Shown: positions 1 to 64,000 of the stretch, piece by piece
How positions within the stretch are numbered: position 1 is the first letter of the stretch
How the letters are laid out: each line of letters opens with the position of its first letter
Assembly: GCF_000737315.1 (NCBI RefSeq)
Contig: NZ_JMCB01000020.1
Location: 1-64,000, forward strand
Length of the DNA: 64,000 bases
Origin: Hyalangium minutum
GTDB taxonomy: Bacteria > Myxococcota > Myxococcia > Myxococcales > Myxococcaceae
Direction: 5' to 3'
Made by a program: the position numbers and the translations under genes
Notes under the pieces: generated by a model
What the model saw: the letters and a program-made list of their open reading frames with translations, nothing else
Database searches by the model: none
What the model was told of the DNA's origin: nothing

Positions 1-439
1 GAACTCCGCGCCCATCGGTCAGCAGACTCCTCTTGGTGCCCGTCTTGGCGCGGTCGGTCGGGTTGGGGCCGGTCTTCTGCCCTCCCAGCGGGGCCTTGGT
101 CATCGCCCCGTCCACGCTCATCCACTGCCAGTCGATGCCCACCAGAGCGTCGTATGCCTCCAACCCCAGGCGCCAGAACTCCAAGAACACTCCGGCCGTC
201 AGCCACTCGCGGAACCTGCGGTAGGCCGAGGACGGGTGGCAGATGCCGGTGGCTTTCAACGCGTGCCACTGCATCCCCGTGCGCAGCACCAGCAGGATGG
301 CTTCCATGGCGGACCGGTCCGGCACTCTCGGGTTATGGCACCCCAGTGGATGCGGCGGCCTGGGCGGCAGCAGGGGCTCTATCTTGGCCCACAGCTCCTC
401 TGGCATCCTTCAGCCGTCATCTCTCTTCGCTATTCCCAC
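1..439 (-). CDS. IS5-family transposase, N-terminal part (DUF4096 plus first DDE Asp); 3'-partial; in-frame TGA at 410-412 before Met 406
   Basis: Own translation: VGIAKRDDG*RMPEELWAKIEPLLPPRPPHPLGCHNPRVPDRSAMEAILLVLRTGMQWHAL...WQWMSVDGAMTKAPLGGQKTGPNPTDRAKTGTKRSLLTDGRGV. Confidence 0.9.
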
Positions 440-506
440 TCGAATCTTCCTCCTTCACCTTGTAACCCATCAGGTAGGGTCTTTTCTTCCCTACCGAGAT
501 AGGCAC
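1..506 (-). mobile_element. IS5-family insertion sequence, 5' part (runs off the window); probable left end at 506 with TTA target at 507-509
   Basis: Transposase frame on - strand. End sequence GTGCCTATCTCGG follows TTA, resembling IS1031-group ends with TWA targets. The host gene resumes immediately at 507. Confidence 0.75.
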
Positions 507-849
507 TAAGGTGGACATTGCGTATCAGACAGCACCCACGCTGCAAGGGCCGCCGTCCCCACGCCGGGGGCTGCCTGCCCTGAAACTCCCCCCGCACATT
601 CGCTCACCCGAGATTCCCTCTTACCTCGGGTGGCTGAACTACTGGTCGGCTGCTGCCGCAAAAGCCATCGGGTTCCCAGACCCGGCCCGAGACGCTGAGC
701 TGCTCTCGCGGGCGCGGCGCACGCCATCGGGCGGGTGGGTTGTGCCGCTCACGGCTGCGCCGCTCGATCTCGACAACCCCGTCCACCTGGACGCGCTGAA
801 GCGGGCCTATGAGCGCTTCCCGGAGATCGGCGGGCGCTCGGCACTGTGA
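507..849 (+). pseudogene. 3' fragment of a DUF5953-family gene interrupted by the IS
   Basis: C-terminal family signature LGWLNYWSAAAAKAIGFPDPARDAELLSRARRT..GGWVV.LT..PLDLDNP.HLDALKRAYERFPEIGGR; the N-terminal half is missing. Confidence 0.75.
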
Positions 850-879
850 CCGGGCAGCTCGGCTGTTAGAGTCTCGCGG

Positions 880-3072
880 ATGCGTGGGGTGGGGGTCCTG
901 TTCGCGTTGCTGCTGTCCACTTCACTCGCTGCGTCCGAGCGGGTGAAGACGGTGCTCGTGTTCGTGCCGGAGGACGGCATGGTGCCGTCCATCGCGGATT
1001 TCACCCGAAGCTTCCATCTGACGATGCTCGGCGAGCGCCAGAAGCCCGTCACCGTCAACATCGAGTACCTGGACATGGGCTGGTTCCAGGGCGCGGACTA
1101 CGATCGAGCCCTGCACGAGTTCTACCGCTCCAAATACCGGGAGCAGCGTCCCGAGGCCCTCGTCGTCTTCGCGGATGCGTGCCCCTTCGTGCTCAAGCTG
1201 CAGCAGGAGCTGTGGCCGCAGGTGCCGCTGCTCGCCGTCCTCAATGACAAGCCGCTGGTGGAGGCCCTGCCCGAGAGTGCCTTCATCCGAGGAAACTGGG
1301 CGGACCTCGACGTCCCGGGGACCGTGAGGATGGCCCTGCGGCTCCTGCCCAGCACCCGCCGCGTCGCCCTTGTCCTGGGCTCCAGCCAGCGAGAGCTCGC
1401 GGCCTGGGACTTCGTTGAGAGCGAGGTCCGAGGGGCCGCGCCGGACCGGGAATTCATTGGGCTGAGGGGGTTGACCCTGGAGCAGTTGCGCCAGCGGGTG
1501 CACACGCTCCCCGAGGACACCGTGGTCATCCTGGTGGGCTTCATGCAGGACGCCCAGGGCCAGAGTCTCGTGGGCCGGGATGTGTTGACGCAGCTGCACG
1601 CGGAGGGAAGCCCCCCCATCTTCAGCGTCCACAAGACGATGCTGGGCAGCGGAATCGTCGGAGGCGCGCTGCTGGACTACGAACTGCTAGGCCAGCAGGC
1701 CGCGAAGCGCACCCTCCAGCTGCTCAAAGGGGCGCCGCTGTCGAGCCTGCCCACCGGCGCCTTCGACACAAACCTGGTCGCCTTCGATGACCGGGAGCTG
1801 CAGCGCTGGCACATTCCCGACAGCCGGTTACCTCCAGGCGGCCGGGTGTTCTTTCGCGAGCCAGGCCTATGGGAGCGCTACCGGTGGCAGGTGACGGTGG
1901 CCGTGGGAGCGGGGCTGTTACAGGCGGTGCTCATCCTGGTGCTGCTGGTGGAGCGGAGGCTGCGCAGGGTGGCGCAGCGGCTGAACGCGGCGGTGCTGGA
2001 CTCGCTGCCGGGCTCGGTGGCCATTCTGGACAGGAATGGGGTGGTGCTCAGAGCCACACCCGCACCGGAGCGGCCCGAGAGCTTGGGCGGACTGCCCGCC
2101 GGAAAGCTGCTGGCGCCAGGGGCCGCGTACCTGGAGGCCTTCCGCGAGGCGGCGCGTTCAGGGCACCCCGAGGTGGAGGGGGTGGCCTCGCTGCTGCAAG
2201 ACGTGCTCGCGGGCCGGGCCAGCGAGGGAGCCCTGGAGTTCCGAGGCTTCGCGCCGGACCGCTGGCTGGAGCTGCGTGCCCGGCGGCTGGATTTGCCCGA
2301 GGGAGGAGCGGTGGCGGCGCTGGTGGACGTGACGGCGCGGCGCAGGGCGGAGCTGGAGGCCCGGCAAGCGCGAGACGAGCGAGCGCACCTGGAGCGAGTG
2401 TCGGCGGTGGGGGAGCTGGGGGTATCCATCGCGCACGAGCTGAACCAGCCGCTGGCGGCCATCCTCACCAATGCGGAGACCGCGCAGCGTCTGTTGCAGC
2501 GCTCACCCACGGACATGGGGCTGCTGCGGGAGATGCTCCAGGACATCATCGCCGACGACAAGCGGGCCGGAGAGGTCATCCGGCACATGCGGGCGCTGCT
2601 GAAGAAGGAAGGTGCGGCGGAGGGCACGCACGATCTCAACGAGCTGGTGGGACAGGTGGTGCGCCTGGTGGGCAATGACGCGCAGCTGCGCGGTGCGGTG
2701 CTCTCGTTGCGGCTGGCGGACACAGCCTTGCGGGTGAGAGGGGACGGGGTTCAACTGCAGCAGGTGGTGCTCAACCTGATCATCAACGCGCTGGATGCGG
2801 TGGGCCCATGCCCGCCCGGGGAACGGCAGGTGTGGGTGCGCACCCAACGGACGGACGGGCACGTGGAGCTGGCCGTGGAGGACACGGGCGTGGGCTTGAG
2901 CCCGGAGGTCCAGAAACGTCTGTTCGAGCCATTCTTCACCACCAAGCCAACGGGGCTGGGCATGGGGCTGTCCATCAGCCGCTCCATCCTTGAGGTGCAT
3001 CAGGGCCGGTTGCAGGCGGAGTCTCGGCCGGGACGCGGCACTGTGTTCCGCTGCTCCCTGCCCGCTGCGTGA
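880..3072 (+). CDS. Membrane sensor histidine kinase (ABC substrate-binding-like periplasmic domain, TM, PAS-like, HisKA, HATPase)
   Basis: Signal/TM at N-terminus, second TM near aa 340-360, H-box SIAHELNQPL, N-box NLIINALDA, G boxes DTGVG, FFTTK, GLGMGL. Confidence 0.93.
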   Translation: MRGVGVLFALLLSTSLAASERVKTVLVFVPEDGMVPSIADFTRSFHLTMLGERQKPVTVNIEYLDMGWFQGADYDRALHEFYRSKYREQRPEALVVFADACPFVLKLQQELWPQVPLLAVLNDKPLVEALPESAFIRGNWADLDVPGTVRMALRLLPSTRRVALVLGSSQRELAAWDFVESEVRGAAPDREFIGLRGLTLEQLRQRVHTLPEDTVVILVGFMQDAQGQSLVGRDVLTQLHAEGSPPIFSVHKTMLGSGIVGGALLDYELLGQQAAKRTLQLLKGAPLSSLPTGAFDTNLVAFDDRELQRWHIPDSRLPPGGRVFFREPGLWERYRWQVTVAVGAGLLQAVLILVLLVERRLRRVAQRLNAAVLDSLPGSVAILDRNGVVLRATPAPERPESLGGLPAGKLLAPGAAYLEAFREAARSGHPEVEGVASLLQDVLAGRASEGALEFRGFAPDRWLELRARRLDLPEGGAVAALVDVTARRRAELEARQARDERAHLERVSAVGELGVSIAHELNQPLAAILTNAETAQRLLQRSPTDMGLLREMLQDIIADDKRAGEVIRHMRALLKKEGAAEGTHDLNELVGQVVRLVGNDAQLRGAVLSLRLADTALRVRGDGVQLQQVVLNLIINALDAVGPCPPGERQVWVRTQRTDGHVELAVEDTGVGLSPEVQKRLFEPFFTTKPTGLGMGLSISRSILEVHQGRLQAESRPGRGTVFRCSLPAA

Positions 3073-4029
3073 TCAGGAGACTGTCACGGGTGTGTACACG
3101 CGCGAGGCGGCACGGCTCAGCCCCAGCAGTCCCACGCCCGCCAGCAGCAAGGGGATGCACAGCCACTGCTCCAGGGTCAGTCCCAGCTGGAGGGGATCGC
3201 CCAGGGAGGGCTCGCGGAAGAAATCCACGCCCAGCCGTAGGACGCCATAGCCCAGGAGAAACACGCCGCTGAGGACTCCCTCCGCCAGCGAGCGCATGCG
3301 CTGCCGCAGCGCGAAGAGCACGCAGAACAGCACGGCGCCCTCCAAGAGCGCGGCATAGAGCGCCCAGGGGTGGCGGGGGTTGAGGATGCGGACCAGCTCG
3401 TTCATCAGATCCGGGTTGATGTGGGCCAAATCCATGATGGCGCCGTGGTGGGCTGGCAGCTCTTCCGCGGCCATCTCGGTGGGCAATGCGGGCGTGAATG
3501 CGGGCAGATGGACCTCGAGCGGAAAGCGCAGGGCCCAGGGGACGGAGGTGGTGCGTCCAAATGCCTCACCCGTCATGAAGTCGGCCAGCCGGCCCAGCAG
3601 CATTCCCAATGGCGCCACCACCGCCAGGTGATCTGTCAGGTTCAGGAAGGACACGTGATGCTTTCGCGCTTGGAACGCGGTGAAGACAATCAAGCCCAGC
3701 AGCCCACCGAAGAACGAGGCCTGATTCACGTTCATCTTCAGCAGGAGCGACAGATCCCCGGAGACGTGGGGCCAGTCATAGAGGAAGGCGTACCCCAGCC
3801 GGCCGCCCGCGAGCACGCCCAGCAGGGCCCCGAAGATGACGAACTCGGGGAGCTCGCGCCGCTGGAGGGCCAGCTGTCCTCGGGCGGAGAAGCGGCGCAG
3901 CAGCCACAGGGCCAAGGCAAAGCTTGCCAGATAGGCCAGCCCATGCCACCGAAAGGTGAACACGTCTTGGCCACCCTCCTGGTAGCGGTAGACGTTGGCG
4001 GGCAGATCGAGAAGAGGGAAGGTGGACAT
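3073..4029 (-). CDS. lgt: Prolipoprotein diacylglyceryl transferase-like protein, divergent at catalytic residues
   Basis: RWHGLAY, GGRLGY, SFFGG, GRLADFMTGEAFGR, RHP, GYGVLRLGVDFFREP follow the Lgt motif order; start chosen at Met 4029. Confidence 0.85.
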   Translation of the reverse strand: MSTFPLLDLPANVYRYQEGGQDVFTFRWHGLAYLASFALALWLLRRFSARGQLALQRRELPEFVIFGALLGVLAGGRLGYAFLYDWPHVSGDLSLLLKMNVNQASFFGGLLGLIVFTAFQARKHHVSFLNLTDHLAVVAPLGMLLGRLADFMTGEAFGRTTSVPWALRFPLEVHLPAFTPALPTEMAAEELPAHHGAIMDLAHINPDLMNELVRILNPRHPWALYAALLEGAVLFCVLFALRQRMRSLAEGVLSGVFLLGYGVLRLGVDFFREPSLGDPLQLGLTLEQWLCIPLLLAGVGLLGLSRAASRVYTPVTVS

Positions 4030-4128
4030 GGCGCGAACCGGGAGGCTGAGGGGAGACACGAACCACGAGGGCGTATGCAAAGTCAGATACGCCCTCGCGG
4101 CTCATTTCACGGCTGGAAGACCAGTGGA

Positions 4129-4512
4129 CTAGTTGAAGTCCGCGGGGTTGATCGACGTGGGTTGCTTACCCACGATCTTCCTGAACTCGAGGACGTAGGC
4201 GCCATTCGAGTCCTTCGAGATTCTCTGGTACCGCAGCCCGTCCAGCTTGCCCTCGTCGACCAGCTTGTTCCAGTCGTTGCCATGCACGCGGATGGTCGCC
4301 ACCGGCGCGCAGCAGTTGTACTTCACGTCCTTGGTGATGACACCCGAGGACCAGGTAATGGTCGCGCAACTCTGCTCGTAGGCGCCCAAGGCCACGGTCG
4401 CGCCGCCCTGGTTGAGGGTCTGGAAGCAAGCGGGCTCAGAGGTCTGGCCCACGGCGGTGCCCTGCATGAGGCAGAGACCCACCACGGCGGCTGCACCAAT
4501 GTACTTTTTCAT
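4129..4512 (-). CDS. Secreted hypothetical protein, 127 aa, Cys-containing
   Basis: Signal peptide MKKYIGAAAVVGLCLMQGTAVG; upstream purine-rich RBS-like sequence. Confidence 0.75.
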   Translation of the reverse strand: MKKYIGAAAVVGLCLMQGTAVGQTSEPACFQTLNQGGATVALGAYEQSCATITWSSGVITKDVKYNCCAPVATIRVHGNDWNKLVDEGKLDGLRYQRISKDSNGAYVLEFRKIVGKQPTSINPADFN

Positions 4513-4566
4513 GTCTTGGTTTCCCTGAGAGGTAGATGAATGAAAGAAGAGATGCTGTGAGAAGGG

Positions 4567-4800
4567 TTACAGCTCCACCGGCTTGGTGGACTCTTTCCCC
4601 TTCACTTCTTGCTGCTTCTCCTTCTCCTCGCTGCCCGGCTTGACGTCGCGCTTCTCGACGGGCAGCGGCTTGGAAGCCTCGGGGGCCTTGGTCTGCGCCG
4701 GAGCCTTGGAGGTATCCTTGGCAGGAGGCGTGGCCGGCTTATCGGCGGCCAAGGCAGACAGGGAGAGGCAGAGCAACGAGGCGCTCAACATTTTCTTCAT
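4567..4800 (-). CDS. Small secreted Lys/Pro/Ala-rich low-complexity protein, 77 aa
   Basis: Signal peptide MKKMLSASLLCLSLSALA; AAGGAG RBS at 4810-4815 (- strand). Confidence 0.75.
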   Translation of the reverse strand: MKKMLSASLLCLSLSALAADKPATPPAKDTSKAPAQTKAPEASKPLPVEKRDVKPGSEEKEKQQEVKGKESTKPVEL

Positions 4801-4866
4801 GCGGTGACGCTCCTTGGGGTTGAGGAGCCCGCGTTCTGCCAGTTCACCCTCTCTTGGGACCAGTTG

Positions 4867-4966
4867 GATCTTTGTTGAATTGACAGGCGAACGCCAAAGT
4901 GCCTTCAGCCGAGTCTCGCGCCATGCCCAGGCACAGTCTGAGTTCACTGTCAATTCAACAAAGATC
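4867..4966. repeat. 100-bp element bounded by a perfect 20-bp inverted repeat GATCTTTGTTGAATTGACAG
   Basis: 4867-4886 is the exact reverse complement of 4947-4966; 60-bp spacer. Confidence 0.95.
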
Positions 4967-5009
4967 TGAATGGGCTTGCTCCGAGGCGCGGCTTATTGAG
5001 TCGCCTCGC

Positions 5010-5336
5010 ATGAGCGACAAGGTCATTCACGTCTCGGAGAAGAATTTCGATGCGGCCGTGCTGGAGCAGGAGGGCCCGGTCCTGGTCGATTTCTGGGCGG
5101 ATTGGTGCGGGCCCTGTCACAGGCTGGCTCCCATCCTGGAAGAGGTCGCCAGCACGTACGCAGGCAGATTGACCATCGCCTTGCTGAACATCGAAGAGAA
5201 CCGCGCCATCGCTCAGGAAGAGGGTGTCCGGCGCATCCCAACGCTGCTGCTGTTCAGGCGGGGGGAAGTGGTCGCGGTCAAAGAGGGCGTACCGTCTCCA
5301 GCGCAGTTGAGCGAGTTCCTGGAGCCCCACCTGTAG
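5010..5336 (+). CDS. trxA: Thioredoxin
   Basis: PVLVDFWADWCGPC active site and IPTLLLF cis-Pro loop; 108 aa; may be a paralogue rather than the main copy. Confidence 0.92.
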   Translation: MSDKVIHVSEKNFDAAVLEQEGPVLVDFWADWCGPCHRLAPILEEVASTYAGRLTIALLNIEENRAIAQEEGVRRIPTLLLFRRGEVVAVKEGVPSPAQLSEFLEPHL

Positions 5337-5356
5337 TCACACAGAGGAGATACACA

Positions 5357-5704
5357 ATGGCAGAGACTGTCTATTTCACGTTCATGCAGCGGCCGGGTCA
5401 GGAGTTCATCTTCGCGTTGACCGACCCTGCGAGGATTCAGCAGGCCCGCGATATCCTGTCTGGGAAGGAGACGATGGCGGTCCATGTCATGGGCCGAATC
5501 GTGAAGCGCCAGGCGCCCTACAACCCCAGGTGGTCTTACCATTTGGATCCCGCCACGATCGCCTTCTTCCCCATGGCCATTGAAGTGTGTGATGCCAACA
5601 TGGGGTACGTCGAGGAGCACCTGGACGAGGCCTGTGGTGCTTTCCTCCCGGGCTGCCACTGGTGTCCGTGGGATTCCAAGCTGGTGAGGGAAGTCACGCC
5701 CTGA
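5357..5704 (+). CDS. BP74-related (calmodulin-binding-like) small protein
   Basis: GAGGAG RBS at 5344-5349; motifs HVMGRIVK, YNPRWSYHLDP, AIEVCDA, WCPW. Confidence 0.6.
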   Translation: MAETVYFTFMQRPGQEFIFALTDPARIQQARDILSGKETMAVHVMGRIVKRQAPYNPRWSYHLDPATIAFFPMAIEVCDANMGYVEEHLDEACGAFLPGCHWCPWDSKLVREVTP

Positions 5705-5742
5705 TCTTTGAAAGACTTGCATCCACGAATCGGGAGCATGAC

Positions 5743-6939
5743 ATGGGAAAGACGACAGGGACTGCGCAGTTCGCCGATGCGCCACCCGGAGATGATTTCT
5801 ACACGCCGCCCAGCCCTCTCTTGGGGACGCACGGTGATGTGATCTGGAGGCGGCCGCTCAGTGGGATTGCCGCGCTGAAGGCGGCGGGCACCAACGAGCT
5901 GGTGCTCTACCGCTCGGACGCGGCCGACGGAGCGCCGATCGCGGTCTCGGGGATCATCGCGCTGCCGAAGACACCGGCACCCGCGGGGGGCTACCCCGTG
6001 GTCAGCTGGGCACACGGAACGCTGGGCCTCGGTGACAAGTGGGCGCCGTCTCGGGACTCGGAGGCCATCGCCGCCGAGCAGCCAGAGCATCACGCCATCA
6101 ACCAGGCCCCCCATGTCCTGCTCAACGCGCTGCTGGAGCAGGGCTTCGCCGTGGTGATGACGGACTTCGAGGGGATGGGGACGCCGGGGTCTCATCCCTA
6201 CCTGCTCGGCGTCTCCGAGGCGCGTGGCGTGCTCGACATCGTGCGCGCCGCGCGGCAGCTGTACCCGGAGATCTCGAACCGGTTCGTGATCGCCGGACAC
6301 TCCCAGGGCGGTCAGGGGGCGCTGTTCGCGGCGCACCTCGCCGCGAGCTGGACACCGGAGCTTCAGTTGCACGGGGTCGCGGCGCTCGCGCCGGCGTCAC
6401 ACGTCACGGACATCCTCCTCGAGGGCAGCCGCTACCCCAAAGAGTTCCCAGGCTTCGCCTTCACTCCGCTCCTGCTGACCGGCGCGATTGTAGGCGCCAA
6501 GGCAAGCGGCCGTCCGATCGACCCGCGGAAGATCCTCACCGACAGGGCGTTTGCGTTGTTCGAGGTCTCCGGCGACAAATGCCGTGTCGAGCTCAGCGAT
6601 GACAAGCTCTGGGGGGGCATCCCCGGCACCGAGCAGTTCCGAGGGAATCTGACCGACGAGCCCAACGAGGATCAGAAGGAGTTCCTGCGTCAGCTCGACC
6701 TCACCAACCCCGCGCTCACCATCCCCTGTCCGATTCGTATCTCGCATGCCCAGCCGGACCCACGCATCGCCATCGCCGACAGCCACAAGCTTGTCGAGGA
6801 GCTGACGGGGCTCCGTAACGACATCACGTATCGAATCTACCGCGAGGTGGCTGACCACTTGGTGGGCCCTCACTTCGGCGTCATCGCCACGGATACGCCC
6901 GCCCTCTCCGCCTGGGTCCGGCTGCAGCTGGGCAGCTGA
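5743..6939 (+). CDS. Secretory-lipase-like (LIP family) alpha/beta hydrolase
   Basis: WAHGTLG oxyanion region, TDFEGMGTPGSHPYL, nucleophile elbow GHSQGG. Confidence 0.88.
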   Translation: MGKTTGTAQFADAPPGDDFYTPPSPLLGTHGDVIWRRPLSGIAALKAAGTNELVLYRSDAADGAPIAVSGIIALPKTPAPAGGYPVVSWAHGTLGLGDKWAPSRDSEAIAAEQPEHHAINQAPHVLLNALLEQGFAVVMTDFEGMGTPGSHPYLLGVSEARGVLDIVRAARQLYPEISNRFVIAGHSQGGQGALFAAHLAASWTPELQLHGVAALAPASHVTDILLEGSRYPKEFPGFAFTPLLLTGAIVGAKASGRPIDPRKILTDRAFALFEVSGDKCRVELSDDKLWGGIPGTEQFRGNLTDEPNEDQKEFLRQLDLTNPALTIPCPIRISHAQPDPRIAIADSHKLVEELTGLRNDITYRIYREVADHLVGPHFGVIATDTPALSAWVRLQLGS

Positions 6940-6941
6940 AC

Positions 6942-8195
6942 TCAGTGCACAGCCCCTTGAGACGGGGCGAGGGGGAGCGTGACGGTGAAGCAAGTCCCGT
7001 TCTGGTACGAGCTCGTGACCGTCACCTTCCCTCCGTGCGCTTCAGCAAAGCCTCTGACCAGGAGCAACCCCAGTCCCCATCCCTTGTGGCCGCTGTCCGT
7101 CGCGGACCTCGAGCGGTGAAATGGCTCGAAGATGGTCTGCAACTCGCCCTCGGGGATCGGGTTGCCTTGATTCTTCACCCGAAGCGCCACGGTGTCCTGG
7201 CTCCGATCGAGCAACACTTCGATGGGAGTCTCCGGTGCTCCGTACTTTGCCGCGTTCGACGCCAGGTTCTCGATGATCCGGCGGAGCCCGTTCGGGTCCG
7301 CGAACATCGGGATCGAGCCTTCCGACTTCAGGACGAAGCGATCCCGATGAACCTCCGCGAGCTCCTGGAGTGTCTCAGCCGTGAGCTCCTGGAGGTCGCA
7401 GGCGCTCTGCTTCAGCGACACCAGCTTTCCTGCTCGGATGGTGCTCGCATCCAGCAAGTCCTGGATCATGCGCTCCGCGCGGTCCAGACTTTGGGAGACG
7501 CGCGTCACCGCCGTCTGGACGGTAGGCAGCTCCGCGTGGCGTCTCCCGAGCAGCTGCAGCTGCAGCTTGGATGACGTCATGGGCGTGCGCAGATCATGGG
7601 TCAGCGCCGCGACGAAGGTCTCCCGGAGACGCTGCTCGGCTTTCAGCTTTTGGATCTGCTCGCGGAGGTGGATCTCCGTCATGATGGAAGCGGTCAGCTC
7701 TTTCATGACCGTGAGATCCTGCTCGGTCCACTCGCGCACCTTGGGTTCGATGGCGCAGAAGGTCCCCAGCACGTGTCCGTCAGGGTTGATCAACGGAAGC
7801 ACGATGATGGCAACGATTCCCCAGGGGCCGGTCGACGGGTGGATTCTCAGGAAGGGGTCGGCCAAAGCGTTCGACGAGATGATCGACTCGCCCTCGAGCG
7901 TGTAGCGGCAAAGAGAGGCATCGATCGGGAGCGTTCGAGTCTCCTTGAACGGCGAGGGGAGGCCGAAATCCGCTTTGAAGAACTGTCTGTCAGCATCCAC
8001 CAGGGAAAAGATGGTCAACGGAACATGCAGGAGCTGGGCTGCCAGGCGCGCCAGCCGATCAAAGGCTTCTTCACGAGGCGTGTCCATCAGCCCCGTGTCC
8101 TGGATCGCCTGCAGACGGTTGGGGTCGACAAGGCGCACGTTGCACGTCTGCGTCCGCTGGGTTGCTACTGGATCGAGTTCGCCCAAGAACTTCAT
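6942..8195 (-). CDS. Cytoplasmic GAF-domain histidine kinase
   Basis: GAF motif LMDTPREEAFDRLARLA; H-box LTHDLRTP; NLASNAAKYG; GWGLGL. Confidence 0.92.
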   Translation of the reverse strand: MKFLGELDPVATQRTQTCNVRLVDPNRLQAIQDTGLMDTPREEAFDRLARLAAQLLHVPLTIFSLVDADRQFFKADFGLPSPFKETRTLPIDASLCRYTLEGESIISSNALADPFLRIHPSTGPWGIVAIIVLPLINPDGHVLGTFCAIEPKVREWTEQDLTVMKELTASIMTEIHLREQIQKLKAEQRLRETFVAALTHDLRTPMTSSKLQLQLLGRRHAELPTVQTAVTRVSQSLDRAERMIQDLLDASTIRAGKLVSLKQSACDLQELTAETLQELAEVHRDRFVLKSEGSIPMFADPNGLRRIIENLASNAAKYGAPETPIEVLLDRSQDTVALRVKNQGNPIPEGELQTIFEPFHRSRSATDSGHKGWGLGLLLVRGFAEAHGGKVTVTSSYQNGTCFTVTLPLAPSQGAVH

Positions 8196-8222
8196 GCTGG
8201 GACCTTAACCGATGGCAGGGGC

Positions 8223-8430
8223 TCACTCAGCAGGTAAGCTGCCAGGCCTCAGCCTCGTTGCCCACTGAACGTGGGGCACCTCTTCGAGGGCTTCACGGGC
8301 TTCGTAGGGGGCACCGAGCGCCGCAAGGCCCGCTCGAAGCTCCGCCTCCAGGGCCGCTGCCGAAGGGTCGTGGTCCTCCGCGTGGCGCTGGAGCAGCTGG
8401 CGGAGGATGGAGCGCAGCGGCTCGGTGATT
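8223..8430 (-). pseudogene. Start-less remnant resembling the C-terminal tail of a myxobacterial Ser/Thr kinase
   Basis: Own translation ITEPLRSILRQLLQRHAEDHDPSAAALEAELRAGLAALGAPYEAREALEEV...*; no in-frame start codon back to the stop at 8508-8510. Confidence 0.5.
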
Positions 8431-8455
8431 GGATCTTTGTTGAATTGACAAGCGA
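8429..8455 (+). repeat. Second direct copy of the 4864-4890 motif
   Basis: TTGGATCTTTGTTGAATTGACA identical at 4864-4885 and 8429-8450, followed by RGCGA in both. Confidence 0.95.
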
Positions 8456-8501
8456 CGGGGCTTGGTAGAGGGCCGGTCCGGCCTGTGATACGGAATACCC
8501 C

Positions 8502-9119
8502 ATGACCTCAGCGCGCTCCACGCTGCTCGTGGTGGACGACGACCCTTCGGTCCTTCGCAGCCTCGAGCGCATGTTCCAGGTGGAAGGGTATGCCGTGGAG
8601 TGCTTTGCCCATCCGCGCCAATTGCTGGCACGGGGAGCAGGCTCTGGGCCCCTGTGCGTGGTGATGGACCTGCGCATGCCGGAGCTCAACGGGCTGGAGC
8701 TTCAGGAGGAGCTTCACCGGCAGGGCTTCCGGCACCCCATCATCTTCATCAGCGGGCACGGGGACATCCCCGCCGCCGTGAAGGCCATGAAGGCCGGGGC
8801 CGTGGATTTTCTGCCCAAGCCGTTCAGCTCCGCGGACCTGCTGGCTGCCGTGGAGCGCGCACTGGCCCAGGAGCGCGAGGCCATGGCTCGGGCCCAGGAG
8901 CACGAAGTCCTGCGGGCCCGGTTCTCCGCGCTGTCCCCTCGCGAGTGGCAGATCTGCCAGTTCGTGGCGCAAGGGCTGCTCAACAAGCAGATCGCCGCTG
9001 AGCTCGGCACTGCCGAGCAGACAGTCCGTCTTCAGCGCAGCCGTGTCATGGAGAAGCTGGCCGTGGGCTCGGTGGCGGAGTTGGTGCGGCTCCTGGAGCA
9101 GCTCAACTCACGGGCCTGA
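8502..9119 (+). CDS. FixJ/TodT-family response regulator (REC plus LuxR HTH)
   Basis: VVDDD, VMDLRMP phosphoacceptor, FISGHG, AMKAGAVDFLPKP, LSPRE...GLLNKQIAAELG. Confidence 0.95.
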   Translation: MTSARSTLLVVDDDPSVLRSLERMFQVEGYAVECFAHPRQLLARGAGSGPLCVVMDLRMPELNGLELQEELHRQGFRHPIIFISGHGDIPAAVKAMKAGAVDFLPKPFSSADLLAAVERALAQEREAMARAQEHEVLRARFSALSPREWQICQFVAQGLLNKQIAAELGTAEQTVRLQRSRVMEKLAVGSVAELVRLLEQLNSRA

Positions 9120-9161
9120 CCGGTCGCCAAACCTACGGTTTCTACTGAGAAACGGTATTCC

Positions 9162-9181
9162 CGTCAATTCAACACAAACTC
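9162..9181 (-). repeat. Degenerate inverted copy of the TGTTGAATTGAC motif
   Basis: GTCAATTCAACA at 9163-9174 is identical to the core of the 4947-4966 copy. Confidence 0.75.
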
Positions 9182-9283
9182 TATATCCAGGCTCGGTTGA
9201 GTTCTTTACGCTGAGTGCGTGTTGCCCCTCTCCGAAGTACGCCGTCCCTGCTGCGTGAGCCAGCGCTGCTCCCGAGTTCCGTG

Positions 9284-11932
9284 ATGACGAAGGACTGGCC
9301 CAGTGCGGCAGAGACCGACTTGACGTTGGTGAGGGGGGAAGGCCGCGAACCGGCCGCGCGCAGCAGGAGGATTCCTCCGTCCCTCACCATCCGGTTCCAG
9401 GAACTCCAGTTTGCCGGCGAAGGCGCAATGGGGACGGTCTACCGGGCGGTGGATCCCCAGCTAGGGCGCCCCATCGCGCTCAAGCTCCTCAAGAGCGATG
9501 ATCCGGTGCTCTGCCGGAGGTTCATCGCCGAGGCGCGGGCCCAAGCCCGTATCGAGCACGAGCACGTGTGCTCCGTCTATGAGGCCGGGCTGGCGGAGGG
9601 TGAGCCCTACATCGTGATGCAGTACATCGACGGCGAGCCGCTGTCGCGCGTGCGTGAGCGCATGACGCTCGAGCAGCAGGTGAAGCTGCTCCAGGAGGTC
9701 TCCCTGGCCGTGCACGAGGCTCACCGGCTGGGGATGATTCACCGCGACCTCAAGCCGGGGAACATCCTCGTGGAGCAGCGCGAGGACGGCACCTGGAAGC
9801 CGTATGTCGTGGACTTCGGTTTGGCGCGCGAGGTCGCCGAGCAGGGGCATACCCAGACGGGGGAAGTGCTCGGAACGCCCGCGTATATGTCGCCCGAGCA
9901 GGCCAATGGGGACGTGCGCCAGCTGGACCGCCGCTCGGACGTGTACTCGCTGGGGGCCACGCTGTACGACGTCATCGCTGGGCGGCCTCCCTTCGTCTCG
10001 GAAGTCCCTTGGAAGCTGCTGTTGATGGCGTCGATGGAGGATCCGCCACCGCTGGGGCAGGTGAAGCCGGGGGTGCCGAAGGACCTCGAGACCCTCGTGA
10101 TGAAGTGTCTGGAGCGGGAGCCGGTACGTCGCTACGACTCGGCTCGGGCGCTCGCGGAGGATCTGCGACGCGTCCTGGACGGCGATCCCATCCTCGCGAG
10201 GCAGGCCTCCTGGCGGGAGCGGCTCTGGAAGAAGGCCCGCAGGCACAAGCTGCTCACGGTGAGCTTGATGGCGCTGGGACTCTCGGCGCTCGGGCTCGGC
10301 GTGGTGTGGGTGGAGGCGGAGCGGCACGCGGCGAAGCAGGCGCGGCTCGCCCGGGAGTTGGGCGAGAGCGTGAAGGAGATGGAGCTGTTCCTGCGCACGG
10401 CGTACGGACTGCCCCTGCATGACGTGGAGCGGGAGCGGGACATGGTGCGCGCCCGGCTCGAGGAGATCGCCGTGCACATGCGCGCCTCGGGCGAGGCCGG
10501 CCTCGGGCCCGGCCACCACGCACTGGGCCTGGGACAGTTCGCGCTCGGTGAGCCTGGGCAGGCCCGCGAGCACTTGGAGCAGGCGCTGGCGGCCGGCTAC
10601 ACGTCGGCGAGCCTCGAGTATGCGCTGGGGCGGGCACTCGGAGAGCTGTACCGGCGCGCGCTGGAGGACACCCGGCGCATCAGCTCCCCGGAGGAGCGGA
10701 GGAAGAAGGTGGCGCAGCTGGACCAGGAGCTGCGCGAGCCCGCGCTCCGCCACCTGCGGGCGGCGATGGGGGAGAGGCTCGAGGTGCCCGAGTATGTGGA
10801 GGGGCTGATCGCGCTGTACGAGGGCCACCACGAGGTGGCGATCGCCCGGGCCAAGGCCGCCTTCGCCAAGGCGCCCTGGATGTACGAGCTGAAGAAGCTC
10901 GAGGGGGATGCGCTGTTCGCCGAGGGCAGCAAGTACCGGCATGACGCGGCGTTCGACTACGAGAAGATGAAGGGTTACTTCGAGCGGGCCGCGCAGGCCT
11001 ACCAGGTGGCGTCGGAGATGGGCCGCAGCGATCCCTCCCTCCACCGGGCCGAGTGCGAGCTCTGGGAGAAGATGGGGTGGGCGGACTTCTCGCGGGGCCT
11101 GCCGCCCGGCCCGTCCTTCAATGCGGCCGAGGCGGCGTGCAGCCGCGCGGTGCGCTCGAGCTCGAGGGAGGGCGGAGCCTTGGTGCAGCGCGCCCTCGTG
11201 CTCCTGGCACAAGTGCACGTGCTGAGCGGCAAGTTCTCGGAGCACATGCTGCCCCTGGTGGACGAGGCGCTCTCGGTGGCGGAGGCGGGCAGGCGCGCGC
11301 GCCCCCAGGATGTCATGGCCCACTATGCGCTGGCCCAGGCCCTCTTTCTTCGGACCCGGCTCCTGTACGCGCTGGAGCGCGAGGCCTCCATAGAGCCCGC
11401 CATTCAGGCGTACCAGCAAGTCCTCGAGCTGGAGCCGGGCTTCACCTGGGCGCACAACGAGCTGGGCGAGGCCTACCTGTGTGAGGCCCGGAGAACCCTG
11501 GAACTGGGACAGGAGGCCACAGCGTTGCTGGACAAGGCCGTCCGCGAGTACGAGCAGGCCCTGGCGATCGATCCCTCGTTCGCGCTGCCCGTGGGGGGCT
11601 TGCTGGATGCGGCGACGGCCCGGCTTACGGCGGCAGTCGCTCAAAAGCGCGAAGCACCTGAGGCGCTCCAGGCCTTCTCCCAGGCGCTGGCGCGGCTGGA
11701 GCAGAGTGGCGCCGGCCCCCAGATTGTCGCGCTGTGGAAGGCGCGCGGGCACCGGCTCCTCGCCCACCATGACTTCGTGCTGGGCCGGGATCCCCGCCCG
11801 TCCCTGGCGCGCGCCTTCGAGGTGCTCCGCGCCGCGGATGGAGACCCGCCGAAAGCCCCCTGGCTGTTCAAGGAGTGGCGGCTCATCCAGGAGTTCCAGC
11901 AACAGATGCAGACGTCACCCCTTGAAAAATGA
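9284..11932 (+). CDS. Membrane Ser/Thr protein kinase with C-terminal TPR-like helical domain
   Basis: GEGAMGTVY, ALKLL, HRDLKPGN, DFGLA, GTPAYMSPEQ; TM LLTVSLMALGLSALGLGVVWV; start uncertain (9215 or 9284). Confidence 0.93.
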   Translation: MTKDWPSAAETDLTLVRGEGREPAARSRRIPPSLTIRFQELQFAGEGAMGTVYRAVDPQLGRPIALKLLKSDDPVLCRRFIAEARAQARIEHEHVCSVYEAGLAEGEPYIVMQYIDGEPLSRVRERMTLEQQVKLLQEVSLAVHEAHRLGMIHRDLKPGNILVEQREDGTWKPYVVDFGLAREVAEQGHTQTGEVLGTPAYMSPEQANGDVRQLDRRSDVYSLGATLYDVIAGRPPFVSEVPWKLLLMASMEDPPPLGQVKPGVPKDLETLVMKCLEREPVRRYDSARALAEDLRRVLDGDPILARQASWRERLWKKARRHKLLTVSLMALGLSALGLGVVWVEAERHAAKQARLARELGESVKEMELFLRTAYGLPLHDVERERDMVRARLEEIAVHMRASGEAGLGPGHHALGLGQFALGEPGQAREHLEQALAAGYTSASLEYALGRALGELYRRALEDTRRISSPEERRKKVAQLDQELREPALRHLRAAMGERLEVPEYVEGLIALYEGHHEVAIARAKAAFAKAPWMYELKKLEGDALFAEGSKYRHDAAFDYEKMKGYFERAAQAYQVASEMGRSDPSLHRAECELWEKMGWADFSRGLPPGPSFNAAEAACSRAVRSSSREGGALVQRALVLLAQVHVLSGKFSEHMLPLVDEALSVAEAGRRARPQDVMAHYALAQALFLRTRLLYALEREASIEPAIQAYQQVLELEPGFTWAHNELGEAYLCEARRTLELGQEATALLDKAVREYEQALAIDPSFALPVGGLLDAATARLTAAVAQKREAPEALQAFSQALARLEQSGAGPQIVALWKARGHRLLAHHDFVLGRDPRPSLARAFEVLRAADGDPPKAPWLFKEWRLIQEFQQQMQTSPLEK

Positions 11933-11939
11933 GATTCCC

Positions 11940-12800
11940 ATGCCGTTGAGATTGATCCGTTTCTCTTTCCTGACGCTCGTCCTGTTTTGCCTCGCCGGCT
12001 GCGGGATTTCCGAGGAGGAACTCGAGCAGGAGCCGCGCCTTGCAACCTCCGCGCAGGCTGCGCGCGCGGGCGAGGAGCGCCCTCCGCCCAACGGCCTGAA
12101 TGGCACGAGTCCCTCCTGCTTCTGGGCCCATGGCACCCAGCAGGCGCTGAGGTCCCTGGGCGCCGTGGCTCTCGACCAGGGCGCGGGAGCGCTTCCCAGC
12201 ATTCCCTTGAGCCAGGTCTCCCAGTCCTGCCGCGAGGTGCTCCGCTCCGCAGTGGAGTGCGGCCTCACCGTGAACCAGACCGTGCAGGACCCCGTGACGG
12301 GCGAGCTCTATCGCGGTTGGTGGGGGTTCGCCCCCTCGTGGCTCAGTGGCGCCCTGGACACGGACGGCCGCCGGTACGTGACGGCGTGCATGGTCCAGCG
12401 GCTGAACTACTACGGGGCGACGGTCCCCATCCTCTTCGAGGGCAACCATCCCGCGCTCTCGGCGAGCGTGAACTACAGCTCGCAGTATCCTCTCGAGGAG
12501 TCGACGGTCTTTGGCGACCTGTTCTCGTCCACCACCCCGCTGCTGGGCATCCTGCCGGCGTTCAATGTGTACGTGTGCTGGGAGAGCCTGCTGCCCCAGT
12601 CGTGTGGCCTGCTGGGGCTGCCCCTGCTCTTCGAGAAGCGGATCTGCGATGACGCACCGCTGTGCGGCCTGATGACGCTGGGGCCGTGCAGCCTGTCGTG
12701 CGCGCAGAATGGCTCCTCGTGGCAGTGCAAGCCGGGTCTGCTCTCGCCGTGGTGGACGCAGACGGTGCGGGTGAGGCTGGAGGCGGCCACCTGCCAGTGA
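11940..12800 (+). CDS. Cys-rich hypothetical lipoprotein
   Basis: Signal with lipobox LAGC; starts 7 bp after the kinase stop; many Cys. Confidence 0.8.
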   Translation: MPLRLIRFSFLTLVLFCLAGCGISEEELEQEPRLATSAQAARAGEERPPPNGLNGTSPSCFWAHGTQQALRSLGAVALDQGAGALPSIPLSQVSQSCREVLRSAVECGLTVNQTVQDPVTGELYRGWWGFAPSWLSGALDTDGRRYVTACMVQRLNYYGATVPILFEGNHPALSASVNYSSQYPLEESTVFGDLFSSTTPLLGILPAFNVYVCWESLLPQSCGLLGLPLLFEKRICDDAPLCGLMTLGPCSLSCAQNGSSWQCKPGLLSPWWTQTVRVRLEAATCQ

Positions 12801-12887
12801 GTGCGGTCCGCCACGTGGGGGACTTGTGGCCGCCCATGCGCGCAAGAGGGTGGTTCATCCGGGCTCCCGTGAGCATACAGTCGGGCC

Positions 12888-14813
12888 ATGTTTGGACGTC
12901 GCGTGAGGTGGGGACTCGGGGTGCTCGCTGTCGTGGCGGCGGTGCTCGTGCTGTGGGCGCTTCGGGAGCAGGAGCCCGAGAGCCCCAGCGGGGAGCGCTC
13001 GTCTCCCAGCGCATGGGTCTCCCCTGAGCGTTCCTCTGCCGCGGAGCCCTCTCCGAAGGCGGCTCCCGCGGCCCCTCCTGTCCCTGTCACGTCGGCGGAG
13101 CCGGTTCGCCAGCTCCCTCGCGTCACCGTCGAGCGCAGCGCCTTCTCGCCCGCGGGCGCTTTCTCAGGACGGGTGGTCTCCGCGACGACCGGCGAGGGCC
13201 TCCGTGGCGCGGAGGTGACGATCGCGGCTCCCAGCGGCGCGGCCTCCTTGCTGACGGACTCGGAGGGCCGCTTCGAGTTCCGGCCCGCGTACCCCGGCGA
13301 GCATCAGGTGGCCGCCATTCGCGCCGAGGGCTTCCTGCCGTTCGCGCCGGAGTGGGGCCGGAGCCCGATCGTGCTGTCCGCGGTCCGCGACGTCCATGTC
13401 CGTGAGGTCGTCATCGCGCTGACGCCCACGCCGCAGCTCGTGGGACAGGTCCTCAGTGCATCCGGAGCCCCCGTCTCTGGCGCCACGGTGCGCGTGCTCA
13501 CCCAGCGCGCGGGAGAGACGGTGCTCTTCCCGCTGAAGGACCGGTTCACCTCGGATGAGCGCGGCGAGTTCCACTTCACCGCCCCCGACGGCGCCGCCGT
13601 GGAGGCCCGGCACTCGGCGCATGGTACCGCTCGCGCCAAGGTGAGCGAGGAGACCCTCCGGACCCGGCGGCTCGAGCTCCGGCTCCCCGCGCTCGCTCCG
13701 GATGCGCCCCGCACGGAGGCTCGCGTCGAGGGGCGCGTGCTGGCCCCGGATGGGACTGGCGCCTCGGGAGCGCTCGTCTCCGTAGCGTCCGCCAACAGCG
13801 TCTATCCCCGCGTGTTCGGCGACAACAATGGGTACCAGGCCGTCGCCGAAGCCGATGGGAGCTTCACCCTCGAAGGACTGGAGCCCGGTGTCTATGACGT
13901 CTCGGCGATGGCGGTGGGACTGGCGCCTGCCCGGGCCTTCGATGTGAGCGTGCCCGCGAGCGGGCTCGTGTTGCGGCTCGCGCAGGGGGGCGCGCTCGTG
14001 GGGCGCGTGTCCGAGGAGGGGGGTGCTCCCGTGCCCGCCTTCGTCGTGTACGTCCGGAAGCAGCACAGCGCCCTCGAGTGGCTCGGGTTCGCCCAGGCCC
14101 GGTTCATCGATGCCGAGGGCCGCTACTCTTTCCGAGGACTCACCCCCGGGCGCTATCTCGTCCAGGTGGTCACCGCGGGCTTCGTTCCCGCCGAGCGCCA
14201 GGTCGAAGTCCCCGAGGGCGCCCGCGAGGTGATGGCCGACGTGCTGCTCACGCGCGGCTCCCGGCTCGAGGGCAAGGTCCTCTCCGCCGCCACGCGCGCG
14301 CCCATCGCCGGAGCTCGCTTGAGCGTGGAGAGCGGGTTGGCCGCCGATGCGCTCGCGCCCCTGTTCGACGCGGTGAGCGGCGCCGATGGAACCTTTGTCC
14401 TGGAGGGCATCCCTGCGAAGGGCGTCTCGATTCTGGTCTCCGCTTCCGGCTACAACGGCCGGCTCGTCGCGGGCGTTCAGCCCACCGCCCCCGCGATCAT
14501 CGAGCTGACTCCCATCGAGGCCGACGCCGGGCCCAAGGTGGAGTTCGTGGGCATTGGCGCCGTCTTGAAGGCTCGGGGGGACGCCCTGGTGATCGGTGAG
14601 GTCATCGCTGGCGGAGGGGCCCAGGCCGCCGGGCTGGTTCCCGGGGATGAGGTGCTCCGCATCGACGGCACCCCGGTCACCGAGCTGGGGTTCGCTGGCT
14701 CCATCCAGCGGATCCGCGGTCCTGAGGGCTCCCAGGTGATGCTCCGTGTGCGCAAGGCCGGGCAGACGGGCGAGGCGGACATCCCCGTCCCTCGAAAGAA
14801 GATCGGCACGTGA
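12888..14813 (+). CDS. Membrane-anchored protein with repeated carboxypeptidase-regulatory-like domains and a C-terminal PDZ domain
   Basis: N-terminal TM; repeated GRV/GQV...GA.V units; GIGAVL and AGLVPGDEVLRIDG PDZ motifs. Confidence 0.85.
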   Translation: MFGRRVRWGLGVLAVVAAVLVLWALREQEPESPSGERSSPSAWVSPERSSAAEPSPKAAPAAPPVPVTSAEPVRQLPRVTVERSAFSPAGAFSGRVVSATTGEGLRGAEVTIAAPSGAASLLTDSEGRFEFRPAYPGEHQVAAIRAEGFLPFAPEWGRSPIVLSAVRDVHVREVVIALTPTPQLVGQVLSASGAPVSGATVRVLTQRAGETVLFPLKDRFTSDERGEFHFTAPDGAAVEARHSAHGTARAKVSEETLRTRRLELRLPALAPDAPRTEARVEGRVLAPDGTGASGALVSVASANSVYPRVFGDNNGYQAVAEADGSFTLEGLEPGVYDVSAMAVGLAPARAFDVSVPASGLVLRLAQGGALVGRVSEEGGAPVPAFVVYVRKQHSALEWLGFAQARFIDAEGRYSFRGLTPGRYLVQVVTAGFVPAERQVEVPEGAREVMADVLLTRGSRLEGKVLSAATRAPIAGARLSVESGLAADALAPLFDAVSGADGTFVLEGIPAKGVSILVSASGYNGRLVAGVQPTAPAIIELTPIEADAGPKVEFVGIGAVLKARGDALVIGEVIAGGGAQAAGLVPGDEVLRIDGTPVTELGFAGSIQRIRGPEGSQVMLRVRKAGQTGEADIPVPRKKIGT

Positions 14814-14943
14814 GCGGGTGAAGGGGTGGCACCTACCTGGGAGGCCCTTGGTGGGCCGCTCGGTCCCTTTTCAAGCAAGACCTGAAACCCCGGAGCGGTT
14901 CGTGTCACTCTCGCGTAGAGTTCCGGCGTCGTGCGGCCGCGGT

Positions 14944-16377
14944 ATGCCGCGCCTTCCTATCGACAGCATTGCTGGGGTGAACGAAGTGAGTGACGTGAAA
15001 GACACGAAGAGTGGCGGCGTAAACGGAGTCACCGCGGGCGTCCTGGGCCTGGTGCTGGGCCTGGTGCTTGGCGTGGGCGTGGGCCGGATGATCTGGACGA
15101 CGAATAGCGGCTCCGCCGACTCCGCCAAGGCGGGCACCGCGGTGGCCGCGGCCAATCCGCCCGCTCCGGCGGCAGCTCCCGCGCAGCCGCCGCAGCAGCA
15201 GCGGCCGGTGCTCTCGCCCACCGTCTTCAAGGTTCCCCTGGAGGAGTCTCCCAGCATGGGCCCCGCGGACGCGCTGGTCACCCTGGTGGAGTTCACCGAC
15301 TTCCAGTGCCCGTTCTGCTCCCGCGCCAACGCCACCGTGAAGCAGGTCCAGGAGGACTACGGCAACAAGCTGCGCGTCGTCATCAAGCAGCACCCGCTGC
15401 CCTTCCACCCGCGCGCCCGCCCCGCGGCCCTCGCGTCGCTGGCGGCCCAGCAGCAGGGCAAGTTCTTCGAGTACCACGACAAGCTCTTCGCCAATCAGCA
15501 GTCGCTGGATGACGCCAGCCTGGAGACCTTCGCCAAGGAGGTGGGCTTGGACGTGAAGAAGTGGAAGAAGGATCTGGCCGACCCGAAGCTCGCCGCCATC
15601 GTGGATCGGGACTCGGCGCTGGCTGAGTCGCTGGGCGCGCGTGGCACGCCGGGCTTCTTCGTCAACGGCCGCTTCTTCTCCGGCGCCCAGCCCATCGAAG
15701 TGTTTCGGGCCGCCATCGACGAGGAGCTGAACAAGGCGCAGATGATGGTGAACGAGGGGATGAAGCCCACGGAGATCTACGCCTCGGTGCTTGCGCACGG
15801 CGTGAGCTCGCCGCCGCCGCCGCCCGAGCCGCCCGTGCAGAAGGTGGACGTGGGCACCGCGCCGGCGAAGGGCTCGAGCGACGCCCCGGTGACGCTGGTG
15901 GCCTTCTCGGACTTCGAGTGCCCGTTCTGCTCGCGCGCCGCCAACACCGTGAAGCAGATCGAGGAGGAGTACAAGGGCAAGGTGCGCGTGGCCTTCAAGC
16001 ACCAGCCGCTGCCGCGCCACCCGAACGCGAAGCTCGCCGCCGTGGCCTCCATGGCCGCCCATGAGCAGGGCAAGTTCTGGGAGATGCACGACAAGCTCTT
16101 CGCCAACCAGACCGCGCTGGACCGGCCCGCGCTCGAGAAGTACGCGCAGGAGCTCGGCCTGGACATGGGCAAGTTCAAGGCGGTGCTCGACTCCACCAAG
16201 TTCGACGAGTACATCGCCAAGGACTCCGCTCAGGGCTCCCAGCTGGGCGCCAGCGGCACGCCGACCTTCTTCATCAACGGCCGCGTCATCGTCGGCGCCA
16301 AGCCGCCCGAGGTCTTCCGCCGCGTCATCGACGAGGAGCTGAAGAAGGCGGGCGTGGCCGCCACCGGCACGCCGTAG
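14944..16377 (+). CDS. Membrane-anchored tandem DsbA/thioredoxin-fold protein (two domains)
   Basis: Two FTDFQCPFC / FSDFECPFC motifs and two GTP.FF.NG cis-Pro loops; start uncertain between 14944 and 14995. Confidence 0.9.
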   Translation: MPRLPIDSIAGVNEVSDVKDTKSGGVNGVTAGVLGLVLGLVLGVGVGRMIWTTNSGSADSAKAGTAVAAANPPAPAAAPAQPPQQQRPVLSPTVFKVPLEESPSMGPADALVTLVEFTDFQCPFCSRANATVKQVQEDYGNKLRVVIKQHPLPFHPRARPAALASLAAQQQGKFFEYHDKLFANQQSLDDASLETFAKEVGLDVKKWKKDLADPKLAAIVDRDSALAESLGARGTPGFFVNGRFFSGAQPIEVFRAAIDEELNKAQMMVNEGMKPTEIYASVLAHGVSSPPPPPEPPVQKVDVGTAPAKGSSDAPVTLVAFSDFECPFCSRAANTVKQIEEEYKGKVRVAFKHQPLPRHPNAKLAAVASMAAHEQGKFWEMHDKLFANQTALDRPALEKYAQELGLDMGKFKAVLDSTKFDEYIAKDSAQGSQLGASGTPTFFINGRVIVGAKPPEVFRRVIDEELKKAGVAATGTP

Positions 16378-16401
16378 TCCGCTCCGGCGGGCCCGTAGGA
16401 C

Positions 16402-16432
16402 CCGGGGGCTGATCGGCTCGGCCCCCGGTTTT
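16402..16432 (+). terminator. Intrinsic terminator after the DsbA gene
   Basis: CCGGGGGCTGA / TCGGCCCCCGG stem followed by TTTT. Confidence 0.7.
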
Positions 16433-16451
16433 GAGGTAGACTTCGCCGGGC

Positions 16452-16961
16452 ATGGCTCGTCGCAAGAAGCAGCCGGATGAGATGCCCGCGCGCGTGCGCA
16501 ACCTGATCGCCCTGGACGCCGCGCTGATCATGCGCCGCCTGGGCGCTCGCCGGGACGAGATGTTCGTCCTGTTCTCGCGCCTGCGCAGCCGTGAGCCCAT
16601 GCTCACCACCATCGCCACCCGCTGGAACAGCGCGACGTTCCATGACCTGGTGCACCTGCCGGAGAGTGAGCAGGCGGTGGTGCACGGCTTCCACGAGCGG
16701 CTGGACGAGATGCGCTGGTACTTCACGTACACCGAGGACATGCCCAGCACCGTCCAGCAGACCTTCACCGCCCTGTACCGGCGGCTGGAGGAGGCCTACC
16801 GGATCCTGGTGGTGGCGCTGGGGCCGCCGGTGACGCCCGATGTCGCCGTGGTGGTGGAGGCCGAGGCCGTGCGCCAGGAGGAGCCCGCCCCTTCCTCCTC
16901 CTCCTCCTCGGAAAAGGCGCTGAGCCGTCCGGTGCGCAAGCGGCACTCGCCGGCCGCCTGA
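16452..16961 (+). CDS. Hypothetical protein
   Basis: Good codon bias, GAGGT RBS-like sequence upstream, non-overlapping position. Confidence 0.8.
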   Translation: MARRKKQPDEMPARVRNLIALDAALIMRRLGARRDEMFVLFSRLRSREPMLTTIATRWNSATFHDLVHLPESEQAVVHGFHERLDEMRWYFTYTEDMPSTVQQTFTALYRRLEEAYRILVVALGPPVTPDVAVVVEAEAVRQEEPAPSSSSSSEKALSRPVRKRHSPAA

Positions 16962-17058
16962 CTTCGCTCCCGAGCTCCGAGTGGGCTGTCCGGGAGCGCC
17001 CTGCGCGAACCGGTCTACTTGTCAGACAGGTTCGCGGAGGACGCGCGGGAGGGCCGCC

Positions 17059-18267
17059 TTACTTCCCCTTCTGGGGCTTCTCCGCGGGCCGCCCAGGCGC
17101 CGCACCTGGGGCTCCCGCCGGCTGCTGCTCCTGCCGCCACAGGGAGATGAGCGCCTGCTCGCGCTCCGGGGTGAGGCCCGCGCGCGGCTTGGCGCGGCGC
17201 TCCTCGGGCAGGCTGTTGAAGTACGCCAGCGTGTCCTTCACGGTGACGGGGCCCGGCCGGAACTTGAGCCCCGCCTTCAGCGCCTTGTCGATGGAGCGCA
17301 GGTGGAAGCCCTTCGTCTTCCCGATGGGCGGCGCCCAGATGGGGATGTCTCCCTCTCCGTCCTCGCCGTTCTTCGCGAGGAACTCCGAGGGCACCCACAC
17401 CAGCTTCGTGTCCGCTTTGCCTGCGGCCTCCTTGCACGCCGCCAGCAGCGCGCCCAGGGTCCACGGCTTCTCCGGGCCCGTGGCGTTGTAGACGCCGGTG
17501 AGGTTGTCCTCCATCACCTTCACCAGCCACTCGGCCAAGTCCCTCACATCGATGATCTGCAGCGGATCCTCCGGGCTGCCCGGCGCCAGCATCTCGCCAC
17601 CCTTCGTGTAGCGCACCGGCCAGTACGTGAAGCGATCCGAGCCATCCTCCGGCCCGACGATGTAGCCGGGGCGTACCAGCGCGGCCCGGTCCGGGAACGC
17701 CGCCTCTGCGGCTTCCTCGCACAGCCGCTTCAGGCCGCCAAAGTTCTCGAAGTTCTTCCCCATGGTCTCCACGGTGGGGTCGGCCAGCTTGGCGGTGGGG
17801 CCGCTCTCGTCCTCGTGGGGCACATCGTTGTTGGCGAACGCCGAGATGCTGGAGATGTAGACGTACTGCTGGACGTTGGGGGCCAGCAGCTCCGCCGAGG
17901 CCTTCACCATGCGCGGGTAGTAGCCCGAGGTGTCCAGCACCGCGTCCCACTTGCGGCCCTCGAGTGCCTTGAGGCCCTCGCCCTTCTTCGGGTCCCGGTC
18001 GCCCTGCAGCTTCTCCAGGTTGGGGAACAAGCCGGGGCGCGTCTTGCCGCGGTTGAAGAGCGTCAGCGTGTGGCCGCGCGCCTGCGCCGCGTTGACGAAG
18101 GCCGGGCCCAGGAAGCCCGTGCCGCCCAGCACGAGGATCTTCAGCTTCTTCTTCGCGGGAGGCGTGGACTTCTTCTTGTCCGGGCCGGCCAGGGCCTGGG
18201 GGCCCAGTGCCAGCAGAGAGGCTGCGGTCAGCGAGTACTGCAGGAACTTCCTGCGGGGAGTGCGCAT
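17059..18267 (-). CDS. Atypical SDR / NAD-dependent epimerase-dehydratase family protein with Tat signal
   Basis: PRRKFL twin-arginine plus ALA cleavage site; ILVLGGTGFLG Rossmann motif; FGGLK at the YxxxK position. Confidence 0.88.
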   Translation of the reverse strand: MRTPRRKFLQYSLTAASLLALGPQALAGPDKKKSTPPAKKKLKILVLGGTGFLGPAFVNAAQARGHTLTLFNRGKTRPGLFPNLEKLQGDRDPKKGEGLKALEGRKWDAVLDTSGYYPRMVKASAELLAPNVQQYVYISSISAFANNDVPHEDESGPTAKLADPTVETMGKNFENFGGLKRLCEEAAEAAFPDRAALVRPGYIVGPEDGSDRFTYWPVRYTKGGEMLAPGSPEDPLQIIDVRDLAEWLVKVMEDNLTGVYNATGPEKPWTLGALLAACKEAAGKADTKLVWVPSEFLAKNGEDGEGDIPIWAPPIGKTKGFHLRSIDKALKAGLKFRPGPVTVKDTLAYFNSLPEERRAKPRAGLTPEREQALISLWRQEQQPAGAPGAAPGRPAEKPQKGK

Positions 18268-18305
18268 CAGGGGCTCATGGTTTGGAGGTCCTCAGGGACC
18301 CAGGG

Positions 18306-19256
18306 TCACGCGCGGACGGCCGCGCGGGCGCGGAACAGCGCGACGGCGTACACCATTCCCAGCACGATGAGGCAGAGCACCCCCAGCCCCACGTGGCGGA
18401 AGATCAACGTGTCCATGCTCCAGCCGTAGGCGTCCATGAGGGTGGATGGATCGCTCGGGCCCACGCCGACGATGTGGCCGAAGGGAATGGCATCCACGTT
18501 GGTGCGGGCGCTCCACCACGTCCGGAAGGCGTCCGTGAAGGCCGCCGCGCCGATGAGGAGAAAGCCCCAGCGCGTCCAGCCCTTCCGCAGGGGATTCTCC
18601 GGGGACACGTAGAGGGTGAGCATCAGCGCGGTGCCCAGCACCAGGCAGCCGCCATCGCCTCCAAAGGTGACGAAGGACTGCGCCTTGGCGCGGCCCAGCA
18701 GCAGGGTGCCCACGCCCTGGAGCACCAGCAGCGCGAGGCCCCCTCCCATCCACCGGCGGTCGCGCAGCTTCCACCCGCGCCACGCGAGGAACCCGAAGCC
18801 CGCCGCCAGCAGGAGCGAGAAGAGGGGAGAGCGGTTCATCGCCACGGGGGTGAGCCACGGGCCCGGGAAGGCGAGGAAGCCACAGAGCCACGCGGTGACG
18901 GCGTGCCCCAGCTCGTGGATCCACATGGAGAAGAAGAGGACGAGCAGCTTGTGGCCCATCCCCGTTGCATGGAGCACCCAGGTGACGAGCAGCGCCACGG
19001 GAATGGCGAACGTGCGGATCTTCAGCTCCCACGCCGCGTCCTCCGCGGCCTCGTTCCACGTCAGCGTCTCCTGAGGCAGGTGCGCGGGGCGTTCGGGCTC
19101 GGGCAGCTCCAGAGGGGCAGGAGGCTCCACGGTGAGCGCCGCCTGGGAGGCACGGGCCTCCGCCTTGGCGTAGTAGACGCCGCACTGAGGGCACTCCGGC
19201 CCCCCGCCACGGGGAGCACCGCAGCGGGGGCAACGCGAGGGCAGGGAGCTCTCCAT
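18306..19256 (-). CDS. Integral membrane M50-like zinc metallopeptidase with N-terminal zinc ribbon
   Basis: CPRC...CPQC; WIHELGH inside hydrophobic helices; downstream SD motif. Confidence 0.7.
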   Translation of the reverse strand: MESSLPSRCPRCGAPRGGGPECPQCGVYYAKAEARASQAALTVEPPAPLELPEPERPAHLPQETLTWNEAAEDAAWELKIRTFAIPVALLVTWVLHATGMGHKLLVLFFSMWIHELGHAVTAWLCGFLAFPGPWLTPVAMNRSPLFSLLLAAGFGFLAWRGWKLRDRRWMGGGLALLVLQGVGTLLLGRAKAQSFVTFGGDGGCLVLGTALMLTLYVSPENPLRKGWTRWGFLLIGAAAFTDAFRTWWSARTNVDAIPFGHIVGVGPSDPSTLMDAYGWSMDTLIFRHVGLGVLCLIVLGMVYAVALFRARAAVRA

Positions 19257-19313
19257 GCGCCCAAGTCTACACGGAGGCGGTTCGAGGCACCTTCGCGCCT
19301 CGGGGCCTCACGC

Positions 19314-22300
19314 TTACGGCGGACCCTGCGTCACGGGCGTCAGGACGAGGGGCCTTCCCCCTGAGCCCGAGCGCGCCGGAGTGCTCAGGATGGCCTGCGT
19401 GGAGAGCGTGTGGGTGGATTCGCTGCGCAGCGCGGCCGGAGCGCCCAGGTGCAGGGTCGTGCTGAACGCGGAGAAGCGGGACCACACGCCACTGTTGGGC
19501 TCGTAGAAGCCCGAGGCGCAGCTTGCCCTGCCACTGAGTGGATCCGCCTGGTAGAGCCGCGCGGTGTTGGTGGAACCCCACGGGGTGCACACGGGAGGGC
19601 CCTGCGTGGAGGCCTCGAACGAGGTCCACAGCAAGCACCCGTTGATGAGCGTGGCGGACGAGCCGGTCCGCTCGGAGCCTCGGGGATAGGCGATGTACCA
19701 GCCCTTGTCCCAGGGCGCGGCGCTCGCTTCGAGCCCGGCGGGGACCGCCCCCCCGCTGTCGAACTGCCCCACATTGACCAGCTCCGCGTCCGTGAGCAGT
19801 TGCGAGTCGAAGGCCGCCGCCTCGCTCTCCGTGTTGAACGTGCGCGAGGGGCTGCCGCCATAGCTCCACAGGCCATAGAAGCGCTGGAAGAACGGGCTCG
19901 TGGACTGGGGATAGCTGAGGGTGGCCCAGGTGTTCACCGCCTCGCGGCAGCTCCAGGTGGCCGAATCGCCGGAGCAGGCGTACTCGATTGCACCGTCGCT
20001 GCTGTTGGGGCAGCCATTCGCCGGGTCGTTGTTCCACGAGAGCCGCACGCGCGAGCCCGCGCACGAGGGGCCTGCCATGCTCTGGAAGGAGGTGGTGCTC
20101 GTCTGGGCGAAGTTCGACCAGGCCGTCCGCGTGGTGGACGCCAGGCTCCCGCCCAGCTGCACCTCGAGGGTGCTCTGCACCGCGCAGCCCTGCTCCGCAC
20201 AGGCACGTGGGTTGCCCAGGCGGCAGAGCGTCCCAGGGTCCGTGAGGTTCTGGCTGTCGCCCGTGCCGATGAAGGTGCGGAGGATGCCCGTGTCGGGCTG
20301 CACCATGTTCGTGGCGATCTGGCTGAACGGGCCGCGCAGGGCCTCGGGGCTCGTGGAGCGGCCCGCCAGGTTCGCCGCCCGGAACGCGCGCGCTGCGTAC
20401 CAGTTGCTCACCTGCCGCGTGTTGTCATCCCACTGGCCGGGCTGCCAGAAACGCACGGTCCACAACTGTCCGCCCGCGTCTCCTACCGTGGCGGTGTCGA
20501 AGAGCAGGTCCGCGCCCGGTCCGTCTCCGCGCGCCGGGCCCGCGTCCGCCAGCGCCAGCCCCGCGGTGATCGCGTAGCGCAAGTGCTGCGAGCGGCCTCG
20601 TGGAGCGTCGTGGAAGAAGCTCCATACGGTGTGGCCGTTCGCGAGGTCCACCATCGCCATGCCCCGGCCGCGCGCGTTCTGCGGATCGTATCCGCCGTTG
20701 AGCGCCACCACCCACCGCTCGCGCGCCGCGGTGTCGTTGATCTCCCAGGGCGTGACGACTCCTCTGGGCGGCAGGCCGGAGATCGCGCGCAGGGCGTCAT
20801 CCGCCGTGGGCGTGAGGGCTACCGGAGCGATGGGCGGCGGCTGCGGCGCGAAGTGAGAGAAGCTCTCGCCCACCTGGAGCGACAGCGGGTCACACGCTTG
20901 TGGCCACATCCACAGGAAGTCTCCGGGCATGTCGGGGCGCCGCGCCGCCGCTTCTCCGGGAAGCTGTCCGAGCATGCGCGTCAGGTCGAGCGCGAAGCGG
21001 TGAACGCCGCCGCGGCCCGTGCCGATGACCGCCACGGTGCGGTACTCCTGCCACTGCTTGATGCCATCGGCCGGCTGCCCCTCCACACCATCGAGCCACA
21101 CGTCGCGCACCATGGCGGTGCCATCCATGAGGAGGGCGTGCTCGCCCAGATGGGCCTTCATCCGAGGCAGCACGTCCGGCGGGATGAACGCCCACAGCTC
21201 CTGGCCGGTGCCCGCGTCGTAGAGGGCCTGGCCGGTGGCGGAGTCCCTGCCGGTGCTCCGGCCATTGAGGAAGGCGTGGAGCATGCCGCCGTTGGAGCCC
21301 ACGAGGACGACCTTGTCCCGGTCCCCGGCCTCGTAGGCGTACGTGTCGTAGGCGTCCGCCGTTCCCGGCTGGCCCGGCACGGTGTAGCCGCCCTGCAGCG
21401 GAGTGGCGCCGCTGAAGAGCGCGGGCAGGCACTGGGGCGAGCCGTCACACGAGGACTTCGGCTGCGGCGGCTCCACGCTGATGGGCGCGGAGTGGAGGAT
21501 GTCCTGCAGCAGGAAGGGCCGGTCATAGCCGCGCAGGGCCGGATCCGGGTTGAGGGCATCCGCGCCTCGGTACCAGCGGATGATGACGCGGGCGCAGTCG
21601 TCCGGCGTCAGCGAGGCGACGCCCAGCGTCGCGGCCAGGTCCAGGCAGCCCTTGGGGTACTGGCTGATGCCCAGGTACTCGCGGAGCAGGGGCGCATTGG
21701 CCTCGGTGAACGCCACCGGCGTGTCCTGGCGGTCGAGCTTCCCGTCTCCATTGCTGTCGATGAGGGTGAAGATGTTGCGGATCTGCCACCGGTTCGTCTG
21801 TCCCGTGGAGGGCTTGAGCACCTGGCCCGCCTCCCAGAAGGGCCGCGCGGGAATCGACGGGGTGATCTCCTTGATGAACTGCCCCGACGTGTCCTCCCTC
21901 ACCCCATCCCCATCGGCATCCACCAGGAGCGTGTCGTCACAGTCTCCGTCGAAGTTGCGATCGCCTCCGGCCGCCGGGTTGAGCGGATTGCACCCGAGCT
22001 GCCGCTCCTCCACGAGCTGGAAGCGGTAGAGGGCGCCCTTCCACGGAGCCTTGGGGTTCGGCGAGACGGTGAGACGCGGCACGAGTGCGGAGGCGGGCTG
22101 GACCGCCAGTGGGCCGCTCACGGTGGAGGGAGCCAAACCCGCGGCGCGCGTCTGCGCGGCGCCTGGCACGCTGAGGAGCTCGTACAGGGCCTGCCGCAGG
22201 CCGCCTCCGTCATTCACGCTGGAGTAGAGGCCACCGCCTACCTCCGCCGTGTGCTGGAGGAAGTTGCTCTGGAAGCCGAGCGCGATGGTGTGGATGGTCA

Positions 22301-23645
22301 GGCTCTGTCGGCCGCTGGTATCGAACTCGCCAACGATGGGCGGATTGTTGCTCTGCAGGTCCCAGTTGTGGAGGAACTGGGCCACGTCATCCAGGTAGTA
22401 GTTGGGATTGTCGTCCGTGGTGCTGCTGGCGTTGCTCCCCTTGTCGCGGCCCGCAGGGGTTCCCGAGCCGCACGGCGCGGAGTCTGGGCAGTACACCGGG
22501 CCGCCGTTGATCGCGCGGAACCGGGTGAGCAGTGCGGAGGCAAAGGTGTCGCCGGTAGGCTCACCGTCCGAGATGATGACCACCGAGGTGCCCTGGCAGC
22601 CCCAACACACGCTGCGGTTGGGCGAAGAGAGCGCCTCGTTGCGGAAGGTGGTCGGGTAGCTGTAGTTGCCGCCGAACCCGAGCATGTTCCGGTACACCGT
22701 GTCACTCGAGCTGAAGTAGTACCCGAGGTTCAGCAATGCGCGTGCCAGCGGCGTGCCCGTGGTGAAGGTCAGTGAGTTGAGGGCGTTGATGTAGCTGGCG
22801 CGCTGTGAATCGAAGGCGATCGGGTCCTGGACGATGGCGGAGCACGAGGGAGCCTGTGCCTTGAGCAGCACGGAGTTGGGGGTGTTGTTGCTGAAGTGGC
22901 TCAGGCCCACGCGCAGGCGGCGCACGTCTTTGAGGAGCGACTTGAGCACCGCCTTGAGGGTGACGTACTTGGGCGGGTTGAAGTTGAGGTAGCGGCCCCA
23001 GAAGATGAAGTCGGGGTTCTCCAGCGGCGGCGCGTCGCGGCCGGGAGCGCCCGGCACCTTGTAGTAGCCCTTGGTGCTCAGGCACGTGAGGCAGCGGAAG
23101 TACTCGGCGGCGTTGGAGGTGTTCCAGTTGGGCACCTGCGACTGGCAGGCCTGCTCCCTGGACGTCCACTGCGGCGGCGGGTTGGTCAGGTCCGCCCAGT
23201 ACATGTAGCCGTAGAACTTGTTGTCCTGGAACAGGTTGGGGAAGCCCGTGTCCGAGCCCAGCCCCGTGCCTACGTCCGGCGGCGGGTATTGGATGCTCGG
23301 GTTCCACCCCCGGCTGGTGGCGAACGCATCCAGCCGCGGGTTCTCGCAGCCGTTCACGGTGATGCTGAAGAACTCCGAGTGGGTGCTGTTGACGACCTGG
23401 GGCAGCTCGCGCATCGAGCTCGAGGTGTCGATGAGGATGTGGAGGTTGGCCGGCGTGCCGTCCGAGAGCATGCGCTCCTCGGCGGACTCATCCTTGCCGT
23501 ACACCACGTCCTGAATGAGCGCGGTGGTGAGCTGGCAGCACGCCGGGCTGTCGGTGAAGCTCCCGAGCTGCGCGGAGGCACTCCCCGCGAAGCCCCACAG
23601 CACCAGGCCAAGGCCATAGCGAATCATCTGAAGTCTCTTTTCCAT
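19314..23645 (-). CDS. pilY1: PilC/PilY1-family type IV pilus adhesin (vWA plus beta-propeller), copy A
   Basis: Signal peptide; MIDAS DTSSS...TPLA...SDGEP; Ca-loop DSNGDGKLD; LVGSNGGMLHAF, GQELWAFIP, DGTAMVRDVW; start 23645 or 23627. Confidence 0.85.
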   Translation of the reverse strand: MEKRLQMIRYGLGLVLWGFAGSASAQLGSFTDSPACCQLTTALIQDVVYGKDESAEERMLSDGTPANLHILIDTSSSMRELPQVVNSTHSEFFSITVNGCENPRLDAFATSRGWNPSIQYPPPDVGTGLGSDTGFPNLFQDNKFYGYMYWADLTNPPPQWTSREQACQSQVPNWNTSNAAEYFRCLTCLSTKGYYKVPGAPGRDAPPLENPDFIFWGRYLNFNPPKYVTLKAVLKSLLKDVRRLRVGLSHFSNNTPNSVLLKAQAPSCSAIVQDPIAFDSQRASYINALNSLTFTTGTPLARALLNLGYYFSSSDTVYRNMLGFGGNYSYPTTFRNEALSSPNRSVCWGCQGTSVVIISDGEPTGDTFASALLTRFRAINGGPVYCPDSAPCGSGTPAGRDKGSNASSTTDDNPNYYLDDVAQFLHNWDLQSNNPPIVGEFDTSGRQSLTIHTIALGFQSNFLQHTAEVGGGLYSSVNDGGGLRQALYELLSVPGAAQTRAAGLAPSTVSGPLAVQPASALVPRLTVSPNPKAPWKGALYRFQLVEERQLGCNPLNPAAGGDRNFDGDCDDTLLVDADGDGVREDTSGQFIKEITPSIPARPFWEAGQVLKPSTGQTNRWQIRNIFTLIDSNGDGKLDRQDTPVAFTEANAPLLREYLGISQYPKGCLDLAATLGVASLTPDDCARVIIRWYRGADALNPDPALRGYDRPFLLQDILHSAPISVEPPQPKSSCDGSPQCLPALFSGATPLQGGYTVPGQPGTADAYDTYAYEAGDRDKVVLVGSNGGMLHAFLNGRSTGRDSATGQALYDAGTGQELWAFIPPDVLPRMKAHLGEHALLMDGTAMVRDVWLDGVEGQPADGIKQWQEYRTVAVIGTGRGGVHRFALDLTRMLGQLPGEAAARRPDMPGDFLWMWPQACDPLSLQVGESFSHFAPQPPPIAPVALTPTADDALRAISGLPPRGVVTPWEINDTAARERWVVALNGGYDPQNARGRGMAMVDLANGHTVWSFFHDAPRGRSQHLRYAITAGLALADAGPARGDGPGADLLFDTATVGDAGGQLWTVRFWQPGQWDDNTRQVSNWYAARAFRAANLAGRSTSPEALRGPFSQIATNMVQPDTGILRTFIGTGDSQNLTDPGTLCRLGNPRACAEQGCAVQSTLEVQLGGSLASTTRTAWSNFAQTSTTSFQSMAGPSCAGSRVRLSWNNDPANGCPNSSDGAIEYACSGDSATWSCREAVNTWATLSYPQSTSPFFQRFYGLWSYGGSPSRTFNTESEAAAFDSQLLTDAELVNVGQFDSGGAVPAGLEASAAPWDKGWYIAYPRGSERTGSSATLINGCLLWTSFEASTQGPPVCTPWGSTNTARLYQADPLSGRASCASGFYEPNSGVWSRFSAFSTTLHLGAPAALRSESTHTLSTQAILSTPARSGSGGRPLVLTPVTQGPP

Positions 23646-23662
23646 GGGCGCTGGGCTCGTGA

Positions 23663-26600
23663 TCAGGGAAGAGGAATGGAGAGGGGCATGGCGCGGCTCG
23701 GCTCCTGGCCGAGCGCGCCGTACGCGTTGTCGCCCCAGGCCCAGACGGTGCCGTCGGTGCGCACAGCCAGGGAGTGGAAGGTTCCCGCCTCCACGGCGGT
23801 CACGCCCGTGAGGATCTGCACGGGCGACGAGCGCGGGGTGATGGTCCCGTCTCCCAGCTCGCCAATGAAATTGATGCCCCAGGCCCACAGGGTGCCGTCG
23901 GTCTTCAGGGCCATGAAGAAGCCGTCGCCCCGGGCGACTTGCTGCACCGCCGAGAGGCCTTGGATCTGCAGCGGGACGGAGCCAGGAGGGTGTGTCCCAT
24001 CCCAGGGCGCGTCCAGGAAGCTGTTGCCCCATCCCCACACCGTGCCATCGCTCTTCAGGGCCAACATGCTGCTGCCGCCCGCGGTGATCTGGATGACGTC
24101 CGTGAGCCCCAGCACCGGGCCGGCCGTCGGGCGGTTCGTCCGCGTCCCATCCCCGAGCTGGCCCCAGATGTTGGTGCCCCAGGTCCACACCGTTCCATCG
24201 GCGCGCAGGGCTGCGGAGAAATCCCAGCCCGTGGTGACGTCCACCCCGCTCGTGAGCCCCGGTACCTGCGAGGGTAGGGGATGCGCCTCCTGATCCATCG
24301 TCCCGTTGCCCAGCTGGCCATGGCTGTTGTTGCCCCAGGCCCAGACGGAGCCATCCTCGAGCACCGCCAGGGTGTGGCGCCCCTCGGCCTCCATGGCCTT
24401 CACGTTCGCGAGGCTCGCGACTCGGACGGGCGCCTCTTCCTGGAGGCGCGACCCGATTCCGAGCTGGCCGTACAAGTTGGTGCCCCAGGCCCACAGCGTC
24501 TTGTCGCTTCGCAAGGCCAGGGTGTGCCCGTCTCCGGTCGTGACGGACTGGACGCTGTCCAGGCTGGGCACGGGCGCGGGCGTGCCGCGGCTGAAGGTGG
24601 TGCCGTCGCCGAGCTGCCCCGAGGTATTCCATCCCCAGGTCCAAAGGCGCCCATCCAGGCCCACGCTCGCGGAGACGCCGTCCCACGCCGCCAGGGCCCT
24701 CTGGCCAGTGAGGCCCGGCACCTGCGTGGGGGACACCTGGGCACCGGTGCCAACGCCGAGCTGGCCCCGGCCCGTGTCGCCCCAGCCCCAGAAGGTGCCG
24801 CTGGTGTCCACCGCGATCGTGTGCCTCCAGTTCGAGGCGAGGGCGGTGATGGCCGGCAGCCCGGGAATCTGCACGGGGAAGTACGTGGAGCTCCCAGGGC
24901 CCAGCTGGGCGTGCACGTTGTCTCCCAGGCCCCAGACGGAGCCATCCGCGAGCAGGATCAGCGAGTGCCTCTCGCCCGCCGCGACGGCCGCCGCACCCGT
25001 GAAGTTCGGCAGCTGCGTGGGCAGGGAGGCATGGCCGATCATTCCGAGTTGCCAGGCCTGATTGCTGCCCCACCCCCAGACAGTGCCGTCCTCGAGCACC
25101 GCCAGGCTGTGGGACTCGCCCGCGGACAGCGCTCGGACATTCGCCAGGCCGGGCACCTGCACGGGGATGCTGCGGGGGGCAGTCGTCCCATCGCCGAGCT
25201 GGGTGTTCGCGTTGTTGCCCCAGGCCCAGGCGGTGCCATCGGCGCGCACCGCCAGCGTGTGGCCGATGCCCGCCGACACCGAGACGATGCTCGAGAGGCC
25301 CACCACTTGCACCGGTGTGAATGCGGAGCTCGTCGTTCCATTGCCGAGCTGGCCGTACAGGTTGTCGCCCCAGGCCCAAGCGGTGCCGTCGGAGCGCACC
25401 GCCAGCGAGAAGCCGAAGCCCGCCGCGATGGCCACGGCATTCGTGAGGCCCAGCACCTGCTCCGGGGTGGTCTGGAAGGTCCCCGCTCCATTCCCCAGCT
25501 GCCCCGAGAACCCGTCGCCCCAGGCCCAGACGGTGCCATCGGAGCGCAAGGCCAAGGAGTGGTTGTAGCCCGCCGCGACCGCCTGGATGTTCGTGAGGTC
25601 CGCTACCTGCACCGGCGTGTTCCGAGGCAGATAGGTCCCATCCCCCACCTGGCCGCGGTCGTTGAGGCCCATGGCCCACACGGTGCCGTCACTGCGCACC
25701 ACGAGCGAGTGCTCCAGTCCCGTGGCGCTCCGGACGACCCGCTGGACGAGCGGAGGCGTGGACTGAGGCCACCCGCCGTGCACGATGATGGGGATGACGC
25801 TAAAGGCCAAGCCCGTGCTCTCGCCGAGCTGACCCTGCCCATTGTCGCCCCAGGCCTGGAGCGTGCCGTCGGAGGACGAGGACAGCGCGTGGGCGTAGCC
25901 CGCCGTCACGGACACGATGTTCGAGCCGGACGCGATCAGCACGGGCGAGGTGCGCGTGGCGCGCGACCCTTCGCCGAGCTGGCCGGTGCTGTTGTCGCCC
26001 CAGGCGTAGACGTCCCCGGTGGCCGTCACCGCCAGCGAGAAGGCGCCACCGGCCGCGATGGAGACCACCTGCGACAGGCCGAACACCGGCGCGGGAGGAC
26101 GGGAGGGGTAGAGCGAGCCATCGCCGAGCTGGCCGGTGGTGTTGGCACCCCAGGTCCAGACAGTGCCGTCCTCGAGCAGGGCGAGGCTGTGGCGGCCACC
26201 CGCGGCCACTGCCTTCACACCATGGACCGAGGGGATCCAGTCCGGGGTGTAGCGGTTGAGGGGCGCGGCGCTGCCCAACTGGCCATGGACGTTCTCGCCC
26301 CAGGACCACACCCCGCCGTCGCGGGTCACCGCGAGCGAGTGAGCCCGGCCCGCCGCGATGCTCACCGCGCCCATGAGGGGGACCTTCACGGGGGTGGCGC
26401 GCTGGAGGTTCGACCCATCGCCGAGCTGGCCCGAGCCGTTGAAGCCCCAGGCCCAGAGGGTGCCGTCCTGGCCCAGGGCCAGCGAGTGCTCATACCCGGC
26501 GGCCACGGCGCGCACCTTGGGGAGCCCCAGCACCTGCACGGGGCTGACGCGGCGGGCGAGGGTGCCGTCTCCGAGCTGGCCGTAGCGGTTGTCGCCCCAG

Positions 26601-26956
26601 GCCCAGACGGTGCCATCCTCGAGGACGGCGAGGCTGTGGCGCGCCCCAGCCGCCACCGTCACCACGTGCTCCAGCCCGGGCACCTGCGCGGGCGTGGTGT
26701 GGCTGCTCAGCGTCGCGTCGCCGAGCTGGCCAAAGGTGTTGTCACCCCAGGCCCACAGGGCTCCGTTCAGCGCCACATATAAGGAGTGTTGGTAGCCCGC
26801 GGCCATGCGCGGCGGTGGTGGCGGCGGCAAGGCCGGCGGCGAGGGCTTGCCCCAGGAGGGCCCCGGCATCCCCGCGGCGGCGGAGCTGGTGATGAGCCAG
26901 AGACCCAGGAGTCCCACCCACGCGCCCCTCGCCCTGACTGCGCTCGCTATCCGCAT
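23663..26956 (-). CDS. Secreted RCC1-repeat protein with 21 repeats (three 7-bladed propellers)
   Basis: 21 counted DGT.WAWG.N..GQLG units, with a linker after repeat 7; N-terminal signal and Pro-rich spacer. Confidence 0.92.
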   Translation of the reverse strand: MRIASAVRARGAWVGLLGLWLITSSAAAGMPGPSWGKPSPPALPPPPPPRMAAGYQHSLYVALNGALWAWGDNTFGQLGDATLSSHTTPAQVPGLEHVVTVAAGARHSLAVLEDGTVWAWGDNRYGQLGDGTLARRVSPVQVLGLPKVRAVAAGYEHSLALGQDGTLWAWGFNGSGQLGDGSNLQRATPVKVPLMGAVSIAAGRAHSLAVTRDGGVWSWGENVHGQLGSAAPLNRYTPDWIPSVHGVKAVAAGGRHSLALLEDGTVWTWGANTTGQLGDGSLYPSRPPAPVFGLSQVVSIAAGGAFSLAVTATGDVYAWGDNSTGQLGEGSRATRTSPVLIASGSNIVSVTAGYAHALSSSSDGTLQAWGDNGQGQLGESTGLAFSVIPIIVHGGWPQSTPPLVQRVVRSATGLEHSLVVRSDGTVWAMGLNDRGQVGDGTYLPRNTPVQVADLTNIQAVAAGYNHSLALRSDGTVWAWGDGFSGQLGNGAGTFQTTPEQVLGLTNAVAIAAGFGFSLAVRSDGTAWAWGDNLYGQLGNGTTSSAFTPVQVVGLSSIVSVSAGIGHTLAVRADGTAWAWGNNANTQLGDGTTAPRSIPVQVPGLANVRALSAGESHSLAVLEDGTVWGWGSNQAWQLGMIGHASLPTQLPNFTGAAAVAAGERHSLILLADGSVWGLGDNVHAQLGPGSSTYFPVQIPGLPAITALASNWRHTIAVDTSGTFWGWGDTGRGQLGVGTGAQVSPTQVPGLTGQRALAAWDGVSASVGLDGRLWTWGWNTSGQLGDGTTFSRGTPAPVPSLDSVQSVTTGDGHTLALRSDKTLWAWGTNLYGQLGIGSRLQEEAPVRVASLANVKAMEAEGRHTLAVLEDGSVWAWGNNSHGQLGNGTMDQEAHPLPSQVPGLTSGVDVTTGWDFSAALRADGTVWTWGTNIWGQLGDGTRTNRPTAGPVLGLTDVIQITAGGSSMLALKSDGTVWGWGNSFLDAPWDGTHPPGSVPLQIQGLSAVQQVARGDGFFMALKTDGTLWAWGINFIGELGDGTITPRSSPVQILTGVTAVEAGTFHSLAVRTDGTVWAWGDNAYGALGQEPSRAMPLSIPLP

Positions 26957-27104
26957 GTATCCCCCGTGGAAGACGCGGGGGATTCCCTACCACGATTTGT
27001 TCAGTTTTCAGCAAGGCCTGGCCCTCGCACTCACTCTGTGGAGGGCTCGACCGGGGGGGGAAGCCGTCCGGTCGAGCCCCTCGTGGAGCAAGGGGGGAGG
27101 CGAA

Positions 27105-30100
27105 TCAGGGAGTGCTCTGCGTTACCGGCACCGAGCGGAACGGCGTGCCGTTCGAGGATGCGCTCGGCGGCGTGTTCAGCAGCGCGCGGTGGTACAGCTG
27201 GCCGTTGTACTGCGTGTGCTGCGGAGCCGGCGCTCCCAGGTTCACGCTCGTGCCCGTGGGGAAGTAGCGCGACCACGTGCTGGTGGTGACGTCGTAGAAC
27301 CCCGTGGCGCAGCTCGCCCGGCCGCTGACAGGGCTCGCCTGATAGAGCCGCGAGATGTGGGTGCCCTGGGTCGAGCACACGGTGGCACTCTGGCTCGAGG
27401 GCTCGAAGGAGCTCCACAGCAGGCACCCGTCGATAAAGGTCGCGGGCGAGCCCGTCCGCTCGTTGGCGGAGGTATAGGGGATGTACCAGCCCGGAGACGT
27501 GGGAGAGGCCTCCAGCTCCGAGCCGGTCACCACGCGGCCCGCGCTGTCGAACTGCCCCACGTTCAGCAGGCTCGAGTCCGTGATCATGTTGAAGTCGAAG
27601 TTCTGCGCCTCCGCCTCGCTGTCGAACGTGCGCCAGGGGCTGCCTCCGTAGCTCCACACGCCATAGAAGCGCTGGGTGGAGAAGGTGGCCTGCTGGGTGA
27701 AGTTGAGGGTCACCCAGCTATCCACCGTCGTGCGGCAGCTCCAGGTGGAGGAGGTGCCGTCACAGGTGTACTCAAGGGCACCGTCATAGCCGTTGCTGCA
27801 GCCGTTCGCGGCGTCGTTGTCCCACGTGAGCTTCACCTTCGAGGACGCACAGCTGCCGTACGCTGGGGCCTGGCTGGAGGCGGTGCTCGCCAGCGAGTAG
27901 TTGGCGTAGGTCGTCGAGGCCGTGGACGCCAGCATGCCGCCGCGCTGCACCTCGAGGGTGGCGCGGGCCGTGCAGCCCTGCTCCGCGCAGGCGCGCGGGT
28001 TGCCCATGCGGCAGCGCGTGCCCGTGTCGTAGAGGTTCTGGCTGTCGCCGGTGCCGATGAAGGTGCGCAGGATGCCCATGTCGGGCTGCACCACGTTCGT
28101 GGCGATCTGGCTGAACGGGCTGCGCAGGGCCTCGGCGCTCCCGGAGCGGCCCGCGAGGTTCTCCGTCCGGAACGCGCGCGCCGCGTACCAGTTGTTCACC
28201 CGCTGCGTGGCGGCATCCCACTGGCCGGGCTTCCAGAAGCGCACGGCCCAGAGCTGCCCGCCGTAGTCGCCCACCGTGGCGGTGTCGAAGAGCCCATCGT
28301 TCTCCACCCCGGAGCCGTACGCCTGGCCCACGTCCGCCAGCGCCAAGCCCGCGCCCATGGAATAGCGCAGGTACGACGAGCGGCCCTGGTTGTCCCCGTT
28401 GAAGAAGCTCCACACGGTGTGGCCGCTGGCGAGGTCCACCACCGCCATGCCCCGGCCGCGGTTGTTGTACGGATCATAGCCTCCGTTCAGGGCCACCACC
28501 CAGCGCTCGCGGGCCGCGGTGCCGGAGACCATCCAAGGCGTCTCCGCCATGCCCGAGGGCTGGCCGTTGCGCACGCGCAGGGCGTCGTCCGCGCCGGGCG
28601 TCAGCGCCACCGGGCCGATGGGGGGCGACAGCGGCGCGAAGTTCGAGAAGCTCTCGCCCACCTGGAGCGCCAGCGGATCGCACGGCTGGGGCCACATCCA
28701 CAGGAAGTCTCCCTGCTGGTCGGGCGCGCGCGTCACCGCCTCGCCGGTGGCCTGGCCGAGCAGGCGCGTCAGGTCCAGCGCGAAGCGGTGCACGCCGCCA
28801 CGGCCCGTGCCGATGACCGCCACGGTGCGGTACTCCTCCCACTGCTTGCGGCCGTCCGAGGGGCCCCCGACGCCGTCGAGCCACACGTCGCGCACCATGG
28901 CGGTGCCATTCACGAGGGGGGCGTGCTTGTCGAGGTTCCCCTTCAGCCGAGGCAGCGTGTCCGGAGGGATGAAGGCCCACAGCTCCTGGCCCGTGCCCGC
29001 GTCGTACAGGCCCCGGCCCGTGGCGGGGTCCCTGCCAGTGCTCCGGCCATTGAGGAAGGCGTGGAGCATGCCGCCGTTGGAGCCCACGAGGACGACCTTG
29101 TCCCGGCCTCCTGCCGCGTCCACGTACTTGTCATACGCGTCTCCCGTGCCAGGGACTGTCTGCAGGGGGTAGCCCGTCTCCAGCGCCGTGGCGCCCTGGA
29201 AGAGCGTCGGCAGACACTGAGGGGAGAGGGCGCACGAGTCCTTGGGCAGCGGCGGCTCCACGTTGATGGGCGTGGAGTGGGCCAGGTCCTGGAGCAGGGA
29301 GGCCCGGTCGTAGTCGCGCAGGGCCGGATCCGGGTTGAGGGCATCCGCGCCTCGGTACCAGCGGATGATGACGCGGGCGCAGTCGTCTGGAGTCAGGGAG
29401 ACGAACCCCAGCTTCGTGGCCAGATCCGCGCAGCCGGTCGGGTTCTGGCTGATGCCCAGGTACTCGCGCAGGAAGGACGCGTTGGCCTCGGTGAAGGCGA
29501 TGGGCGTGTCGCGCTGATCCAGCTTTCCATCCCTGTTGCTGTCGATGAGCGTGTAGATGCTGCGGGTCCGCCACTTCTGCGAGCTGCCGGCCTTGAGCAC
29601 CTGTCCCGCCTCCCAGAAGGGCACGGCCGGGGTCCACGGCGAGAGGGTCTTCACGAAGGTGCCTGGGAGGGTCTCCGTCACGGCATCCCCCTGGGCATCC
29701 AGCAGGACCGTGTCATCGCAGTCGCCATCAGCGTTGAGGTCTCCGTAGTACGGGGAGAGCGGGTCGCACCCGAGCAGCAGCTCCTCGGCGAGCTGGAAGC
29801 GGTAGAGCGCCCCCTGCCACGGGGTGTTGGGGGGCACGGAGGCCCGCAGGCGCGGCACGAGCGCGGAGGCGGGCTGGCCCGCGGGCACGGTCTCCGTGGT
29901 GGAGGGCACGGCGTTGGCCTTCCACGCGGTGGTGTTGGGCGTGGAGGGGACGTTGACGAGCGAGTCGCGGAGGGCCTGCGACAGGCTCGCCGCATCATCC
30001 GCGATGTAATAGAGGCCGCCTCCCACCTCGGCGGTGTGCCGCAACAGGTTGCTGTTGATGCCGAAGCCCACCGTGTACGTCGCCACGCTCTGCTTGCCCG

Positions 30101-31412
30101 CGGTGTTGAAGTCCCCGACGATGGGCGGCGTGCTGCGCTGCAGGTCCTGCTCGTAGAGCAGCTTGGCCACGTCATCGAGCAAGTAGTTCGGGTTGTCGTC
30201 CGTGTAGACGGTGGGGTTGGAGCCCTTGTCACGTTCAGCGAGGGTGCCCGGGCCGCAGGGCATGGAGTCCGGGCAGTAGACCGGGCCGTTGTTGAGCGTG
30301 CGCAGCTTGGTGACCACCGTGCTGCTCAGCGTGTCGCTGTTGGGCTCGCCGTCCGAGATGATGATGACGGAGGTGGTTTGGCAGCCCCAGCACACGCTGC
30401 GGTTCTGCGAGCTGAGCGCGGAGTTCTTGAAAGCGGACGGGTAGCTGAAGCCGGTGCCAAAGCCAAACACGTCCCGGTACACGGTGTCATCCGACGTGAA
30501 GTAATAGCCCACGTTGAGCAGCGAGCGGGCCAGCGGCGTACCCGTGTTGAACGCCAGGGTGTTGATCGCGTTGATGTAGCTGGCGCGGCTGCTGTCGAAC
30601 GCGCTCGAGTCAGTGACGACCTGCTGGCACGAGGGATTCTGCGTCCGGAGCATCACGGTGTTCGGCGCGGAGGAGGAGAAGTAGCTGAGGCCCACGCGGG
30701 CGCCGCGCACGTCCTTGAGGAGCGACTTGAGCACTGCCTTGAGGGTGACGTACTTGGGCGGGTTGAAGTTGAGGTAGCGGCCCCAGAAGATGAAGTTGAG
30801 GTTCTCCAGCGGAGCCGTGTTGCGGCCAACGGTGCCCGGCACCTTGTAGTAGCCCTTGGTGCTCAGGCACGTGAGGCAGCGGAAGTACTCGCTGGCGCCG
30901 GTGGTGGACCAGTTGGCCACCCGGCTCTGGCAGACCTGCTCCTTGGAGTCCCACTGCGAGGGCGGGTTGCTCAGGTCCGCCCAGTACAGGTAGCCGTAGA
31001 ACTTGTTGTCCTGGAACAGGTTGGGGAAGCCCGTGTCCGAGCCCAGCCCCGTGCCTAAGTCCGGCGGCGGGTAACGGAAGTTCGGGTCCCACCCCCGGCT
31101 GGCCGCGAACGCATCCAGCCGCGGGTTCTCGCACCCGTTCACCGTGAGGTTGAAGAAGGCGGTGTGGTCGCTGTTCGTCACCTGCGGCAGCTCGCGCATG
31201 GAGCCCGAGTTGTCGATCAGGATGTGGAGGTTGGCCGGCGTGCTGGCCGGGAGCGCGCGCTCATCGCCTGGCGCGTCCTTGCCGTACACCACGTCCTGGA
31301 TAAGGGACGTGGTGAGCTGACAGCAGGCGGGACTGTCGGTGGAACTGCCAAGTTGCGCTGACGCGGGGCCCACGGCCGCCAGCAGCACTAGAACCAGGCA
31401 CAGGCGCTTCAT
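27105..31412 (-). CDS. pilY1: PilC/PilY1-family type IV pilus adhesin (vWA plus beta-propeller), copy B
   Basis: MKRLCLVLVLLAAVGPASA signal; MIDAS DNSGS...TPLA...SDGEP; DSNRDGKLD; collinear paralogue of copy A. Confidence 0.85.
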   Translation of the reverse strand: MKRLCLVLVLLAAVGPASAQLGSSTDSPACCQLTTSLIQDVVYGKDAPGDERALPASTPANLHILIDNSGSMRELPQVTNSDHTAFFNLTVNGCENPRLDAFAASRGWDPNFRYPPPDLGTGLGSDTGFPNLFQDNKFYGYLYWADLSNPPSQWDSKEQVCQSRVANWSTTGASEYFRCLTCLSTKGYYKVPGTVGRNTAPLENLNFIFWGRYLNFNPPKYVTLKAVLKSLLKDVRGARVGLSYFSSSAPNTVMLRTQNPSCQQVVTDSSAFDSSRASYINAINTLAFNTGTPLARSLLNVGYYFTSDDTVYRDVFGFGTGFSYPSAFKNSALSSQNRSVCWGCQTTSVIIISDGEPNSDTLSSTVVTKLRTLNNGPVYCPDSMPCGPGTLAERDKGSNPTVYTDDNPNYLLDDVAKLLYEQDLQRSTPPIVGDFNTAGKQSVATYTVGFGINSNLLRHTAEVGGGLYYIADDAASLSQALRDSLVNVPSTPNTTAWKANAVPSTTETVPAGQPASALVPRLRASVPPNTPWQGALYRFQLAEELLLGCDPLSPYYGDLNADGDCDDTVLLDAQGDAVTETLPGTFVKTLSPWTPAVPFWEAGQVLKAGSSQKWRTRSIYTLIDSNRDGKLDQRDTPIAFTEANASFLREYLGISQNPTGCADLATKLGFVSLTPDDCARVIIRWYRGADALNPDPALRDYDRASLLQDLAHSTPINVEPPLPKDSCALSPQCLPTLFQGATALETGYPLQTVPGTGDAYDKYVDAAGGRDKVVLVGSNGGMLHAFLNGRSTGRDPATGRGLYDAGTGQELWAFIPPDTLPRLKGNLDKHAPLVNGTAMVRDVWLDGVGGPSDGRKQWEEYRTVAVIGTGRGGVHRFALDLTRLLGQATGEAVTRAPDQQGDFLWMWPQPCDPLALQVGESFSNFAPLSPPIGPVALTPGADDALRVRNGQPSGMAETPWMVSGTAARERWVVALNGGYDPYNNRGRGMAVVDLASGHTVWSFFNGDNQGRSSYLRYSMGAGLALADVGQAYGSGVENDGLFDTATVGDYGGQLWAVRFWKPGQWDAATQRVNNWYAARAFRTENLAGRSGSAEALRSPFSQIATNVVQPDMGILRTFIGTGDSQNLYDTGTRCRMGNPRACAEQGCTARATLEVQRGGMLASTASTTYANYSLASTASSQAPAYGSCASSKVKLTWDNDAANGCSNGYDGALEYTCDGTSSTWSCRTTVDSWVTLNFTQQATFSTQRFYGVWSYGGSPWRTFDSEAEAQNFDFNMITDSSLLNVGQFDSAGRVVTGSELEASPTSPGWYIPYTSANERTGSPATFIDGCLLWSSFEPSSQSATVCSTQGTHISRLYQASPVSGRASCATGFYDVTTSTWSRYFPTGTSVNLGAPAPQHTQYNGQLYHRALLNTPPSASSNGTPFRSVPVTQSTP

Positions 31413-31626
31413 GAGGCGCTCCCTTCCTTGAACGGGGGAGCGCGCTCTTAACACGTTTTACTGGTTTGGCTGCAAATCAAGGGATTCCACTCCTCGTGTT
31501 CAAGCCTGGACTTCGGGTGGGGCAGGCGGGGGAAAAACCTTACGAAAACGGGCGGTTTGGCTAGAACGCGCCCGCGCTCCGGGGCGACCCGGACTCATGA
31601 ACGAACGGAACGAAGGAGTGCCTGAG

Positions 31627-32190
31627 ATGAAGCGGAACATGGGTTGGCAGCTCCTGGCCCTCGTGGCTGGGCTCGTCTTGACGGTGGAGGCTCGTGCGCA
31701 GGAGGTGTCGGCGGGCGCGGCGGGGAGCTTTGGCAACACCGGGCAGATCGTCATCTCCTCGGACTTCCGAGCGACCATCGGCTACACGAGTGTCAGTGGC
31801 CCGGGGGATCAGTTCCTCATCGATCTGCGGCCCTCGGTGGACTACTTCCTCAAGGAGAACCTCTCACTGGGCGGCACCGTGTACCTGGGCACGGCCTTCC
31901 AGCGCGGGGATGATCCGCTGCTCGTCGGCGTGGGCATCCGCGGCGGGTACAACATTCCCCTGAACAGCTCGGTGTCCGTGTGGCCGAAGCTGGGGCTGGC
32001 TGTGGCGCACTCGGACGGGTTCCTGGGCTTCGGGGAGCGCACCTTCCTGGAAGTCTCTCTCTCCGCGCCCTTCCTCGTGCACCTGGCGCCGCATTTCTTC
32101 TTCGGCGCAGGGCCCGGGCTGATCACCCAGCTGGGCGATGACACCGTGGCCACCCTCCATGTGAGCGCCGTGGTCGGCGGCTACTTCTAA
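31627..32190 (+). CDS. Small outer-membrane beta-barrel protein
   Basis: Signal peptide, alternating amphipathic strands, C-terminal GGYF; start 31627 or 31597. Confidence 0.75.
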   Translation: MKRNMGWQLLALVAGLVLTVEARAQEVSAGAAGSFGNTGQIVISSDFRATIGYTSVSGPGDQFLIDLRPSVDYFLKENLSLGGTVYLGTAFQRGDDPLLVGVGIRGGYNIPLNSSVSVWPKLGLAVAHSDGFLGFGERTFLEVSLSAPFLVHLAPHFFFGAGPGLITQLGDDTVATLHVSAVVGGYF

Positions 32191-32239
32191 GCGGCTGCTT
32201 TCATCGCTCGCGTCCCCATCCCCCCCTTAAGATGGGGGG

Positions 32240-33025
32240 ATGAGCGACTCCCCCTATTCCACCATCCTCCGCGACATCTTCCATGTGGTGGACGTCAGCG
32301 AGGATCCGGCAGAGCGGGCGAGAGCCAAGCCCGTGCCGGAGCTCACCCCCGGCTTCGAGGCGCTGGGGTTCAAGACGCTCGGCTTCTACCGGCTGGGGCG
32401 GCCGCCGGGGCACGTCTACGAAGTCTGGCGCAGCCCCGACAGCCGCGCCGTCCTCGTGGTGGAGTACGATCTCAAGAAGCGGCCGCGCGCGGAGCTGCGC
32501 ACGCTGCTCCACGACGGCACCATCATCGAGACCTCCAGCCGCTTCAGCGGCCTGTCCCGGCTGTTCCGCCGCGCCCGCCTCCACCACCCCGAGGCTGGCT
32601 ACCTCCTGGAGACCCACGCGGCCACCCCCGAGCAGCTCTACCGCCGCCACACCGAGCGCGTGGAGGCCATCGCCCGCGAGCGCAGCTCCACCATCCCCTC
32701 GCATGACTCCATGCGGCTGCTGTTCGCGCTCGTCGCGCGCTCCATGGTGCTGACGCTCAACCGGTACCACCATGGCAAGCGCCTGGAGTGGATCATCTTC
32801 ATCCCCGCCACCCTGGCCATCATCGCCGCCGTCGTCTTCGCCGGCACGCCGCTGCACTGGCTCACCGCGCTCGCCGTGGCCGCCGTGGCCTTCTGGTACG
32901 TCAGCGAGATGTCCAGCTGGCTCGCCGCGCGCCTGCTGCTGATTCCCCCCGTGCCCCTGGCCACCTTGTTGGCTGCTGTAGACGACGTCCACACCCCACC
33001 CGCCAACAGCCCCGCTCCCAGCTGA
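32240..33025 (+). CDS. Hypothetical membrane protein (two C-terminal TM helices)
   Basis: Codon bias; hydrophobic segments WIIFIPATLAIIAAVVFAG and WLTALAVAAVAFWYV. Confidence 0.8.
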   Translation: MSDSPYSTILRDIFHVVDVSEDPAERARAKPVPELTPGFEALGFKTLGFYRLGRPPGHVYEVWRSPDSRAVLVVEYDLKKRPRAELRTLLHDGTIIETSSRFSGLSRLFRRARLHHPEAGYLLETHAATPEQLYRRHTERVEAIARERSSTIPSHDSMRLLFALVARSMVLTLNRYHHGKRLEWIIFIPATLAIIAAVVFAGTPLHWLTALAVAAVAFWYVSEMSSWLAARLLLIPPVPLATLLAAVDDVHTPPANSPAPS

Positions 33026-33154
33026 GCGCGGGCTGCGGCGTGGTGGAACTTTTCCATCCGGCGCGCATGTGTGAGTGCGCGAGCAGGCAAGCAAGCACCG
33101 GGCGGTGGGCGTTATGGTCTAGGCTCCAGGCCGGACTGAATCCTCGTGCCTCGC

Positions 33155-33856
33155 ATGCGCTCCCTGCCCGTTCACCGCGTCTCTTGGAAGGCGTTGCTCG
33201 CTCTGTCGCTCTGTATCTCCGCGCTGCCCGCCTGGGCGGACACGCGGATCGGCGTGGGGCTCGATCTGTTCACAGAGAGCTCGCGCATGGAGGGCCACCA
33301 GACGATCAACACCGCGCGCCAGGATGAGTCCTTCGACTACCGCAGCCAGAGCTTCCTGTCGGCCACGCTGAACCTGAGCATCCCCGCCCCCATCTCCGAG
33401 AAGGCGCGCATGGGCGCAGGCCTGCGCTTCCTGGGCAACTACGGCTCGGGCGGCGAGGGCAACCGCATGTTCGGCTTCGGCCTGCTCAACGAGCTGTACC
33501 TCCTGGGCGAGTACGGGCTGCCCGTGGCGGACAAAACGGAGGCGGTGTTCGGCGCGCGCGGAGGCGTGGCGCTGCTGGTGCCCGGCAAGGAGTTCGACGC
33601 GGAGATCTCCCGCCTGCGCGAGCAGGGCGTGAGTGCGTGGCACGTACCACGCGTGGGCTGGCTGGGAGGCATCTCCGTGGGTGCGCGCCGGCGCCTGGGC
33701 GAGCACGTGCTGGTGCGCGGGGACTTCTCCGGCCAGCTCGAGAAGGTCTTCCTGTTTGCCACGAGCCAGGACATCAAGGGGCTCGAGTTCGAGAAGGCTT
33801 GGAGCACATTCGGTCTTCGCCTGGGGTTCACCCTGGGCGTGGAGTTCGCCCTCTAG
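33155..33856 (+). CDS. Outer-membrane beta-barrel protein, first gene of the DUF1501 operon
   Basis: Signal peptide ending AWA; amphipathic strands; C-terminal LGFTLGVEFAL. Confidence 0.72.
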   Translation: MRSLPVHRVSWKALLALSLCISALPAWADTRIGVGLDLFTESSRMEGHQTINTARQDESFDYRSQSFLSATLNLSIPAPISEKARMGAGLRFLGNYGSGGEGNRMFGFGLLNELYLLGEYGLPVADKTEAVFGARGGVALLVPGKEFDAEISRLREQGVSAWHVPRVGWLGGISVGARRRLGEHVLVRGDFSGQLEKVFLFATSQDIKGLEFEKAWSTFGLRLGFTLGVEFAL

Positions 33857-33889
33857 CGAGGGCTTCACCCCCTACCTTGGGAGCCATGG

Positions 33890-35689
33890 ATGAAGCGTTC
33901 TCTCACCCTGGTCCTCGCCACCTTGTCCGTGCTGGCCGCCGCCTGTTGGGGCGAGCCCGCGTTTGATCCGGAGAAGCTCGCCATCGGCCCTGGAGGCCTG
34001 GTGGGCAACGGAGACACCATTACTTCCGGCGACTTCCCGGGCGGCGATGACGTGCTGCCCGCGCCGCGCCAGGTGGAGTCCCTGCCGGACGACACCCGCC
34101 CGCCAGACTGTGATGGGGCGTGCGTGTCCTACTGCAACGCGGCGAACCTGCAGAACCCGGTGAACCGCGGCCTGTGCCGCAGCCTGTGGGGCGTGGGCCT
34201 GAGCCACCAGCCCATCAACCGGGACGAGGCGTGCCGCCGGCTCTTCGTGGACATGATTGGGCGCGTGCCCTCCGCGGACGAGGCCGAGTCCACCTGCGCG
34301 GGCAGCTGGGGCGACACGGTGAAGCGGCTGATGGACACGCCGGAGTTCATCTTCGTCAACCAGCGCCACGCCGCCGACAAGTTCCTCTACAGCAACGAGG
34401 TGGTGAACATCCAAGCCATCTACGACATGGATCGGCTGATGGAGAAGCTCTACCGGGGCAAGGTGCCGTATGACCAGTTCGCCTCGGTGGTGAGCGCGCA
34501 CCCGGTGCTGATGCGCCGCTACGCGGACGCGGGCGACAAGGTGGACGCGCTGTTCAAGCTGTTCCTGGGCCGGCCGCCCTTCGAGTTCGAGCGCGCGGAC
34601 ATGGCCCGGGTGTATGGGCTGTGGCACTCGGGCTACTACGAGCACCCGCTGCTGGGACGCATGCCGGACGCGTACCTGCGCTTCCGCTGCCTGGCGGAGG
34701 ACAACAAGGAAGTGGATCCGGTGAAGAAGGGCGAGTGCACCAGCGTGGTGTGGGGCTACCACGAGCTGGTCTTCATCCCGGATGTGCGCGCCGCGCTGGA
34801 TCCGCAGATTCGTGAGCTGACCATGTGGAACGGCCTGCTGAGCGCGGACGAGTGGGCGCAGCTGCAGACGCCGGGCCGGGTGCTCACGCAGGAGATTCCC
34901 TTCTGGGAGCACGCGGTGGACGAGGTGCTGCAGCGCTACCTGGGCTACGAGCTGTCCCCGAAGGTGCCCGAGGTTCGCGCCGAGCTGGTGCGCTGGCTGC
35001 TGCAGTACGGGGGCGACATCCGCTCCGTGCACTACGCGGTGCTCACCTCGGCCGCCTACCTCCAGTCCGCCTACGGCACCACGCCCACCTCGTACCGGTG
35101 GGCGTATGGGCCGCTCAAGCAGATGGACGCGGAGGTGTGGATCGACTCCATGGCGCTCAACAGCGGCTACGCCACAGCCAACTGCGACCACCGCATCGCC
35201 CAGCCGGAGACCCTGCTGCGCAACGGCAGCATCGCCTCGTACCGGGTGCTGAAGGCCTCGCGGTGGAACATCAACGACAAGGGAGACCTCGACGAGAGCT
35301 ACGCCAACCTGGCGCGCACGCTGGGCGGCTGCCCGGAGAACATCGTCGGCGGGCGCTTCCGGGTGGTGAGCATCCTCACCACGGGCACGCAGCTCTCCTT
35401 CGTGGGAGACCTGTGCAACCCCACCATGAGCGCCCAGGTGCAGGGCGCGCCGCTGGAGCGGCTGCTCCCGGAAGGGGTGGAGGGGGGCAGGGCGCTGACG
35501 GCGGATCTGGCGGTGCAGATTGCGCAGAATCAGTACCGGACGCTGCTGGGCCGCACGCCCTCGGACGAGGAGCTGACCGAGGCGCGGAACGCGGGTACGC
35601 AGTGTGCCTTGGACAAGTGCAGCGCGGAGGCCTTCGCGCGTCCGCTGTGCTTCGCGCTGATGTCCAGCGCGGAGCGTCTCTTCTACTGA
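33890..35689 (+). CDS. DUF1549/DUF1553 (PSCyt2/PSD1)-like lipoprotein
   Basis: Lipobox-like LAAAC; RRLFVDMIGRVPSADE; DIRSVHYAVLTSAAYLQSA; LKQMDAEVWIDSM. Confidence 0.72.
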   Translation: MKRSLTLVLATLSVLAAACWGEPAFDPEKLAIGPGGLVGNGDTITSGDFPGGDDVLPAPRQVESLPDDTRPPDCDGACVSYCNAANLQNPVNRGLCRSLWGVGLSHQPINRDEACRRLFVDMIGRVPSADEAESTCAGSWGDTVKRLMDTPEFIFVNQRHAADKFLYSNEVVNIQAIYDMDRLMEKLYRGKVPYDQFASVVSAHPVLMRRYADAGDKVDALFKLFLGRPPFEFERADMARVYGLWHSGYYEHPLLGRMPDAYLRFRCLAEDNKEVDPVKKGECTSVVWGYHELVFIPDVRAALDPQIRELTMWNGLLSADEWAQLQTPGRVLTQEIPFWEHAVDEVLQRYLGYELSPKVPEVRAELVRWLLQYGGDIRSVHYAVLTSAAYLQSAYGTTPTSYRWAYGPLKQMDAEVWIDSMALNSGYATANCDHRIAQPETLLRNGSIASYRVLKASRWNINDKGDLDESYANLARTLGGCPENIVGGRFRVVSILTTGTQLSFVGDLCNPTMSAQVQGAPLERLLPEGVEGGRALTADLAVQIAQNQYRTLLGRTPSDEELTEARNAGTQCALDKCSAEAFARPLCFALMSSAERLFY

Positions 35690-35707
35690 GTCACGGAGCC
35701 ACGAGCC

Positions 35708-37117
35708 ATGTCCGACGACACGAAGAAGCCAGGAACGCTCGGCCGCCGAGGGCTGCTCAAGGGGCTGGGAGCCGCCGCCACCGCCGCGGCCTTCCCCACG
35801 CTGTGGCTGCCGAACAAGGCCTACGCGCAGACTGCTGCCCGCGGTGAGGTGGAGCACCTCATCTACATCCGCCTCGCGGGCGGCTTCCGCTTCACCACCG
35901 CCTTCAACGGGGATGTGGCGGACACGTTCAACCCGTTTGGGAAGTCCGCTTCGCGGGCTGCGGGCACGGAGTGGGGCCCCAGCGCCATGCTGGAGCGCGC
36001 CAGCTGGCTCGAGGGCACCGAGGGCGAGCCCCGCGTCGAGCTGGGCATGCAGAAGGTGACGGACTTCTCCAACGAGATTTGCTTGCTGCCGTGCGTGGAC
36101 CACGAGCCGTTCTCCGCGCGCGCGGACGGCAACCACGGCACGGGTCTGGAGCGCTTCCTCACCGGCTACGTGGGTGGCACCACCAGCTTCTTGACGTACC
36201 TGAACTACGGGCTGCGCGAGAAGGTGGCGCAGGAGGCGTCCGAGGGCCGCACCATCCTGCCGGCTTTCAGCCTCGGCGAGGCGGGCATGGCGCTGGGCAG
36301 CGGCATCTATGCCGGCTACCGGCCGCCGGTGCTGGACGGCAACGGCTTCGAGCGGTTCGGGTTCGATCCGGACTCGAACGTGCCAGCCTGGGCGGTGAAC
36401 ATCGCCAACAATCTGGACCAGCGCTTCCGGGACAAGGTGCACCAGGGCGTGCGCCCGGGCGTGGAGGCCTACCAGCAGACGCGCGAGGCCACGCGGGCCT
36501 ACGGCGCCATCTTCCGGGACCCCATTCTGCGGGTGGACGCGTTCTCGCAGGAGGTGGTGGACGGCATCAGCAATCGCGATCTGGTGACGATGTTCGGGGA
36601 CCAGGGGGCGGGCCGCTCCGCGCTGCTGGCGCTGCGGCTGTTCCACTTTGGCTGCCCGGCGGTGTTCCTCAACCAGGGCTTCTATGACTTCCACTCGAAC
36701 GAGGACGATGGGCTCTCGGACGAGATGGACGAGGCCAACCGGCTGATCAGCGGCCTGCGGACGGCGCTCAAGAAGATGACGCACCCCAAGGGCGGCACCT
36801 ACTGGGACAAGACGCTGGTGGTGCTCGGCAGCGAGTTCGGCCGCACGGGCAACGGCAGCAAGTTCAACTCGGCGGGCGGCAGCGACCACTCCAGTGATTT
36901 GGCCACGCGCTGGATGTCCATGCCGATGATGGGCGGCATCATCGACCGTGCAGCCAAGGGCGGAAAGATGCTCGGCCAGACGCGGTCCTCGGACCTGAAG
37001 GCCCTGGGCCAGGTGTACTCCTACCGCGCTGTGTGCAAGACGATGCTGGACTTGCTCGGCGCGGACCACAGCACCGTCTTCCCGGCGGACAACCCGATCC
37101 AGGATCTCTTCGCATGA
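35708..37117 (+). CDS. DUF1501-family Tat-exported protein
   Basis: GRRGLLKG twin-arginine signal; LAGG; YDFHSN; VLGSEFGRT. Confidence 0.85.
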   Translation: MSDDTKKPGTLGRRGLLKGLGAAATAAAFPTLWLPNKAYAQTAARGEVEHLIYIRLAGGFRFTTAFNGDVADTFNPFGKSASRAAGTEWGPSAMLERASWLEGTEGEPRVELGMQKVTDFSNEICLLPCVDHEPFSARADGNHGTGLERFLTGYVGGTTSFLTYLNYGLREKVAQEASEGRTILPAFSLGEAGMALGSGIYAGYRPPVLDGNGFERFGFDPDSNVPAWAVNIANNLDQRFRDKVHQGVRPGVEAYQQTREATRAYGAIFRDPILRVDAFSQEVVDGISNRDLVTMFGDQGAGRSALLALRLFHFGCPAVFLNQGFYDFHSNEDDGLSDEMDEANRLISGLRTALKKMTHPKGGTYWDKTLVVLGSEFGRTGNGSKFNSAGGSDHSSDLATRWMSMPMMGGIIDRAAKGGKMLGQTRSSDLKALGQVYSYRAVCKTMLDLLGADHSTVFPADNPIQDLFA

Positions 37118-38478
37118 TGCGCTCCACGACTGCTTCCGTGATTGCCGCGCTCCTGCTGGGGTGCGGCGGCTCCAATGTCTACAAGGAACCCGAGGGCCCC
37201 ATCCCCTTCGAGCCCACGCGTCCGGACGTGGGCTCTCCCGGGACGGTGACGCCGTACACGGGCTCGGACCCGGTGGTGCTCGAGGCGCAGATGAAGCTGC
37301 CCACGGGCGTGGACCTGCAGCGCAAGGTGATTCTGCGCACGTGCGGCCCCACCAACGGCGTGTGCCACAACCAGAAGGAGTACCCGGACCTGCACACCAC
37401 GGGCACGTTCGCGGACGCCATCAACGCGCCATGCAACCTGCAGCCGGGCACGTACGAGTCCGTGTATGACCGGTGCGAGCGGGTGGGGGACAGCTTCAAC
37501 TTCGGGGACAAGTCCTTCCCGGCCATGGAGCTGGGCTGGTACGAAGTCATCGTCGGGGCCTTCGTGGAGTACGAGGACGACGACATCCCGCCGGTGGACG
37601 CGGCGGGCCTGCACCTGCACTTCAAGGACCCGGTGCCGCTGGATCGGAGCCGGGCGACCTGGGGAACGGGCACGTTCCTGCGCAAGTTCGTCAACGCGCA
37701 GGGCCAGGTGGAGAACCTGTCCTTCGCCAACTACAACACGCGCTGGTGGGTGCTGGAGGACGGGCGCCACCTCTACGGCGAGGTGCACGACTACCAGGCC
37801 GAGGACGTGGAGGAACTGCAGAAGGTCGGCATCATCCAAGGTGACTGGAACCGGAACGGGCACTTTGGGGCGCGAGAGAACAAGGGCGTGCCGCTGCTGA
37901 ACCCGGGCAAGCCGGAGGAGAGCTACCTGGTGGCGCGCCTGCGCGGGCACATGCAGGGCGAGCCGATTCCGGGCACGCGCATGCCGCTGGCGAACCAGCC
38001 GCCGTCGGTGACGGACATGCTGGCGCTGATGTGCTGGCTGGAGGGGCTGGATTCGAACGCCACCTCGTGGAACCTGGCCTCGCCGATCAACTATGCGGGG
38101 TGCTCGTACTCGGCGAACCCGCAGGCGCTGAACCTGGTGGGCGCGGGGGTGACGTGGCGCGAGCGCGTGTGGCCCATCCTCAAGTCGAGCTGTGGCGGGT
38201 GCCACGGCGGAACCAACCCGCAGGCGGGGCTGGATCTGCTGTCGGATGGGGCGTGGACGCGGCTGCGCGGCGTGTCCACGCAGAACAGCACGCTCAAGTA
38301 CATTGATGCGGGCCGTCCGGAGAAGAGCTACCTGTGGCTGAAGCTGGCGGGTGACGGCAGCACCATCGGCAGCCGGATGCCGTTGGATCCGCTGGGGAGT
38401 GGCAGCCGGTCGTTGCCGGCGGACCAGCTGGACAGCATCCAGACGTGGATTCTCGCGGGCGCGCTCGAGGACGGGTAG
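37114..38478 (+). CDS. Diheme c-type cytochrome lipoprotein with planctomycete cytochrome C (PSCyt1)-like domains
   Basis: ATGA overlap with DUF1501 stop; lipobox LLGC; CGPTNGVCH and CGGCH; two G.PE.SYL...RMPL motifs. Confidence 0.75.
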   Translation: MMRSTTASVIAALLLGCGGSNVYKEPEGPIPFEPTRPDVGSPGTVTPYTGSDPVVLEAQMKLPTGVDLQRKVILRTCGPTNGVCHNQKEYPDLHTTGTFADAINAPCNLQPGTYESVYDRCERVGDSFNFGDKSFPAMELGWYEVIVGAFVEYEDDDIPPVDAAGLHLHFKDPVPLDRSRATWGTGTFLRKFVNAQGQVENLSFANYNTRWWVLEDGRHLYGEVHDYQAEDVEELQKVGIIQGDWNRNGHFGARENKGVPLLNPGKPEESYLVARLRGHMQGEPIPGTRMPLANQPPSVTDMLALMCWLEGLDSNATSWNLASPINYAGCSYSANPQALNLVGAGVTWRERVWPILKSSCGGCHGGTNPQAGLDLLSDGAWTRLRGVSTQNSTLKYIDAGRPEKSYLWLKLAGDGSTIGSRMPLDPLGSGSRSLPADQLDSIQTWILAGALEDG

Positions 38479-38723
38479 TGCTCAGACCTCCAGGTCCCGG
38501 CAGCGCAGCGTTAGGGTTGGGCACTGGAGCGTGTAGAAGCAGCACAGCCGGGGATCGGTGACCGGGAAGAGCCGGCCACCGGTCACATCAGAATCATCCG
38601 CGCGTGGGTTTGTGACGCGGTTGCCCGCCGCCGGTCTGCTTGTTCACTTGGCTGGTGCTGGTTTGAGGCGAGAGCTGCCGGGGCCGTAGTCTCGGAGGCT
38701 GGCTCAAACGAAAGGAGTCCTTC

Positions 38724-38879
38724 ATGAAGCGGCGATCGGGACAGGCGATTGTGGCCCTGCTGGCAGGTCTCAGCACGCTGGCGAGCGGGGCTGCACGAGC
38801 TGAGCCGCCACTGACGCGAACTCCTGGGTGCATCAAGCGTGGATGGCCTGGAACGGTCGCCTGCGGAAACACTGCGTGA
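38724..38879 (+). CDS. 51-aa secreted peptide with two Cys (below the ORF-track cutoff)
   Basis: AAAGGAG RBS at 38711-38717; MKRRSGQAIVALLAGLSTLASGAARA-EPPLTRTPGCIKRGWPGTVACGNTA*. Confidence 0.55.
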   Translation: MKRRSGQAIVALLAGLSTLASGAARAEPPLTRTPGCIKRGWPGTVACGNTA

Positions 38880-38939
38880 CATGCACGAGCGGTGAATCCG
38901 TGACGGGGAAAGCGTTGATGTTCCACACGCTGCCGTTCA

Positions 38940-39341
38940 GTGCTCGCCTGGGGCCTTTCTGTGGGTGACCCCTCGTGGGAGCAGGAGGCGGTCCGGGTCT
39001 CTGAAGCTCTCAACCTCTTGGTTGTACTGGCCGCGCCCATTCTCTACGCACGTTGGCGCACCCAAGCACCGCCTGCGGAGCTTCGCTTGGTCCTCGAGGC
39101 GCGTATGGCGGCTCTCGCGGCCTTTTGCGCAAGTGCGCGAGGGAGCCCGGATGCGGAGCGTTTCCACAGGGCGGCTCCTCAACTGCGGGCGTTCTCCGAG
39201 GCAGTAGCTCGAGAACCTCCTGAGAGCCTCCCGGAATCGGGGTGGGTCATCCAGGCCCGGGAGTGCCTCGCGACTTTGGGCCTCGAGACTCCTCCCGGCG
39301 GCTGGGAATCCTTTAGAGGATGGTCTGCTGGCGGTGAGTGA
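38940..39341 (+). CDS. Hypothetical protein (start uncertain)
   Basis: Plausible helical protein filling an otherwise empty gap; stop converges on the next gene. Confidence 0.5.
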   Translation: MLAWGLSVGDPSWEQEAVRVSEALNLLVVLAAPILYARWRTQAPPAELRLVLEARMAALAAFCASARGSPDAERFHRAAPQLRAFSEAVAREPPESLPESGWVIQARECLATLGLETPPGGWESFRGWSAGGE

Positions 39342-39394
39342 CTCGGCCTCTCTGGCCCGATGCGCAACTGGTCTGCTTGTCGGACAGGTTCGCT

Positions 39395-39814
39395 TCAGGC
39401 GCCCTCGATGCTGAGCTCCCAGGCCGGCTCTGCGCTGACCGGCTCTTCTCGTACCGGCCGGCGCTGAACCTGAGGCACGCCACCCATCCAGTCCCATTTC
39501 TCGCCGTCCCAGACCTGCTCGTGCCAGCCGAGGCGTGCCGCGGCCTCGCGGGCCTTGGCTGCGTGGACCGGGAGCGCCCAGCCCACCCGTGACTGCTTGC
39601 ACTCGCCGCTCTTGAACTTCAGCAGGCGGCGCTGCCCGCGAGCTTCCTCGCGGTCGGCCTCCCAGAGCGGCTCCTGCGAGCGTCCCTCGCCCTGGTAGTC
39701 CACGTTGTTCCGTTCACACCAGCCGAACACGTCTTTCGCCCGGATCAGCTTCGAGCTGCCCTTGGAGAGTTCCGTCACGGCGGCCACAAGGAGAGTGGAG
39801 GTCACGACTCGCAT
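39395..39814 (-). CDS. Hypothetical protein
   Basis: ATG start, good codon bias, Trp-rich globular sequence. Confidence 0.7.
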   Translation of the reverse strand: MRVVTSTLLVAAVTELSKGSSKLIRAKDVFGWCERNNVDYQGEGRSQEPLWEADREEARGQRRLLKFKSGECKQSRVGWALPVHAAKAREAAARLGWHEQVWDGEKWDWMGGVPQVQRRPVREEPVSAEPAWELSIEGA

Positions 39815-39949
39815 GGAAAAACCTCAAGTACGAGTGCCGAGCTTCTCCACTTACAGGACCCGAGGATGCGCATGGCCATGGGCGCTCCATCTCTTTGTCA
39901 TGGTTTCGTCATGGCTGTCAGGAAACGGAGAGCGCCCCCCAAAACGGCA

Positions 39950-39982
39950 CGAGCGTGGGAGCCACTCGGGCGCCCACGCTCG
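39950..39982 (-). terminator. Hairpin downstream of the spondin gene, possible terminator
   Basis: CGAGCGTGGG / CCCACGCTCG 10-bp stem; the U-run on the - strand is displaced by 5 nt. Confidence 0.4.
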
Positions 39983-40002
39983 CTTGCTCGGGATCTCCGC
40001 GC

Positions 40003-41382
40003 TTAGCGGCTGATGGTCAGCTTCAGGTGCTGGGTGACCGGGATGCCGTAGACCGACGAGCCCACCTCACGGACGTTCATGTCGGTGTCGGCCATGCCCA
40101 TGTTCGCGCCCGACTGCTGCGGGCCCGTGTTGGGGCCGATGCCCAGTTCCTCGGACAGCTCGGTGCCCGCGTCATACAGGCGCAGCGCGGAGCTGAAGTC
40201 CCCCATCACCGGCTGCTCCATGGCGTCGAACAGGGCGATGCCTTCCGAGCTCGTGCCGAAGAACCAGTCGTTGGACATGCCGTACATCGTCACGAAGGAG
40301 AGCTTGTCACCGGGGCGCGCGCTCACCTCGAAGGTGTAGGCCGAGCCGGGACGCAGCGGGCCAGGGCTGCTGGCGCCCTCGGGGGTGTTGAACACGCCCA
40401 GCATGTCCTGCGCGGAGACGTGGCCCTTCATGGACTCATAGAGCGAGGTGACGTTGCCCTCCTCGGCGATCCGCTCCAGGCCCATGCCGCTGTCCGGCTT
40501 GCCCACCGAGAACAGCGTGTGCCCGGATGCGGTGACCAGGAAGAGGCCCGGAGACACGGGCGTTGCCGTGCCGGTGGTGCTGGCCAGCTCGGCCGCCAGC
40601 CCCGTCACCTGGCCCATCTCGGCGATGGCCTCGAGGCCCAGGCCGCGATCCTTCTGGCCTTCGGTGAAGAGGGGCTCGCCGCCCGCGGTGAGCGTCCACA
40701 CGCCCGGAGAGACGCGCACGGGCTTGGGGCCCTGCGACGTCTGCAGCGTGGACTTGTCATCGGCGACGTTCTCGATGCGCACGGTGAACTGGCGGGTGGC
40801 CGCGTTCGGGGTGACGGTGACGCGGATCATCGCGGCCACCGCGGGCACGTCGAACATCGTCCCGTTGCTCAGCGTGGTGGGCGAGGTGACGCGGCGCACC
40901 GTGGCGTTGGCATCCGCGGCGCCCGGGCCGTCCAGCGAGGAGCCCTGGTTGGGGCCGGTGTGCGCGCCCACGGCGGGCTCCTCGTCCACCTCGGTGCCCG
41001 CGTCATAGAGGTACACGCGCGCGGTGACGTCGCCGGAGATGGGGTTGCCGTTCTCGTAGAGCTCGAGGCCGCCAGCGGCCGGGGCGAAGAACCAGTCATT
41101 GGACTGGCCGAGCATGGACGCGAAGGCCAGCTTCTGGCCCTTACCGGCGGTGAAGGAGAACTCGTAGGCCTCACCCGGAGCCAGGGGGCCGGGCGCGGTG
41201 CCGCCCACGCGGGTGTTGTAGACGCCGGACTTCAGCTGGGTGAAGGGAACCACGTTCTCGAGCCGCACCTTGAAGGTGGTGGGCTCCACGGGCTGCTGGG
41301 GCTCGTCCTCGCCGCCGCAGGCGGAGGCAAGGAGGGCGGAGGCAAGAAGGGTGGATACACGTCCAGCGTGCGACTTGATCAT
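40003..41382 (-). CDS. Spondin_N-domain lipoprotein
   Basis: Lipobox LASAC; two SNDWFF...YDAGTE motif sets. Confidence 0.85.
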   Translation of the reverse strand: MIKSHAGRVSTLLASALLASACGGEDEPQQPVEPTTFKVRLENVVPFTQLKSGVYNTRVGGTAPGPLAPGEAYEFSFTAGKGQKLAFASMLGQSNDWFFAPAAGGLELYENGNPISGDVTARVYLYDAGTEVDEEPAVGAHTGPNQGSSLDGPGAADANATVRRVTSPTTLSNGTMFDVPAVAAMIRVTVTPNAATRQFTVRIENVADDKSTLQTSQGPKPVRVSPGVWTLTAGGEPLFTEGQKDRGLGLEAIAEMGQVTGLAAELASTTGTATPVSPGLFLVTASGHTLFSVGKPDSGMGLERIAEEGNVTSLYESMKGHVSAQDMLGVFNTPEGASSPGPLRPGSAYTFEVSARPGDKLSFVTMYGMSNDWFFGTSSEGIALFDAMEQPVMGDFSSALRLYDAGTELSEELGIGPNTGPQQSGANMGMADTDMNVREVGSSVYGIPVTQHLKLTISR

Positions 41383-41474
41383 GACACAGCTCCGATGTGC
41401 GGGGAGAGAGGGAGTGCCGCCGGCGCGGCGGCCACTCGCCGTTCTGTACGCAGGAGCCAAAAGGCGGTTACGCA

Positions 41475-41498
41475 CCCCTCCCAAAAAAACGGGAGGGG
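41475..41498 (-). terminator. Probable terminator of the kinase-TPR-DUF4215 operon
   Basis: CCCCTCCC / GGGAGGGG stem 27 bp after the DUF4215 stop, with flanking partial pairing. Confidence 0.5.
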
Positions 41499-41524
41499 GC
41501 GTTACACCTCGGGAGACAGGGGCA

Positions 41525-44326
41525 CTACTGGCAGGTGTTCGTCGTGGTGCTGCACGTGCCGGAGGAGCAGTCGTCGTTTTGCGCGCACCCGGTGCCCGCG
41601 GCGCAGTCCAAGCCACCACCGCCGGACATGCCGCTGACCGTCAGACGGGAGCTGGAGGCATTGGTCAGGATGTTCTGGTTGCCGCGAGCGCCTGGGAGAT
41701 CATTGGTGAGGTCCACGTTGGCGCCCGAGACCACGGCGGTGATGCGCAGTTCCGTGGTCACGGCGTTGATGGCGGCGGCGGTCGCCACCGCATAGCTGTT
41801 GTTCGAGTTGGCTGCCGAGACATTGATGGGTTTGTTGGCGCCCGTGACGCTCCCATCCCGGTCGAACTCGAAGACCAGCGCGGGATTGACGCCGTCCGAA
41901 ATCGTGAACGTGTTGCCCGAGATCTGGGTGTAGTTGACCATGGTGACGCGCCCGGTGGCGGCGGTGAGCCGGTTCTGGGTACACGTGGCGTTGCAGGTGC
42001 CGCAGGCGTTGTTGTTGCCGTCGTCACACGTCTCGGTGCCATTGAGGACGCGGTCACCGCAGTAGGGCCCGTTGAGGTTGAGCACGGTGGTGCAGGCGGC
42101 GTTGCACCGGGCGCACGTGGGCGTGCCGTAGGGGCAGGAGGTCTCCGTAATGGTGTTGCCGTCGTCGCACGTCTCGGGGCCATTCACCGTGCCGTCGCCG
42201 CAGCGGGGGCCCGAGAGGTTGAGCGTGGTGGAGCACGAGGCATCGCACTGGGTGCACGAGGCCGTGCCGTAGGGGCAGGAGCTCTCGGTGGTGTTGTTAC
42301 CGTCGTCGCACGTCTCGGTGCCGTTCTGAGTGCCGTCGCCGCAGTAGGCGCCAGTGAGCGAGATGGTGGCAGAGCACGTAGCGTTGCACCGCGTGCACGT
42401 CGGGCTGCCATAGGGGCACGAGGTCTCCGTGGTGGCATTGCCGTCGTCACACACTTCAGGGCCGTTCACCGTCCCGTCGCCGCAGCGGGGGCCGGTGAGG
42501 TTGAGCGTGGTGGAGCACGAGGCATCGCACTGGGTGCACGAGGCCGTGCCGTAGGGGCAGGAGCTCTCGGTGGTGTTGTTGCCGTCGTCGCACGTCTCCG
42601 GGCCATTCCGGGTGCCGTCGCCGCAGTAGGCGCCGGTGAGGGTCAGCGTGGCCGCGCAGGAGGCGTTGCACAGGGTGCAGTTGCGCGTGCCATAGGCACA
42701 CGCTGTCTCGGTGGTGTTGTTGCCGTCGTCGCACGTCTCCGGACCGTTGACGGCGTTGTCGCCGCAGTAGGCGCCGGTCAGCGTCAGCGGCGTGGAGCAC
42801 GAAGCATCGCACTTCGTGCAGTTGCGCGTGCCGTAGTCACAGGCCGTCTCGGTGGCGTTGTTGCCGTCGTCGCACGCTTCGGGGCCGTTCCGGGTGCCGT
42901 CGCCGCAGTAGGCGCCGGTGAGAGGCAGCGTGGCCGCGCAGGAGGCATTGCACAGGGTGCAGGTGCGTGTGCCATAGGCGCACGCCGTCTCCGTGGTGTT
43001 GTTGCCGTCGTCGCACGCCTCGGGGCCATTGGTGATGTTGTCGCCGCAGTAGGGGCCATTGAGGTTGAGCGGCGTGAGGCAGTCCGCGGTGCACTTCGTG
43101 CAGTTGCGCGTGCCGTAGTCGCAGGCGTTCTCGGTGGTGTTGTTGCCGTCGTCACAGGCCTCGGGACCGTTGGTGATGGTGTCGCCGCAGAAGGGGCCCG
43201 TGAGGGGCAGCGCGGCCGAGCAATCCGCGTTGCACTGGGTGCAGGTGCGCGTGCCGTAGGAGCAGGTGGTCTCCGAGGTGGTGTTGCCGTCGTCGCACGC
43301 CTCCACCGCCGGTCCCTGCCGATCCTGGAAGCCGTCGCCGCAGCGGTTCAGCCTGCACGTGGTGAGGCAGTCGTCGTCGTTGCTGGAGTTGGCGTCGTCG
43401 CACGCCTCCCCGGCCACCGTGTTGCGCTTGCCGTCGCCGCAGTTGGAGAGGGTGCAGTCGCTGTTGCAGGTGACGGTGCTGGCGCCCACGCTGGGCACCT
43501 CGCACTCCTCGCCCGCGGCCGGGTTGACGATGCTGTCGCCGCACACGGGCAGCGTGCAGTCCAGGTCGCACGGCGTCGAGGTGTCTCCGTAGTCGCACTC
43601 CTCGACGCGGGGCTCCTCGGTGTCCTTGAAGCCGTCACCGCACCGGGCCAGCAGGCACTGGTTGTTGATGGACACGCAGTTGTCCGTGTTGACGGTGTTG
43701 CCGTCGTCGCACTCTTCATCCGGGTCGCGCGTGTTGTTGCCGCAACCCTCGCCGGACTTGCAGTCGGAGCTGCAGCCGTCGCCGCTCAGGGTGTTGCCGT
43801 CGTCGCACACCTCGCCCGTGATGGTGTCCTCCACCCCGTTGCCGCACGTCTCATTCGAGCGGCAGTTGGCGCTGCAGCCGTCTCCGGACTGGATGTTCTT
43901 GTCATCGCAGACCTCGCCCACGGCGGTGTCCACGGTGCCATTGCCACACAGCTCCGTCGACTTGCAGTTGCTGCTGCAGCCGTCCTTGTCCCGGGTGTTC
44001 CCGTCGTCGCAGACCTCGCCCACGGCCAGGTCCACCTTGTCGTTGCCGCAGCGCTCGTCCGAGGAGCAGTCCTTGCTACAGCCATCCCCGTCCACGATGT
44101 TGCCGTCGTCACAGACTTCGCCCGAGTCGACGACGCCGTTGCCGCAGGCCGTCTGGATGCAGATCGGCTGGTTGGCGGCGCATGTCTGGCCTTCGGGGCA
44201 CACGAGCCCGTTGGGGCAGAGGACGCTTGCGGGCTCGAAACAGGAGGCCAGCGGAAGGGCCAGGAGCACCAGCGCCAGCAGGCCCCTTGGGCCGCTGCCG
44301 GCAGGTGCGGGGGTAACGCGGTTCAT
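41525..44326 (-). CDS. Myxococcus Cys-rich (DUF4215) repeat surface lipoprotein
   Basis: Lipobox LASC; many CG.G....GE.CDDGN units; nine 47-aa tandem repeats; distinct C-terminal domain. Confidence 0.9.
42029..43297 (-). repeat. Nine tandem 141-bp (47-aa, six-Cys) coding repeats with a 282-bp higher-order period
   Basis: Units 2/4, 3/5, 6/8 and 7/9 are near-identical; e.g. GCAGCGGGGGCC recurs at 42200 and 42482. Confidence 0.9.
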
Positions 44327-44334
44327 AAACACCT

Positions 44335-45351
44335 CTAGAAACGGAAGGTCGCCAGGAGGCCGCCCTCGCGGCCACTGACCACGGGCGTGATGCTCACGCC
44401 CTGCGGGCTATCGGCTTCATCCACGCTGATGCGGTAGGCCTGCGGACGGTTGATGTAGAGGAGGATGGCGCCCGTGACGACAGCGGCTCCGCCGACGGCG
44501 TAGGCGCCGAATGCCAGTTGCTGCTGGCTGTCCCCACGAGTGCGCATGTCCGTGACATCCGGAGTGGGCACACAGCCTCCGCACTCGGCGATGCGGGTGT
44601 CGAAGTCCTCGTAGCTCCCCTTGGCTTGCATGTGGAGCGCGCCGCCGGCCAGCGCGACGGCGGCACCGGCGCCCACCACGGCCCAGGGTCTCCAGGCCGC
44701 CCAGCGCCGCTGGTACCGGGTGAGGTCCTCGGCGGTGTACAGCTTGAGGGCCAGGGTGGTCTTCTCACCGGCAGGCAGCGTACGGCTCAGGTTGGTGGGG
44801 GCCTGGCCCTCCTTGGCGGCGACGAAGGTGTGCGCGCCGGGGCGCACCAGCCCCTCGTAGCGGCCCGGGGCCGTGAAGAGGACCTTGCCATCCAGCGACA
44901 CGGTGGCGCCGGTCTCCTCGCAGGTGATTTCCACTTGGGCCAGCTGCTTCTCCACCAGCGCCTTGTAGGTGCGGGCGTGCTCCATCTTCTCGGTGTCCAG
45001 CGGTGCCACGCCGTACTTCAGGGCGGCCACCAGGTGCTCGTGCACCTCGAGCGGCTGGTCGAGGTTCAGCAGCGCCAGCGCCAAGTTGTAGTGAATGGCC
45101 GGGTGGTCCCACAGAGCGAGCGCCTCGCGGTATTTCTCCGCGGCCTTCACGAAGACGGACTCCTTCAGCAGGGTATTGCCGGCCCGGAACAGCTCGAGCG
45201 CCTTCTTCTGCTGGTCCGGGGGAACGCCACGCGCCCACGGGCGCTCGTCGCCAGAGCTGGCCTGCTGCGCGGACGCGGGTCGCGCGCCCAGCATCACGAG
45301 CGCCAGCACCGCGGCCAGAGGGACTGCCATGCTGCTCTTCACCTTCTTCAC
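44335..45351 (-). CDS. TPR plus PEGA domain protein (myxobacterial envelope type)
   Basis: Signal peptide; TPR helices [24 protein letters not shown]; [12 protein letters not shown]; hydrophobic C-terminus ending LLATFRF. Confidence 0.85.
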
Positions 45352-45358
45352 AAAGCCC

Positions 45359-48400
<3,042 letters not shown>

Positions 48401-48594
48401 CGCTGGTGACTTCCCTTCGGAGGCGGTGACGCACAAGGCCAAGGCCCGGCCGCATTCGCCGGACCCGGCCCGAGGACAGGCCAGCGCCACATGGACCTAC
48501 AACGAGGGCATTTTCGTTCAGCAGCGGTCAGATCCACAAGTATGCGGCCATGGCCCGGGGTAGGCCAGTCTGCTCGCTCTGCTTGCGCCCGGAC

Positions 48595-50289
48595 TCACTG
48601 GCTCTCGAAGACGAGCACGCGGTTGTTGTCGGTATCCGTCACCACCACATGGGGTGCAGCCAGGGACACGCCGCGGGGCTGGTAGAGGCTGCGGCCGCTG
48701 GGGCGCGTTCCGGAGGAGGGATCTCCGCGGTTACGGGAGATGAAGTCCGGCTGCCCGAGCACGGTGTTGGCGGGCTGGCCGTTCGCCGTGGGCCACGCAT
48801 TCCACAGCAGGACGCGGGAGTTCTCGGTGTCGGCCACGAAGAGCTGCTGGCCGGTGGCGCTGAGGCCGGTGGGAGAGTTCATGCGCGAGCTCGTCGTGGC
48901 TGCGGTACGGGAGGTGAAGTCCGGCTGCCCGATGACGAGGTCCGCGGGCTGGCCATTCGTGGTGGGGAATTGGTTCCAGATGAGGACGCGGTTGTTGGAG
49001 CTGTCGGAGACGGCGAGGCGGGTGCCATCGGTCCAGACGCCCTCCGGGAAGAAGAGGGTAGAGGCGGTGGCGGTGCCGTCCGGGGTGCCGTCGCCGTTGG
49101 GGTCATTGCCGGCGCACGACGTAAAAGAGGTCTGCCCGAGCACGAGGTTCGCGGGGGCTCCGTTGATGGTGGGCACGGTATTCCAGATGAGGACACGGTG
49201 CTGGAAGGTATCCGCCACCACCACCTTGCCCTGGGCGAGGGACACAGCCCCCGGCGCCTGGAGTCCGCTCGCGGTGCATGCGCCATTGGCGGTGTCGAAG
49301 CCCTCCTGTCCGAGGACGAGGTCCGGCAGCGGCGCGGTGCCGGTGGGCAGCGCTTGGTGGAGCAGGATGCGGTTGTTGGAGGCATCCGCGACGGCCAGGC
49401 GGGTTCCATCGCTGGAGAGGCCATAAGGACCGGAGAGCCCACCGCGCGCGGTCGAGGCAGTGGCGCTCGTCAGGTCCGGCTGGCCGAGGACGAAGCTGGC
49501 GCTGGCCCCGTTTTCCGAAGGCAGGCCGTCGAAGCCGAGGATGCGGTTGGAGCCGACATCCGAGACATAGAGCTTGCCGCCCTGGAACACGGCGTTGCCC
49601 GCGGGGCCGTCCATCGTGGTGGCGCTGGGGGTGAACTCTCCTTGGTTAGTAGCGCCGAGGGTGAAGTCGCTCTGCCCGAGGACGCGGATGGCGGACGCGA
49701 AGGTGTCGAATCTGAACTCCGGCGAGCACTGCACGGCGAGGGCGGTGACATCCCCGGACACCGTGCCGTTGCCGTTGGTGAGGGTGCAGCGGTGGCCCTT
49801 GGGCTGGGCCACGAGGCTCACCGCGTAGATGTGGCCCGAGGTGAACTGGGCCTTGAATGTGAAGGGACCGCTTCCGTTGACGGTGAGCGTCTCACCGCCT
49901 TCGAGGCGCAGCTGGAGCGAGCCATTGAGGCCCGTCACCGTTCCTCCGAGCGAGTGCGTGTTCTGTACGCAGGTGACCTGGACGTTGGTGACGTCCGCGC
50001 CGTTGACCTGGCCAGAGGCGTTCTGGAGGGTGCACTCCTGGTCGTCGGGCGGAGTGGTGAGCGCCACCGTGTAGGAGCTCTGGTTCTCGAACTCGGTCTG
50101 GAAGGTGAAGGCGCCATTGGCGCTTCGGGTGAGGCGCTCCGAGCCATTGAGCTGGAGCGTGAGCGATGCCGTCAGTCCGGTGATCGTTCCTCCCACATGG
50201 AACTTCGGGGCGGGCGAAGGCGGATCGTCATCGCCACATGCACCGAGGAGTACAGCCATCCCCACGAGGCCAAGCCATTTGCGGTCCAT
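48595..50289 (-). CDS. NHL-repeat lipoprotein with two N-terminal Ig-like repeats
   Basis: Lipobox LLGAC; duplicated VGGTITGL/LGGTVTGL units; repeated D..NNRVL.W...VLGQ.DF. Confidence 0.85.
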   Translation of the reverse strand: MDRKWLGLVGMAVLLGACGDDDPPSPAPKFHVGGTITGLTASLTLQLNGSERLTRSANGAFTFQTEFENQSSYTVALTTPPDDQECTLQNASGQVNGADVTNVQVTCVQNTHSLGGTVTGLNGSLQLRLEGGETLTVNGSGPFTFKAQFTSGHIYAVSLVAQPKGHRCTLTNGNGTVSGDVTALAVQCSPEFRFDTFASAIRVLGQSDFTLGATNQGEFTPSATTMDGPAGNAVFQGGKLYVSDVGSNRILGFDGLPSENGASASFVLGQPDLTSATASTARGGLSGPYGLSSDGTRLAVADASNNRILLHQALPTGTAPLPDLVLGQEGFDTANGACTASGLQAPGAVSLAQGKVVVADTFQHRVLIWNTVPTINGAPANLVLGQTSFTSCAGNDPNGDGTPDGTATASTLFFPEGVWTDGTRLAVSDSSNNRVLIWNQFPTTNGQPADLVIGQPDFTSRTAATTSSRMNSPTGLSATGQQLFVADTENSRVLLWNAWPTANGQPANTVLGQPDFISRNRGDPSSGTRPSGRSLYQPRGVSLAAPHVVVTDTDNNRVLVFESQ

Positions 50290-50426
50290 CGGGTGACGAT
50301 GCCACGCGACGCGGGAGAGGGAAAGTCAACGGCTGGACTCCGTAGCCCCTCGTACTGTGCGTGTCAGCACAGAGGGGCCAGTTGGCGGGGTAGGCAGACT
50401 CCCTCCTGAGTGTCCTCGGATCCAGC

Positions 50427-51563
50427 TTGTCCCGGATGCGACTGGGCCGGTACGAACTGATCCGAAAGCTTGCCAGGGGCGGGATGGCGGAGCTGTTCCT
50501 CGCCCGGGCGGAAGGTCCTGGGGGATTCGCGAAGACGCTGGCGCTCAAACGCATTCTCCCAAACCTGGCGGAGGATCCCGCGTTCGTGGCCATGTTCCTG
50601 AGCGAGGCGCGGCTGGCCTCGCGGCTCCACCACACGAACCTGGTGCAGATCTTCGACTGTGGGAAAGCGGAGGGTGGCTACTACCTGGCGATGGAGTACA
50701 TCGACGGGCCCAACCTGCGGGGGCTGGGGCGGTGTGCGAGCGGGCTGGGCGTTCCCTTTCCGCTGGAGCTCTGCGCGTGGATCATCGCCGAGGCGTGTGA
50801 GGGCTTGTCGCACGCGCACGAGTTCTGCGATCCGGGGACGCAGAAGCCGCTGGAGCTGGTGCACCGGGACGTGAGCCTGGACAACATCCTGGTGTCTCGG
50901 GAGGGCTCGGTGAAGGTGGTGGATTTTGGTATCGCGAAGGTGGCGGACCAGGTGCACCGGACACAGACGGGCATCATCAAGGGCAAGCTCACGTACATGC
51001 CGCCCGAGCAGCTGCGGGGCAAGAAGCTGGACCGGCGGGTGGACGTGTACGCGCTGGGAGTGGTGCTCTACGAGCTGCTCACGAGCCGCAAGCCGTTCGA
51101 CGCGACGACGGAGGCGAGCATTGCGAAGGCGATCCTCTTCGAGCCGTTGGTTCCGGCGGTGAAGCGTCGGCCGGACCTACCCAAGGCGCTGCAGGTGATT
51201 CTGGATCGGGCGCTGGCGAAGGACCGGGAGCAGCGTTATCCGGACTGCCGTGCGTTCCAGGCGGACCTGGAGCGCTTCATTCGTGCGCAGCGCAAGCCCA
51301 TGGGCTCGGCGCAACTGGCGCGGTTCGTGGAGCGGGTGATGGGCCCTCCGGCGGTGGAGCCGCCTTCGATGCCTCCGCATGCACCGCCTCGAGCAGCGCT
51401 GGTGGAGACGCGGGCATCGAGCCCGCGGCGCAACGTGGTGAGCACCTCGGAGAGCATGAGGGCGCCGAAGCTGTCCACGGAGGCATCGGCTCTAGAGAGC
51501 GAAGCGGAGACAACCGAGCAGCTGGCAACGACAGAGCTTCTGGCCGCGCCCTATCAGGGCTGA
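50427..51563 (+). CDS. Soluble Ser/Thr protein kinase
   Basis: [38 protein letters not shown]; no TM or sensor domain. Confidence 0.9.
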
Positions 51564-51578
51564 CAGCCAGGAGCGGGA

Positions 51579-51758
51579 GGTCACCAGCCGCAGGAGCACG
51601 GCTCTTGCGAGCACGTGCCCCTGCGGCGACAGCCCACTCAACATGCTGTCGGCAGGCCTCGCCAGCGAACCAGCAACCCCCCCCATGCTGGCGCAGCTCT
51701 GCCTGGTGAATCACTTTCTCGTCGGGTTCCGTTGCTCCTACAGCTGCGTCGCCGCGAG
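51579..51758 (-). pseudogene. Decayed fragment of an nSTAND1 kinase paralogue
   Basis: LAATQL*EQRNPTRK*FTRQSCASMGGVAGSLARPADSMLSGLSPQGHVLARAVLLRLVT aligns with [60 protein letters not shown] in the 45359-48400 protein; two in-frame stops. Confidence 0.8.
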
Positions 51759-52026
51759 GCTCGAGCGCGACCTCACGGAGGAGAATCCCGTACCGGAAGT
51801 GGAAGCAGAGACCAGAGGGCGGTTGGGTTCATGTTCCGGTTTCGTGCAGGTGAGGAAGTGTCTCCGGGCCCACGCCGCCGCCGATCACCACACCACCCAC
51901 GCCGCCGACTTCAGTCGGAGACAGGCAAGACGGGTAAATAAGGCCGGTCGTGGAGAACGGAAGTGCCCTGCCCTCGGAGGCAATACCTGTGTTGAACCGG
52001 ACGCTCGCCTTCTCGGGATTCGAGAC

Positions 52027-53943
52027 TCAGCTCACCAGAGTGAACTCGATGCGGCCCAGCAGCTCGTCCGTGGAGCTCACCTTCACCTGCAGCGGCATGC
52101 CGATGCTGAACGTCTTCTCCGCGCTGATCAGCGACGTCTCGCGCGCGTCCGGCCGGTAGGGGCCGCCCGGCAGCGCATCCATCGGCACCACGCCCTCCAC
52201 CAGCATGTCGTCCAGCTGGACGATCAGCCCGAACGGCTTCACGCGCGTAATCCGTCCCAGGTACGTCTTGCCTACATGCGAGGCCATCAGCCGCGCCTCG
52301 AGCATGCGGTGGCGATCCTGCTCCGCCCGTGAGGCCGCCCGGGCCCGCTCGTTGATGTGCACGGCCAGCTGCTCCACGGCCGGATCCTGGTGCATGAAGT
52401 CCCGGCGCCCGCGCAGGTACTGCTTGAGCGTGCGGTGGACCACCAGATCCGCGTACCGCCGGATGGGCGAGGTGAAGTGCAGGTACCACTTCGCCGCCAG
52501 CCCGAAGTGTCCCGAGGGCACCACCGTGTAGCGCGCCAGCCCCAGCGAGCGCCGCAGCACCGCGCGCAGCGCCGGCTCCGCCGTGCAGCCGGAGATCTGC
52601 TTGTCGAACGCCGCCAGCGCCAGCGGCGTCAGCCGCCCCCCGAAGCCCGCCGCGAACCCCGAGTGCTGCGCGAACGCCGCCAGGTCCGCCACCCGCTGCG
52701 GATCCGGCTCGTCCTGGATGCGGTAGAGCCCCGGCAGCCCGCGCGCCAGCATCCACTCGCCAATGGCCTCGTTGGCCGCCACCATGAAGCGCTCAATCAG
52801 CTTGTGCGCGGACGTGGGCCGCACGTTCTCGATGCCGGACACCTGGCCCGTCTCGGCGTCGAAGGTGAAGCGCGCCTCTTCGCGAGCCATCTCCATGCCG
52901 CCGCGCCCCGCCCGCGCCACCGCCAGCCGCGCTGCCGCCGCGCGGAACCACGGCATGGCCTCCTTCACCGGCTCCATGGCCGGAGACACCCGCCCCTTGT
53001 CCAGGAAGTCCGCCACCTCGTCGTAGTTCAGCCGCGCCCACGAGCGGATGAGGCTCTCGTACACGTCCGCCGCCGTGACGCGCCCCTCGGCGTCGATGCG
53101 CAGCTCCACCGTGAGGCACCGCCGCTCCTCGCGCGGCACCAGGCTCAGCCAGTGCGCCGACAGCTCCTCGGGCAGCATGGGCAGCACGTGGCCCGCCAGG
53201 TACACGCTCGTGGCCCGCTCGCGCGCCGCCGCGTCCAGCACCGAGCCCTCCGTGACGAACTCCGCCACATCCGCGATGGACACCAGCAGCCGCAGCGCCC
53301 CATCCGCCCCCGCCGGCAGCACGGAGATGGCGTCATCAATGTCCCGCGTGGAGGGCGCATCCACCGTGACGGTGGGCACCTCGCGCAAGTCCCGGCGCGC
53401 CCCCAGCGCATGCGGTATTGCCTGGGCCGCCCGCGCCGCTTCCACCACCTCGGGCGCGAAGTCCCGCCGCAGCCCGTGCCGGGCGATGACGCGCTCGATG
53501 GAGCGGTCCGCCCCTGGCTCCAGCTTGTAGACGGGCACCACCTTGCCCTCGGCCACGCGCGCCACCACCGCGTCCCCGGGCTGTACCGCCACGCCGCCCG
53601 GCTCCAGCGGCCAGTCCGTGTTCGCCACCTCCTTGTCGATGCGCAGGTACGCAGCGCCCTTGCGCGTCACCACCTCGCCGAACACCTGCTCCCGCGTGCG
53701 CTGCACCAGTGAGAGCCCACTCGCCGCCCACCGCCCATCCGTGCCCTGGCTCACCGTCGCGGAGACGACATCTCCCGCCAGGAACGCCGACAGCTCCGGC
53801 GGCGGAATGAACGCGGACAGCACCTCTCCCGAGGGCGGGGGCGTGGCCACCAGAAAACCGAATCCACGAGGGTGGATGTCGATGCGCCCTGTGACAGAGC
53901 GTGAAGCAGAGGTGTTACTGGGGAGAGGAGTGAGCTGTGACAT
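52027..53943 (-). CDS. rnr: RNase R / RNase II (VacB/RNB) family exoribonuclease
   Basis: IDIHPRGFGF cold-shock domain; catalytic VDAPSTRDIDDAIS; HFTSPIRRYADL; C-terminal S1 domain. Confidence 0.92.
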   Translation of the reverse strand: MSQLTPLPSNTSASRSVTGRIDIHPRGFGFLVATPPPSGEVLSAFIPPPELSAFLAGDVVSATVSQGTDGRWAASGLSLVQRTREQVFGEVVTRKGAAYLRIDKEVANTDWPLEPGGVAVQPGDAVVARVAEGKVVPVYKLEPGADRSIERVIARHGLRRDFAPEVVEAARAAQAIPHALGARRDLREVPTVTVDAPSTRDIDDAISVLPAGADGALRLLVSIADVAEFVTEGSVLDAAARERATSVYLAGHVLPMLPEELSAHWLSLVPREERRCLTVELRIDAEGRVTAADVYESLIRSWARLNYDEVADFLDKGRVSPAMEPVKEAMPWFRAAAARLAVARAGRGGMEMAREEARFTFDAETGQVSGIENVRPTSAHKLIERFMVAANEAIGEWMLARGLPGLYRIQDEPDPQRVADLAAFAQHSGFAAGFGGRLTPLALAAFDKQISGCTAEPALRAVLRRSLGLARYTVVPSGHFGLAAKWYLHFTSPIRRYADLVVHRTLKQYLRGRRDFMHQDPAVEQLAVHINERARAASRAEQDRHRMLEARLMASHVGKTYLGRITRVKPFGLIVQLDDMLVEGVVPMDALPGGPYRPDARETSLISAEKTFSIGMPLQVKVSSTDELLGRIEFTLVS

Positions 53944-53979
53944 TCGCGCCAGAACCTACCATTGAGATAGGTGGGTAAA

Positions 53980-53993
53980 TTGTATTATTACAA
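53980..53993. promoter_or_regulatory. AT-rich palindrome TTGTA-N4-TACAA in the divergent rnr/protease promoter region; TTGACA at 54012-54017
   Basis: Perfect dyad inside a strongly AT-rich intergenic island; no convincing -10 element found. Confidence 0.4.
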
Positions 53994-54075
53994 AATAAGC
54001 TGATTACACTGTTGACACCGGCTCGTTTGAAAGACAAGTATTCGCGCCATCCCCCCATTTTCCAAGGAGTCGGGA

Positions 54076-54963
54076 ATGTTGCGTGGTTTCAACTGGAAGA
54101 GCGGCCTGGTGGTCGGTGCGATGGTGGCCTTCACGGGCTGTACGCAGTCGGAGAGCCAGGAGCAGCAGCCCGCACCGACACAGCAGGAGGCGGCTCCGGC
54201 GGCGCGCGGGTGCGCCACGCAGGATCTGAGCCAGGAAGAGCAGAACTTGGTCGAGGCGACCCTGCGTGAGACGCGCAGCCAGATGGCGGCCAACGGCTCC
54301 ATCACCATCAACGTGTACTGGCACGTCATCAACAACGGGACGGGAATTGCCAACGGCGACCTTCCCCAGTCGCAGATTGACGACCAGATTGCCGTGCTGA
54401 ACGCGGCGTACGCGAACACTCCGTTCAAGTTCGCCCTGGCGAGCGTGGACCGCACCACCAACGCCACCTGGTACACCTCCAGCGGCGGCACCTCCGAGAC
54501 GCAGATGAAGAACGCGCTGCGCAAGGGCACCGCGGACGACCTGAACGTCTACTCGAACAACATGGGCGGCGGCCTGCTGGGCTGGGCGACCTTCCCCTCG
54601 TCCTACACGTCCTCGCCGAAGCTGGACGGCGTGGTCATCCTGTATTCGTCCGTGCCGGGCGGCACCGCGGCGCCGTACAACCTGGGTGATACGGCGACCC
54701 ACGAGATCGGCCACTGGCTGGGCCTGTACCACACGTTCCAGGGCGGCTGCGCCAAGAACAACGATGGTGTGGATGACACCCCGCAGGAGAAGTCGCCTGC
54801 GTACGGTTGCCCCGCCGGCCGCGACACCTGCACGCGTGACACGGGTGCGGACCCCATCTACAACTTCATGGACTACACCGACGACAGCTGCATGAACACG
54901 TTCACCACGGGCCAGCGCACGCGCATGGACTCCATGTGGACGTCGTACCGCCTGGGCAAGTAG
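54076..54963 (+). CDS. M43 (ulilysin/pappalysin-like) zinc metalloprotease, probable lipoprotein
   Basis: HEIGHWLGLYH zinc motif, NFMDY Met-turn, RGC cysteine switch, FTGC lipobox; AAGGAG RBS. Confidence 0.93.
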   Translation: MLRGFNWKSGLVVGAMVAFTGCTQSESQEQQPAPTQQEAAPAARGCATQDLSQEEQNLVEATLRETRSQMAANGSITINVYWHVINNGTGIANGDLPQSQIDDQIAVLNAAYANTPFKFALASVDRTTNATWYTSSGGTSETQMKNALRKGTADDLNVYSNNMGGGLLGWATFPSSYTSSPKLDGVVILYSSVPGGTAAPYNLGDTATHEIGHWLGLYHTFQGGCAKNNDGVDDTPQEKSPAYGCPAGRDTCTRDTGADPIYNFMDYTDDSCMNTFTTGQRTRMDSMWTSYRLGK

Positions 54964-54987
54964 TCATCGCCTGAGCAGGTGCTCATG

Positions 54988-55024
54988 AACGCCGGGGTGC
55001 TCTGTGCACCTCGGCGTTTTCATT
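54988..55024 (+). terminator. Intrinsic terminator after the protease
   Basis: 13-bp stem AACGCCGGGGTGC / GCACCTCGGCGTT followed by TTCATT. Confidence 0.75.
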
Positions 55025-55092
55025 TCGTCCGTGGCGGCCCCTGGCGAACCCGCGCGTTGAGCGCCCAGGCGGATGTTCTAGGATCGCCGCCC

Positions 55093-56352
55093 ATGACGCG
55101 CGCCCCCCCGGACCCCAGCAAGGCCCGCCACCCCGTGGCCTACCTCTCGGACGTCGAGGGCATCTGGGAGAAGCTCGTCAGCTTCTGCCAGGACAACCCG
55201 CACGTCTCTCTCGAGGAGGGGGAGCGGCTCCAGGTCCAGCCGGGCGCCACGTTCGTGTTCGGCGGGGACGCCATCGACCGGGGGCCCGCCGGGCGCCGGG
55301 TGGTGCGGGTGCTGCTGGAGGCATGGCGGCGGCAGCCCTCGCAGGTCGTGCTGCTCGCGGGCAACCGGGACATCAACAAGCTGCGCCTGGTGCGCGAGCT
55401 GAGAGGACACCCGCCTCCCCGGATGCCTCTCGAGGTGCGCGAGGCCTCCCGTCCCGCGCAGCTGCGGTGGATCTTCGAGAACTCCATGGGCGCACGCGGG
55501 GCCTTCGCGTTCCGCCACGCGGAGCTGGCCAGCACGGGCGCCTCCGTCAGTGACGAGGAGGTGGTGGACAGCTTCCTGGAGGACCTGGGCCCTGGAGGAC
55601 TGCTGCGCGACTACCTCTTCGCGTGCCGGCTGGTGCACCGCATCGGCAACACGCTCTTTGTCCACGGTGGGGTGCACGAGCAGAGCGTGGGGCGGGTGCC
55701 CTCGCGCGAGCCGGTGCGGGACGTGGACGCCTGGGGCGAGGCCCTCAACCACTGGTACGCGGAACAGCTCGAGGCCTTCGCCGAGCACCGCCTCGATTCG
55801 GAGGGCACGCCCGTCTGGCAGGCGCTCATCGCCTACCAGGCGCCCACTCCCGGCGAGCGCATGAACAAAGGCAGCGTGGTGTACGGCCGCATGGCCGACG
55901 AGCACAACCATCCCACGCTGCCCGCTCAGCCCTTGAGGGACACGCTGCGCCGCGTGGGCATCCACCGCGTCGTGGTGGGCCACACGCCGAGCGGGGACAG
56001 CCCCTCGGTGGTGCGCGCCGAGGGCTTCGAGCTCATCTGCGCGGACAACTCCTATGGCCGCGTCGAGGGCGCCTCGCAGCTCTTCATCCGGGACGACAGC
56101 GTGTACGTGCAGGGCCGCGCCAGGTTGGACGGCGGGCAGCTGGAGCACGTCCGCTTCCAGCTCGCGCTGGAGGATGACGCCTCGTGGATCGGCCGGCAGG
56201 TGGTGGACACCGGCCAGCTGGTGAAGGGACCGCTGGAGAGCGGGAGCTGGCTGCTGTTCCGGGCCCTGCCGCAGCAGCGCGTCGAGCAGCTCTCGCTCGC
56301 CCCGGATGCGCTCGCGGAGCGGAGCCTGGGCCTGGCGCGGACCGGACCCTGA
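55093..56352 (+). CDS. Calcineurin-like metallophosphoesterase, atypical motif variant
   Basis: YLSDVEG, GGDAIDRGP, LAGNRDINK, FVHGG, VVGHTP. Confidence 0.85.
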   Translation: MTRAPPDPSKARHPVAYLSDVEGIWEKLVSFCQDNPHVSLEEGERLQVQPGATFVFGGDAIDRGPAGRRVVRVLLEAWRRQPSQVVLLAGNRDINKLRLVRELRGHPPPRMPLEVREASRPAQLRWIFENSMGARGAFAFRHAELASTGASVSDEEVVDSFLEDLGPGGLLRDYLFACRLVHRIGNTLFVHGGVHEQSVGRVPSREPVRDVDAWGEALNHWYAEQLEAFAEHRLDSEGTPVWQALIAYQAPTPGERMNKGSVVYGRMADEHNHPTLPAQPLRDTLRRVGIHRVVVGHTPSGDSPSVVRAEGFELICADNSYGRVEGASQLFIRDDSVYVQGRARLDGGQLEHVRFQLALEDDASWIGRQVVDTGQLVKGPLESGSWLLFRALPQQRVEQLSLAPDALAERSLGLARTGP

Positions 56353-56438
56353 GCCCCGCTCTGCTGCTCTGGGTCAGAGCACTCACCCGGAGAGGGGCTG
56401 CGGCCCGGCTGCTTGTACCACCCGCGCTCTGCGACGTG

Positions 56439-57137
56439 AACCCGTCGATGTGGGCCGGCTATGCCTTCGCCAAGGACTTCCGCTGCGGCCAGTGCCACGA
56501 CGAGTACTACTTCCAGGGCAAGGAGAAGCGGCTCACGTACCCGTGGGACAAGGGCCTGAAGATTGAAAACATCCTGGCCTACTACGAGGAGAACGGACAC
56601 AAGGACTGGACGCACGCGCTCACCGGGGCGCCGGTGCTCAAGGCCCAGCACCCCGAGTTCGAGATGTGGAACCAGGGCATCCACGCGCGCTCGGGCGTGG
56701 CGTGCGCGGACTGCCACATGCCGTACCAGCGCGTGGGCGCGCTGAAGATCAGCGACCACCACGTGCGCAGCCCGCTGCTCAACATCAACCGGGCGTGCCA
56801 GCCGTGCCACCACTTCTCCGAGGAGGAACTGCGCTCTCGCGCCGAGGCCATCCAGGAGCGCACCTTCAAGCTGCGCAACCAGGCGATGGATGCGCTGGTG
56901 GGGCTCATCACGGACTTGAAGGCGGCGAAGGACGCGGGCCGGCCGGACGCGGAGCTGGCCCCGGTGTAGGCGCTGCAGCGGCGCGCGCAGTTCATGTTGG
57001 ACTTCATCGAAGCAGAGAACTCCATGGGCTTCCACGCGCCGCAGGAGGCCGCCCGGGTGCTCGCCGAGTCCGCCAACCTGTCGCGCCAGGGGCAGATCCT
57101 CCTGAGGGATCCGAAGTTCCAGCCTCAGGTGCCCTGA
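56439..57137 (+). pseudogene. nrfA: Cytochrome c552 nitrite reductase (NrfA) pseudogene: 5' loss, internal deletion, premature TAG at 56967-56969
   Basis: MWAGYAFAKDFR fused directly to CGQCH.EYYF; KAQHPEFE; CADCH; CQPCH; after the stop, [19 protein letters not shown]. Confidence 0.9.
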
Positions 57138-57165
57138 TGTGCGACGCCAGGCCCTAGAAACACGA

Positions 57166-57195
57166 AGAGGGCCCCCCTTTTCAGTGGGACCCTCT
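57166..57195. terminator. Imperfect hairpin between the nrfA remnant and pirin
   Basis: AGAGGG.CCC / GGG.CCCTCT stem. Confidence 0.35.
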
Positions 57196-57404
57196 CCGGC
57201 CAACTCACCCGGCTACCCCCTCACTGGTAGACGGGCGGGGCGAACTGCAATTCGTCTGGTTCTTGTTCCGCGAGCCAAGCCATGAGCAAAGCGCGGGCCA
57301 ATCGGTAAATCCTTGAATTGACGAGAGTGCAGTGAAGCCGCCGGGCCGAGTGGAGTGGACATGCGTATTCCAGGTGTCCTCGTTTGGGACACCCCCCTCG
57401 CGCT

Positions 57405-58547
57405 TCAGGCCGGGCGCTCGGTGCGGCCGTCGGCGTGACGCGCGAACCGGCCCTCTTCCCGCGGGTGGACAGGATCCTCGCTCGGCCACGGCCAGCCGCC
57501 GAAGCGCGTACGTTGGAAGTCGATGTAGGCCTGCTGGATCTCCGCCCGCGAGCTCATCACGAACGGCCCGTGCTGCACGATGGGCTCCTGGATGGGGCGG
57601 CCTTGCAGCATCAGCAGCTCCACCTCGTCCGGGCCGCCCTCCAGGGGTGCCTCCACCTCGGCGCGGAGCGTGAGGGCCTGGGCCGGAGGAATGGCGCGGC
57701 CACCCACGCGCAGCCCCGTGCCTCGGAAGAAGTACAGGGTGCGGTTCGTGCCGGGGCTTGCCGCGGGCAGCGTCCACCGGGCGCCGGGGCTCAGCTTGAG
57801 GGTCCAGATGGCCACGTCCGTGTCGGGACGGGACGCCCAGGACTTGGGGGGAGGGGAGAGCGGGCGCTGCTCGCCCAGCCGGCCGGCGATGACAGTCACC
57901 TCCGTGGTCCGCCCCGCGTCGTCCCGCGCCACGTGCCTGGGGATGAGGTTGTTCCACAGCATGGCGAAGTGGGGCTGGGCGAACTTGTCCTCGCGCGGCA
58001 GGTTGAGCCAGATCTGGAAGAGCTCGAGCGGGTTGGCCTTCTCGCGGCTCGTCAGCGGGAACATCTCCGAGTGGAGGATGCCCTGGCCCGCCGTGAGCCA
58101 CTGCACGTCGCCGCCGCCATAGCGGGCCGCCGCCCCGAGCGAGTCCGAGTGGTCGAGCAGGCCCTGGCGGACCACCGTCACCGTCTCGAAGCCCCGGTGG
58201 GGGTGCGAGGGGAAGCCCGGCACGGACATGCCGTGGTACATGCGCCAGCCGTCCTTGCCCGCGAAGTCCTGGCCCAAGTCCCTCCCCGCCAGTGATGCGG
58301 CCGGGCCCATCCGCTCGTTGCCCGCCGGGTAGCGGTCGTCATGGTGGACGCAGAAGAGGAACGGGTTCGGCGTGCGCCACGGGAAGCCCAGCGGCTCCAC
58401 GCTCAGAATGGGGTCCGGAGCCTGGGGGGCCTTCGAGATGGTGCCCGTCTCCTCACGGCTCTCGGTGACGCGCGAGCATCCCACGGCGGCGGTTGCTCCC
58501 GCCGCGACAATCACCTTCAGCGCATCTCTCCGGGTCACATCACTCAC
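57405..58547 (-). CDS. Pirin-family cupin with Tat lipoprotein signal
   Basis: TRRDALK plus lipobox AVGC; HPHRGFETVT and HSEM metal ligands; QLWLNLP-like QIWLNLP. Confidence 0.88.
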   Translation of the reverse strand: MSDVTRRDALKVIVAAGATAAVGCSRVTESREETGTISKAPQAPDPILSVEPLGFPWRTPNPFLFCVHHDDRYPAGNERMGPAASLAGRDLGQDFAGKDGWRMYHGMSVPGFPSHPHRGFETVTVVRQGLLDHSDSLGAAARYGGGDVQWLTAGQGILHSEMFPLTSREKANPLELFQIWLNLPREDKFAQPHFAMLWNNLIPRHVARDDAGRTTEVTVIAGRLGEQRPLSPPPKSWASRPDTDVAIWTLKLSPGARWTLPAASPGTNRTLYFFRGTGLRVGGRAIPPAQALTLRAEVEAPLEGGPDEVELLMLQGRPIQEPIVQHGPFVMSSRAEIQQAYIDFQRTRFGGWPWPSEDPVHPREEGRFARHADGRTERPA

Positions 58548-58583
58548 GCGGCACCTCAGTTCTCCTGTTGCCCACGCGCGAGT

Positions 58584-60542
58584 CTACGCAGGCCTTCCTG
58601 GGTCCTCAATCCGCGACGGGCGCGGGGCGTTCAGCTCAAGGGGGGAGAGGGGCAGCTCCAGGGTGAAGGTGGCGCCCTGGCCGGGCCCGGAGCTGCCGCA
58701 CGACAGCCGGCCTTGCATCTCCTCGGCCGCCAACGCGCTGATGTGCAGCCCGAAGCCATGGCCGTCCTTCTTGGTGGTAAAGCCCTGGCTGAACATGCGT
58801 GGCAGGTTCTCCGGCACAATGCCCATGCCGTTGTCCTGCACTTCGATGCGCAGCCGGTTCCCTTCGGGCGAGCGCAGCACTCGGATGGTCAGGTGCTTCT
58901 CCGGCGCCGGGCTGCCCACCAGCGCATGCCGCGCGTTGCTCAGCAGGTTCACGAGGATCTGCAGCAGCTTGTGCCGGTCCACGAGGATGGGGGGAACCTG
59001 GGCGTATTCGCGATCGATCTGAATGCCCAGCCGCTCGAAGGAGACGGCGTGCAGGCGCAGCGCCTCGTCGATGAGCTGGGGCACGGCCAGCTCCTCCACC
59101 GTGCCGCCCGCGCGCGCGTGCTTCTGCTGCATGCTGACAATGGACTTGATGTGCTCCACGCTCTCGCCCAGCGCGCGCATCTCCCGCATGACGCCGTCCC
59201 GCTCTTCCTGGAGCTCGTCCGACAGGGCGATGAGGTAGGGAGGGAGCTTCCGTCCCTGCGGATCCTGCGAGAAGAAGGCGGGGAAGTCCGAGGCGTGCTC
59301 GCGCATCAGCTGAGCGGCCTTGGCCAGGTTGGAGAGGCGGGACTTGCGCAGCTGGTCCAGGACGACGCCCGTGGAGATGTTCACGCTGTTGAGCGTGTTG
59401 CCCACGTTGTGCAGCACCCCCGTGGCGATCTCCGCCATGCCCGCCTGCCGGGAGACGTCCACCAGCGTGCGGTGCATCTCTCCCAGGCGGGACTCGGCCT
59501 CCTTGCGCGCGGTGATGTCCCGGCTGAAGATCGTGATGCCCAGGGGCTGGCCGTCCTCGCCCAGGATGGGGTTGATGCTGATGTCCATCATCTCGTTCCC
59601 GGTCCTGACCATGGGCTGCTCCTCGAAGCGCAGCCGCCGGCCTTGGAGCACCTGGGTGATGCGGGCCGCCCACGCCTCCCGGACCTCCGGAGGCGCCTGG
59701 ACGAAGAAGTCGTGCCCCGGCTGCAGCTCTCTGCCGTAGAGCTGGCGGTAGCGCTGCATGGCCGCCGCGTTGGCGGTGAGCAGGTTGCCCTGGGGATCCA
59801 GGGAGACGATCAGGTCATCCGTGCTGTCGATGACGCTGCCGAGCTGGCTCTCGCGCTTGCGGAGCACCTTCAGGGTGCGCTCGAGCGTTGTCTGGGCCGC
59901 GTCCTTCGCGGTGCTGTGCAGCACACCCAGCACCCAGGCCCCCAGGAAGGCGATGCCCGCGATGCCGTACGAGAACCAAAGCTTGGTGGTCTCCGGCCCC
60001 GGGAGCACGTGGCCCGCTGTCACCCGGTAGAGCGGTTGGCCCAGGCCCAGCGAGAGGCACAGGAACAAGGTGAAGAGGAGTCCCAGGCGGGGGCCCACCA
60101 GGTACACGGCGAGTGCTGGCAGCAGCATCGTCACCGCGTGGGTTCCGCCCCGGGGGTTCGGGTCCATGTAGATCATCCCCACCAGGCCCACCGTCATGGT
60201 CGCCAGCAGGAGTATCGCGGGCGCGGTGATCGTGTGGCCCTGGCGGGTCAGCACGAGGACACTCAGGTAGAGCAGGCTGACGATGACGGCGGGGGTTACG
60301 GGCTGACTCATCTCGATCAGCCACAGCACGACGACGGCGTTGAGCAGGAACAGGAAGCAGGCGGCGCCGGCCAGGATGCGGTGGCGGACGAGGTCCGCGG
60401 GAGAGGCCTTGCGCAAGGGCTCGGACAGCAGGGCGTCCAGGAGCCCGAGCAGCCAGGGTGTCTTCTCGGGGGGCAGCGAGGGGGAAGCCAGGGGAGCGGC
60501 GGGCTCGGGAGGGCTGGACGGAAGTGCGGGCAGAGTCGACAT
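58584..60542 (-). CDS. Membrane PAS histidine kinase (myxobacterial HNVGN type)
   Basis: Five to six N-terminal TM helices, PAS, GVLHNVGNTLNSV, NLLSNARHA, FTTKKDGHGFGL. Confidence 0.92.
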   Translation of the reverse strand: MSTLPALPSSPPEPAAPLASPSLPPEKTPWLLGLLDALLSEPLRKASPADLVRHRILAGAACFLFLLNAVVVLWLIEMSQPVTPAVIVSLLYLSVLVLTRQGHTITAPAILLLATMTVGLVGMIYMDPNPRGGTHAVTMLLPALAVYLVGPRLGLLFTLFLCLSLGLGQPLYRVTAGHVLPGPETTKLWFSYGIAGIAFLGAWVLGVLHSTAKDAAQTTLERTLKVLRKRESQLGSVIDSTDDLIVSLDPQGNLLTANAAAMQRYRQLYGRELQPGHDFFVQAPPEVREAWAARITQVLQGRRLRFEEQPMVRTGNEMMDISINPILGEDGQPLGITIFSRDITARKEAESRLGEMHRTLVDVSRQAGMAEIATGVLHNVGNTLNSVNISTGVVLDQLRKSRLSNLAKAAQLMREHASDFPAFFSQDPQGRKLPPYLIALSDELQEERDGVMREMRALGESVEHIKSIVSMQQKHARAGGTVEELAVPQLIDEALRLHAVSFERLGIQIDREYAQVPPILVDRHKLLQILVNLLSNARHALVGSPAPEKHLTIRVLRSPEGNRLRIEVQDNGMGIVPENLPRMFSQGFTTKKDGHGFGLHISALAAEEMQGRLSCGSSGPGQGATFTLELPLSPLELNAPRPSRIEDPGRPA

Positions 60543-60577
60543 GTCTCGGGACGGCGAAGAAGAGGGGGCGAGCGCCG

Positions 60578-61348
60578 CTATCTGCGCGGCTGGCCGGCGC
60601 GGCGGACCTGGACGAGCTCGGCAATGATGGAGACGGCGATCTCCTCGGGCGTCAGCGCGCCGATGGGCAGGCCCATGGGCGAGTGGATGCGATCGAGCGC
60701 CGCCTGCTCCGCGCCTCCCGCCTCGAGCCGCATGCGGAAGCGCTCGGCCTTGCGGCGGCTGCCAATGACGCCCAGGTAGGCCGAGGGCTTGTTCAGCAGT
60801 GCCTCCACCACGGCCTGATCCAGCGGGTGGTCGTGCGTGGTGACGCAGAAGTACTCCTGGGGGCCACCCGCCACTGCGCGCGCGTGGTCCGCGGGATCCT
60901 TCACGAGCACCTCACAGCCCGGGAAGCGCTCGGCGCTGGCCCACTCGGGGCGGGCGTCCACCACGGTGACGCGGAAGCCCACCTTGGAGGCCAGCGCGGC
61001 CAGCTCCTTGGCCACGTGCCCGGCGCCGAACACGGTGAGCCGCACCGGGGCTCCGTGCTTCTCCAGGAACACCTTCATCCGGCCGCCGCAGCACATCCCC
61101 AGCTCGTGGGTCAGGTGCGTCTCAATGATGCGTGTCTGCTCCGGGGCCTCGAGCAGCGCGAGCGCAGCCTGGATGATCTGGTGCTCGATGGCGCCGCCTC
61201 CCACCGTACCCCGCAGGGAGCCGTCCCCGAGCACGACCATCTTCGAGCCCGGCTTCTGCGGCGTGCTGCCGGCGCTCTCGATGACGGTGGCGAGGACGAA
61301 GGGGCGGCCTTCCGCGGCCAGGGCTCCGAGCTCGGCGTACAGGTCCAT
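60578..61348 (-). CDS. xdhC: Xanthine dehydrogenase accessory (Moco insertion) protein XdhC
   Basis: GSTPQKPGSKM, GTVGGGAIE, LGMCCGG, VFGAGHV, YLGVIGSRRK, IHSPMGLPIGALTPEEIAVSI. Confidence 0.92.
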   Translation of the reverse strand: MDLYAELGALAAEGRPFVLATVIESAGSTPQKPGSKMVVLGDGSLRGTVGGGAIEHQIIQAALALLEAPEQTRIIETHLTHELGMCCGGRMKVFLEKHGAPVRLTVFGAGHVAKELAALASKVGFRVTVVDARPEWASAERFPGCEVLVKDPADHARAVAGGPQEYFCVTTHDHPLDQAVVEALLNKPSAYLGVIGSRRKAERFRMRLEAGGAEQAALDRIHSPMGLPIGALTPEEIAVSIIAELVQVRRAGQPRR

Positions 61349-61372
61349 CAATCCCGCCCCCGGCGCGAGCGC

Positions 61373-62410
61373 CTATCCGAAGAAGACCTGCGCCACTTTG
61401 AAGAACTCCTCGGGCACGCGCTTGAGCTCCTTGGTGGCCACTGCCAGATCCTCGCTGATGATCTCGTTGCCGCGCAGGGCCGCCATCTTCCCGAACTCGC
61501 CGCGGGCCACCATGTCGCATGCGTGGACGCCGAAGCGCGTGGCCAGCACGCGGTCATGCGCCGTGGGCACGCCGCCGCGCTGGATGTGGCCCAGCACCGA
61601 CACGCGTGTCTCGAAGCCCGTGCGGCGCTCAATCTCGTGCGCGACGATGCTGCCCACGCCGCCCAGGCGCGGCCGGCCCGCCTCGTCCAGCGCGCCCGAG
61701 GTGATGAGCTGCTCGCTCTGGTTCTCGGCCACCTTCACCCGGGTGCCCTCGGCCACCACCACGATGGAGAACGAGCGCCCCGAGGCGTGCCGCCGCTGGA
61801 TGTGCTCAGCCACCGCGACCAGGTCCGCCGGGACTTCGGGCACGAGGATGACGTCCGCTCCGCCCGCGATGCCCGCGTAGGTGGCAATCCAGCCCACGTG
61901 GCGGCCCATCACCTCGCAGACGATGACGCGCTTGTGGGACTCGGCGGTGGAGTGCAGCCGGTCGATGGCGTCCGTGGCGATGGTGACGGCGGTGTCGAAG
62001 CCGAAGGTGAAGTCCGTGCCGTTCAAGTCATTGTCGATCGTCTTCGGCACGCCGACGATGCGCAGGCCCTCTTGGGACATGCGGGTGGCGGCGGACAGAG
62101 TGCCCTCGCCGCCAATGGCGATGACGGCGTGGATGCCATTGCGCTCCACCGCGCGCTTCACCTTCTCCAGGCCGCCTTCCACCTTGAAGGGGTTGACGCG
62201 CGAGGTGCCCAGGATGGTGCCACCCCGGTGGAGGATGCCGGAGGTGGTCTCTCGCGTGAGGCGGAAGTGGTTGTCCTCGAGCAGGCCCTTCCACCCATCT
62301 TTCAGGCCCATCATCTCGAAGCCGTGCTCGTTGGCACGGCGCACCACAGCTCGGATGACCGCATTGAGGCCGGGGCAATCGCCCCCGCCGGTAAGAACGG
62401 CGACTTTCAT
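61373..62410 (-). CDS. pfkA: 6-phosphofructokinase, group III, probably ATP-dependent
   Basis: LTGGGDCPGLN, GGTILGTSR, IGGEGT (Gly at the ATP/PPi switch position), PKTIDND, EVMGR, GHIQRGG. Confidence 0.95.
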   Translation of the reverse strand: MKVAVLTGGGDCPGLNAVIRAVVRRANEHGFEMMGLKDGWKGLLEDNHFRLTRETTSGILHRGGTILGTSRVNPFKVEGGLEKVKRAVERNGIHAVIAIGGEGTLSAATRMSQEGLRIVGVPKTIDNDLNGTDFTFGFDTAVTIATDAIDRLHSTAESHKRVIVCEVMGRHVGWIATYAGIAGGADVILVPEVPADLVAVAEHIQRRHASGRSFSIVVVAEGTRVKVAENQSEQLITSGALDEAGRPRLGGVGSIVAHEIERRTGFETRVSVLGHIQRGGVPTAHDRVLATRFGVHACDMVARGEFGKMAALRGNEIISEDLAVATKELKRVPEEFFKVAQVFFG

Positions 62411-62467
62411 ATAAGGGTGGTTTCTAGCGCGTGCGAGGGCGAAGCCAAGGAAGGAAATGCCTGGGAG

Positions 62468-62702
62468 ACCCCTGAGAACGTCGCACACCTGTGAAGTCAT
62501 TCATCCAGGCGGGCATCCGGGGAGTCTCAGGGGTGGGCGCCCACCGGCGAGGCGGACAGCCCCCAGGGGCGCTGGGCCTACAACGGTTGTGGGACAGCGC
62601 TCGGACCCAGGTGTGGTGCACTGCGTCATGAACCCAGGAAGTCACATTCTTCCATACCGGAAGGGTTCTTCCCCTGGGGGCCGCTTCTCGTCATAAGAGC
62701 GG
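62468..62702. ncRNA. Candidate structured RNA or regulatory leader in the pfkA-nagB intergenic region (strand and family unknown)
   Basis: Two perfect 10-bp long-range stems plus several nested hairpins; no Rfam family recognised by eye. Confidence 0.35.
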
Positions 62703-62747
62703 TGGAACCCTCTCCCACCCCCAGTCCGGGCCTACCCTGCGCATTCC

Positions 62748-63485
62748 GTGAACGTCCGCGTCTTTGCCTCCGAGCAGGAAGTTGCCGCCGCCTGTGCCGC
62801 TCATTTGGCGGGCGCGATTCGGGCTCGGCCCGAGCTGGTGCTCGGGCTGCCCACGGGGCGCTCGCCCATCAACGTGTACCGGGAGCTGGTGGCGGTCCAC
62901 CAACGAGGCGAGCTGGACCTGTCTCGGGCGACGACGTTCAACCTGGACGAGTTCCTGGGCTTGCCGCCGGACGACCCCACGAGCTTCCGGGCGTACATGG
63001 AGCGGCACCTGTTCCAACACGTGAACCTGGCGCCCGAGCGAATCCACTTCTTCGACGGCAGTGCGCCGGACGCGGAGGCGGAGTGCGCGCGCTACGACGC
63101 GGCGGTGAACGCGGCGGGAGGGTTCGACGTGGTGCTGCTGGGCATCGGGCCCAATGGGCACATTGCCTTCAACGAGCCGGGGGATTCACTTCGGGCCGCG
63201 AGCCACCGGGTGCTGTTGTCGCGCGAGACGCGGCAGACGCTGGCACCGCTGGTGGGGGATGACGCCACGCGGGTGCCGATGGCTGCGCTGACGTTGGGAG
63301 TGGCGCCGTTGCTCCAGGCGAAGGAAGTGCATCTGATTGCCTTCGGTGCGAACAAGGCGGCAGTGGTGACGGAGATGGTGCACGGGCCCATCACGCCCCG
63401 GTGTCCGGCGTCCTTCCTCCAGTTGCACAAGAACGTGCACCTGTGGCTGGACAAGGTGGCCGCCCGGGGCGTTCAGCACCGCTGA
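62748..63485 (+). CDS. nagB: Glucosamine-6-phosphate deaminase
   Basis: LGLPTGRSP, FNLDEF, LGIGPNGHIAFNEPG, PASFLQLH. Confidence 0.95.
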   Translation: MNVRVFASEQEVAAACAAHLAGAIRARPELVLGLPTGRSPINVYRELVAVHQRGELDLSRATTFNLDEFLGLPPDDPTSFRAYMERHLFQHVNLAPERIHFFDGSAPDAEAECARYDAAVNAAGGFDVVLLGIGPNGHIAFNEPGDSLRAASHRVLLSRETRQTLAPLVGDDATRVPMAALTLGVAPLLQAKEVHLIAFGANKAAVVTEMVHGPITPRCPASFLQLHKNVHLWLDKVAARGVQHR

Positions 63486-63511
63486 GCCACTCCCGTGACA
63501 GCCCGGGAGAC

Positions 63512-64000
63512 TCACCCTTCGTGCAGCGCCTCTTCCAGACGATCCGCAACCTCCAGCCAGGCGATGCGTTCGAGCCGTAGCACGTCTGGATCTCTCGCCA
63601 TTTGGAGCTGATGGGTGCTGGCGCGAGGATCGTTCTCGCCACTCAGGGTGAGCTGATACCAGAGCGACCACTCCTCAGGGTGCCGTGAGCCCCAGGACTC
63701 CGTGCCCTCCGCCATGATTGCGCCTGCGAGCGCATTCACCAGCTCCCTGGCGCATGGCTGCGCATCCCCGAGAAGCCGGCCGGCCTTCCAGAGTGCTTCC
63801 ACCGCGCTCGTGAAGTTGTTGGCTCCTGGGCCCGCGAAGTCATCCTCTGCCTCAGGCCATGACGTCTTCGCGTGCGAAGAATCTCCATCCGTTGCCTCGA
63901 TGAACTCGCGAGGCCAATGGACCTGGGGCTGGTGCTTCTCAAAGACAAAGAGTCGGCGCAGGAGATAGTCGCGGGACAGTCCGAGGGCGCGGCGGGGTGA
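63512..64000 (-). CDS. Hypothetical protein, 5'-partial (frame open to the window edge)
   Basis: Frame is stop-free from 64000: SPRRALGLSRDYLLRRLFVFEKHQPQVHWPREFIEA... Confidence 0.6.
   Translation of the reverse strand, partial: SPRRALGLSRDYLLRRLFVFEKHQPQVHWPREFIEATDGDSSHAKTSWPEAEDDFAGPGANNFTSAVEALWKAGRLLGDAQPCARELVNALAGAIMAEGTESWGSRHPEEWSLWYQLTLSGENDPRASTHQLQMARDPDVLRLERIAWLEVADRLEEALHEG

What the first reader, a model, noticed from the sequence alone, without database searches (positions are those of the whole stretch)
4864..9181. Unexplained AT-rich motif family (core TGTTGAATTGAC): MITE-like ends or a regulon operator
Seen: perfect 20-bp inverted repeat at 4867-4886/4947-4966 around 60 bp; a 22-bp identical direct copy at 8429-8450; a degenerate inverted copy at 9163-9174; a 10-bp core at 57313-57322. 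The 8429 and 9163 copies bracket the FixJ-like gene in inverted orientation. All copies are intergenic in a GC-rich genome. Hypothesis A: terminal repeats of a miniature element. TTTGTTGAAT matches IS903-group ends (GGCTTTGTTGAAT), and the 8429 copy sits at a gene-truncation point, which would make 8432-9181 a regulator-carrying cassette. Hypothesis B: binding site of the FixJ-like RR, controlling itself, trx, the secreted ORF and the downstream kinase. No target-site duplication is visible around 4867-4966.
Basis: partly seen in the sequence, partly recalled or inferred. Interest (0 to 1): 0.72.

Follow-up and report, generated by a model that had tools for sequence, protein, structure and literature searches.

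The report
Conserved two-component-system promoter/operator module
The AT-rich repeat is real, but it is most likely a conserved regulatory DNA module (an operator/promoter of about 50 bp) tied to a FixJ-like two-component system and its lipase/esterase target genes in myxobacteria, and it is not a miniature transposon.

Summary
GATCTTTGTTGAATTGACA occurs three times exactly (4867-4885 +, 4948-4966 -, 8432-8450 +) and once in degenerate form (9162-9189 -); permuted motifs give 0.0 exact hits. The window is Hyalangium minutum contig JMCB01000020.

The MITE/IS reading is not supported. There is no target-site duplication, relatives carry at most about 4 exact copies per genome, no matching transposase is present, and copies sit at conserved positions next to the same gene families in several genera.

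The operator reading is supported by comparison:
- 5 of 8 myxobacterial genome hits to the 19-mer lie within 1.5 kb of an orthologue of the window's response regulator (RR).
- In 10 RR-orthologue loci fetched without using the motif, the 13-mer core is exact 5 times (0.0 expected).
- Every copy has a gene reading away from its GATC side. These are repeatedly the LIP lipase (or P178-trx-BP74-LIP operon), a carboxylesterase, an S15 hydrolase and the downstream Ser/Thr kinase.
- A TAT-type -10-like box lies 34 nt away in most copies.

The inverted pair A/B is two such modules serving divergent genes; the same pair exists in a close relative. The "RR cassette" is an accident of rearrangement: the truncated kinase gene at 8229-8428 is real.

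RR binding and transcription start sites are untested. Interest is moderate.

The parts
4860..4912 (+). Module copy A. 19-mer 4867-4885; 13-mer core TGTTGAATTGACA 4873-4885. Its GATC side faces the 77-aa secreted ORF (ATG at 4800).
   Evidence: (nhmmer E 1.3e-10)
4917..4973 (-). Module copy B. Core 4948-4960; 19-mer 4948-4966; distal block CCCAGGCACAGTC 4926-4938; CCATTCA flank to 4973. Its GATC side faces trx.
   Evidence: (E 3.1e-12)
4994..4999 (+). -10-like TATTGA, 34 nt after copy B's core and 11 nt before the trx ATG. Equivalent TAT boxes sit at the same offset in 8 other copies.
   Evidence: inference, no TSS data
8428..8480 (+). Module copy C (core 8438-8450). Its right flank (AAGCG..GGGGCTTG) is homologous to the A' arm of relative L012. 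Its TTGACA side faces the RR (ATG 51 nt after TTGACA).
   Evidence: E 6e-9; 94% over 36 nt to L012 A'
9149..9189 (-). Degenerate copy D. Core CGTCAATTCAACA on the + strand at 9162-9174; TATATC box at 9182-9187. It lies upstream of the Ser/Thr kinase gene and is conserved in H. versicolor and H. rubrum.
   Evidence: (E 0.012)
8502..9119 (+). FixJ/StyR-like response regulator (REC + GerE HTH); the proposed binder of the motif.
880..3072 (+). 730-aa sensor histidine kinase (HK730). It is adjacent to the RR orthologue in relatives. In this window a 5.4-kb block separates the two.
5010..6939 (+). trx - BP74_N - LIP lipase operon; the proposed target of copy B.
4567..4800 (-). 77-aa secreted, Lys/Pro/Ala-rich ORF; the proposed target of copy A.
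9284..11932 (+). Ser/Thr kinase with TPR; the proposed target of copy D.
8229..8428 (-). 3' remnant of a Ser/Thr kinase pseudogene, truncated at the outer edge of copy C.
6942..8195 (-). GAF histidine kinase; the next intact gene on the GATC side of copy C (242 nt away).

Best explanation
The motif is the core of a conserved cis-regulatory module of about 50 bp. Together with its promoter-proximal flank it spans about 95 bp. It belongs to an uncharacterised myxobacterial two-component system made of a 730-aa sensor kinase and a FixJ/StyR-like response regulator.

Read towards the regulated gene, the layout is: CCCAGACACACTC - N11 - TGTCAATTCAACA - AAGATCT - CAATGG - N20 - TATRRR - gene.

Proposed mechanism (inferred):
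- The phosphorylated RR binds the imperfectly palindromic 13-mer (half-sites TGTTGA / TGTCAA), centred near -53 of a weak-(-35) sigma-70-type promoter.
- It activates the gene on the GATC side. In this window those genes are trx-BP74-LIP (copy B), the 77-aa secreted ORF (copy A) and possibly the GAF kinase (copy C).
- In the RR-STK spacer (copy D) the site lies only 7 nt from a TATA-like box, so binding there would overlap the core promoter and probably acts differently, for example as a repressor.
- The TTGACA side with its TGTG..CTGG block faces signalling genes (HK730, the RR, a hybrid kinase, STK-TPR) whenever a gene reads away from it. This suggests an ancestrally bidirectional control region between a hydrolase operon and the two-component operon.
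- The perfect inverted repeat at 4867-4966 is two modules placed face to face, one for each divergent gene.

What is shown: the repeats; their linkage to the RR/HK genes; their orientation rule; their conservation at orthologous promoters; and the extent of homology between copies.

What is inferred: which protein binds, the sign of regulation and the promoter geometry.
For: (1) Linkage to the regulator, genome-wide scan. A scan of 185,579 species genomes with the 19-mer gave 8 myxobacterial loci. About 0.001 would be expected at 68% GC (own estimate). Five of the eight, from five genomes, lie within 1.5 kb of an orthologue of this RR, mostly together with an HK730 orthologue.

(2) Linkage to the regulator, motif-independent sample. 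In 10 RR-orthologue loci fetched through the protein only (196 kb), the exact 13-mer occurs 5 times against 0.0 for 300 permuted motifs. With <=2 mismatches it occurs 8 times against 0.29.

(3) Conserved targets.
- The motif lies upstream of LIP, or of P178-trx-BP74-LIP, in H. minutum (B), H. versicolor (L005), H. rubrum (L035), Stigmatella (L015) and A. violaceum (L016). Between genera only the motif is alignable in these spacers.
- The P178 family sits on the GATC side in L010, L012 and L016.
- Other GATC-side genes are a carboxylesterase (L001), an S15 hydrolase (L004, L017) and a patatin-like protein (L009, weak match).

(4) Footprint. In the RR-STK spacer of three Hyalangium species, only the core and the TATA box are conserved.

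(5) Orientation rule. Every copy has a gene reading away from its GATC side. This includes about 8 independent co-directional spacers, where orientation is informative.

(6) Promoter-like box. A TAT-type box sits at offset 34-35 in 9 copies.

(7) The inverted pair recurs. A close relative (L012) has the same inverted pair, 58 nt apart, with a homologous right flank fused to a different gene.

(8) Recognition helix. It is identical (TAEQTVRLQRSRVMEKL) in six strong-motif Cystobacterineae loci and the two weak-motif loci, and differs by one residue at the helix start in L015. It is substituted in the three motif-less loci.

(9) Precedent. The RR is closest to StyR (1yio, 2.4e-47) and FixJ. StyR activates from a site about -40 and uses further modulatory sites (PMC2442086).
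Against: - No binding or expression data exist, so the binder could be another protein.
- The Polyangia MAG locus L003 has the exact 19-mer next to an RR whose recognition helix differs.
- Three RR-orthologue loci (L019, L032, L034) have no motif.
- 19/19 identity across genera, and 88-90% identity over 50 nt between non-orthologous copies, is more than a simple transcription-factor site normally needs.
- The dyad symmetry is weak: 4 of 6 half-site positions.
- The consensus scan found no canonical sigma-70 promoter in 4400-9500. TTGACA has no -10 partner at 16-18 nt.
- Copy C abuts a truncated gene, and in L009 the module abuts a decayed RR fragment. A mobile element would also produce both.
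- The rest of the H. minutum genome could not be scanned.
Confidence: 0.68

Rival explanations
1. Miniature inverted-repeat transposable element, or remnants of one (Correia-, REPIN- or IS903/IS5-derived). The 114-bp palindrome 4860-4973 would be an intact element. Solo copies would be half-elements, and 8432-9181 would be a cassette carrying the RR.
For: - A/B has 27-nt terminal inverted repeats around 60 nt, and the same pair exists in L012.
- Homology between copies has sharp edges at -15/+34.
- Copy C abuts a truncated kinase gene, and the L009 copy abuts an RR fragment.
- CTTTGTTGAAT resembles the IS903 end. This is recalled from memory and was not tested.
- An IS5-family transposase fragment lies at window 1-406.
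Against: - No target-site duplication.
- Only 4 exact copies in all of H. versicolor and 1 in each of the other four myxobacterial genomes hit.
- Copies sit at conserved positions relative to the same gene families across genera.
- The pair's homology with L012 runs 43 nt beyond the right arm, so the inverted repeat does not bound the unit.
- Near-perfect sequence identity between genera whose neighbouring proteins are 70-78% identical indicates selection, not neutral relics.
- The RR and the D site occur in relatives without C.
- The missing half of the truncated kinase is not beyond D.
- blastn against 72,556 plasmids at E<=10 finds nothing.
- The sequence next to the transposase fragment (window 405-510) shows no similarity to the motif.
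Confidence: 0.08
2. A reused (putative mobile) core promoter that works without the RR. The T-rich stretch plus TTGACA would act as an UP-like element and consensus -35 for the housekeeping or an alternative sigma factor. The module would have been copied upstream of unrelated genes.
For: - TTGACA is the consensus -35, and TGTG lies exactly where an extended -10 (TRTG) would lie for a 17-nt spacer.
- In a Chloroflexi MAG the same 19-mer is followed after 17 nt by TATAAT (L008).
- L001 and L005 are 89% identical over 92 nt upstream of unrelated genes. This meets the operational criterion for putative mobile promoters (PMC3575422).
- HK730 and STK starts lie 30-61 nt after TTGACA in L010, L033, L012 and L014.
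Against: - The hexamer at the -10 position is CTGGGN or ATGGGC. It lacks the essential A at position 2 and T at position 6, and the scan found no promoter.
- Half of the copies point TTGACA into the 3' end of a convergent gene (L003, L004, L017, L018, L016, D).
- A plain promoter does not explain the tight linkage to one RR/HK family.
- No sigma-factor gene is consistently nearby.
Confidence: 0.15
3. Operator for a different DNA-binding protein, encoded elsewhere or a global regulator. Its sites would merely be enriched in this gene neighbourhood.
For: - Motif-less RR loci exist (L019, L032, L034).
- L003 has an exact motif next to an RR with a divergent recognition helix.
- 19-26 nt of near-invariant sequence suggests more than one protein contact.
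Against: The RR is the only DNA-binding protein consistently encoded within a few kb of the motif across genera.
Confidence: 0.08

Closest known systems
Operators of FixJ-subfamily response regulators (StyR STY boxes at PstyA; TodT boxes; FixJ at fixK/nifA)
   Same: - The RR here is most similar to StyR and FixJ.
- As with StyR, sites occur upstream of a sigma-70-type promoter at activator-like distance, and there are additional differently placed sites (PMC2442086).
- The sites are linked to the regulator's own locus.
   Different: - The sequence is unrelated to the STY/Tod boxes as I recall them. That comparison was not tested here.
- The dyad is weak.
- The conserved unit is about 50 bp, not about 16-20 bp.
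- The cognate kinase has an unknown 330-aa N-terminal sensor domain with no Pfam match.
- The targets are lipase/esterase-type hydrolases, a thioredoxin and kinases, not an aromatic-catabolism or nitrogen-fixation operon.
- Binding is untested.
Putative mobile promoters / promoter reuse (Matus-Garcia, Nijveen and van Passel; PMC3575422)
   Same: >=80% identity over >=50 nt upstream of unrelated genes, both within one genome (L001/L005/L007 in H. versicolor) and between genera (L001 vs L017, 90% over 51 nt). There is no associated transposase.
   Different: Here a candidate cognate regulator is physically linked. The targets are functionally coherent and the positions are conserved. Much of the pattern can therefore be vertical descent plus local rearrangement, not mobility.
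Correia elements / REPINs (small palindromic repeats that carry promoters)
   Same: - The A/B unit is about 114 bp with about 27-nt inverted ends.
- On the proposed reading each arm's promoter faces outward, towards its flanking gene.
- Single arms also occur.
   Different: - No TA or other target duplication.
- A handful of copies, not hundreds.
- No RAYT or transposase partner seen.
- The arms are not GC-rich REP hairpins.
- Homology extends beyond one arm.

Membership tests
MITE / IS-derived element (IS5/IS903-type) | Terminal inverted repeats bounding the unit | tested here: inconclusive
   A/B has 27-nt arms, 89% complementary. However, homology with the L012 pair continues 43 nt beyond the right arm. 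C and D share only the core.
MITE / IS-derived element (IS5/IS903-type) | Target-site duplication flanking the element | tested here: not met
   The flanks of 4860-4973 (CTCTTGGGA / GCTTGCTCC) and of 8429-9189 show no direct repeat.
MITE / IS-derived element (IS5/IS903-type) | Many dispersed copies at unrelated sites | tested here: not met
   The 19-mer scan gave 4 exact copies in H. versicolor and 1 in each of four other myxobacterial genomes. Copies sit next to the same gene families. The H. minutum genome outside the window could not be scanned.
MITE / IS-derived element (IS5/IS903-type) | Autonomous partner element with the same ends | tested here: not met
   The sequence next to the only transposase fragment in the window (gene 1-406; adjacent sequence 405-510) shows no motif. 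blastn of A/B against the plasmid collection at E<=10 gave no match. A genome-wide check was not possible.
Response-regulator operator / local regulon site (FixJ/NarL family) | Located in promoter-bearing intergenic regions with a consistent orientation to a downstream gene | tested here: met
   All copies are intergenic, with a gene reading away from the GATC side 49-330 nt off.
Response-regulator operator / local regulon site (FixJ/NarL family) | Conserved at orthologous promoters while the surrounding spacer diverges | tested here: met
   RR-STK spacer in three Hyalangium species. LIP/P178 upstream regions in five species.
Response-regulator operator / local regulon site (FixJ/NarL family) | Genomic linkage or co-occurrence with the regulator gene | tested here: met
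   5 of 8 motif-ascertained loci lie within 1.5 kb of the RR orthologue. In RR-ascertained loci: 5 exact cores in 196 kb against 0.0 expected.
Response-regulator operator / local regulon site (FixJ/NarL family) | Dyad or repeated half-sites suited to an RR dimer | tested here: inconclusive
   TGTTGA-A-TTGACA is complementary at 4 of 6 half-site positions (read from the sequence). The D-type sites conserve mainly the left half.
Response-regulator operator / local regulon site (FixJ/NarL family) | Specific binding by the phosphorylated RR, and RR-dependent expression | not testable with these tools
   Needs EMSA, footprinting or DAP-seq, plus mutant transcriptomics.
Putative mobile promoter (PMP) | >=80% identity over >=50 nt upstream of genes without paralogous coding sequence | tested here: met
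   L001 vs L005 are 89% identical over 92 nt (COesterase vs LIP). L001 vs L017 are 90% identical over 51 nt. The homology does not enter the coding sequence. The criterion is from PMC3575422.
Canonical sigma-70 promoter | -35 and -10 hexamers 16-18 nt apart | tested here: not met
   The scan of 4400-9500 found none. The hexamer 17 nt after TTGACA is CTGGGN. On the GATC side there is a TATRRR box but no -35.
Structured RNA (Rfam) | Match to a covariance model | tested here: not met
   No Rfam hit at E<=1 in 4400-9400. The A/B hairpin (z = -5.3) follows trivially from the inverted repeat.

The most novel reading that the evidence does not exclude
The module is a portable, bidirectional, regulator-specific promoter cassette. 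It would be a discrete unit of about 50-95 bp that has been copied, by an unknown transposase-independent route, in front of unrelated genes within and between myxobacterial genera. Each copy would recruit its gene into the regulon of one FixJ-like two-component system. The module's edges would also act as preferred rearrangement breakpoints, as suggested by the truncated kinase at copy C, the decayed RR next to the L009 copy, and the same promoter fused to trx here but to P178 in a close relative.
Probability: 0.2. Interest if true: 0.65.

Novelty: new member of a known kind. Interest (0 to 1): 0.4.

Why it matters
If the RR binds this motif, an orphan-looking FixJ-like regulator in Hyalangium and its relatives gains three things at once: a defined operator, a predicted regulon and a testable link to its 730-aa kinase. 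The kinase has an unannotated sensor domain. The predicted regulon is the LIP lipase operon with thioredoxin and a BP74-like protein, carboxylesterase, S15 hydrolase, the P178 protein of unknown function, a Ser/Thr kinase and further histidine kinases.

The near-invariant 19-26 nt core can be used directly to scan myxobacterial genomes for regulon members.

It is also a clean example of the same regulatory module sitting in front of unrelated genes. That bears on how regulons grow by reusing promoters. It does not reveal a new kind of mobile element.

Tried and rejected
- **Metagenome scan with the 19-mer.** It gave 12 hits, all from 33-48% GC organisms with unrelated flanks. These are chance matches and add nothing. 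The two Chloroflexi hits in the genome scan are of the same kind.
- **Literature search for the motif string.** It returned only unrelated primers.
- **Rfam.** No match.
- **blastn of the A/B palindrome against plasmids.** No match, so the recalled IS903-end resemblance could not be substantiated.
- **Sigma-70 promoter and terminator scan.** Nothing found.
- **ECF-type and sigma-54-type promoter readings.** I considered both by eye and dropped them: the spacings do not fit, and no sigma gene is linked.
- **Invertible-switch reading.** A 60-nt segment between the inverted repeats is too short for inversion. The RR flanked by C and D was dropped because relatives have the RR and D without C.
- **RNA leader or sRNA reading.** Dropped because half the copies point into convergent genes and no covariation is seen.
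- **Site at 57311-57322.** Treated as chance.
- **Pfam and NCBIfam searches.** They gave no function for P178, the 127-aa ORF, or the HK730 sensor domain.


Full report
**What is in the window.**
The window is the first 64 kb of contig JMCB01000020.1 of assembly GCA_000737315.1. From memory this is Hyalangium minutum; the tool output names no organism.

The reported repeats are all present:
- GATCTTTGTTGAATTGACAG at 4867-4886 (+), with its perfect reverse complement at 4947-4966, 60 nt apart. The arms extend to 27 nt at 89% complementarity.
- TTGGATCTTTGTTGAATTGACA at 8429-8450 (+).
- A degenerate copy on the minus strand at 9160-9189 (TGGATATAGAGTTTGTGTTGAATTGACGGG).

I call these copies A, B, C and D.

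The exact 13-mer core TGTTGAATTGACA occurs 3 times in the window. 300 composition-matched permuted motifs give 0.0. The site at 57311 is indistinguishable from chance.

**Gene map.**

| Coordinates | Strand | Gene |
|---|---|---|
| 880-3072 | + | 730-aa histidine kinase (HK730) |
| 3073-4080 | - | Lgt |
| 4129-4512 | - | 127-aa ORF |
| 4567-4800 | - | 77-aa secreted ORF |
| (copies A and B) | | |
| 5010-5336 | + | thioredoxin |
| 5357-5704 | + | BP74_N protein |
| 5743-6939 | + | LIP-family lipase |
| 6942-8195 | - | GAF histidine kinase |
| 8229-8428 | - | coding remnant |
| (copy C) | | |
| 8502-9119 | + | REC+GerE response regulator (RR) |
| (copy D) | | |
| 9284-11932 | + | Ser/Thr kinase with TPR |

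**The motif elsewhere.**
A scan of one genome per bacterial species with the 19-mer gave 10 loci. Eight are myxobacterial:
- Hyalangium versicolor, four loci.
- Archangium lansingense, Vitiosangium, Myxococcus sp. CA023 and a Polyangia MAG, one locus each.

Two are Chloroflexi MAGs. The metagenome scan returned only low-GC organisms with unrelated flanks. This shows what chance hits look like and indicates that the Chloroflexi hits are chance.

In GC-rich myxobacteria this AT-rich 19-mer should essentially never arise by chance. My estimate is about 0.001 expected across the phylum.

Similarity between copies is not limited to the 19-mer. It runs from about -15 to +34 relative to the core. The consensus is CACCATTGA-GATCTTTGTTGAATTGACA-GRGGAANGGGAG-TGTGYCTGGG. 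Identity is 88-90% between copies that lie in different genera and next to different genes.

**Linkage to the two-component system.**
tblastn of the window's proteins against these loci shows that five of the eight myxobacterial loci carry an orthologue of the window's RR within 1.5 kb of the motif. Most also carry an HK730 orthologue.
- H. versicolor L010: motif, then HK730 38 nt later, then RR, then the STK.
- Myxococcus CA023 L004 and the Polyangia MAG L003: the motif sits just after the RR stop codon, in the same inverted orientation as copy D.
- Vitiosangium L009: the motif abuts a decayed RR fragment.

To remove the ascertainment bias, I fetched RR-orthologue loci through the protein alone.
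- In the ten loci of the statistical sample (196 kb), the exact 13-mer occurs five times against 0.0 expected. With <=2 mismatches it occurs eight times against 0.29.
- It is present in a metagenomic close relative (L012, RR 89% identical), Stigmatella (L015), A. violaceum (L016), M. landrumensis (L017) and C. fuscus (L018), and also in one H. rubrum paralogue locus (L035), fetched later and not part of the 196-kb sample.
- It is degenerate in the other H. rubrum paralogue (L014) and in A. lipolyticum (L033).
- It is absent from Polyangium (L019), Corallococcus (L032) and A. primigenium (L034).

**Orientation rule and target genes.**
In every copy a gene reads away from the GATC side. A gene reads away from the TTGACA side in only about half. 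In about eight independent co-directional spacers, where orientation is informative, the GATC side always faces the downstream gene.

The GATC-side genes recur:
- The LIP lipase, alone in H. versicolor L005, Stigmatella L015 and H. rubrum L035.
- LIP as part of trx-BP74-LIP (copy B here), or of P178-trx-BP74-LIP (A. violaceum L016).
- The P178 protein of unknown function (L010, L012, L016).
- A carboxylesterase (L001).
- An S15-family hydrolase (L004, L017).
- A weakly patatin-like protein (L009).
- A GAF kinase (L003).
- The Ser/Thr kinase (copy D).

Between genera, the only alignable part of the LIP upstream regions is the motif. In the RR-STK spacer of H. minutum, H. versicolor and H. rubrum, the conserved island is (T/C)GTC(A/T)ATTCAACAC followed by a TATA box.

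When a gene does read away from the TTGACA side, it is a signalling gene: HK730, the RR, a hybrid GAF kinase, or STK-TPR.

A paralogous, partly decayed version of the module sits in the STK-TPR / HK400-RR divergent spacer of a second family of loci.

The simplest history is an ancestral bidirectional control region between a hydrolase operon and the two-component operon, as still seen in L010. Duplication and rearrangement would have produced the rest.

**Promoter geometry (inference).**
Read towards the GATC-side gene, nine copies carry a TAT-type hexamer starting 34-35 nt after the core:
- TATGAA: L001, L005, L007.
- TATAGG: L002/L009.
- TATAGC: L016.
- TATAGA: L018.
- TATGAG: L012 B'.
- TATTGA: copy B.

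There is no recognisable -35. This would put the core at about -53 of an activator-dependent promoter.

In the D-type sites (copy D, its two Hyalangium orthologues and L003), a TATA(G/T)N box lies only 7 nt from the core. That is a different and possibly repressive geometry.

In the other direction, TTGACA followed by TGTG at the extended -10 position looks promoter-like. However, the hexamer where a -10 should be is CTGGGN, and the consensus scan found no sigma-70 promoter. Transcription start sites are needed to settle this.

**The inverted pair and the "cassette".**
The A/B palindrome is two modules face to face, each with its GATC side towards its own gene (the 77-aa ORF and trx).

The close relative L012 has the same arrangement: exact 19-mers 58 nt apart, between a ricin-type lectin gene and P178. 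Its right flank is homologous to that of copy B as far as TTATGAGTC..GCCT. After that point the H. minutum sequence runs straight into trx, whereas L012 runs into P178.

Copy C's right flank matches the A' arm of L012 (94% over 36 nt).

Window 8229-8428 is the 3' end of a Ser/Thr kinase gene that is intact in L012.

Relative to H. versicolor and H. rubrum, where HK730 and the RR are adjacent, H. minutum has 5.4 kb (3073-8430) between them. The region upstream of HK730 has been replaced by DUF5953 and an IS5-family transposase fragment.

C and D do not delimit a unit. Relatives have the RR without C, and they have the D site without C.

**Why it is not a MITE.**
- No target-site duplication.
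- At most four exact copies per genome in the genomes that could be scanned.
- No partner IS. The sequence next to the window's only transposase fragment shows no similarity to the motif.
- No match to plasmid-borne elements.
- Conserved positions relative to the same gene families across genera.
- Near-invariant sequence at divergences where neutral DNA would be saturated.

All of these argue for a selected regulatory element.

What remains of a "mobile" flavour is that the module meets the operational definition of a putative mobile promoter: >=80% identity over >=50 nt upstream of unrelated genes (PMC3575422). L001 and L005 are 89% identical over 92 nt. In addition, truncated genes abut the module twice. 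I give a truly portable cassette about 20%.

**Who binds.**
The RR is a FixJ/StyR/TtrR-type regulator. Its closest solved structures are StyR (1yio, E 2.4e-47) and FixJ (5xso). It scores below the FixJ equivalog cut-off.

It is the only DNA-binding protein consistently encoded near the motif.

Its recognition helix is identical in six strong-motif Cystobacterineae loci and the two weak-motif loci, and differs by one residue at the helix start in L015; it is substituted in the three motif-less loci. This tracks phylogeny, however. The Polyangia locus L003 is an exception: it has the exact motif next to a divergent helix.

StyR provides a precedent for one activating site near -40 plus modulatory sites elsewhere (PMC2442086).

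RR binding is therefore the best inference, but it is not shown.

**Verdict.**
- Hypothesis A is rejected.
- Hypothesis B is supported by comparative genomics but untested biochemically.
- This is a new, uncharacterised instance of a familiar kind of element. It has an unusually long and invariant core and shows signs of promoter reuse. Interest is moderate.

Noticed in passing
window 1-850: The contig starts inside an IS5-family transposase fragment (DUF4096, 1-406, minus strand), followed by a DUF5953 ORF (511-849). This replaces the motif-bearing region that lies upstream of HK730 in H. versicolor (L010). HK730 here has therefore lost its module.
   Followed up: partly
window 3073-8430: A 5.4-kb block (Lgt, 127-aa ORF, 77-aa ORF, A/B, trx-BP74-LIP, GAF kinase, kinase remnant) separates HK730 from its RR. 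The two genes are adjacent in H. versicolor, H. rubrum, C. fuscus and A. primigenium.
   Followed up: partly
L012 9037-9573; L010 3166-3693; L016 7033-7566: A conserved protein family of 168-187 aa (called P178 here) has no Pfam or NCBIfam match. It always lies on the GATC side of the motif. It is absent from the window, where the same promoter flank is fused directly to trx.
   Followed up: partly
L008 1860-1878 (Anaerolineales MAG): The identical 19-mer is followed after exactly 17 nt by TATAAT. In that organism it reads as an UP-like stretch plus a consensus -35/-10 promoter. This is probably a chance occurrence of the 19-mer.
   Followed up: no
L009 4357-4481: A decayed fragment of a second RR copy (aa 27-68, two pieces) lies immediately after the TTGACA side of the motif in Vitiosangium. 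An intact RR lies 1.5 kb away on the other side.
   Followed up: partly
window 8478-8501 and the equivalent positions in L012, L018, L034: A short conserved stretch, CTGTG(A/G/T)TA(C/G), lies about 12-20 nt upstream of the RR start codon in four species, independent of the motif. It may be a proximal promoter or a translation signal.
   Followed up: no
window 19900-23150 vs 27690-30930: A segmental duplication, offset by about 7.79 kb, with 71-85% identity (families D8-D11, D14, D20).
   Followed up: no
window 23700-26800: An array of about 150-nt coding repeats, at least 16 units (motif ...GTTGTCGCCCCAGGCCCAGACGGTGCC...), inside a very long minus-strand ORF. It looks like a beta-propeller/RCC1-like repeat protein. 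This is a guess and was not tested.
   Followed up: no
window 41990-44150: Tandem 141-nt repeats (9 copies) followed by 102-nt repeats (4 copies) in a long ORF. The pattern is Cys/Asp-rich, as read from GTCGCCGCA / GTCGTCGCA.
   Followed up: no
window 880-1920: The N-terminal 330 aa or so of HK730 (signal peptide plus a presumed periplasmic sensor domain) match no Pfam family even at E<=5. The shorter paralogous kinases (about 400 aa) lack this domain.
   Followed up: partly

Follow-up and report, generated by a model that had tools for sequence, protein, structure and literature searches.

Tail-less PilY1-family proteins unlinked to minor pilins, and a neighbouring secreted RCC1 protein, in Hyalangium minutum

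Introduction

The DNA analyzed here, a 64 kb stretch of contig NZ_JMCB01000020.1 of Hyalangium minutum (the window), carries two PilY1-family genes on either side of a gene for a secreted RCC1 protein, and raises the question of whether such PilY1 proteins serve as pilus-tip adhesins on minor pilins made elsewhere or act in a complex independent of the pilus, the two options put forward in a preliminary description of the locus.

In Mahanta et al. (2026; PMC13190605), unlinked pilY1 genes and several paralogues per genome are described for Myxococcota (several PilY1 sets per genome being the norm), Hyalangium and Stigmatella PilY1 proteins are assigned to clade 1.5, with a domain architecture stated to resemble clade 1.3 closely, and the C-terminal domain is treated as the conserved anchoring part. 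Being solitary and present as multiple paralogues, the genes of the window resemble those described there; the word "orphan" in the preliminary description thus holds as regards linkage but names a situation already known there as "unlinked pilY1". A search of that text returned no RCC1 neighbour and no tandem arrays, and the word "truncated" once, for a Neisseria PilC1 construct, with no natural loss of the C-terminal strand.

Organization of the locus

The three genes lie on the minus strand in the order pilY1-B, R, pilY1-A (Table 1) and all three ORFs are intact, which bears out the preliminary picture of two paralogues of about 1440 aa flanking a secreted RCC1 gene on one strand; the spacer between the R stop and the A ATG, given there as 17 bp, measures exactly 17 nt. 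Sec-type signal peptides can be read at the N-termini of A, B and R. The GC3 of the B and R frames (0.90–0.93 in a window of 69% GC) indicates that these are real coding frames; the long ORF of A was absent from the list of that screen. The longest ORF containing B starts further out, at GTG 31454, and a second possible ATG of A, at 23627, corresponds to the 1437-aa database form.

Prepilin genes were sought in the 64 kb window by a strict G-F-T-L-x-E scan, by a relaxed scan omitting the Glu and by tblastn, for which ORFs from the minor-pilin clusters of four related loci were the queries; none was found by any of the three, in agreement with the earlier view of these paralogues as unlinked to minor pilins.

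Table 1. Coordinates of genes and features in the window
Feature	Position	Strand	Remarks
pilY1-B	27105-31412	-	1435 aa from ATG 31412; PilY1-family, tail-less
B MIDAS DNSGS	31200-31214	-	
B EF-hand-like Ca sites (n=2)	29715-29741 and 29517-29543	-	
Hairpin, 13-bp, GC-rich	27042-27080	-	in 148-nt B-R spacer, 25 nt past B stop
R	23663-26956	-	1097 aa, secreted, ~21 RCC1 blades
R Pro-rich linker	26807-26839		
pilY1-A	19314-23645	-	1443 aa; PilY1-family, tail-less
A signal peptide	23571-23645	-	
A MIDAS DTSSS	23415-23429	-	vWA domain
A SDGEPT	22554-22571	-	vWA domain
A Ca motif DRNFDGDCD	21936-21962	-	
A Ca motif DSNGDGKLD	21732-21758	-	
A PilY1 propeller segment DTATVGDAGGQLW	20460-20498	-	
A C-terminus RPLVLTPVTQGPP	19317-19355	-	followed by stop
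Downstream gene	18306-19256	-	316 aa, same strand as A

A and B as PilY1-family proteins

Searches of A and B against Pfam and NCBIfam give no significant match (PF05567 at E=0.92 on A, none on B), and by Pfam alone the PilC propeller would be judged missing, but this is overruled by profile and fold. A 12-sequence family profile matches the C-terminal domain of Pseudomonas aeruginosa PilY1 (3HX6, E 1.6e-5), the same structure is the top Foldseek match (E 3e-16) of the AF2 model of A 690-1443 (pLDDT 87.8), and the model of A 27-700 matches vWA domains. The reading of A and B as an N-terminal vWA(MIDAS) domain joined to a PilY1 beta-propeller, already proposed from the letters, is therefore correct on the family profile and the AlphaFold/Foldseek comparisons. 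B is likewise made up of a signal peptide, a vWA domain with MIDAS, two EF-hand-like calcium sites and the propeller. Throughout the family the MIDAS DxSxS and TDGEP motifs do not vary, and A and B contain 28 and 29 cysteines; the two share 67% identity, with divergence even along their length and no sign of recent gene conversion.

Most of the 80 homologues found are labelled PilY/PilY1 by their source. A Myxococcus PilC/PilY protein shows 30% identity to A over 93% of the length of A, and the M. xanthus locus L049 aligns to A 22-1374 and ends in ...LQNVYELP...CRH, the PilY1.3 strand. A resembles M. xanthus PilY1.3 in its Sec signal, large N-terminal vWA domain with MIDAS, C-terminal PilY1 propeller and Cys-rich body of ~1450 aa (30% identity, nearly full length). 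The dN/dS values of A (0.41–0.53) and R (0.57–0.71) lie above the range of the flanking genes (0.19–0.44) and below 1, so that both proteins are fast-evolving yet constrained; with intact ORFs and invariant motifs, both look functional.

Loss of the C-terminal tail

PilY1.3 is encoded with fimU3-pilV3-pilW3-pilX3 and ends in LQNVYELP...CRH...C, of which residues 1444-1451 (LQNVYELP) are modelled as a strand added to the PilX3 sheet (PMC11046646); A and B, in contrast, are unlinked to pilins and lack this tail. B ends in ...TPFRSVPVTQSTP before its stop, and in C-terminal alignments A ends ~25–30 residues ahead of the ...KSLYQLELDxxxHxCRHxxxxC of tailed homologues. A strand-plus-Cys-loop tail, [YW]x[LM]x[LVP]..HxCRH..C, is retained by ~70 complete homologues (Myxococcus, Archangium, Vitiosangium, Anaeromyxobacter and others) and is absent from 23 full-length proteins, namely A, B and 21 relatives from Hyalangium and Stigmatella, which form one clade and share the ending P-[LF]-x-S-[VLI]-P-V-[ST]-(EGP)-P. 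No remnant of the tail occurs downstream of A or B in any frame.

All minor-pilin-linked homologues keep the tail, as do the unlinked members of the ~70 (L003-L005, L008, L016, L028), and prepilin ORFs number zero at every tail-less locus examined and 2–3 upstream at most tail-bearing ones. Tail-less pilY1 genes are often tandemly duplicated, with three copies in S. aurantiaca DW4/3-1. H. versicolor has tail-less (L002), tailed unlinked (L004) and tailed linked (L006) copies, and canonical tail-bearing, pilin-linked PilY1 also occurs in H. gracile and S. aurantiaca. The loss of the tail in the lineage of A and B is a new point.

In N. gonorrhoeae and A. baylyi, piliation and tip association are both lost when the C-terminal strand is removed (Ellison et al. 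2026 preprint, PMC12918778), and the tail-less clade resembles a natural counterpart of these engineered PilC1/PilY1 delta-C-beta mutants. The mutants are loss-of-function alleles of a sole PilY1, whereas the natural truncation is old and conserved, affects accessory paralogues and comes with a new conserved terminus. Since their lineage lacks the tail that normally anchors PilY1, A and B are probably not ordinary pilus-tip adhesins. The new C-terminus is well conserved and predicted to form a beta-strand (model strand 744-752, pLDDT ~65-82) with a superficial resemblance to the PilY1.1 strand SKVLIYAP (PMC11046646); it could be a substitute docking strand, so that loss of the tail falls short of proving loss of pilus anchoring. 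In tailed proteins the matching segment is present, poorly conserved and upstream of their real strand. A and B keep the whole beta-propeller, another presumed point of contact with the minor-pilin complex.

The RCC1 protein and its pairing with pilY1

R matches PF25390 (E=0), PF00415 (19 stretches) and PF13540 (20 stretches), and its blade period of 50 aa gives about 21 blades, or three 7-bladed propellers, as anticipated in the preliminary description. Apart from its signal peptide and Pro-rich linker, the whole protein is RCC1 blades. Over 3400 RCC1 proteins match R with E<1e-100; the list is dominated by multidomain proteins, unlike the R type of signal peptide and 21 blades alone.

The RCC1-pilY1 linkage also occurs outside this strain. 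On seven further contigs of all different sequence (L001, L080, L081, L082, L084/85 and L086) an RCC1 gene of the R type lies directly upstream of an orthologous pilY1, on the same strand and ~16–82 nt away, with identities of 53–81% for RCC1 and 60–79% for PilY1. The pair is found in two or more flanking-gene contexts, that of L082 being entirely different and that of L085 differing upstream. The recurrence of the pair, itself a new point, makes a dedicated partnership of R with A a reasonable reading of gene adjacency, and the lack of a PilY1 neighbour at all of 80 other metagenomic RCC1 loci argues that the pairing is specific. RCC1 is not obligatory for a tail-less PilY1, because the syntenic site in H. 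versicolor and H. gracile holds one pilY1 and no RCC1, and RCC1 is likewise absent from the tail-less Stigmatella arrays; all tail-less loci of Stigmatella and of the P0012 group lack it. The full B-R-A order was found in this window only, the conserved unit being R-A.

No PilY1-RCC1 module was found in the literature searched, as the preliminary description had supposed, and pairing with RCC1 is a difference from M. xanthus PilY1.3. The only link between an RCC1 propeller and a T4P tip component in that literature is PilX2 of Saccharibacteria TM7x, which resembles a minor pilin and bears an RCC1 propeller of seven blades (PMC11623550). In that case a T4P locus encodes the propeller and the pilin-like part as one fusion, whereas R is separate, secreted, 21-bladed and devoid of a pilin helix. 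A precedent for a periplasmic accessory beside pilY1 is TfcP of M. xanthus, a non-canonical cytochrome c whose gene accompanies that of PilY1.3 and which stimulates PilY1 calcium binding (Herfurth et al. 2022, PMC8833165), but TfcP is small and belongs to a minor-pilin cluster, and R is a 1097-aa triple propeller beside an unlinked, tail-less PilY1.

Possible function and alternative explanations

With about even confidence we read the locus as that of a PilY1 lineage freed from canonical tip anchoring and paired with a dedicated RCC1 protein. A and B would be diverged copies of a Hyalangium/Stigmatella-specific lineage that left the minor-pilin operon and shed the strand-plus-disulfide-loop tail clamping canonical PilY1 onto the PilX minor pilin; in the Hyalangium sub-lineage the tail-less PilY1 would be co-transcribed with the three-propeller R, and B would be an additional paralogue upstream, followed by a terminator-like hairpin of its own. 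Going by the signal peptides, all three proteins would be exported by Sec, and A and B, rich in cysteines, may fold oxidatively and keep a head for metal-dependent ligand binding. This head, a vWA domain whose MIDAS is intact together with two Dx(D/N)xDGxxD calcium sites, has conserved motifs and a presumed activity. Because the PilX-docking tail is missing, neither would be stably mounted at the pilus tip or license assembly in the canonical way, to judge from sequence and from the published models and experiments. As their conserved adjacency suggests, A and R may form an extracytoplasmic binding or sensing complex, either pilus-independent or one that the pilus machine handles only in passing, and pilus priming would fall to a canonical tail-bearing, pilin-linked PilY1 elsewhere in the genome, as relatives suggest. 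Against this reading stands the need for an unanchored protein of 150 kDa to pass through the outer membrane.

Use of A and B as alternative tips in trans, with the new C-terminus (P-L-V-S-V-P-V-S/T-P) docking on PilX and RCC1 as a TfcP-like accessory, is rather unlikely in our estimate, although much in the data is compatible with it: the whole PilY1 architecture is kept, the new terminus is conserved and strand-like, minor-pilin clusters such as that of L006 could be shared, multiple PilY1 sets per genome are usual (PMC13190605), and the existence of tail-bearing unlinked copies makes use in trans plausible in the genus. Those very copies, like the rest of the ~70 other homologues, have nevertheless held on to the tail, which is cleanly deleted in exactly the clade never found beside pilins; the segment proposed to replace it is poorly conserved where the real strand follows it, and strand deletion abolishes function in two model species. 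Unlinked PilY1 and RCC1 linkage thus stand from the earlier interpretation, interchangeable tip adhesins are disfavoured for want of the docking tail, and its second option, a pilus-independent complex, would fit better.

It is improbable that RCC1 is a passenger, one of the many RCC1 genes of myxobacterial genomes, which entered the upstream position a single time in an ancestor of Hyalangium and was then inherited vertically, with no functional tie, beside a PilY1 that works alone. The two genes stay together at identities as low as 53% for RCC1 and 60–62% for PilY1; the pairing also outlasts a change of surroundings on both sides (L082) or only upstream (L085), the genes being closely spaced on one strand, and involves an RCC1 type unlike the prevailing multidomain homologues, against which stand the RCC1-free tail-less loci noted above, the lack of an RCC1 gene for B (upstream of B the adjoining gene, at 31597, is divergent) and the commonness of the fold. 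Decay of A and B as redundant duplicates that lost the tail by truncation and are drifting to pseudogenes is very improbable and largely refuted: raised dN/dS relative to neighbouring genes and the failure of Pfam to recognise A and B would suit it, but the reading frames run unbroken for 1.4 kaa, 23 proteins of two or more genera share one truncation point and terminal motif, the MIDAS and calcium motifs and the cysteines are conserved, dN/dS is below 1 and AF2 models of high confidence point to a coherent fold.

Other features of the locus

The B-R spacer has a predicted RNA fold of -67.5 kcal/mol (z = -3.1 vs shuffles) and its hairpin, after which the sequence has no T-run, is probably a terminator or attenuator setting B apart from the R-A unit. 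The gene downstream of A encodes a membrane protein that carries a zinc-ribbon-like CxxC...CxxC motif at its N-terminus as well as an HELGH motif, and gave no match in a Pfam search. A homologue follows pilY1 at L080, L081, L002 and L083 and is absent at L001, L084 and L086; the gene may be co-transcribed with the tail-less pilY1.

In pilus priming, adhesion and surface sensing, PilY1/PilC proteins play a central part. A C-terminal strand of about 10 residues has recently been proposed both to license assembly and to anchor the adhesin under load. The PilY1 paralogues A and B of Hyalangium minutum belong to a conserved and expanding clade from which exactly that strand has been deleted, which has left the minor-pilin operon and which in one sub-lineage has a fixed RCC1 partner, represented here by the secreted propeller protein R.

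Gene Organization

The window has a GC content of 69%, and real reading frames were picked by a third-position GC screen. The genes of A, R and B lie on one strand, and 17 nt, counted in the sequence, separate the R stop from the A start, the same spacing that the preliminary description had reported. An alternative start of A (ATG 23627) gives 1437 aa, the form in the database copy P0001. From its 148-nt spacer with a hairpin, which was noticed by eye and has no T-run, B looks like a transcription unit apart from R-A; a promoter and terminator consensus scan gave no match above chance. The membrane protein encoded after pilY1-A, which is also kept after pilY1 in L080, L081, L002 and L083, carries an N-terminal zinc-ribbon-like motif (CPRCG...CPQCG, CxxC...CxxC) and a metalloprotease-like HELGH motif.

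Coordinates of features in the window and in homologous loci from other genomes and metagenomes
Feature	Sequence	Position	Strand	Length	Remarks
B (pilY1-B)	window	27105-31412	minus	1435 aa	
Hairpin	window	27042-27080		13 bp	GC-rich; B-R spacer, 25 nt past B stop; fold energy z = -3.1
R (RCC1)	window	23663-26956	minus	1097 aa	
A (pilY1-A)	window	19314-23645	minus	1443 aa	
Membrane protein	window	18306-19256	minus	316 aa	57 nt past pilY1-A; no Pfam match
NAD-epimerase-like gene	window	17059-18267			next after membrane protein gene
Two DsbA-like thioredoxin domains	window	14746-16377	plus		synteny kept in L001, L002, L083, L084
DUF1549/DUF1553, DUF1501, PSCyt1 trio	window	33857-38478	plus		
DUF4215 protein	window	41525-44407	minus	960 aa	Cys-rich repeats
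Ser/Thr kinase-nSTAND1 NTPase fusion	window	45359-48496	minus		PF20703, E 1e-114
Second RCC1 gene	L081	5891-7078			58% identical to R N-terminus
NADase_transloc gene	L083 (H. gracile)	12366-13043		225 aa	PF25302 match
Kelch-type multi-propeller protein	L087	13353-16658		1101 aa	P0012 group
Three tandem tail-less pilY1	L168 (S. aurantiaca DW4/3-1, CP002271)	3613-16643			
Two tandem tail-less pilY1	L170 (Stigmatella sp. ncwal1)	3549-12254			

A and B as PilY1-Family Proteins

The PilY1 identity first proposed for A and B holds despite a Pfam miss. Single-sequence searches of Pfam, NCBIfam and PDB sequences with either protein gave nothing significant: PF05567 reached E 0.92 with A and did not match B, and the PDB search returned only EF-hand noise. 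The same Pfam model matches 4 of 12 family members (best 1.7e-6), and a profile of the 12 sequences matches the C-terminal domain of P. aeruginosa PilY1 (3HX6) with E 1.6e-5 over three collinear stretches, the GDxxGxLW loop among them. For the AlphaFold2 (AF2) model of A 690-1443 (pLDDT 87.8, pTM 0.91), Foldseek ranks 3HX6 first (E 3e-16; TM 0.62-0.66, target-normalised), and the model of A 27-700 (pLDDT 80) matches vWA domains, including those of the SpaC pilus adhesin and LapA (vWFA). The homologue search returned 80 proteins of Hyalangium, Stigmatella and Archangium, mostly named PilY or PilY1; a Myxococcus PilC/PilY protein among the homologues shares 30% identity over 93% of A. A and B are thus members of the PilY1 family by fold and descent, with a PilY1-type beta-propeller that profile and fold recover and Pfam alone does not. 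Two family features tied to function, the C-terminal docking strand and minor-pilin linkage, are missing from both.

Sec-type signal peptides, as read from the sequence, open A, B and R; those of A (MEKRLQMIRYGLGLVLWGFAGSASA/QLG) and B (MKRLCLVLVLLAAVGPASA/QLG) are of type I and not prepilin leaders. The MIDAS residues (DxSxS and TDGEP) are kept family-wide, as is the calcium motif Dx(D/N)xDGxxD, of which A (562-570, 630-638) and B each have two exact copies, both preceding the propeller; the P. aeruginosa D851-D859 loop aligns with a degenerate site. A and B share 67% identity, with divergence spread evenly along their length. No recent gene conversion between them was found: identity in 60-aa windows ranges from 37 to 88% and includes no near-identical block. 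P0077, a 797-aa protein from a Myxococcaceae MAG annotated as DUF6081, is 60% identical to about 31% of A and is possibly a fusion or fragment with part of the PilY1 N-terminal region.

The closest characterised relative of A and B is M. xanthus PilY1.3. In a 2026 survey, clade 1.5 comprises Hyalangium/Stigmatella orthologues with a vWFA plus propeller architecture and a median of about 30 cysteines, and unlinked pilY1 genes, apart from minor-pilin genes, are described for Myxococcota (Mahanta et al., 2026; PMC13190605). A and B fall in this clade on the basis of their nearest named relatives (Hyalangium/Stigmatella PilY, 50-68% identity), their vWA and propeller folds and their cysteine counts (28 and 29, respectively). 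Since clade 1.5 and unlinked pilY1 genes are already published, orphan status by itself is not new; the interest of the locus stems largely from tail loss, not from the orphan status that the preliminary description stressed.

Loss of the C-Terminal Tail

About 70 complete homologues end in a tail, a strand followed by a Cys-loop element, that reads ...(K/Q)S(L/V)YQ(L/I)ELDxxxHxCRHxxxxC in C-terminal alignments. Tail-bearing proteins span 28-60% identity and occur in Myxococcus, Archangium, Vitiosangium, Anaeromyxobacter, Pyxidicoccus, Citreicoccus and Hyalangium; the M. xanthus homologue L049 ends ...LQNVYELPLTQEQHTCRH...C. The tail is homologous to LQNVYELP of PilY1.3 (residues 1444-1451), modelled as a beta-strand that joins the PilX3 sheet (Treuner-Lange et al., 2024; PMC11046646), and in N. 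gonorrhoeae and A. baylyi piliation and tip association are both lost once the C-terminal strand is deleted (Ellison et al., 2026, preprint; PMC12918778).

A, B and a further 21 full-length proteins have no such tail and end 25-30 residues sooner, at a conserved terminus of the form P-[LF]-x-S-[VLI]-P-V-[ST]-(EGP)-P; the tail-borne C-terminal beta-strand (C-beta), which in the family complements the sheet of PilX/PilK, is missing from A and B, though the new terminus may substitute for it. An origin of the tail loss as a frameshift or annotation artefact is rejected, since no tail remnant occurs in any frame downstream of A or B and the same end point is found in 23 proteins. The tail-less proteins fall into one clade of three groups, namely the Hyalangium proteins associated with RCC1, a sister group from metagenomes that includes P0012 and its relatives, and a Stigmatella group. 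Their genes are often in tandem, with three copies in S. aurantiaca DW4/3-1, two in Stigmatella sp. ncwal1 and two in the window. The Stigmatella paralogues share 59-70% mutual identity; their arrays have no RCC1 or prepilin genes within 8 kb and are preceded by a LytTR two-component pair and a glycosyltransferase. Tailed copies persist in genomes that have tail-less ones, as in H. versicolor, where L002 is tail-less, L004 tailed and unlinked, and L006 tailed and linked.

In the P0012 group, a large Kelch-type protein is encoded convergently to a tail-less pilY1 (L087), so that a propeller of a repeat family other than RCC1 also adjoins the clade.

Absence of Linked Prepilin Genes

The window was said at the outset to lack minor-pilin genes, and three tests agree: no prepilin was found in the 64 kb by a strict motif scan, by a relaxed scan allowing PilX-like leaders without Glu5, or by tblastn with ORFs taken from four related minor-pilin clusters. 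Among 30 further window genes annotated with Pfam, none is for a pilus or secretion function. The scan of representative genomes yielded 79 pilY1-homologue loci. Most have the classic arrangement, in which 2-3 same-strand prepilin ORFs lie 2-3.5 kb upstream of pilY1. Tail-bearing proteins are of both linked and unlinked kinds, and none of the tail-less loci examined has prepilins. Among these loci the clade-wide tail deletion is perfectly associated with unlinked status.

A second kind of unlinked pilY1, which keeps the tail (YQLELD..HxCRH..C), occurs in Hyalangium/Archangiaceae (L003, L004, L005, L008, L016 and L028) as a monocistronic gene flanked by a divergent gene (about 715-750 aa) and a convergent one (about 360 aa). 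The use of minor pilins in trans by tip adhesins, earlier suggested for A and B, has better candidates in these tail-bearing proteins.

The RCC1 Protein and its Pairing with PilY1

R matches PF25390 (E=0, 6 stretches), PF00415 (19 stretches) and PF13540 (20 stretches). It shows the tandem blades of about 50 aa and the W-x-W-G-x-N-x-x-G-Q-L-G signature of RCC1 repeats; from 17 strict motif matches spaced 48-52 aa, with degenerate blades added, a period of 50 aa and about 21 blades are counted, which would correspond to three 7-bladed propellers. Beyond these R has a Pro-rich linker and no other domain. Its C-terminus (...TPISIVLP) was considered as a C-beta-like docking strand and rejected, as the last RCC1 blade has its regular TPVQVxGL strand there.

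Linkage of the two families is not peculiar to this strain: an R-type gene lies directly upstream of an A-type gene on the same strand in several other loci, and the R-A adjacency is thus conserved.

Loci with an R-type gene directly upstream of an A-type gene (RCC1 identity measured to R, PilY1 identity to A)
Locus	Source	RCC1	PilY1	Gap	Remarks
L001	Hyalangium sp. MAG	~61% (C-terminal fragment only)	68%	~53 nt or less	RCC1 cut by contig end
L080	JGI metagenome	81%	79%	16 nt	RCC1 cut at contig end
L081	JGI metagenome	C-terminal fragment only	75%	17 nt	second RCC1 gene further downstream
L082	JGI metagenome	53%	62%	82 nt	flanking genes completely different
L084/L085	JGI/NCBI	54-55%	60%	22 nt	L085 upstream flank different
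L086	JGI metagenome	56%	64%	31 nt	RCC1 full-length, 1070 aa

The B-R-A triple was seen in the window only. In H. versicolor (L002) and H. gracile (L083) both flanks are syntenic with those in the window (one with DsbA-like, PDZ/CarboxypepD_reg and epimerase-like genes, the other with DUF1549/1553 and DUF1501 genes), and each species has a single pilY1 and no RCC1 there. A neighbour-joining tree places the RCC1-paired PilY1 proteins in one clade with A, B and the two Hyalangium proteins encoded without RCC1; in the simplest history RCC1 is gained at the base of this clade and lost once in the versicolor/gracile branch, and B arises from a later duplication. As a caveat to the partnership, tail-less PilY1 does without RCC1 in Stigmatella and in these two Hyalangium species. 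As a negative control, none of 80 unrelated metagenomic RCC1 loci has PilY1 neighbours. The metagenome scan with R found generic RCC1 proteins only (at most 49% identity in the best segment), and a large R homologue search was dominated by long multi-repeat RCC1 proteins, with even known orthologues missing from the list.

In L081, downstream of the RCC1-pilY1 pair and past the homologue of the 316-aa membrane protein, a second RCC1 gene begins, at which the contig stops; this organism may carry another RCC1(-pilY1?) unit. In H. gracile the single tail-less pilY1 is directly followed by a gene with an NADase_transloc match that is absent from the window.

NG86 dN/dS ratios, which are only indicative as codon bias with GC3 above 0.9 lowers dS, are 0.41-0.53 for A, 0.57-0.71 for R and 0.19-0.44 for flanking genes used as controls. 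The A and R genes evolve faster than their neighbours, yet are constrained, a pattern that, rough as the ratios are, fits exposed binding proteins.

No report of a separate RCC1 protein tied to PilY1 was found in the literature searched, and the searched text of the 2026 PilY1 survey mentions neither RCC1, tandem arrays nor natural tail loss. The nearest analogies are TfcP, an accessory protein encoded with PilY1.3 (PMC8833165) as R is beside pilY1-A, and a Saccharibacteria RCC1 propeller fused to a PilX-like protein (PMC11623550), whereas in the window RCC1 is a separate protein.

Possible Roles of the Tail-less Proteins

Tail-less PilY1 would no longer be clamped on PilX and would then have no canonical role as priming factor or tip adhesin. 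In Hyalangium, R may be its partner, the two forming an extracytoplasmic, metal-dependent binding or sensing complex. The main caveat to lost anchoring is the new C-terminus, which is conserved and strand-like in the AF2 model and alignments and could be a replacement docking strand. It is possible, if doubtful, that tail-less PilY1 has been exapted off the pilus tip, alone in Stigmatella and with a dedicated triple-RCC1 propeller in Hyalangium, either as a free secreted or surface vWA/Ca2+ complex or as cargo that the pilus machine expels, as a type II secretion system does its substrates, with no retention at the tip. If true, such exaptation would put the C-beta licensing model to a natural test and give bacterial RCC1 propellers a new role.

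The clade looks like a natural counterpart of the engineered delta-C-beta mutants (PMC12918778) and, as a natural experiment, may have either of two outcomes: the strand model has an alternative solution in the new ...PVSP terminus, or myxobacteria put PilY1 scaffolds to a second use that is independent of the pilus. The question is directly testable in S. aurantiaca DW4/3-1, which is cultured and has a complete genome and three tandem tail-less genes. Labels such as 'pilus assembly protein PilY' on tail-less genes may overstate what is known of them.

Other Genes of the Window

The protein with two DsbA-like domains is a possible oxidative-folding helper for the Cys-rich PilY1 proteins, or may reflect mere shared synteny. 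The trio with PSCyt1 (Planctomycete cytochrome c) is common to H. versicolor and H. gracile. Besides the DUF4215 protein and the kinase-nSTAND1 fusion, several further kinases and histidine kinases are dispersed across the window.

Follow-up and report, generated by a model that had tools for sequence, protein, structure and literature searches.

A gene module combining a DUF1501 protein with the PSCyt1, PSCyt2 and PSD1 domains was described in 2012 for PVC bacteria, with no function assigned, and variants spread over several genes, in which PSCyt1 is a protein of its own, were described at the same time (Kamneva et al., 2012; PMC3542564). In Verrucomicrobia, sulfatases and carbohydrate-binding modules are found in the vicinity of PSCyt genes (He et al., 2017; PMC5615132). 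In Proteobacteria, DUF1501 genes are also paired with DUF1800 genes, for instance beside bacterial chitin synthases (PMC5122149).

Here we analyzed four adjacent genes, g1 to g4, within the first 64,000 nucleotides of a Hyalangium minutum contig (NZ_JMCB01000020.1), referred to as the window. A first-pass annotation had proposed that they encode an undescribed trans-envelope redox complex. Our results show that the four-gene cluster is a real unit conserved across myxobacteria and a compact Myxococcota relative of the PVC PSCyt/PSD-DUF1501 module, not a wholly new system; since that module, including variants with a separate PSCyt1, was already on record in 2012 (PMC3542564), the term "undescribed" has to be withdrawn. 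As in the Planctomycetes, Verrucomicrobia and Lentisphaerae, a Tat-exported DUF1501 gene adjoins a PSCyt2-PSD1 gene, PSCyt1 is included, and all products are exported. However, the Myxococcota cluster occurs once per locus, whereas PVC genomes hold dozens of paralogues, and PSCyt1, instead of being fused N-terminally to g2, resides in g4, a separate downstream lipoprotein of two units, one of which carries a C-x6-CH motif. In addition, g2 and g3 are highly divergent (g2 is sub-threshold in Pfam and g3 carries GGxR), a small outer-membrane barrel is linked, and CBM, WD40 and Big_2 domains are absent from the cluster. The DUF1800-DUF1501 pairs likewise place a Tat-exported DUF1501 protein and a partner of unknown function in one operon, but g2 is PSCyt2/PSD1-like without a DUF1800 match, and a cytochrome-like third gene is obligatory here. 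We found no functional study of these proteins in the literature searched, and the Myxococcota cluster provides a new handle on the old question of what the PVC module does.

Gene organization and conservation of the cluster

The four genes lie next to each other on the plus strand (Table 1), and their reading frames are backed by a third-position GC of 0.87-0.92. The junctions measure 33 nt between g1 and g2 and 18 nt between g2 and g3, while g3 and g4 overlap in ATGA. All four products carry export signals, of the Sec type in g1, the Tat type in g3 and the lipoprotein type in g2 and g4. Gene orientation, junctions and export routes are exactly as the first-pass annotation had given them.

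Table 1. Genes and sequence features of the cluster (window positions 33155-38478).
Feature	Position	Strand	Description
g1	33155..33856	+	233 aa, Sec-exported, predicted small outer-membrane β-barrel
g2	33890..35689	+	599-aa lipoprotein, divergent PSCyt2 (DUF1549) + PSD1 (DUF1553)
g2 Cys19	33944..33946	+	Invariant lipobox cysteine
g3	35708..37117	+	469-aa Tat-exported DUF1501 protein of the GGxR clade
g3 R13-R14	35744..35749	+	Twin-arginine codons of the Tat signal
g3 G58-G59-F60-R61	35879..35890	+	Invariant GGxR motif marking the clade
g3 D327-x-H329	36686..36694	+	Candidate metal ligands; no variation among 32 diverse clade members or among 45 sequences from the two clades
g3 S392-D393-H394	36881..36889	+	Candidate metal ligands; conserved across both clades
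g4	37114..38478	+	454-aa lipoprotein, two homologous PSCyt1-type cytochrome-c-like units
g4 C77-GPTNGV-C84-H85	37342..37368	+	Non-canonical C-x6-CH, N-terminal unit; invariant in 25 orthologues, present in 18/18 of the sister clade
g4 M290-P291	37981..37986	+	Candidate distal Met, N-terminal unit; invariant, aligned with M422-P423
g4 C360-GG-C363-H364	38191..38205	+	CGGCH, canonical CxxCH of the C-terminal PSCyt1 unit; invariant among orthologues
g4 M422-P423	38377..38382	+	Candidate distal Met, C-terminal unit; invariant, aligns with the FoxE MP

The conserved core of the cluster is the triad g2-g3-g4. Counting the genome loci with DNA present at the respective position, g3 follows g2 in 27/27 and g4 follows g3 in 24/24, and these loci cover Myxococcia, Polyangia, Nannocystaceae and Bradymonadales. 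The order is the same on two additional large contigs and at 19 metagenome loci of a sister clade in which g3 is only 30-40% identical. Every related locus that could be tested shows it, far above chance. Within Myxococcota the module is single copy and phylum-wide. No other conserved neighbour was found beside the triad in the flanks of related loci, and the triad is therefore self-contained; no phosphate- or sulfur-starvation context was seen in the flanks either. One sister-clade locus (L045) has a multihaem cytochrome gene immediately upstream.

The association of g1 with the triad is looser. Using a g1 HMM, we found the gene linked to the triad in 23 of the 28 testable Myxococcota loci, adjoining g2 in 21 and lying nearby in 2. 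Because a homologue is missing from the other five and from all 19 sister-clade loci, and because the gene lies on the opposite strand in several loci, g1 is an accessory, presumably an anchor, and not part of the core. The expectation that the barrel and cytochrome genes would be conserved with the DUF1501 pair was borne out for the cytochrome gene, g4, whose linkage to the pair is strict.

The DUF1501 protein and its lipoprotein partner

Over profile positions 40-370 of 390, the g3 product matches DUF1501 (PF07394) at E 1.9e-21; its 77.1 bits exceed the cut-off of 27, and all of 32 diverse members of its clade match the profile too (32/32). The two arginines of its Tat motif, GRRGLLKGLG, are present in 27/27 orthologues and nearly invariant in the wider clade, and the first 35 positions of the family profile match the Tat leader of NapA. 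D327-x-H329, S375-E-F-G-R379 and S392-D393-H394 are invariant and correspond to the C-terminal motifs of DUF1501, which we take to be D-x-H, SEFGR and GSDH; D131-H132, H143, R61, R379 and R401 are kept as well. The canonical N-terminal motif is presumably GGxD or GGxS, with Asp or Ser where the g3 clade has Arg. The GGxR segment falls outside the Pfam alignment, in which profile positions 1-39 are uncovered. Given this Arg, the metal site of g3 may be atypical, and its Asp and His residues would be numerous enough to hold one or two metals in a centre that has an anion pocket. We assume that DUF1501 belongs to the alkaline-phosphatase superfamily (Pfam clan CL0088), and g3 is presumably the catalytic subunit. 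The clade is small and divergent, with 189 representatives detected by phmmer at E ≤ 1e-3 among 1.84 billion (1.84e9) proteins. Sequence and profile searches found no relative of g3 in the PDB, and no plasmid-borne DUF1501 was found by tblastn with g3.

In the window copy of g2, both domains assigned by the first-pass annotation stay just below the Pfam cut-offs (PSCyt2, PF07583, 22.1 versus 29.8 bits; PSD1, PF07587, 27.0 versus 28.5 bits), but most orthologues match: 13/14 and 11/14 have the two domains at E < 0.01, in the expected order of PSCyt2 followed by PSD1 and with best E-values of 3e-8 and 2e-7. At the family level, the comparison thus places g2 as a divergent homologue of PSCyt2/PSD1 proteins. 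Besides the lipid-anchor cysteine of its lipobox (LAAAC), g2 has 14 cysteines. Among 14 orthologues, 14 cysteines are invariant, and in the two clades taken together ten cysteines, H204, D433 and R435 reach a conservation of at least 97%. This set would fit a periplasmic, disulphide-bonded protein. The protein has no CxxCH, and Pfam detects no PSCyt1 domain in it.

A cytochrome-like lipoprotein with two homologous units

Downstream of an LLLGC lipobox, g4 consists of two units. The C-terminal one matches PSCyt1 (PF07635) with 30.5 bits against a cut-off of 22, so that DUF1501 and PSCyt1 were both correctly recognized in the cluster, and the splitting of the cytochrome domain into a separate downstream lipoprotein was likewise read correctly. 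The units are homologous to each other (BLASTP E 6e-7; hhalign probability 98%, E 2.6e-13), and in the hhalign alignment C84-H85 is matched to the CH of the canonical unit, as are the two MP motifs to each other. Some 150 inserted residues, rich in β strands, interrupt the N-terminal unit; this unit did not match Pfam PSCyt1, even after removal of the insertion, nor any solved cytochrome. The earlier designation of g4 as a diheme protein is therefore plausible in that a second homologous unit exists, but only one CxxCH is canonical and the other motif is C-x6-CH.

Weak matches of the g4 family profile are the dihaem cytochrome c FoxE (5mab) and, in hydrazine synthase alpha (5c2v), the C-terminal haem domain, with E-values of 2e-3 to 4e-3. 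The C-terminal unit of g4 aligns with the c-haem domains of both through CxxCH, the distal MP and a terminal WIxxGA helix. FoxE also has two cytochrome-c-like units in tandem. Unlike FoxE and hydrazine synthase alpha, g4 has an N-terminal C-x6-CH and a large insertion, is a lipoprotein and has other operon partners. The AF2 model of g4 (pLDDT 72) is least confident at residues 79-88 and 287-294, and no structural neighbour of it was found in the PDB. CxxCH is found in none of the g4 proteins of the sister clade, where C-x4-CH takes its place or the motif is missing, and some of them lack the C-terminal unit; therefore, the property conserved in g4 may be one other than haem binding.

An outer-membrane barrel and the predicted localization of the cluster products

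The g1 product begins with a signal helix followed by AWA|D and ends in EFAL, and it matched no Pfam or NCBIfam family. Its AF2 model (pLDDT 82, pTM 0.72) has about eight long strands. Of the 87 Foldseek matches to PDB entries at E ≤ 1e-3, the best-aligning ones are small outer-membrane barrels (OpcA, NspA, OmpA, OmpW, OprG and Pla/OmpT; probability 1.0, TM 0.4-0.45), while secretin and FadL barrels also appear with TM of about 0.2-0.3. The signal peptide, the even number of strands and the likeness in fold indicate that g1 is an outer-membrane β-barrel. It shares about eight long strands and a polar interior with the OmpA N-domain, OmpX/Ail, NspA, OmpW/OprG and OpcA, but differs from them in having no sequence-family match, a TM of only 0.4-0.45 and its own conserved loop motifs (DESFDY, EYGLPV and VPRVGW). 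Conserved loop motifs of g1 are charged and polar, and a loop at residues 145-165 bears a helix. In many g1 homologues the N-terminus is extended by about 100 residues rich in Pro, Ala and Lys. A PagL-type invariant His/Ser/Glu triad was not found in g1.

In Myxococcus xanthus, a Lys at position +2 of a lipoprotein acts as an inner-membrane retention signal (PMC3222651). No orthologue of g2 or g4 has a +2 Lys, and both are therefore predicted to be outer-membrane lipoproteins. The cluster holds no inner-membrane component, and everything in these predictions points to the periplasm and the outer membrane as the site of its products. The trans-envelope arrangement suggested at first is at odds with both observations.

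Proposed function of the triad and alternative explanations

The explanation that we prefer, to which we would give an even chance, is that g2, g3 and g4 together make up a periplasmic machine of three proteins, which is attached to the outer membrane on its inner side and has the small barrel as an accessory; this would be the Myxococcota version of the PSCyt/PSD-DUF1501 module. The conserved synteny suggests that the three proteins may associate physically. According to this model, g3 would fold in the cytoplasm, probably gain its metal or metals there and be exported by Tat. It would then dock on g2, a disulphide-rich obligatory partner or substrate-binding subunit. Beside them, g4, with putative haem attachment at CxxCH and more tentatively at C-x6-CH, would donate electrons to, or accept them from, the g2/g3 unit or the substrate. 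The eight-stranded g1 barrel would anchor or organize the complex in the outer membrane without acting as a substrate pore. The logic would be to oxidize or reduce an anionic ester, possibly of the phospho- or sulfo-type, and then to hydrolyze or transfer it. In Sox thiosulfate oxidation, the periplasmic c-type cytochrome SoxAX and then the Tat-exported metallohydrolase SoxB act on one substrate; this precedent is a working analogy only, as the locus has no sequence relationship to Sox, no SoxYZ-like carrier and no sulfur-oxidation context. To our knowledge, members of the alkaline-phosphatase superfamily do not need electron carriers. A bolder proposal, which we consider rather unlikely, is that the triad represents an unrecognized class of periplasmic redox-coupled alkaline-phosphatase-superfamily enzyme whose cytochrome attaches haem via C-x6-CH, or C-x4-CH in the sister clade. 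If this were true, the triad, which each locus has only once and which occurs in myxobacteria that can be cultured, would offer for the first time a practicable way to learn what the PSCyt/PSD-DUF1501 proteins of PVC bacteria as a whole do.

PhoD and PhoX are other Tat-exported phosphatases, and g3 could likewise be a phosphatase- or sulfatase-type esterase in purely hydrolytic nutrient scavenging, with g2 as its substrate-binding partner and g4, in this case not an electron carrier, as a haem- or Cys/His/Met-based sensor, redox switch or structural subunit. DUF1501 membership, the Asp/His clusters of g3, the dispensability of canonical CxxCH in sister-clade g4 and the sulfatases and carbohydrate-binding modules near PVC PSCyt genes (PMC5615132) are all consistent with such a role. 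We nevertheless regard it as unlikely, since the synteny of g4 is no less strict than that of g2, the invariance of the g4 CH and MP motifs exceeds the needs of a structural subunit and the flanks lack a starvation context. It is improbable that the module instead remodels the envelope, acting on the inner side of the outer membrane to alter the head group of a phospholipid, a sphingolipid or LPS. The predicted location of all parts at the outer membrane, the conserved charged and polar loop motifs of g1 and the single-copy, phylum-wide occurrence would suit this role. Phosphoethanolamine transferases and LtaS-type enzymes belong to the alkaline-phosphatase superfamily, and eight-stranded barrels include the lipid A-modifying PagP and PagL. 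However, several loci and the entire sister clade have no g1, g1 lacks the PagL-type residues, and a lipid role leaves the cytochrome unexplained.

A system for oxidizing or handling Fe or Cu, built around a FoxE-like dihaem cytochrome, appears very improbable. Although the g4 profile aligns with each of the two domains of FoxE (E 2e-3), which in Rhodobacter ferrooxidans is the putative iron oxidase, and the Cys/His/Met sets are conserved, the match is marginal and concerns a generic cytochrome-c-like domain, the equal match to hydrazine synthase denotes resemblance at the level of the fold, and there are no FoxY/FoxZ-like partners. This system would also leave DUF1501 and PSD1 unexplained. 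We see hardly any chance for a redox conduit that passes substrate or electrons through g1. The locus resembles porin-cytochrome conduits of the MtrCAB/PCA type in clustering an outer-membrane barrel gene with a cytochrome lipoprotein gene, here co-oriented with that of a Tat enzyme, and the multihaem cytochrome gene at L045 would fit as well. Yet the conserved unit has no multihaem cytochrome and no inner-membrane component, g4 offers at most two haem motifs, and g1 is neither universal nor always co-oriented. The size of the g1 barrel largely refutes a porin-cytochrome conduit, which needs at least 20 strands and a multihaem cytochrome: an OmpA/OmpX/OmpW/OpcA-like barrel of about eight strands is far too small compared with a sheath of 20-26 strands. 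The passage of a substrate through the barrel, as first envisaged, finds no support either, given its closed type and accessory status.

Organization and conservation of the gene unit

The window has a GC content of 68% and is a chromosome segment of a myxobacterium; Hyalangium species are the nearest named relatives of the encoded proteins (80–86% identity). Four consecutive plus-strand genes, backed by a third-position GC of 0.87–0.92, encode a barrel (g1), a PSCyt2/PSD1 lipoprotein (g2), a DUF1501 protein with a Tat signal (g3) and a PSCyt1-type lipoprotein (g4). The gaps are 33 nt between g1 and g2 and 18 nt between g2 and g3, and g3 and g4 overlap by ATGA, so that the first-pass annotation had both coordinates and junctions right. 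The myxobacterial version occurs in one copy per related locus, and a search for g1–g4 paralogues elsewhere in the 64-kb window found none. An Rfam search of the window returned no RNA element, and a promoter and terminator scan, uninformative at this GC content, returned nothing.

Positions of the genes and other features in the window and in related loci
Feature	Sequence	Position	Strand	Length (aa)
g1, barrel	window	33155-33856	+	233
g2, PSCyt2/PSD1 lipoprotein	window	33890-35689	+	599
g3, Tat DUF1501 protein	window	35708-37117	+	469
g4, PSCyt1-type lipoprotein	window	37114-38478	+	454
g4 motif C77-x6-C84-H85	window	37342-37368	+	
ORF, failed GC3 coding screen	window	19410-22775	+	1121
RCC1 repeats (~20)	window	23663-26986	-	1107
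ORF, strongly coding	window	27105-31454	-	1449
ARAGORN "tRNA-???"	window	29235-29328		
Gene upstream of g1, left out of the unit	window	32240-33025	+	261
Stretch downstream of g4	window	38479-39394		
Spondin_N protein	window	40003-41619	-	
DUF4215 cysteine-rich repeat protein	window	41525-44332	-	
Ser/Thr kinase fused to nSTAND1 NTPase	window	45359-48496	-	
ORF upstream of g2	L018	5573-6565		331
ORF upstream of g2	L020	2137-3129		331
g4 homologue without CxxCH	L036	7382-8272		
g4 homologue without CxxCH	L037	3759-4727		
g4 homologue without CxxCH	L047	184-1833		
g4 homologue without CxxCH	L050	7101-8147		
g2-g3-g4	L039	4163-9812		
PSD3-PSD5-PSD4-PSCyt3-PSD2 protein	L044	9778-11700		
g4-like fragment	L045	3-506		
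Multihaem cytochrome	L045	2248-3996		583

Scanning a single genome for each species yielded 30 loci, which come from Myxococcaceae, Archangiaceae, Polyangiales, Nannocystaceae and Bradymonadales. In these, g2 is followed by g3 in 27/27 loci that reach that far and g3 by g4 in 24/24, and the gene order in two further large contigs agrees. A g1 homologue, detected with an HMM, adjoins g2 in 21 loci, co-oriented in 16 and divergent in 5, and lies nearby in two more (L027 and L031), while none was detected in L018, L020, L030 and L033/L034. Among the Myxococcota loci, no further gene family accompanies the unit consistently. The co-oriented 261-aa gene located 129 nt upstream of g1, which has no Pfam match, was rejected as a member; being conserved in one related locus only (L006), it probably lies outside the unit.

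Named matches for g1, g2 and g4 come from Hyalangium, Stigmatella, Archangium, Cystobacter, Melittangium, Vitiosangium, Aggregicoccus, Persicimonas and Lujinxingia. Myxococcus and Corallococcus do not appear among the best 120 matches listed for these genes, a hint that the unit was lost from these two well-sequenced genera.

The same order was found in a sister clade of 19 metagenome loci (L035–L053), whose g3 is only 30–40% identical. Here g2-g3-g4 is kept wherever the DNA allows, as in L039, and a g4 homologue is present in 18/19 loci. A g1-like barrel was found in 0/19. The gene after g4 in at least six of these loci (L039, L040, L041, L044, L045 and L048) instead encodes a conserved VWA-like lipoprotein, ~350 residues long and with a Thr/Gly/Asp-rich linker. 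The shared triad order and this exchange of the fourth gene argue that the triad is the core and the fourth gene a clade-specific accessory. In L044, a protein of the other "planctomycete" module type directly follows the triad; in L045, a multihaem cytochrome precedes it, with a second g4-like fragment further upstream.

Domains and conserved residues of g2 and g3

Two of the domain assignments made in the first-pass annotation were borne out by Pfam above the cut-off: DUF1501 in g3 (PF07394, 77 bits vs 27) and PSCyt1 in g4 (30.5 bits vs 22). The window copy of g2 falls just below, with PSCyt2 at 22.1 vs 29.8 and PSD1 at 27.0 vs 28.5 in the correct domain order. Since 13/14 and 11/14 of its orthologues match these two families at E<0.01, g2 appears to be a divergent but genuine relative.

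When g3 was searched with phmmer against 1.84 billion representative proteins, just 189 matches reached E<=1e-3, which indicates that the DUF1501 clade of g3 is small and divergent; each of the 32 members that were aligned passes PF07394. Conserved residues of g3 are D131-H132, H143, D327-x-H329, D393-H394, R61, R379 and R401. Within the clade, GGxR (R61), N75-P76, D327-x-H329 and R379 are invariant and D393-H394 is nearly so, and R61 presumably replaces a residue of the canonical DUF1501 N-terminal motif. Searching the PDB with g3 and g2, by sequence and by profile, gave nothing or Tat leaders only, and a tblastn search of plasmids with g3 gave no match.

Export signals and predicted location

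All four products carry export signals. The g1 signal peptide ends in AWA, followed by D; the lipoboxes read LAAAC in g2 and LLLGC in g4. The twin-arginine motif of g3 is GRRGLLKGLG, with RR in 27/27 orthologues examined, and the N-terminus of the g3 family profile aligns with the NapA Tat leader. In M. xanthus lipoproteins, Lys at +2 is an inner-membrane retention signal and Ala at +7 marks matrix lipoproteins (PMC3222651). Lys at +2 occurs in 0/14 g2 orthologues and 0/24 lipobox-bearing g4 orthologues, and both g2 and g4 lack Ala at +7. Fourteen cysteines of g2 are invariant, ten of them kept across both clades. The absence of +2 Lys, the g2 cysteines and the barrel would together locate the system to the outer membrane, on its periplasmic side. 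Because the unit encodes no inner-membrane component, the "trans-envelope" complex of the first-pass annotation is unsupported.

The cytochrome-like protein g4

Only one canonical CxxCH is present in g4 (C360-GG-C363-H364). Another PSCyt1-like unit makes up the N-terminal part, where a beta-strand-rich insertion of ~150 residues splits it; without this insertion, it can be aligned with the C-terminal unit (BLASTP E 6e-7; profile against profile, probability 98%, E 2.6e-13). The alignment pairs C84-H85 with C363-H364 and M290-P291 with M422-P423. The N-terminal motif C77-x6-C84-H85 is invariant in 25 orthologues and in 18/18 sister-clade proteins. In the latter, a canonical CxxCH occurs in none (among them L036, L037, L047, L050 and L038–L046), and the C-terminal unit has C-x4-CH or is missing; the C-x6-CH and MPLAN motifs of the N-terminal unit, by contrast, are preserved without change. 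This pattern suggests that the unusual N-terminal unit forms the conserved core of g4.

Weak matches link the g4 profile to the c-haem domains of FoxE (E 2e-3) and to that of hydrazine synthase alpha (E 4e-3), in both cases via CxxCH, MP and WIxxGA. The profile of the N-terminal unit alone matched no solved cytochrome, and no Pfam model matched this unit even without the insertion. The AlphaFold2 model of g4 is mediocre (pLDDT 72), with the lowest values around both putative ligand segments of the N-terminal unit, and Foldseek found no meaningful neighbour (best E-value 0.45). Given the homology of the units on the one hand and the failed N-terminal matches on the other, the description of g4 as "diheme" is plausible at most: there are two related units, but only one carries CxxCH. 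In the searched literature the spelling "CX6CH" is absent and "CX4CH" present; C-x6-CH may represent a haem-attachment spacing not yet described, or it may not be a haem site.

The barrel g1

No family match was obtained for g1 in the databases searched, including Pfam. Its AlphaFold2 model, built with 30 homologues (pLDDT 82, pTM 0.72), has eight long antiparallel strands and a conserved helix-bearing loop between strands 5 and 6. Foldseek against the PDB returned OpcA, NspA, OmpA, OmpW, OprG and Pla/OmpT with a probability of 1.0 and a TM score of only 0.4–0.45. The model and these matches suggest a small, closed or narrow barrel instead of a wide pore. The substrate conduit through the barrel proposed in the first-pass annotation fails on this small size and on the dispensability of g1.

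Many g1 homologues have a Pro/Ala/Lys-rich extension of ~100 residues between signal peptide and barrel, absent from the window copy. Such proteins (e.g., P0205, P0208 and P0211) occur in Archangium, Cystobacter, Vitiosangium and as a second copy in Hyalangium gracile, and some sources label them "TonB". In the Nannocystaceae loci L018 and L020, which lack g1, a co-oriented 331-aa ORF without Pfam match ends ~0.3–0.5 kb before the g2 match start.

Proposed mechanism and relation to known modules

The most economical reading would be a periplasmic enzyme that has three subunits and is tethered to the outer membrane. Catalysis would fall to g3, which would carry the metal and leave by the Tat route because that metal is loaded in the cytoplasm; g2 would partner g3 or recognize the substrate, and g4, with one or two haems, would act as a dedicated redox partner. 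As accessory anchor, the clade of the window would use g1 and the sister clade its VWA-like lipoprotein. DUF1501, going by its Pfam clan, presumably adopts an alkaline-phosphatase fold, and the conserved Asp/His/Arg set of g3 would meet the needs of a centre with one or two metals and an anion pocket. In the Sox system, the Tat-exported hydrolase SoxB acts together with a cytochrome; this precedent, by analogy only, shows that such a pairing can operate. The interpretation in the first-pass annotation is partly supported, and the observation behind it is confirmed.

Tat-signal DUF1501 genes have been associated with PSCyt1/PSCyt2/PSD1 proteins in Planctomycetes, Verrucomicrobia and Lentisphaerae, including four-gene clusters with a separate PSCyt1 protein; electron transport was guessed and the function left open (Kamneva et al., 2012, PMC3542564). 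PSCyt genes also lie near sulfatases and carbohydrate-binding modules, without a function (He et al., 2017, PMC5615132), and DUF1800-DUF1501 pairs occur in Proteobacteria (PMC5122149). No functional study was found in the literature on DUF1501, DUF1549, DUF1553, DUF1800 and PSCyt. The myxobacterial unit is therefore a variation on an already described, unsolved module and not a new category. The system is real and deeply conserved, with two unusual and testable sequence features, the invariant C-x6-CH in g4 and the Arg in the N-terminal motif of the g3 clade.

In Planctomycetes and Verrucomicrobia, PSCyt/PSD and DUF1501 proteins form large paralogous families with dozens of copies per genome, and this redundancy makes genetics hard. 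They have been flagged as important unknown machinery since 2004–2012, and to our knowledge no function has been assigned. The minimal myxobacterial version has three obligatory genes and is conserved throughout a phylum of soil predators that grow in culture, among them Stigmatella, Archangium and Cystobacter. With one copy per locus, a single deletion, pull-down or haem stain could be informative in these hosts.

Surroundings of the unit

The ~0.9 kb downstream of g4 contain no GC3-supported ORF and no Rfam match. Neither the 1449-aa ORF (GC3 0.93) nor the 1121-aa ORF has a significant Pfam domain. The ARAGORN call within the former, with a four-base anticodon, is most likely a false positive, as Rfam has no match there. 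The genes around the unit, encoding RCC1-repeat, Spondin_N, DUF4215 and kinase-nSTAND1 proteins, form a typical myxobacterial context.
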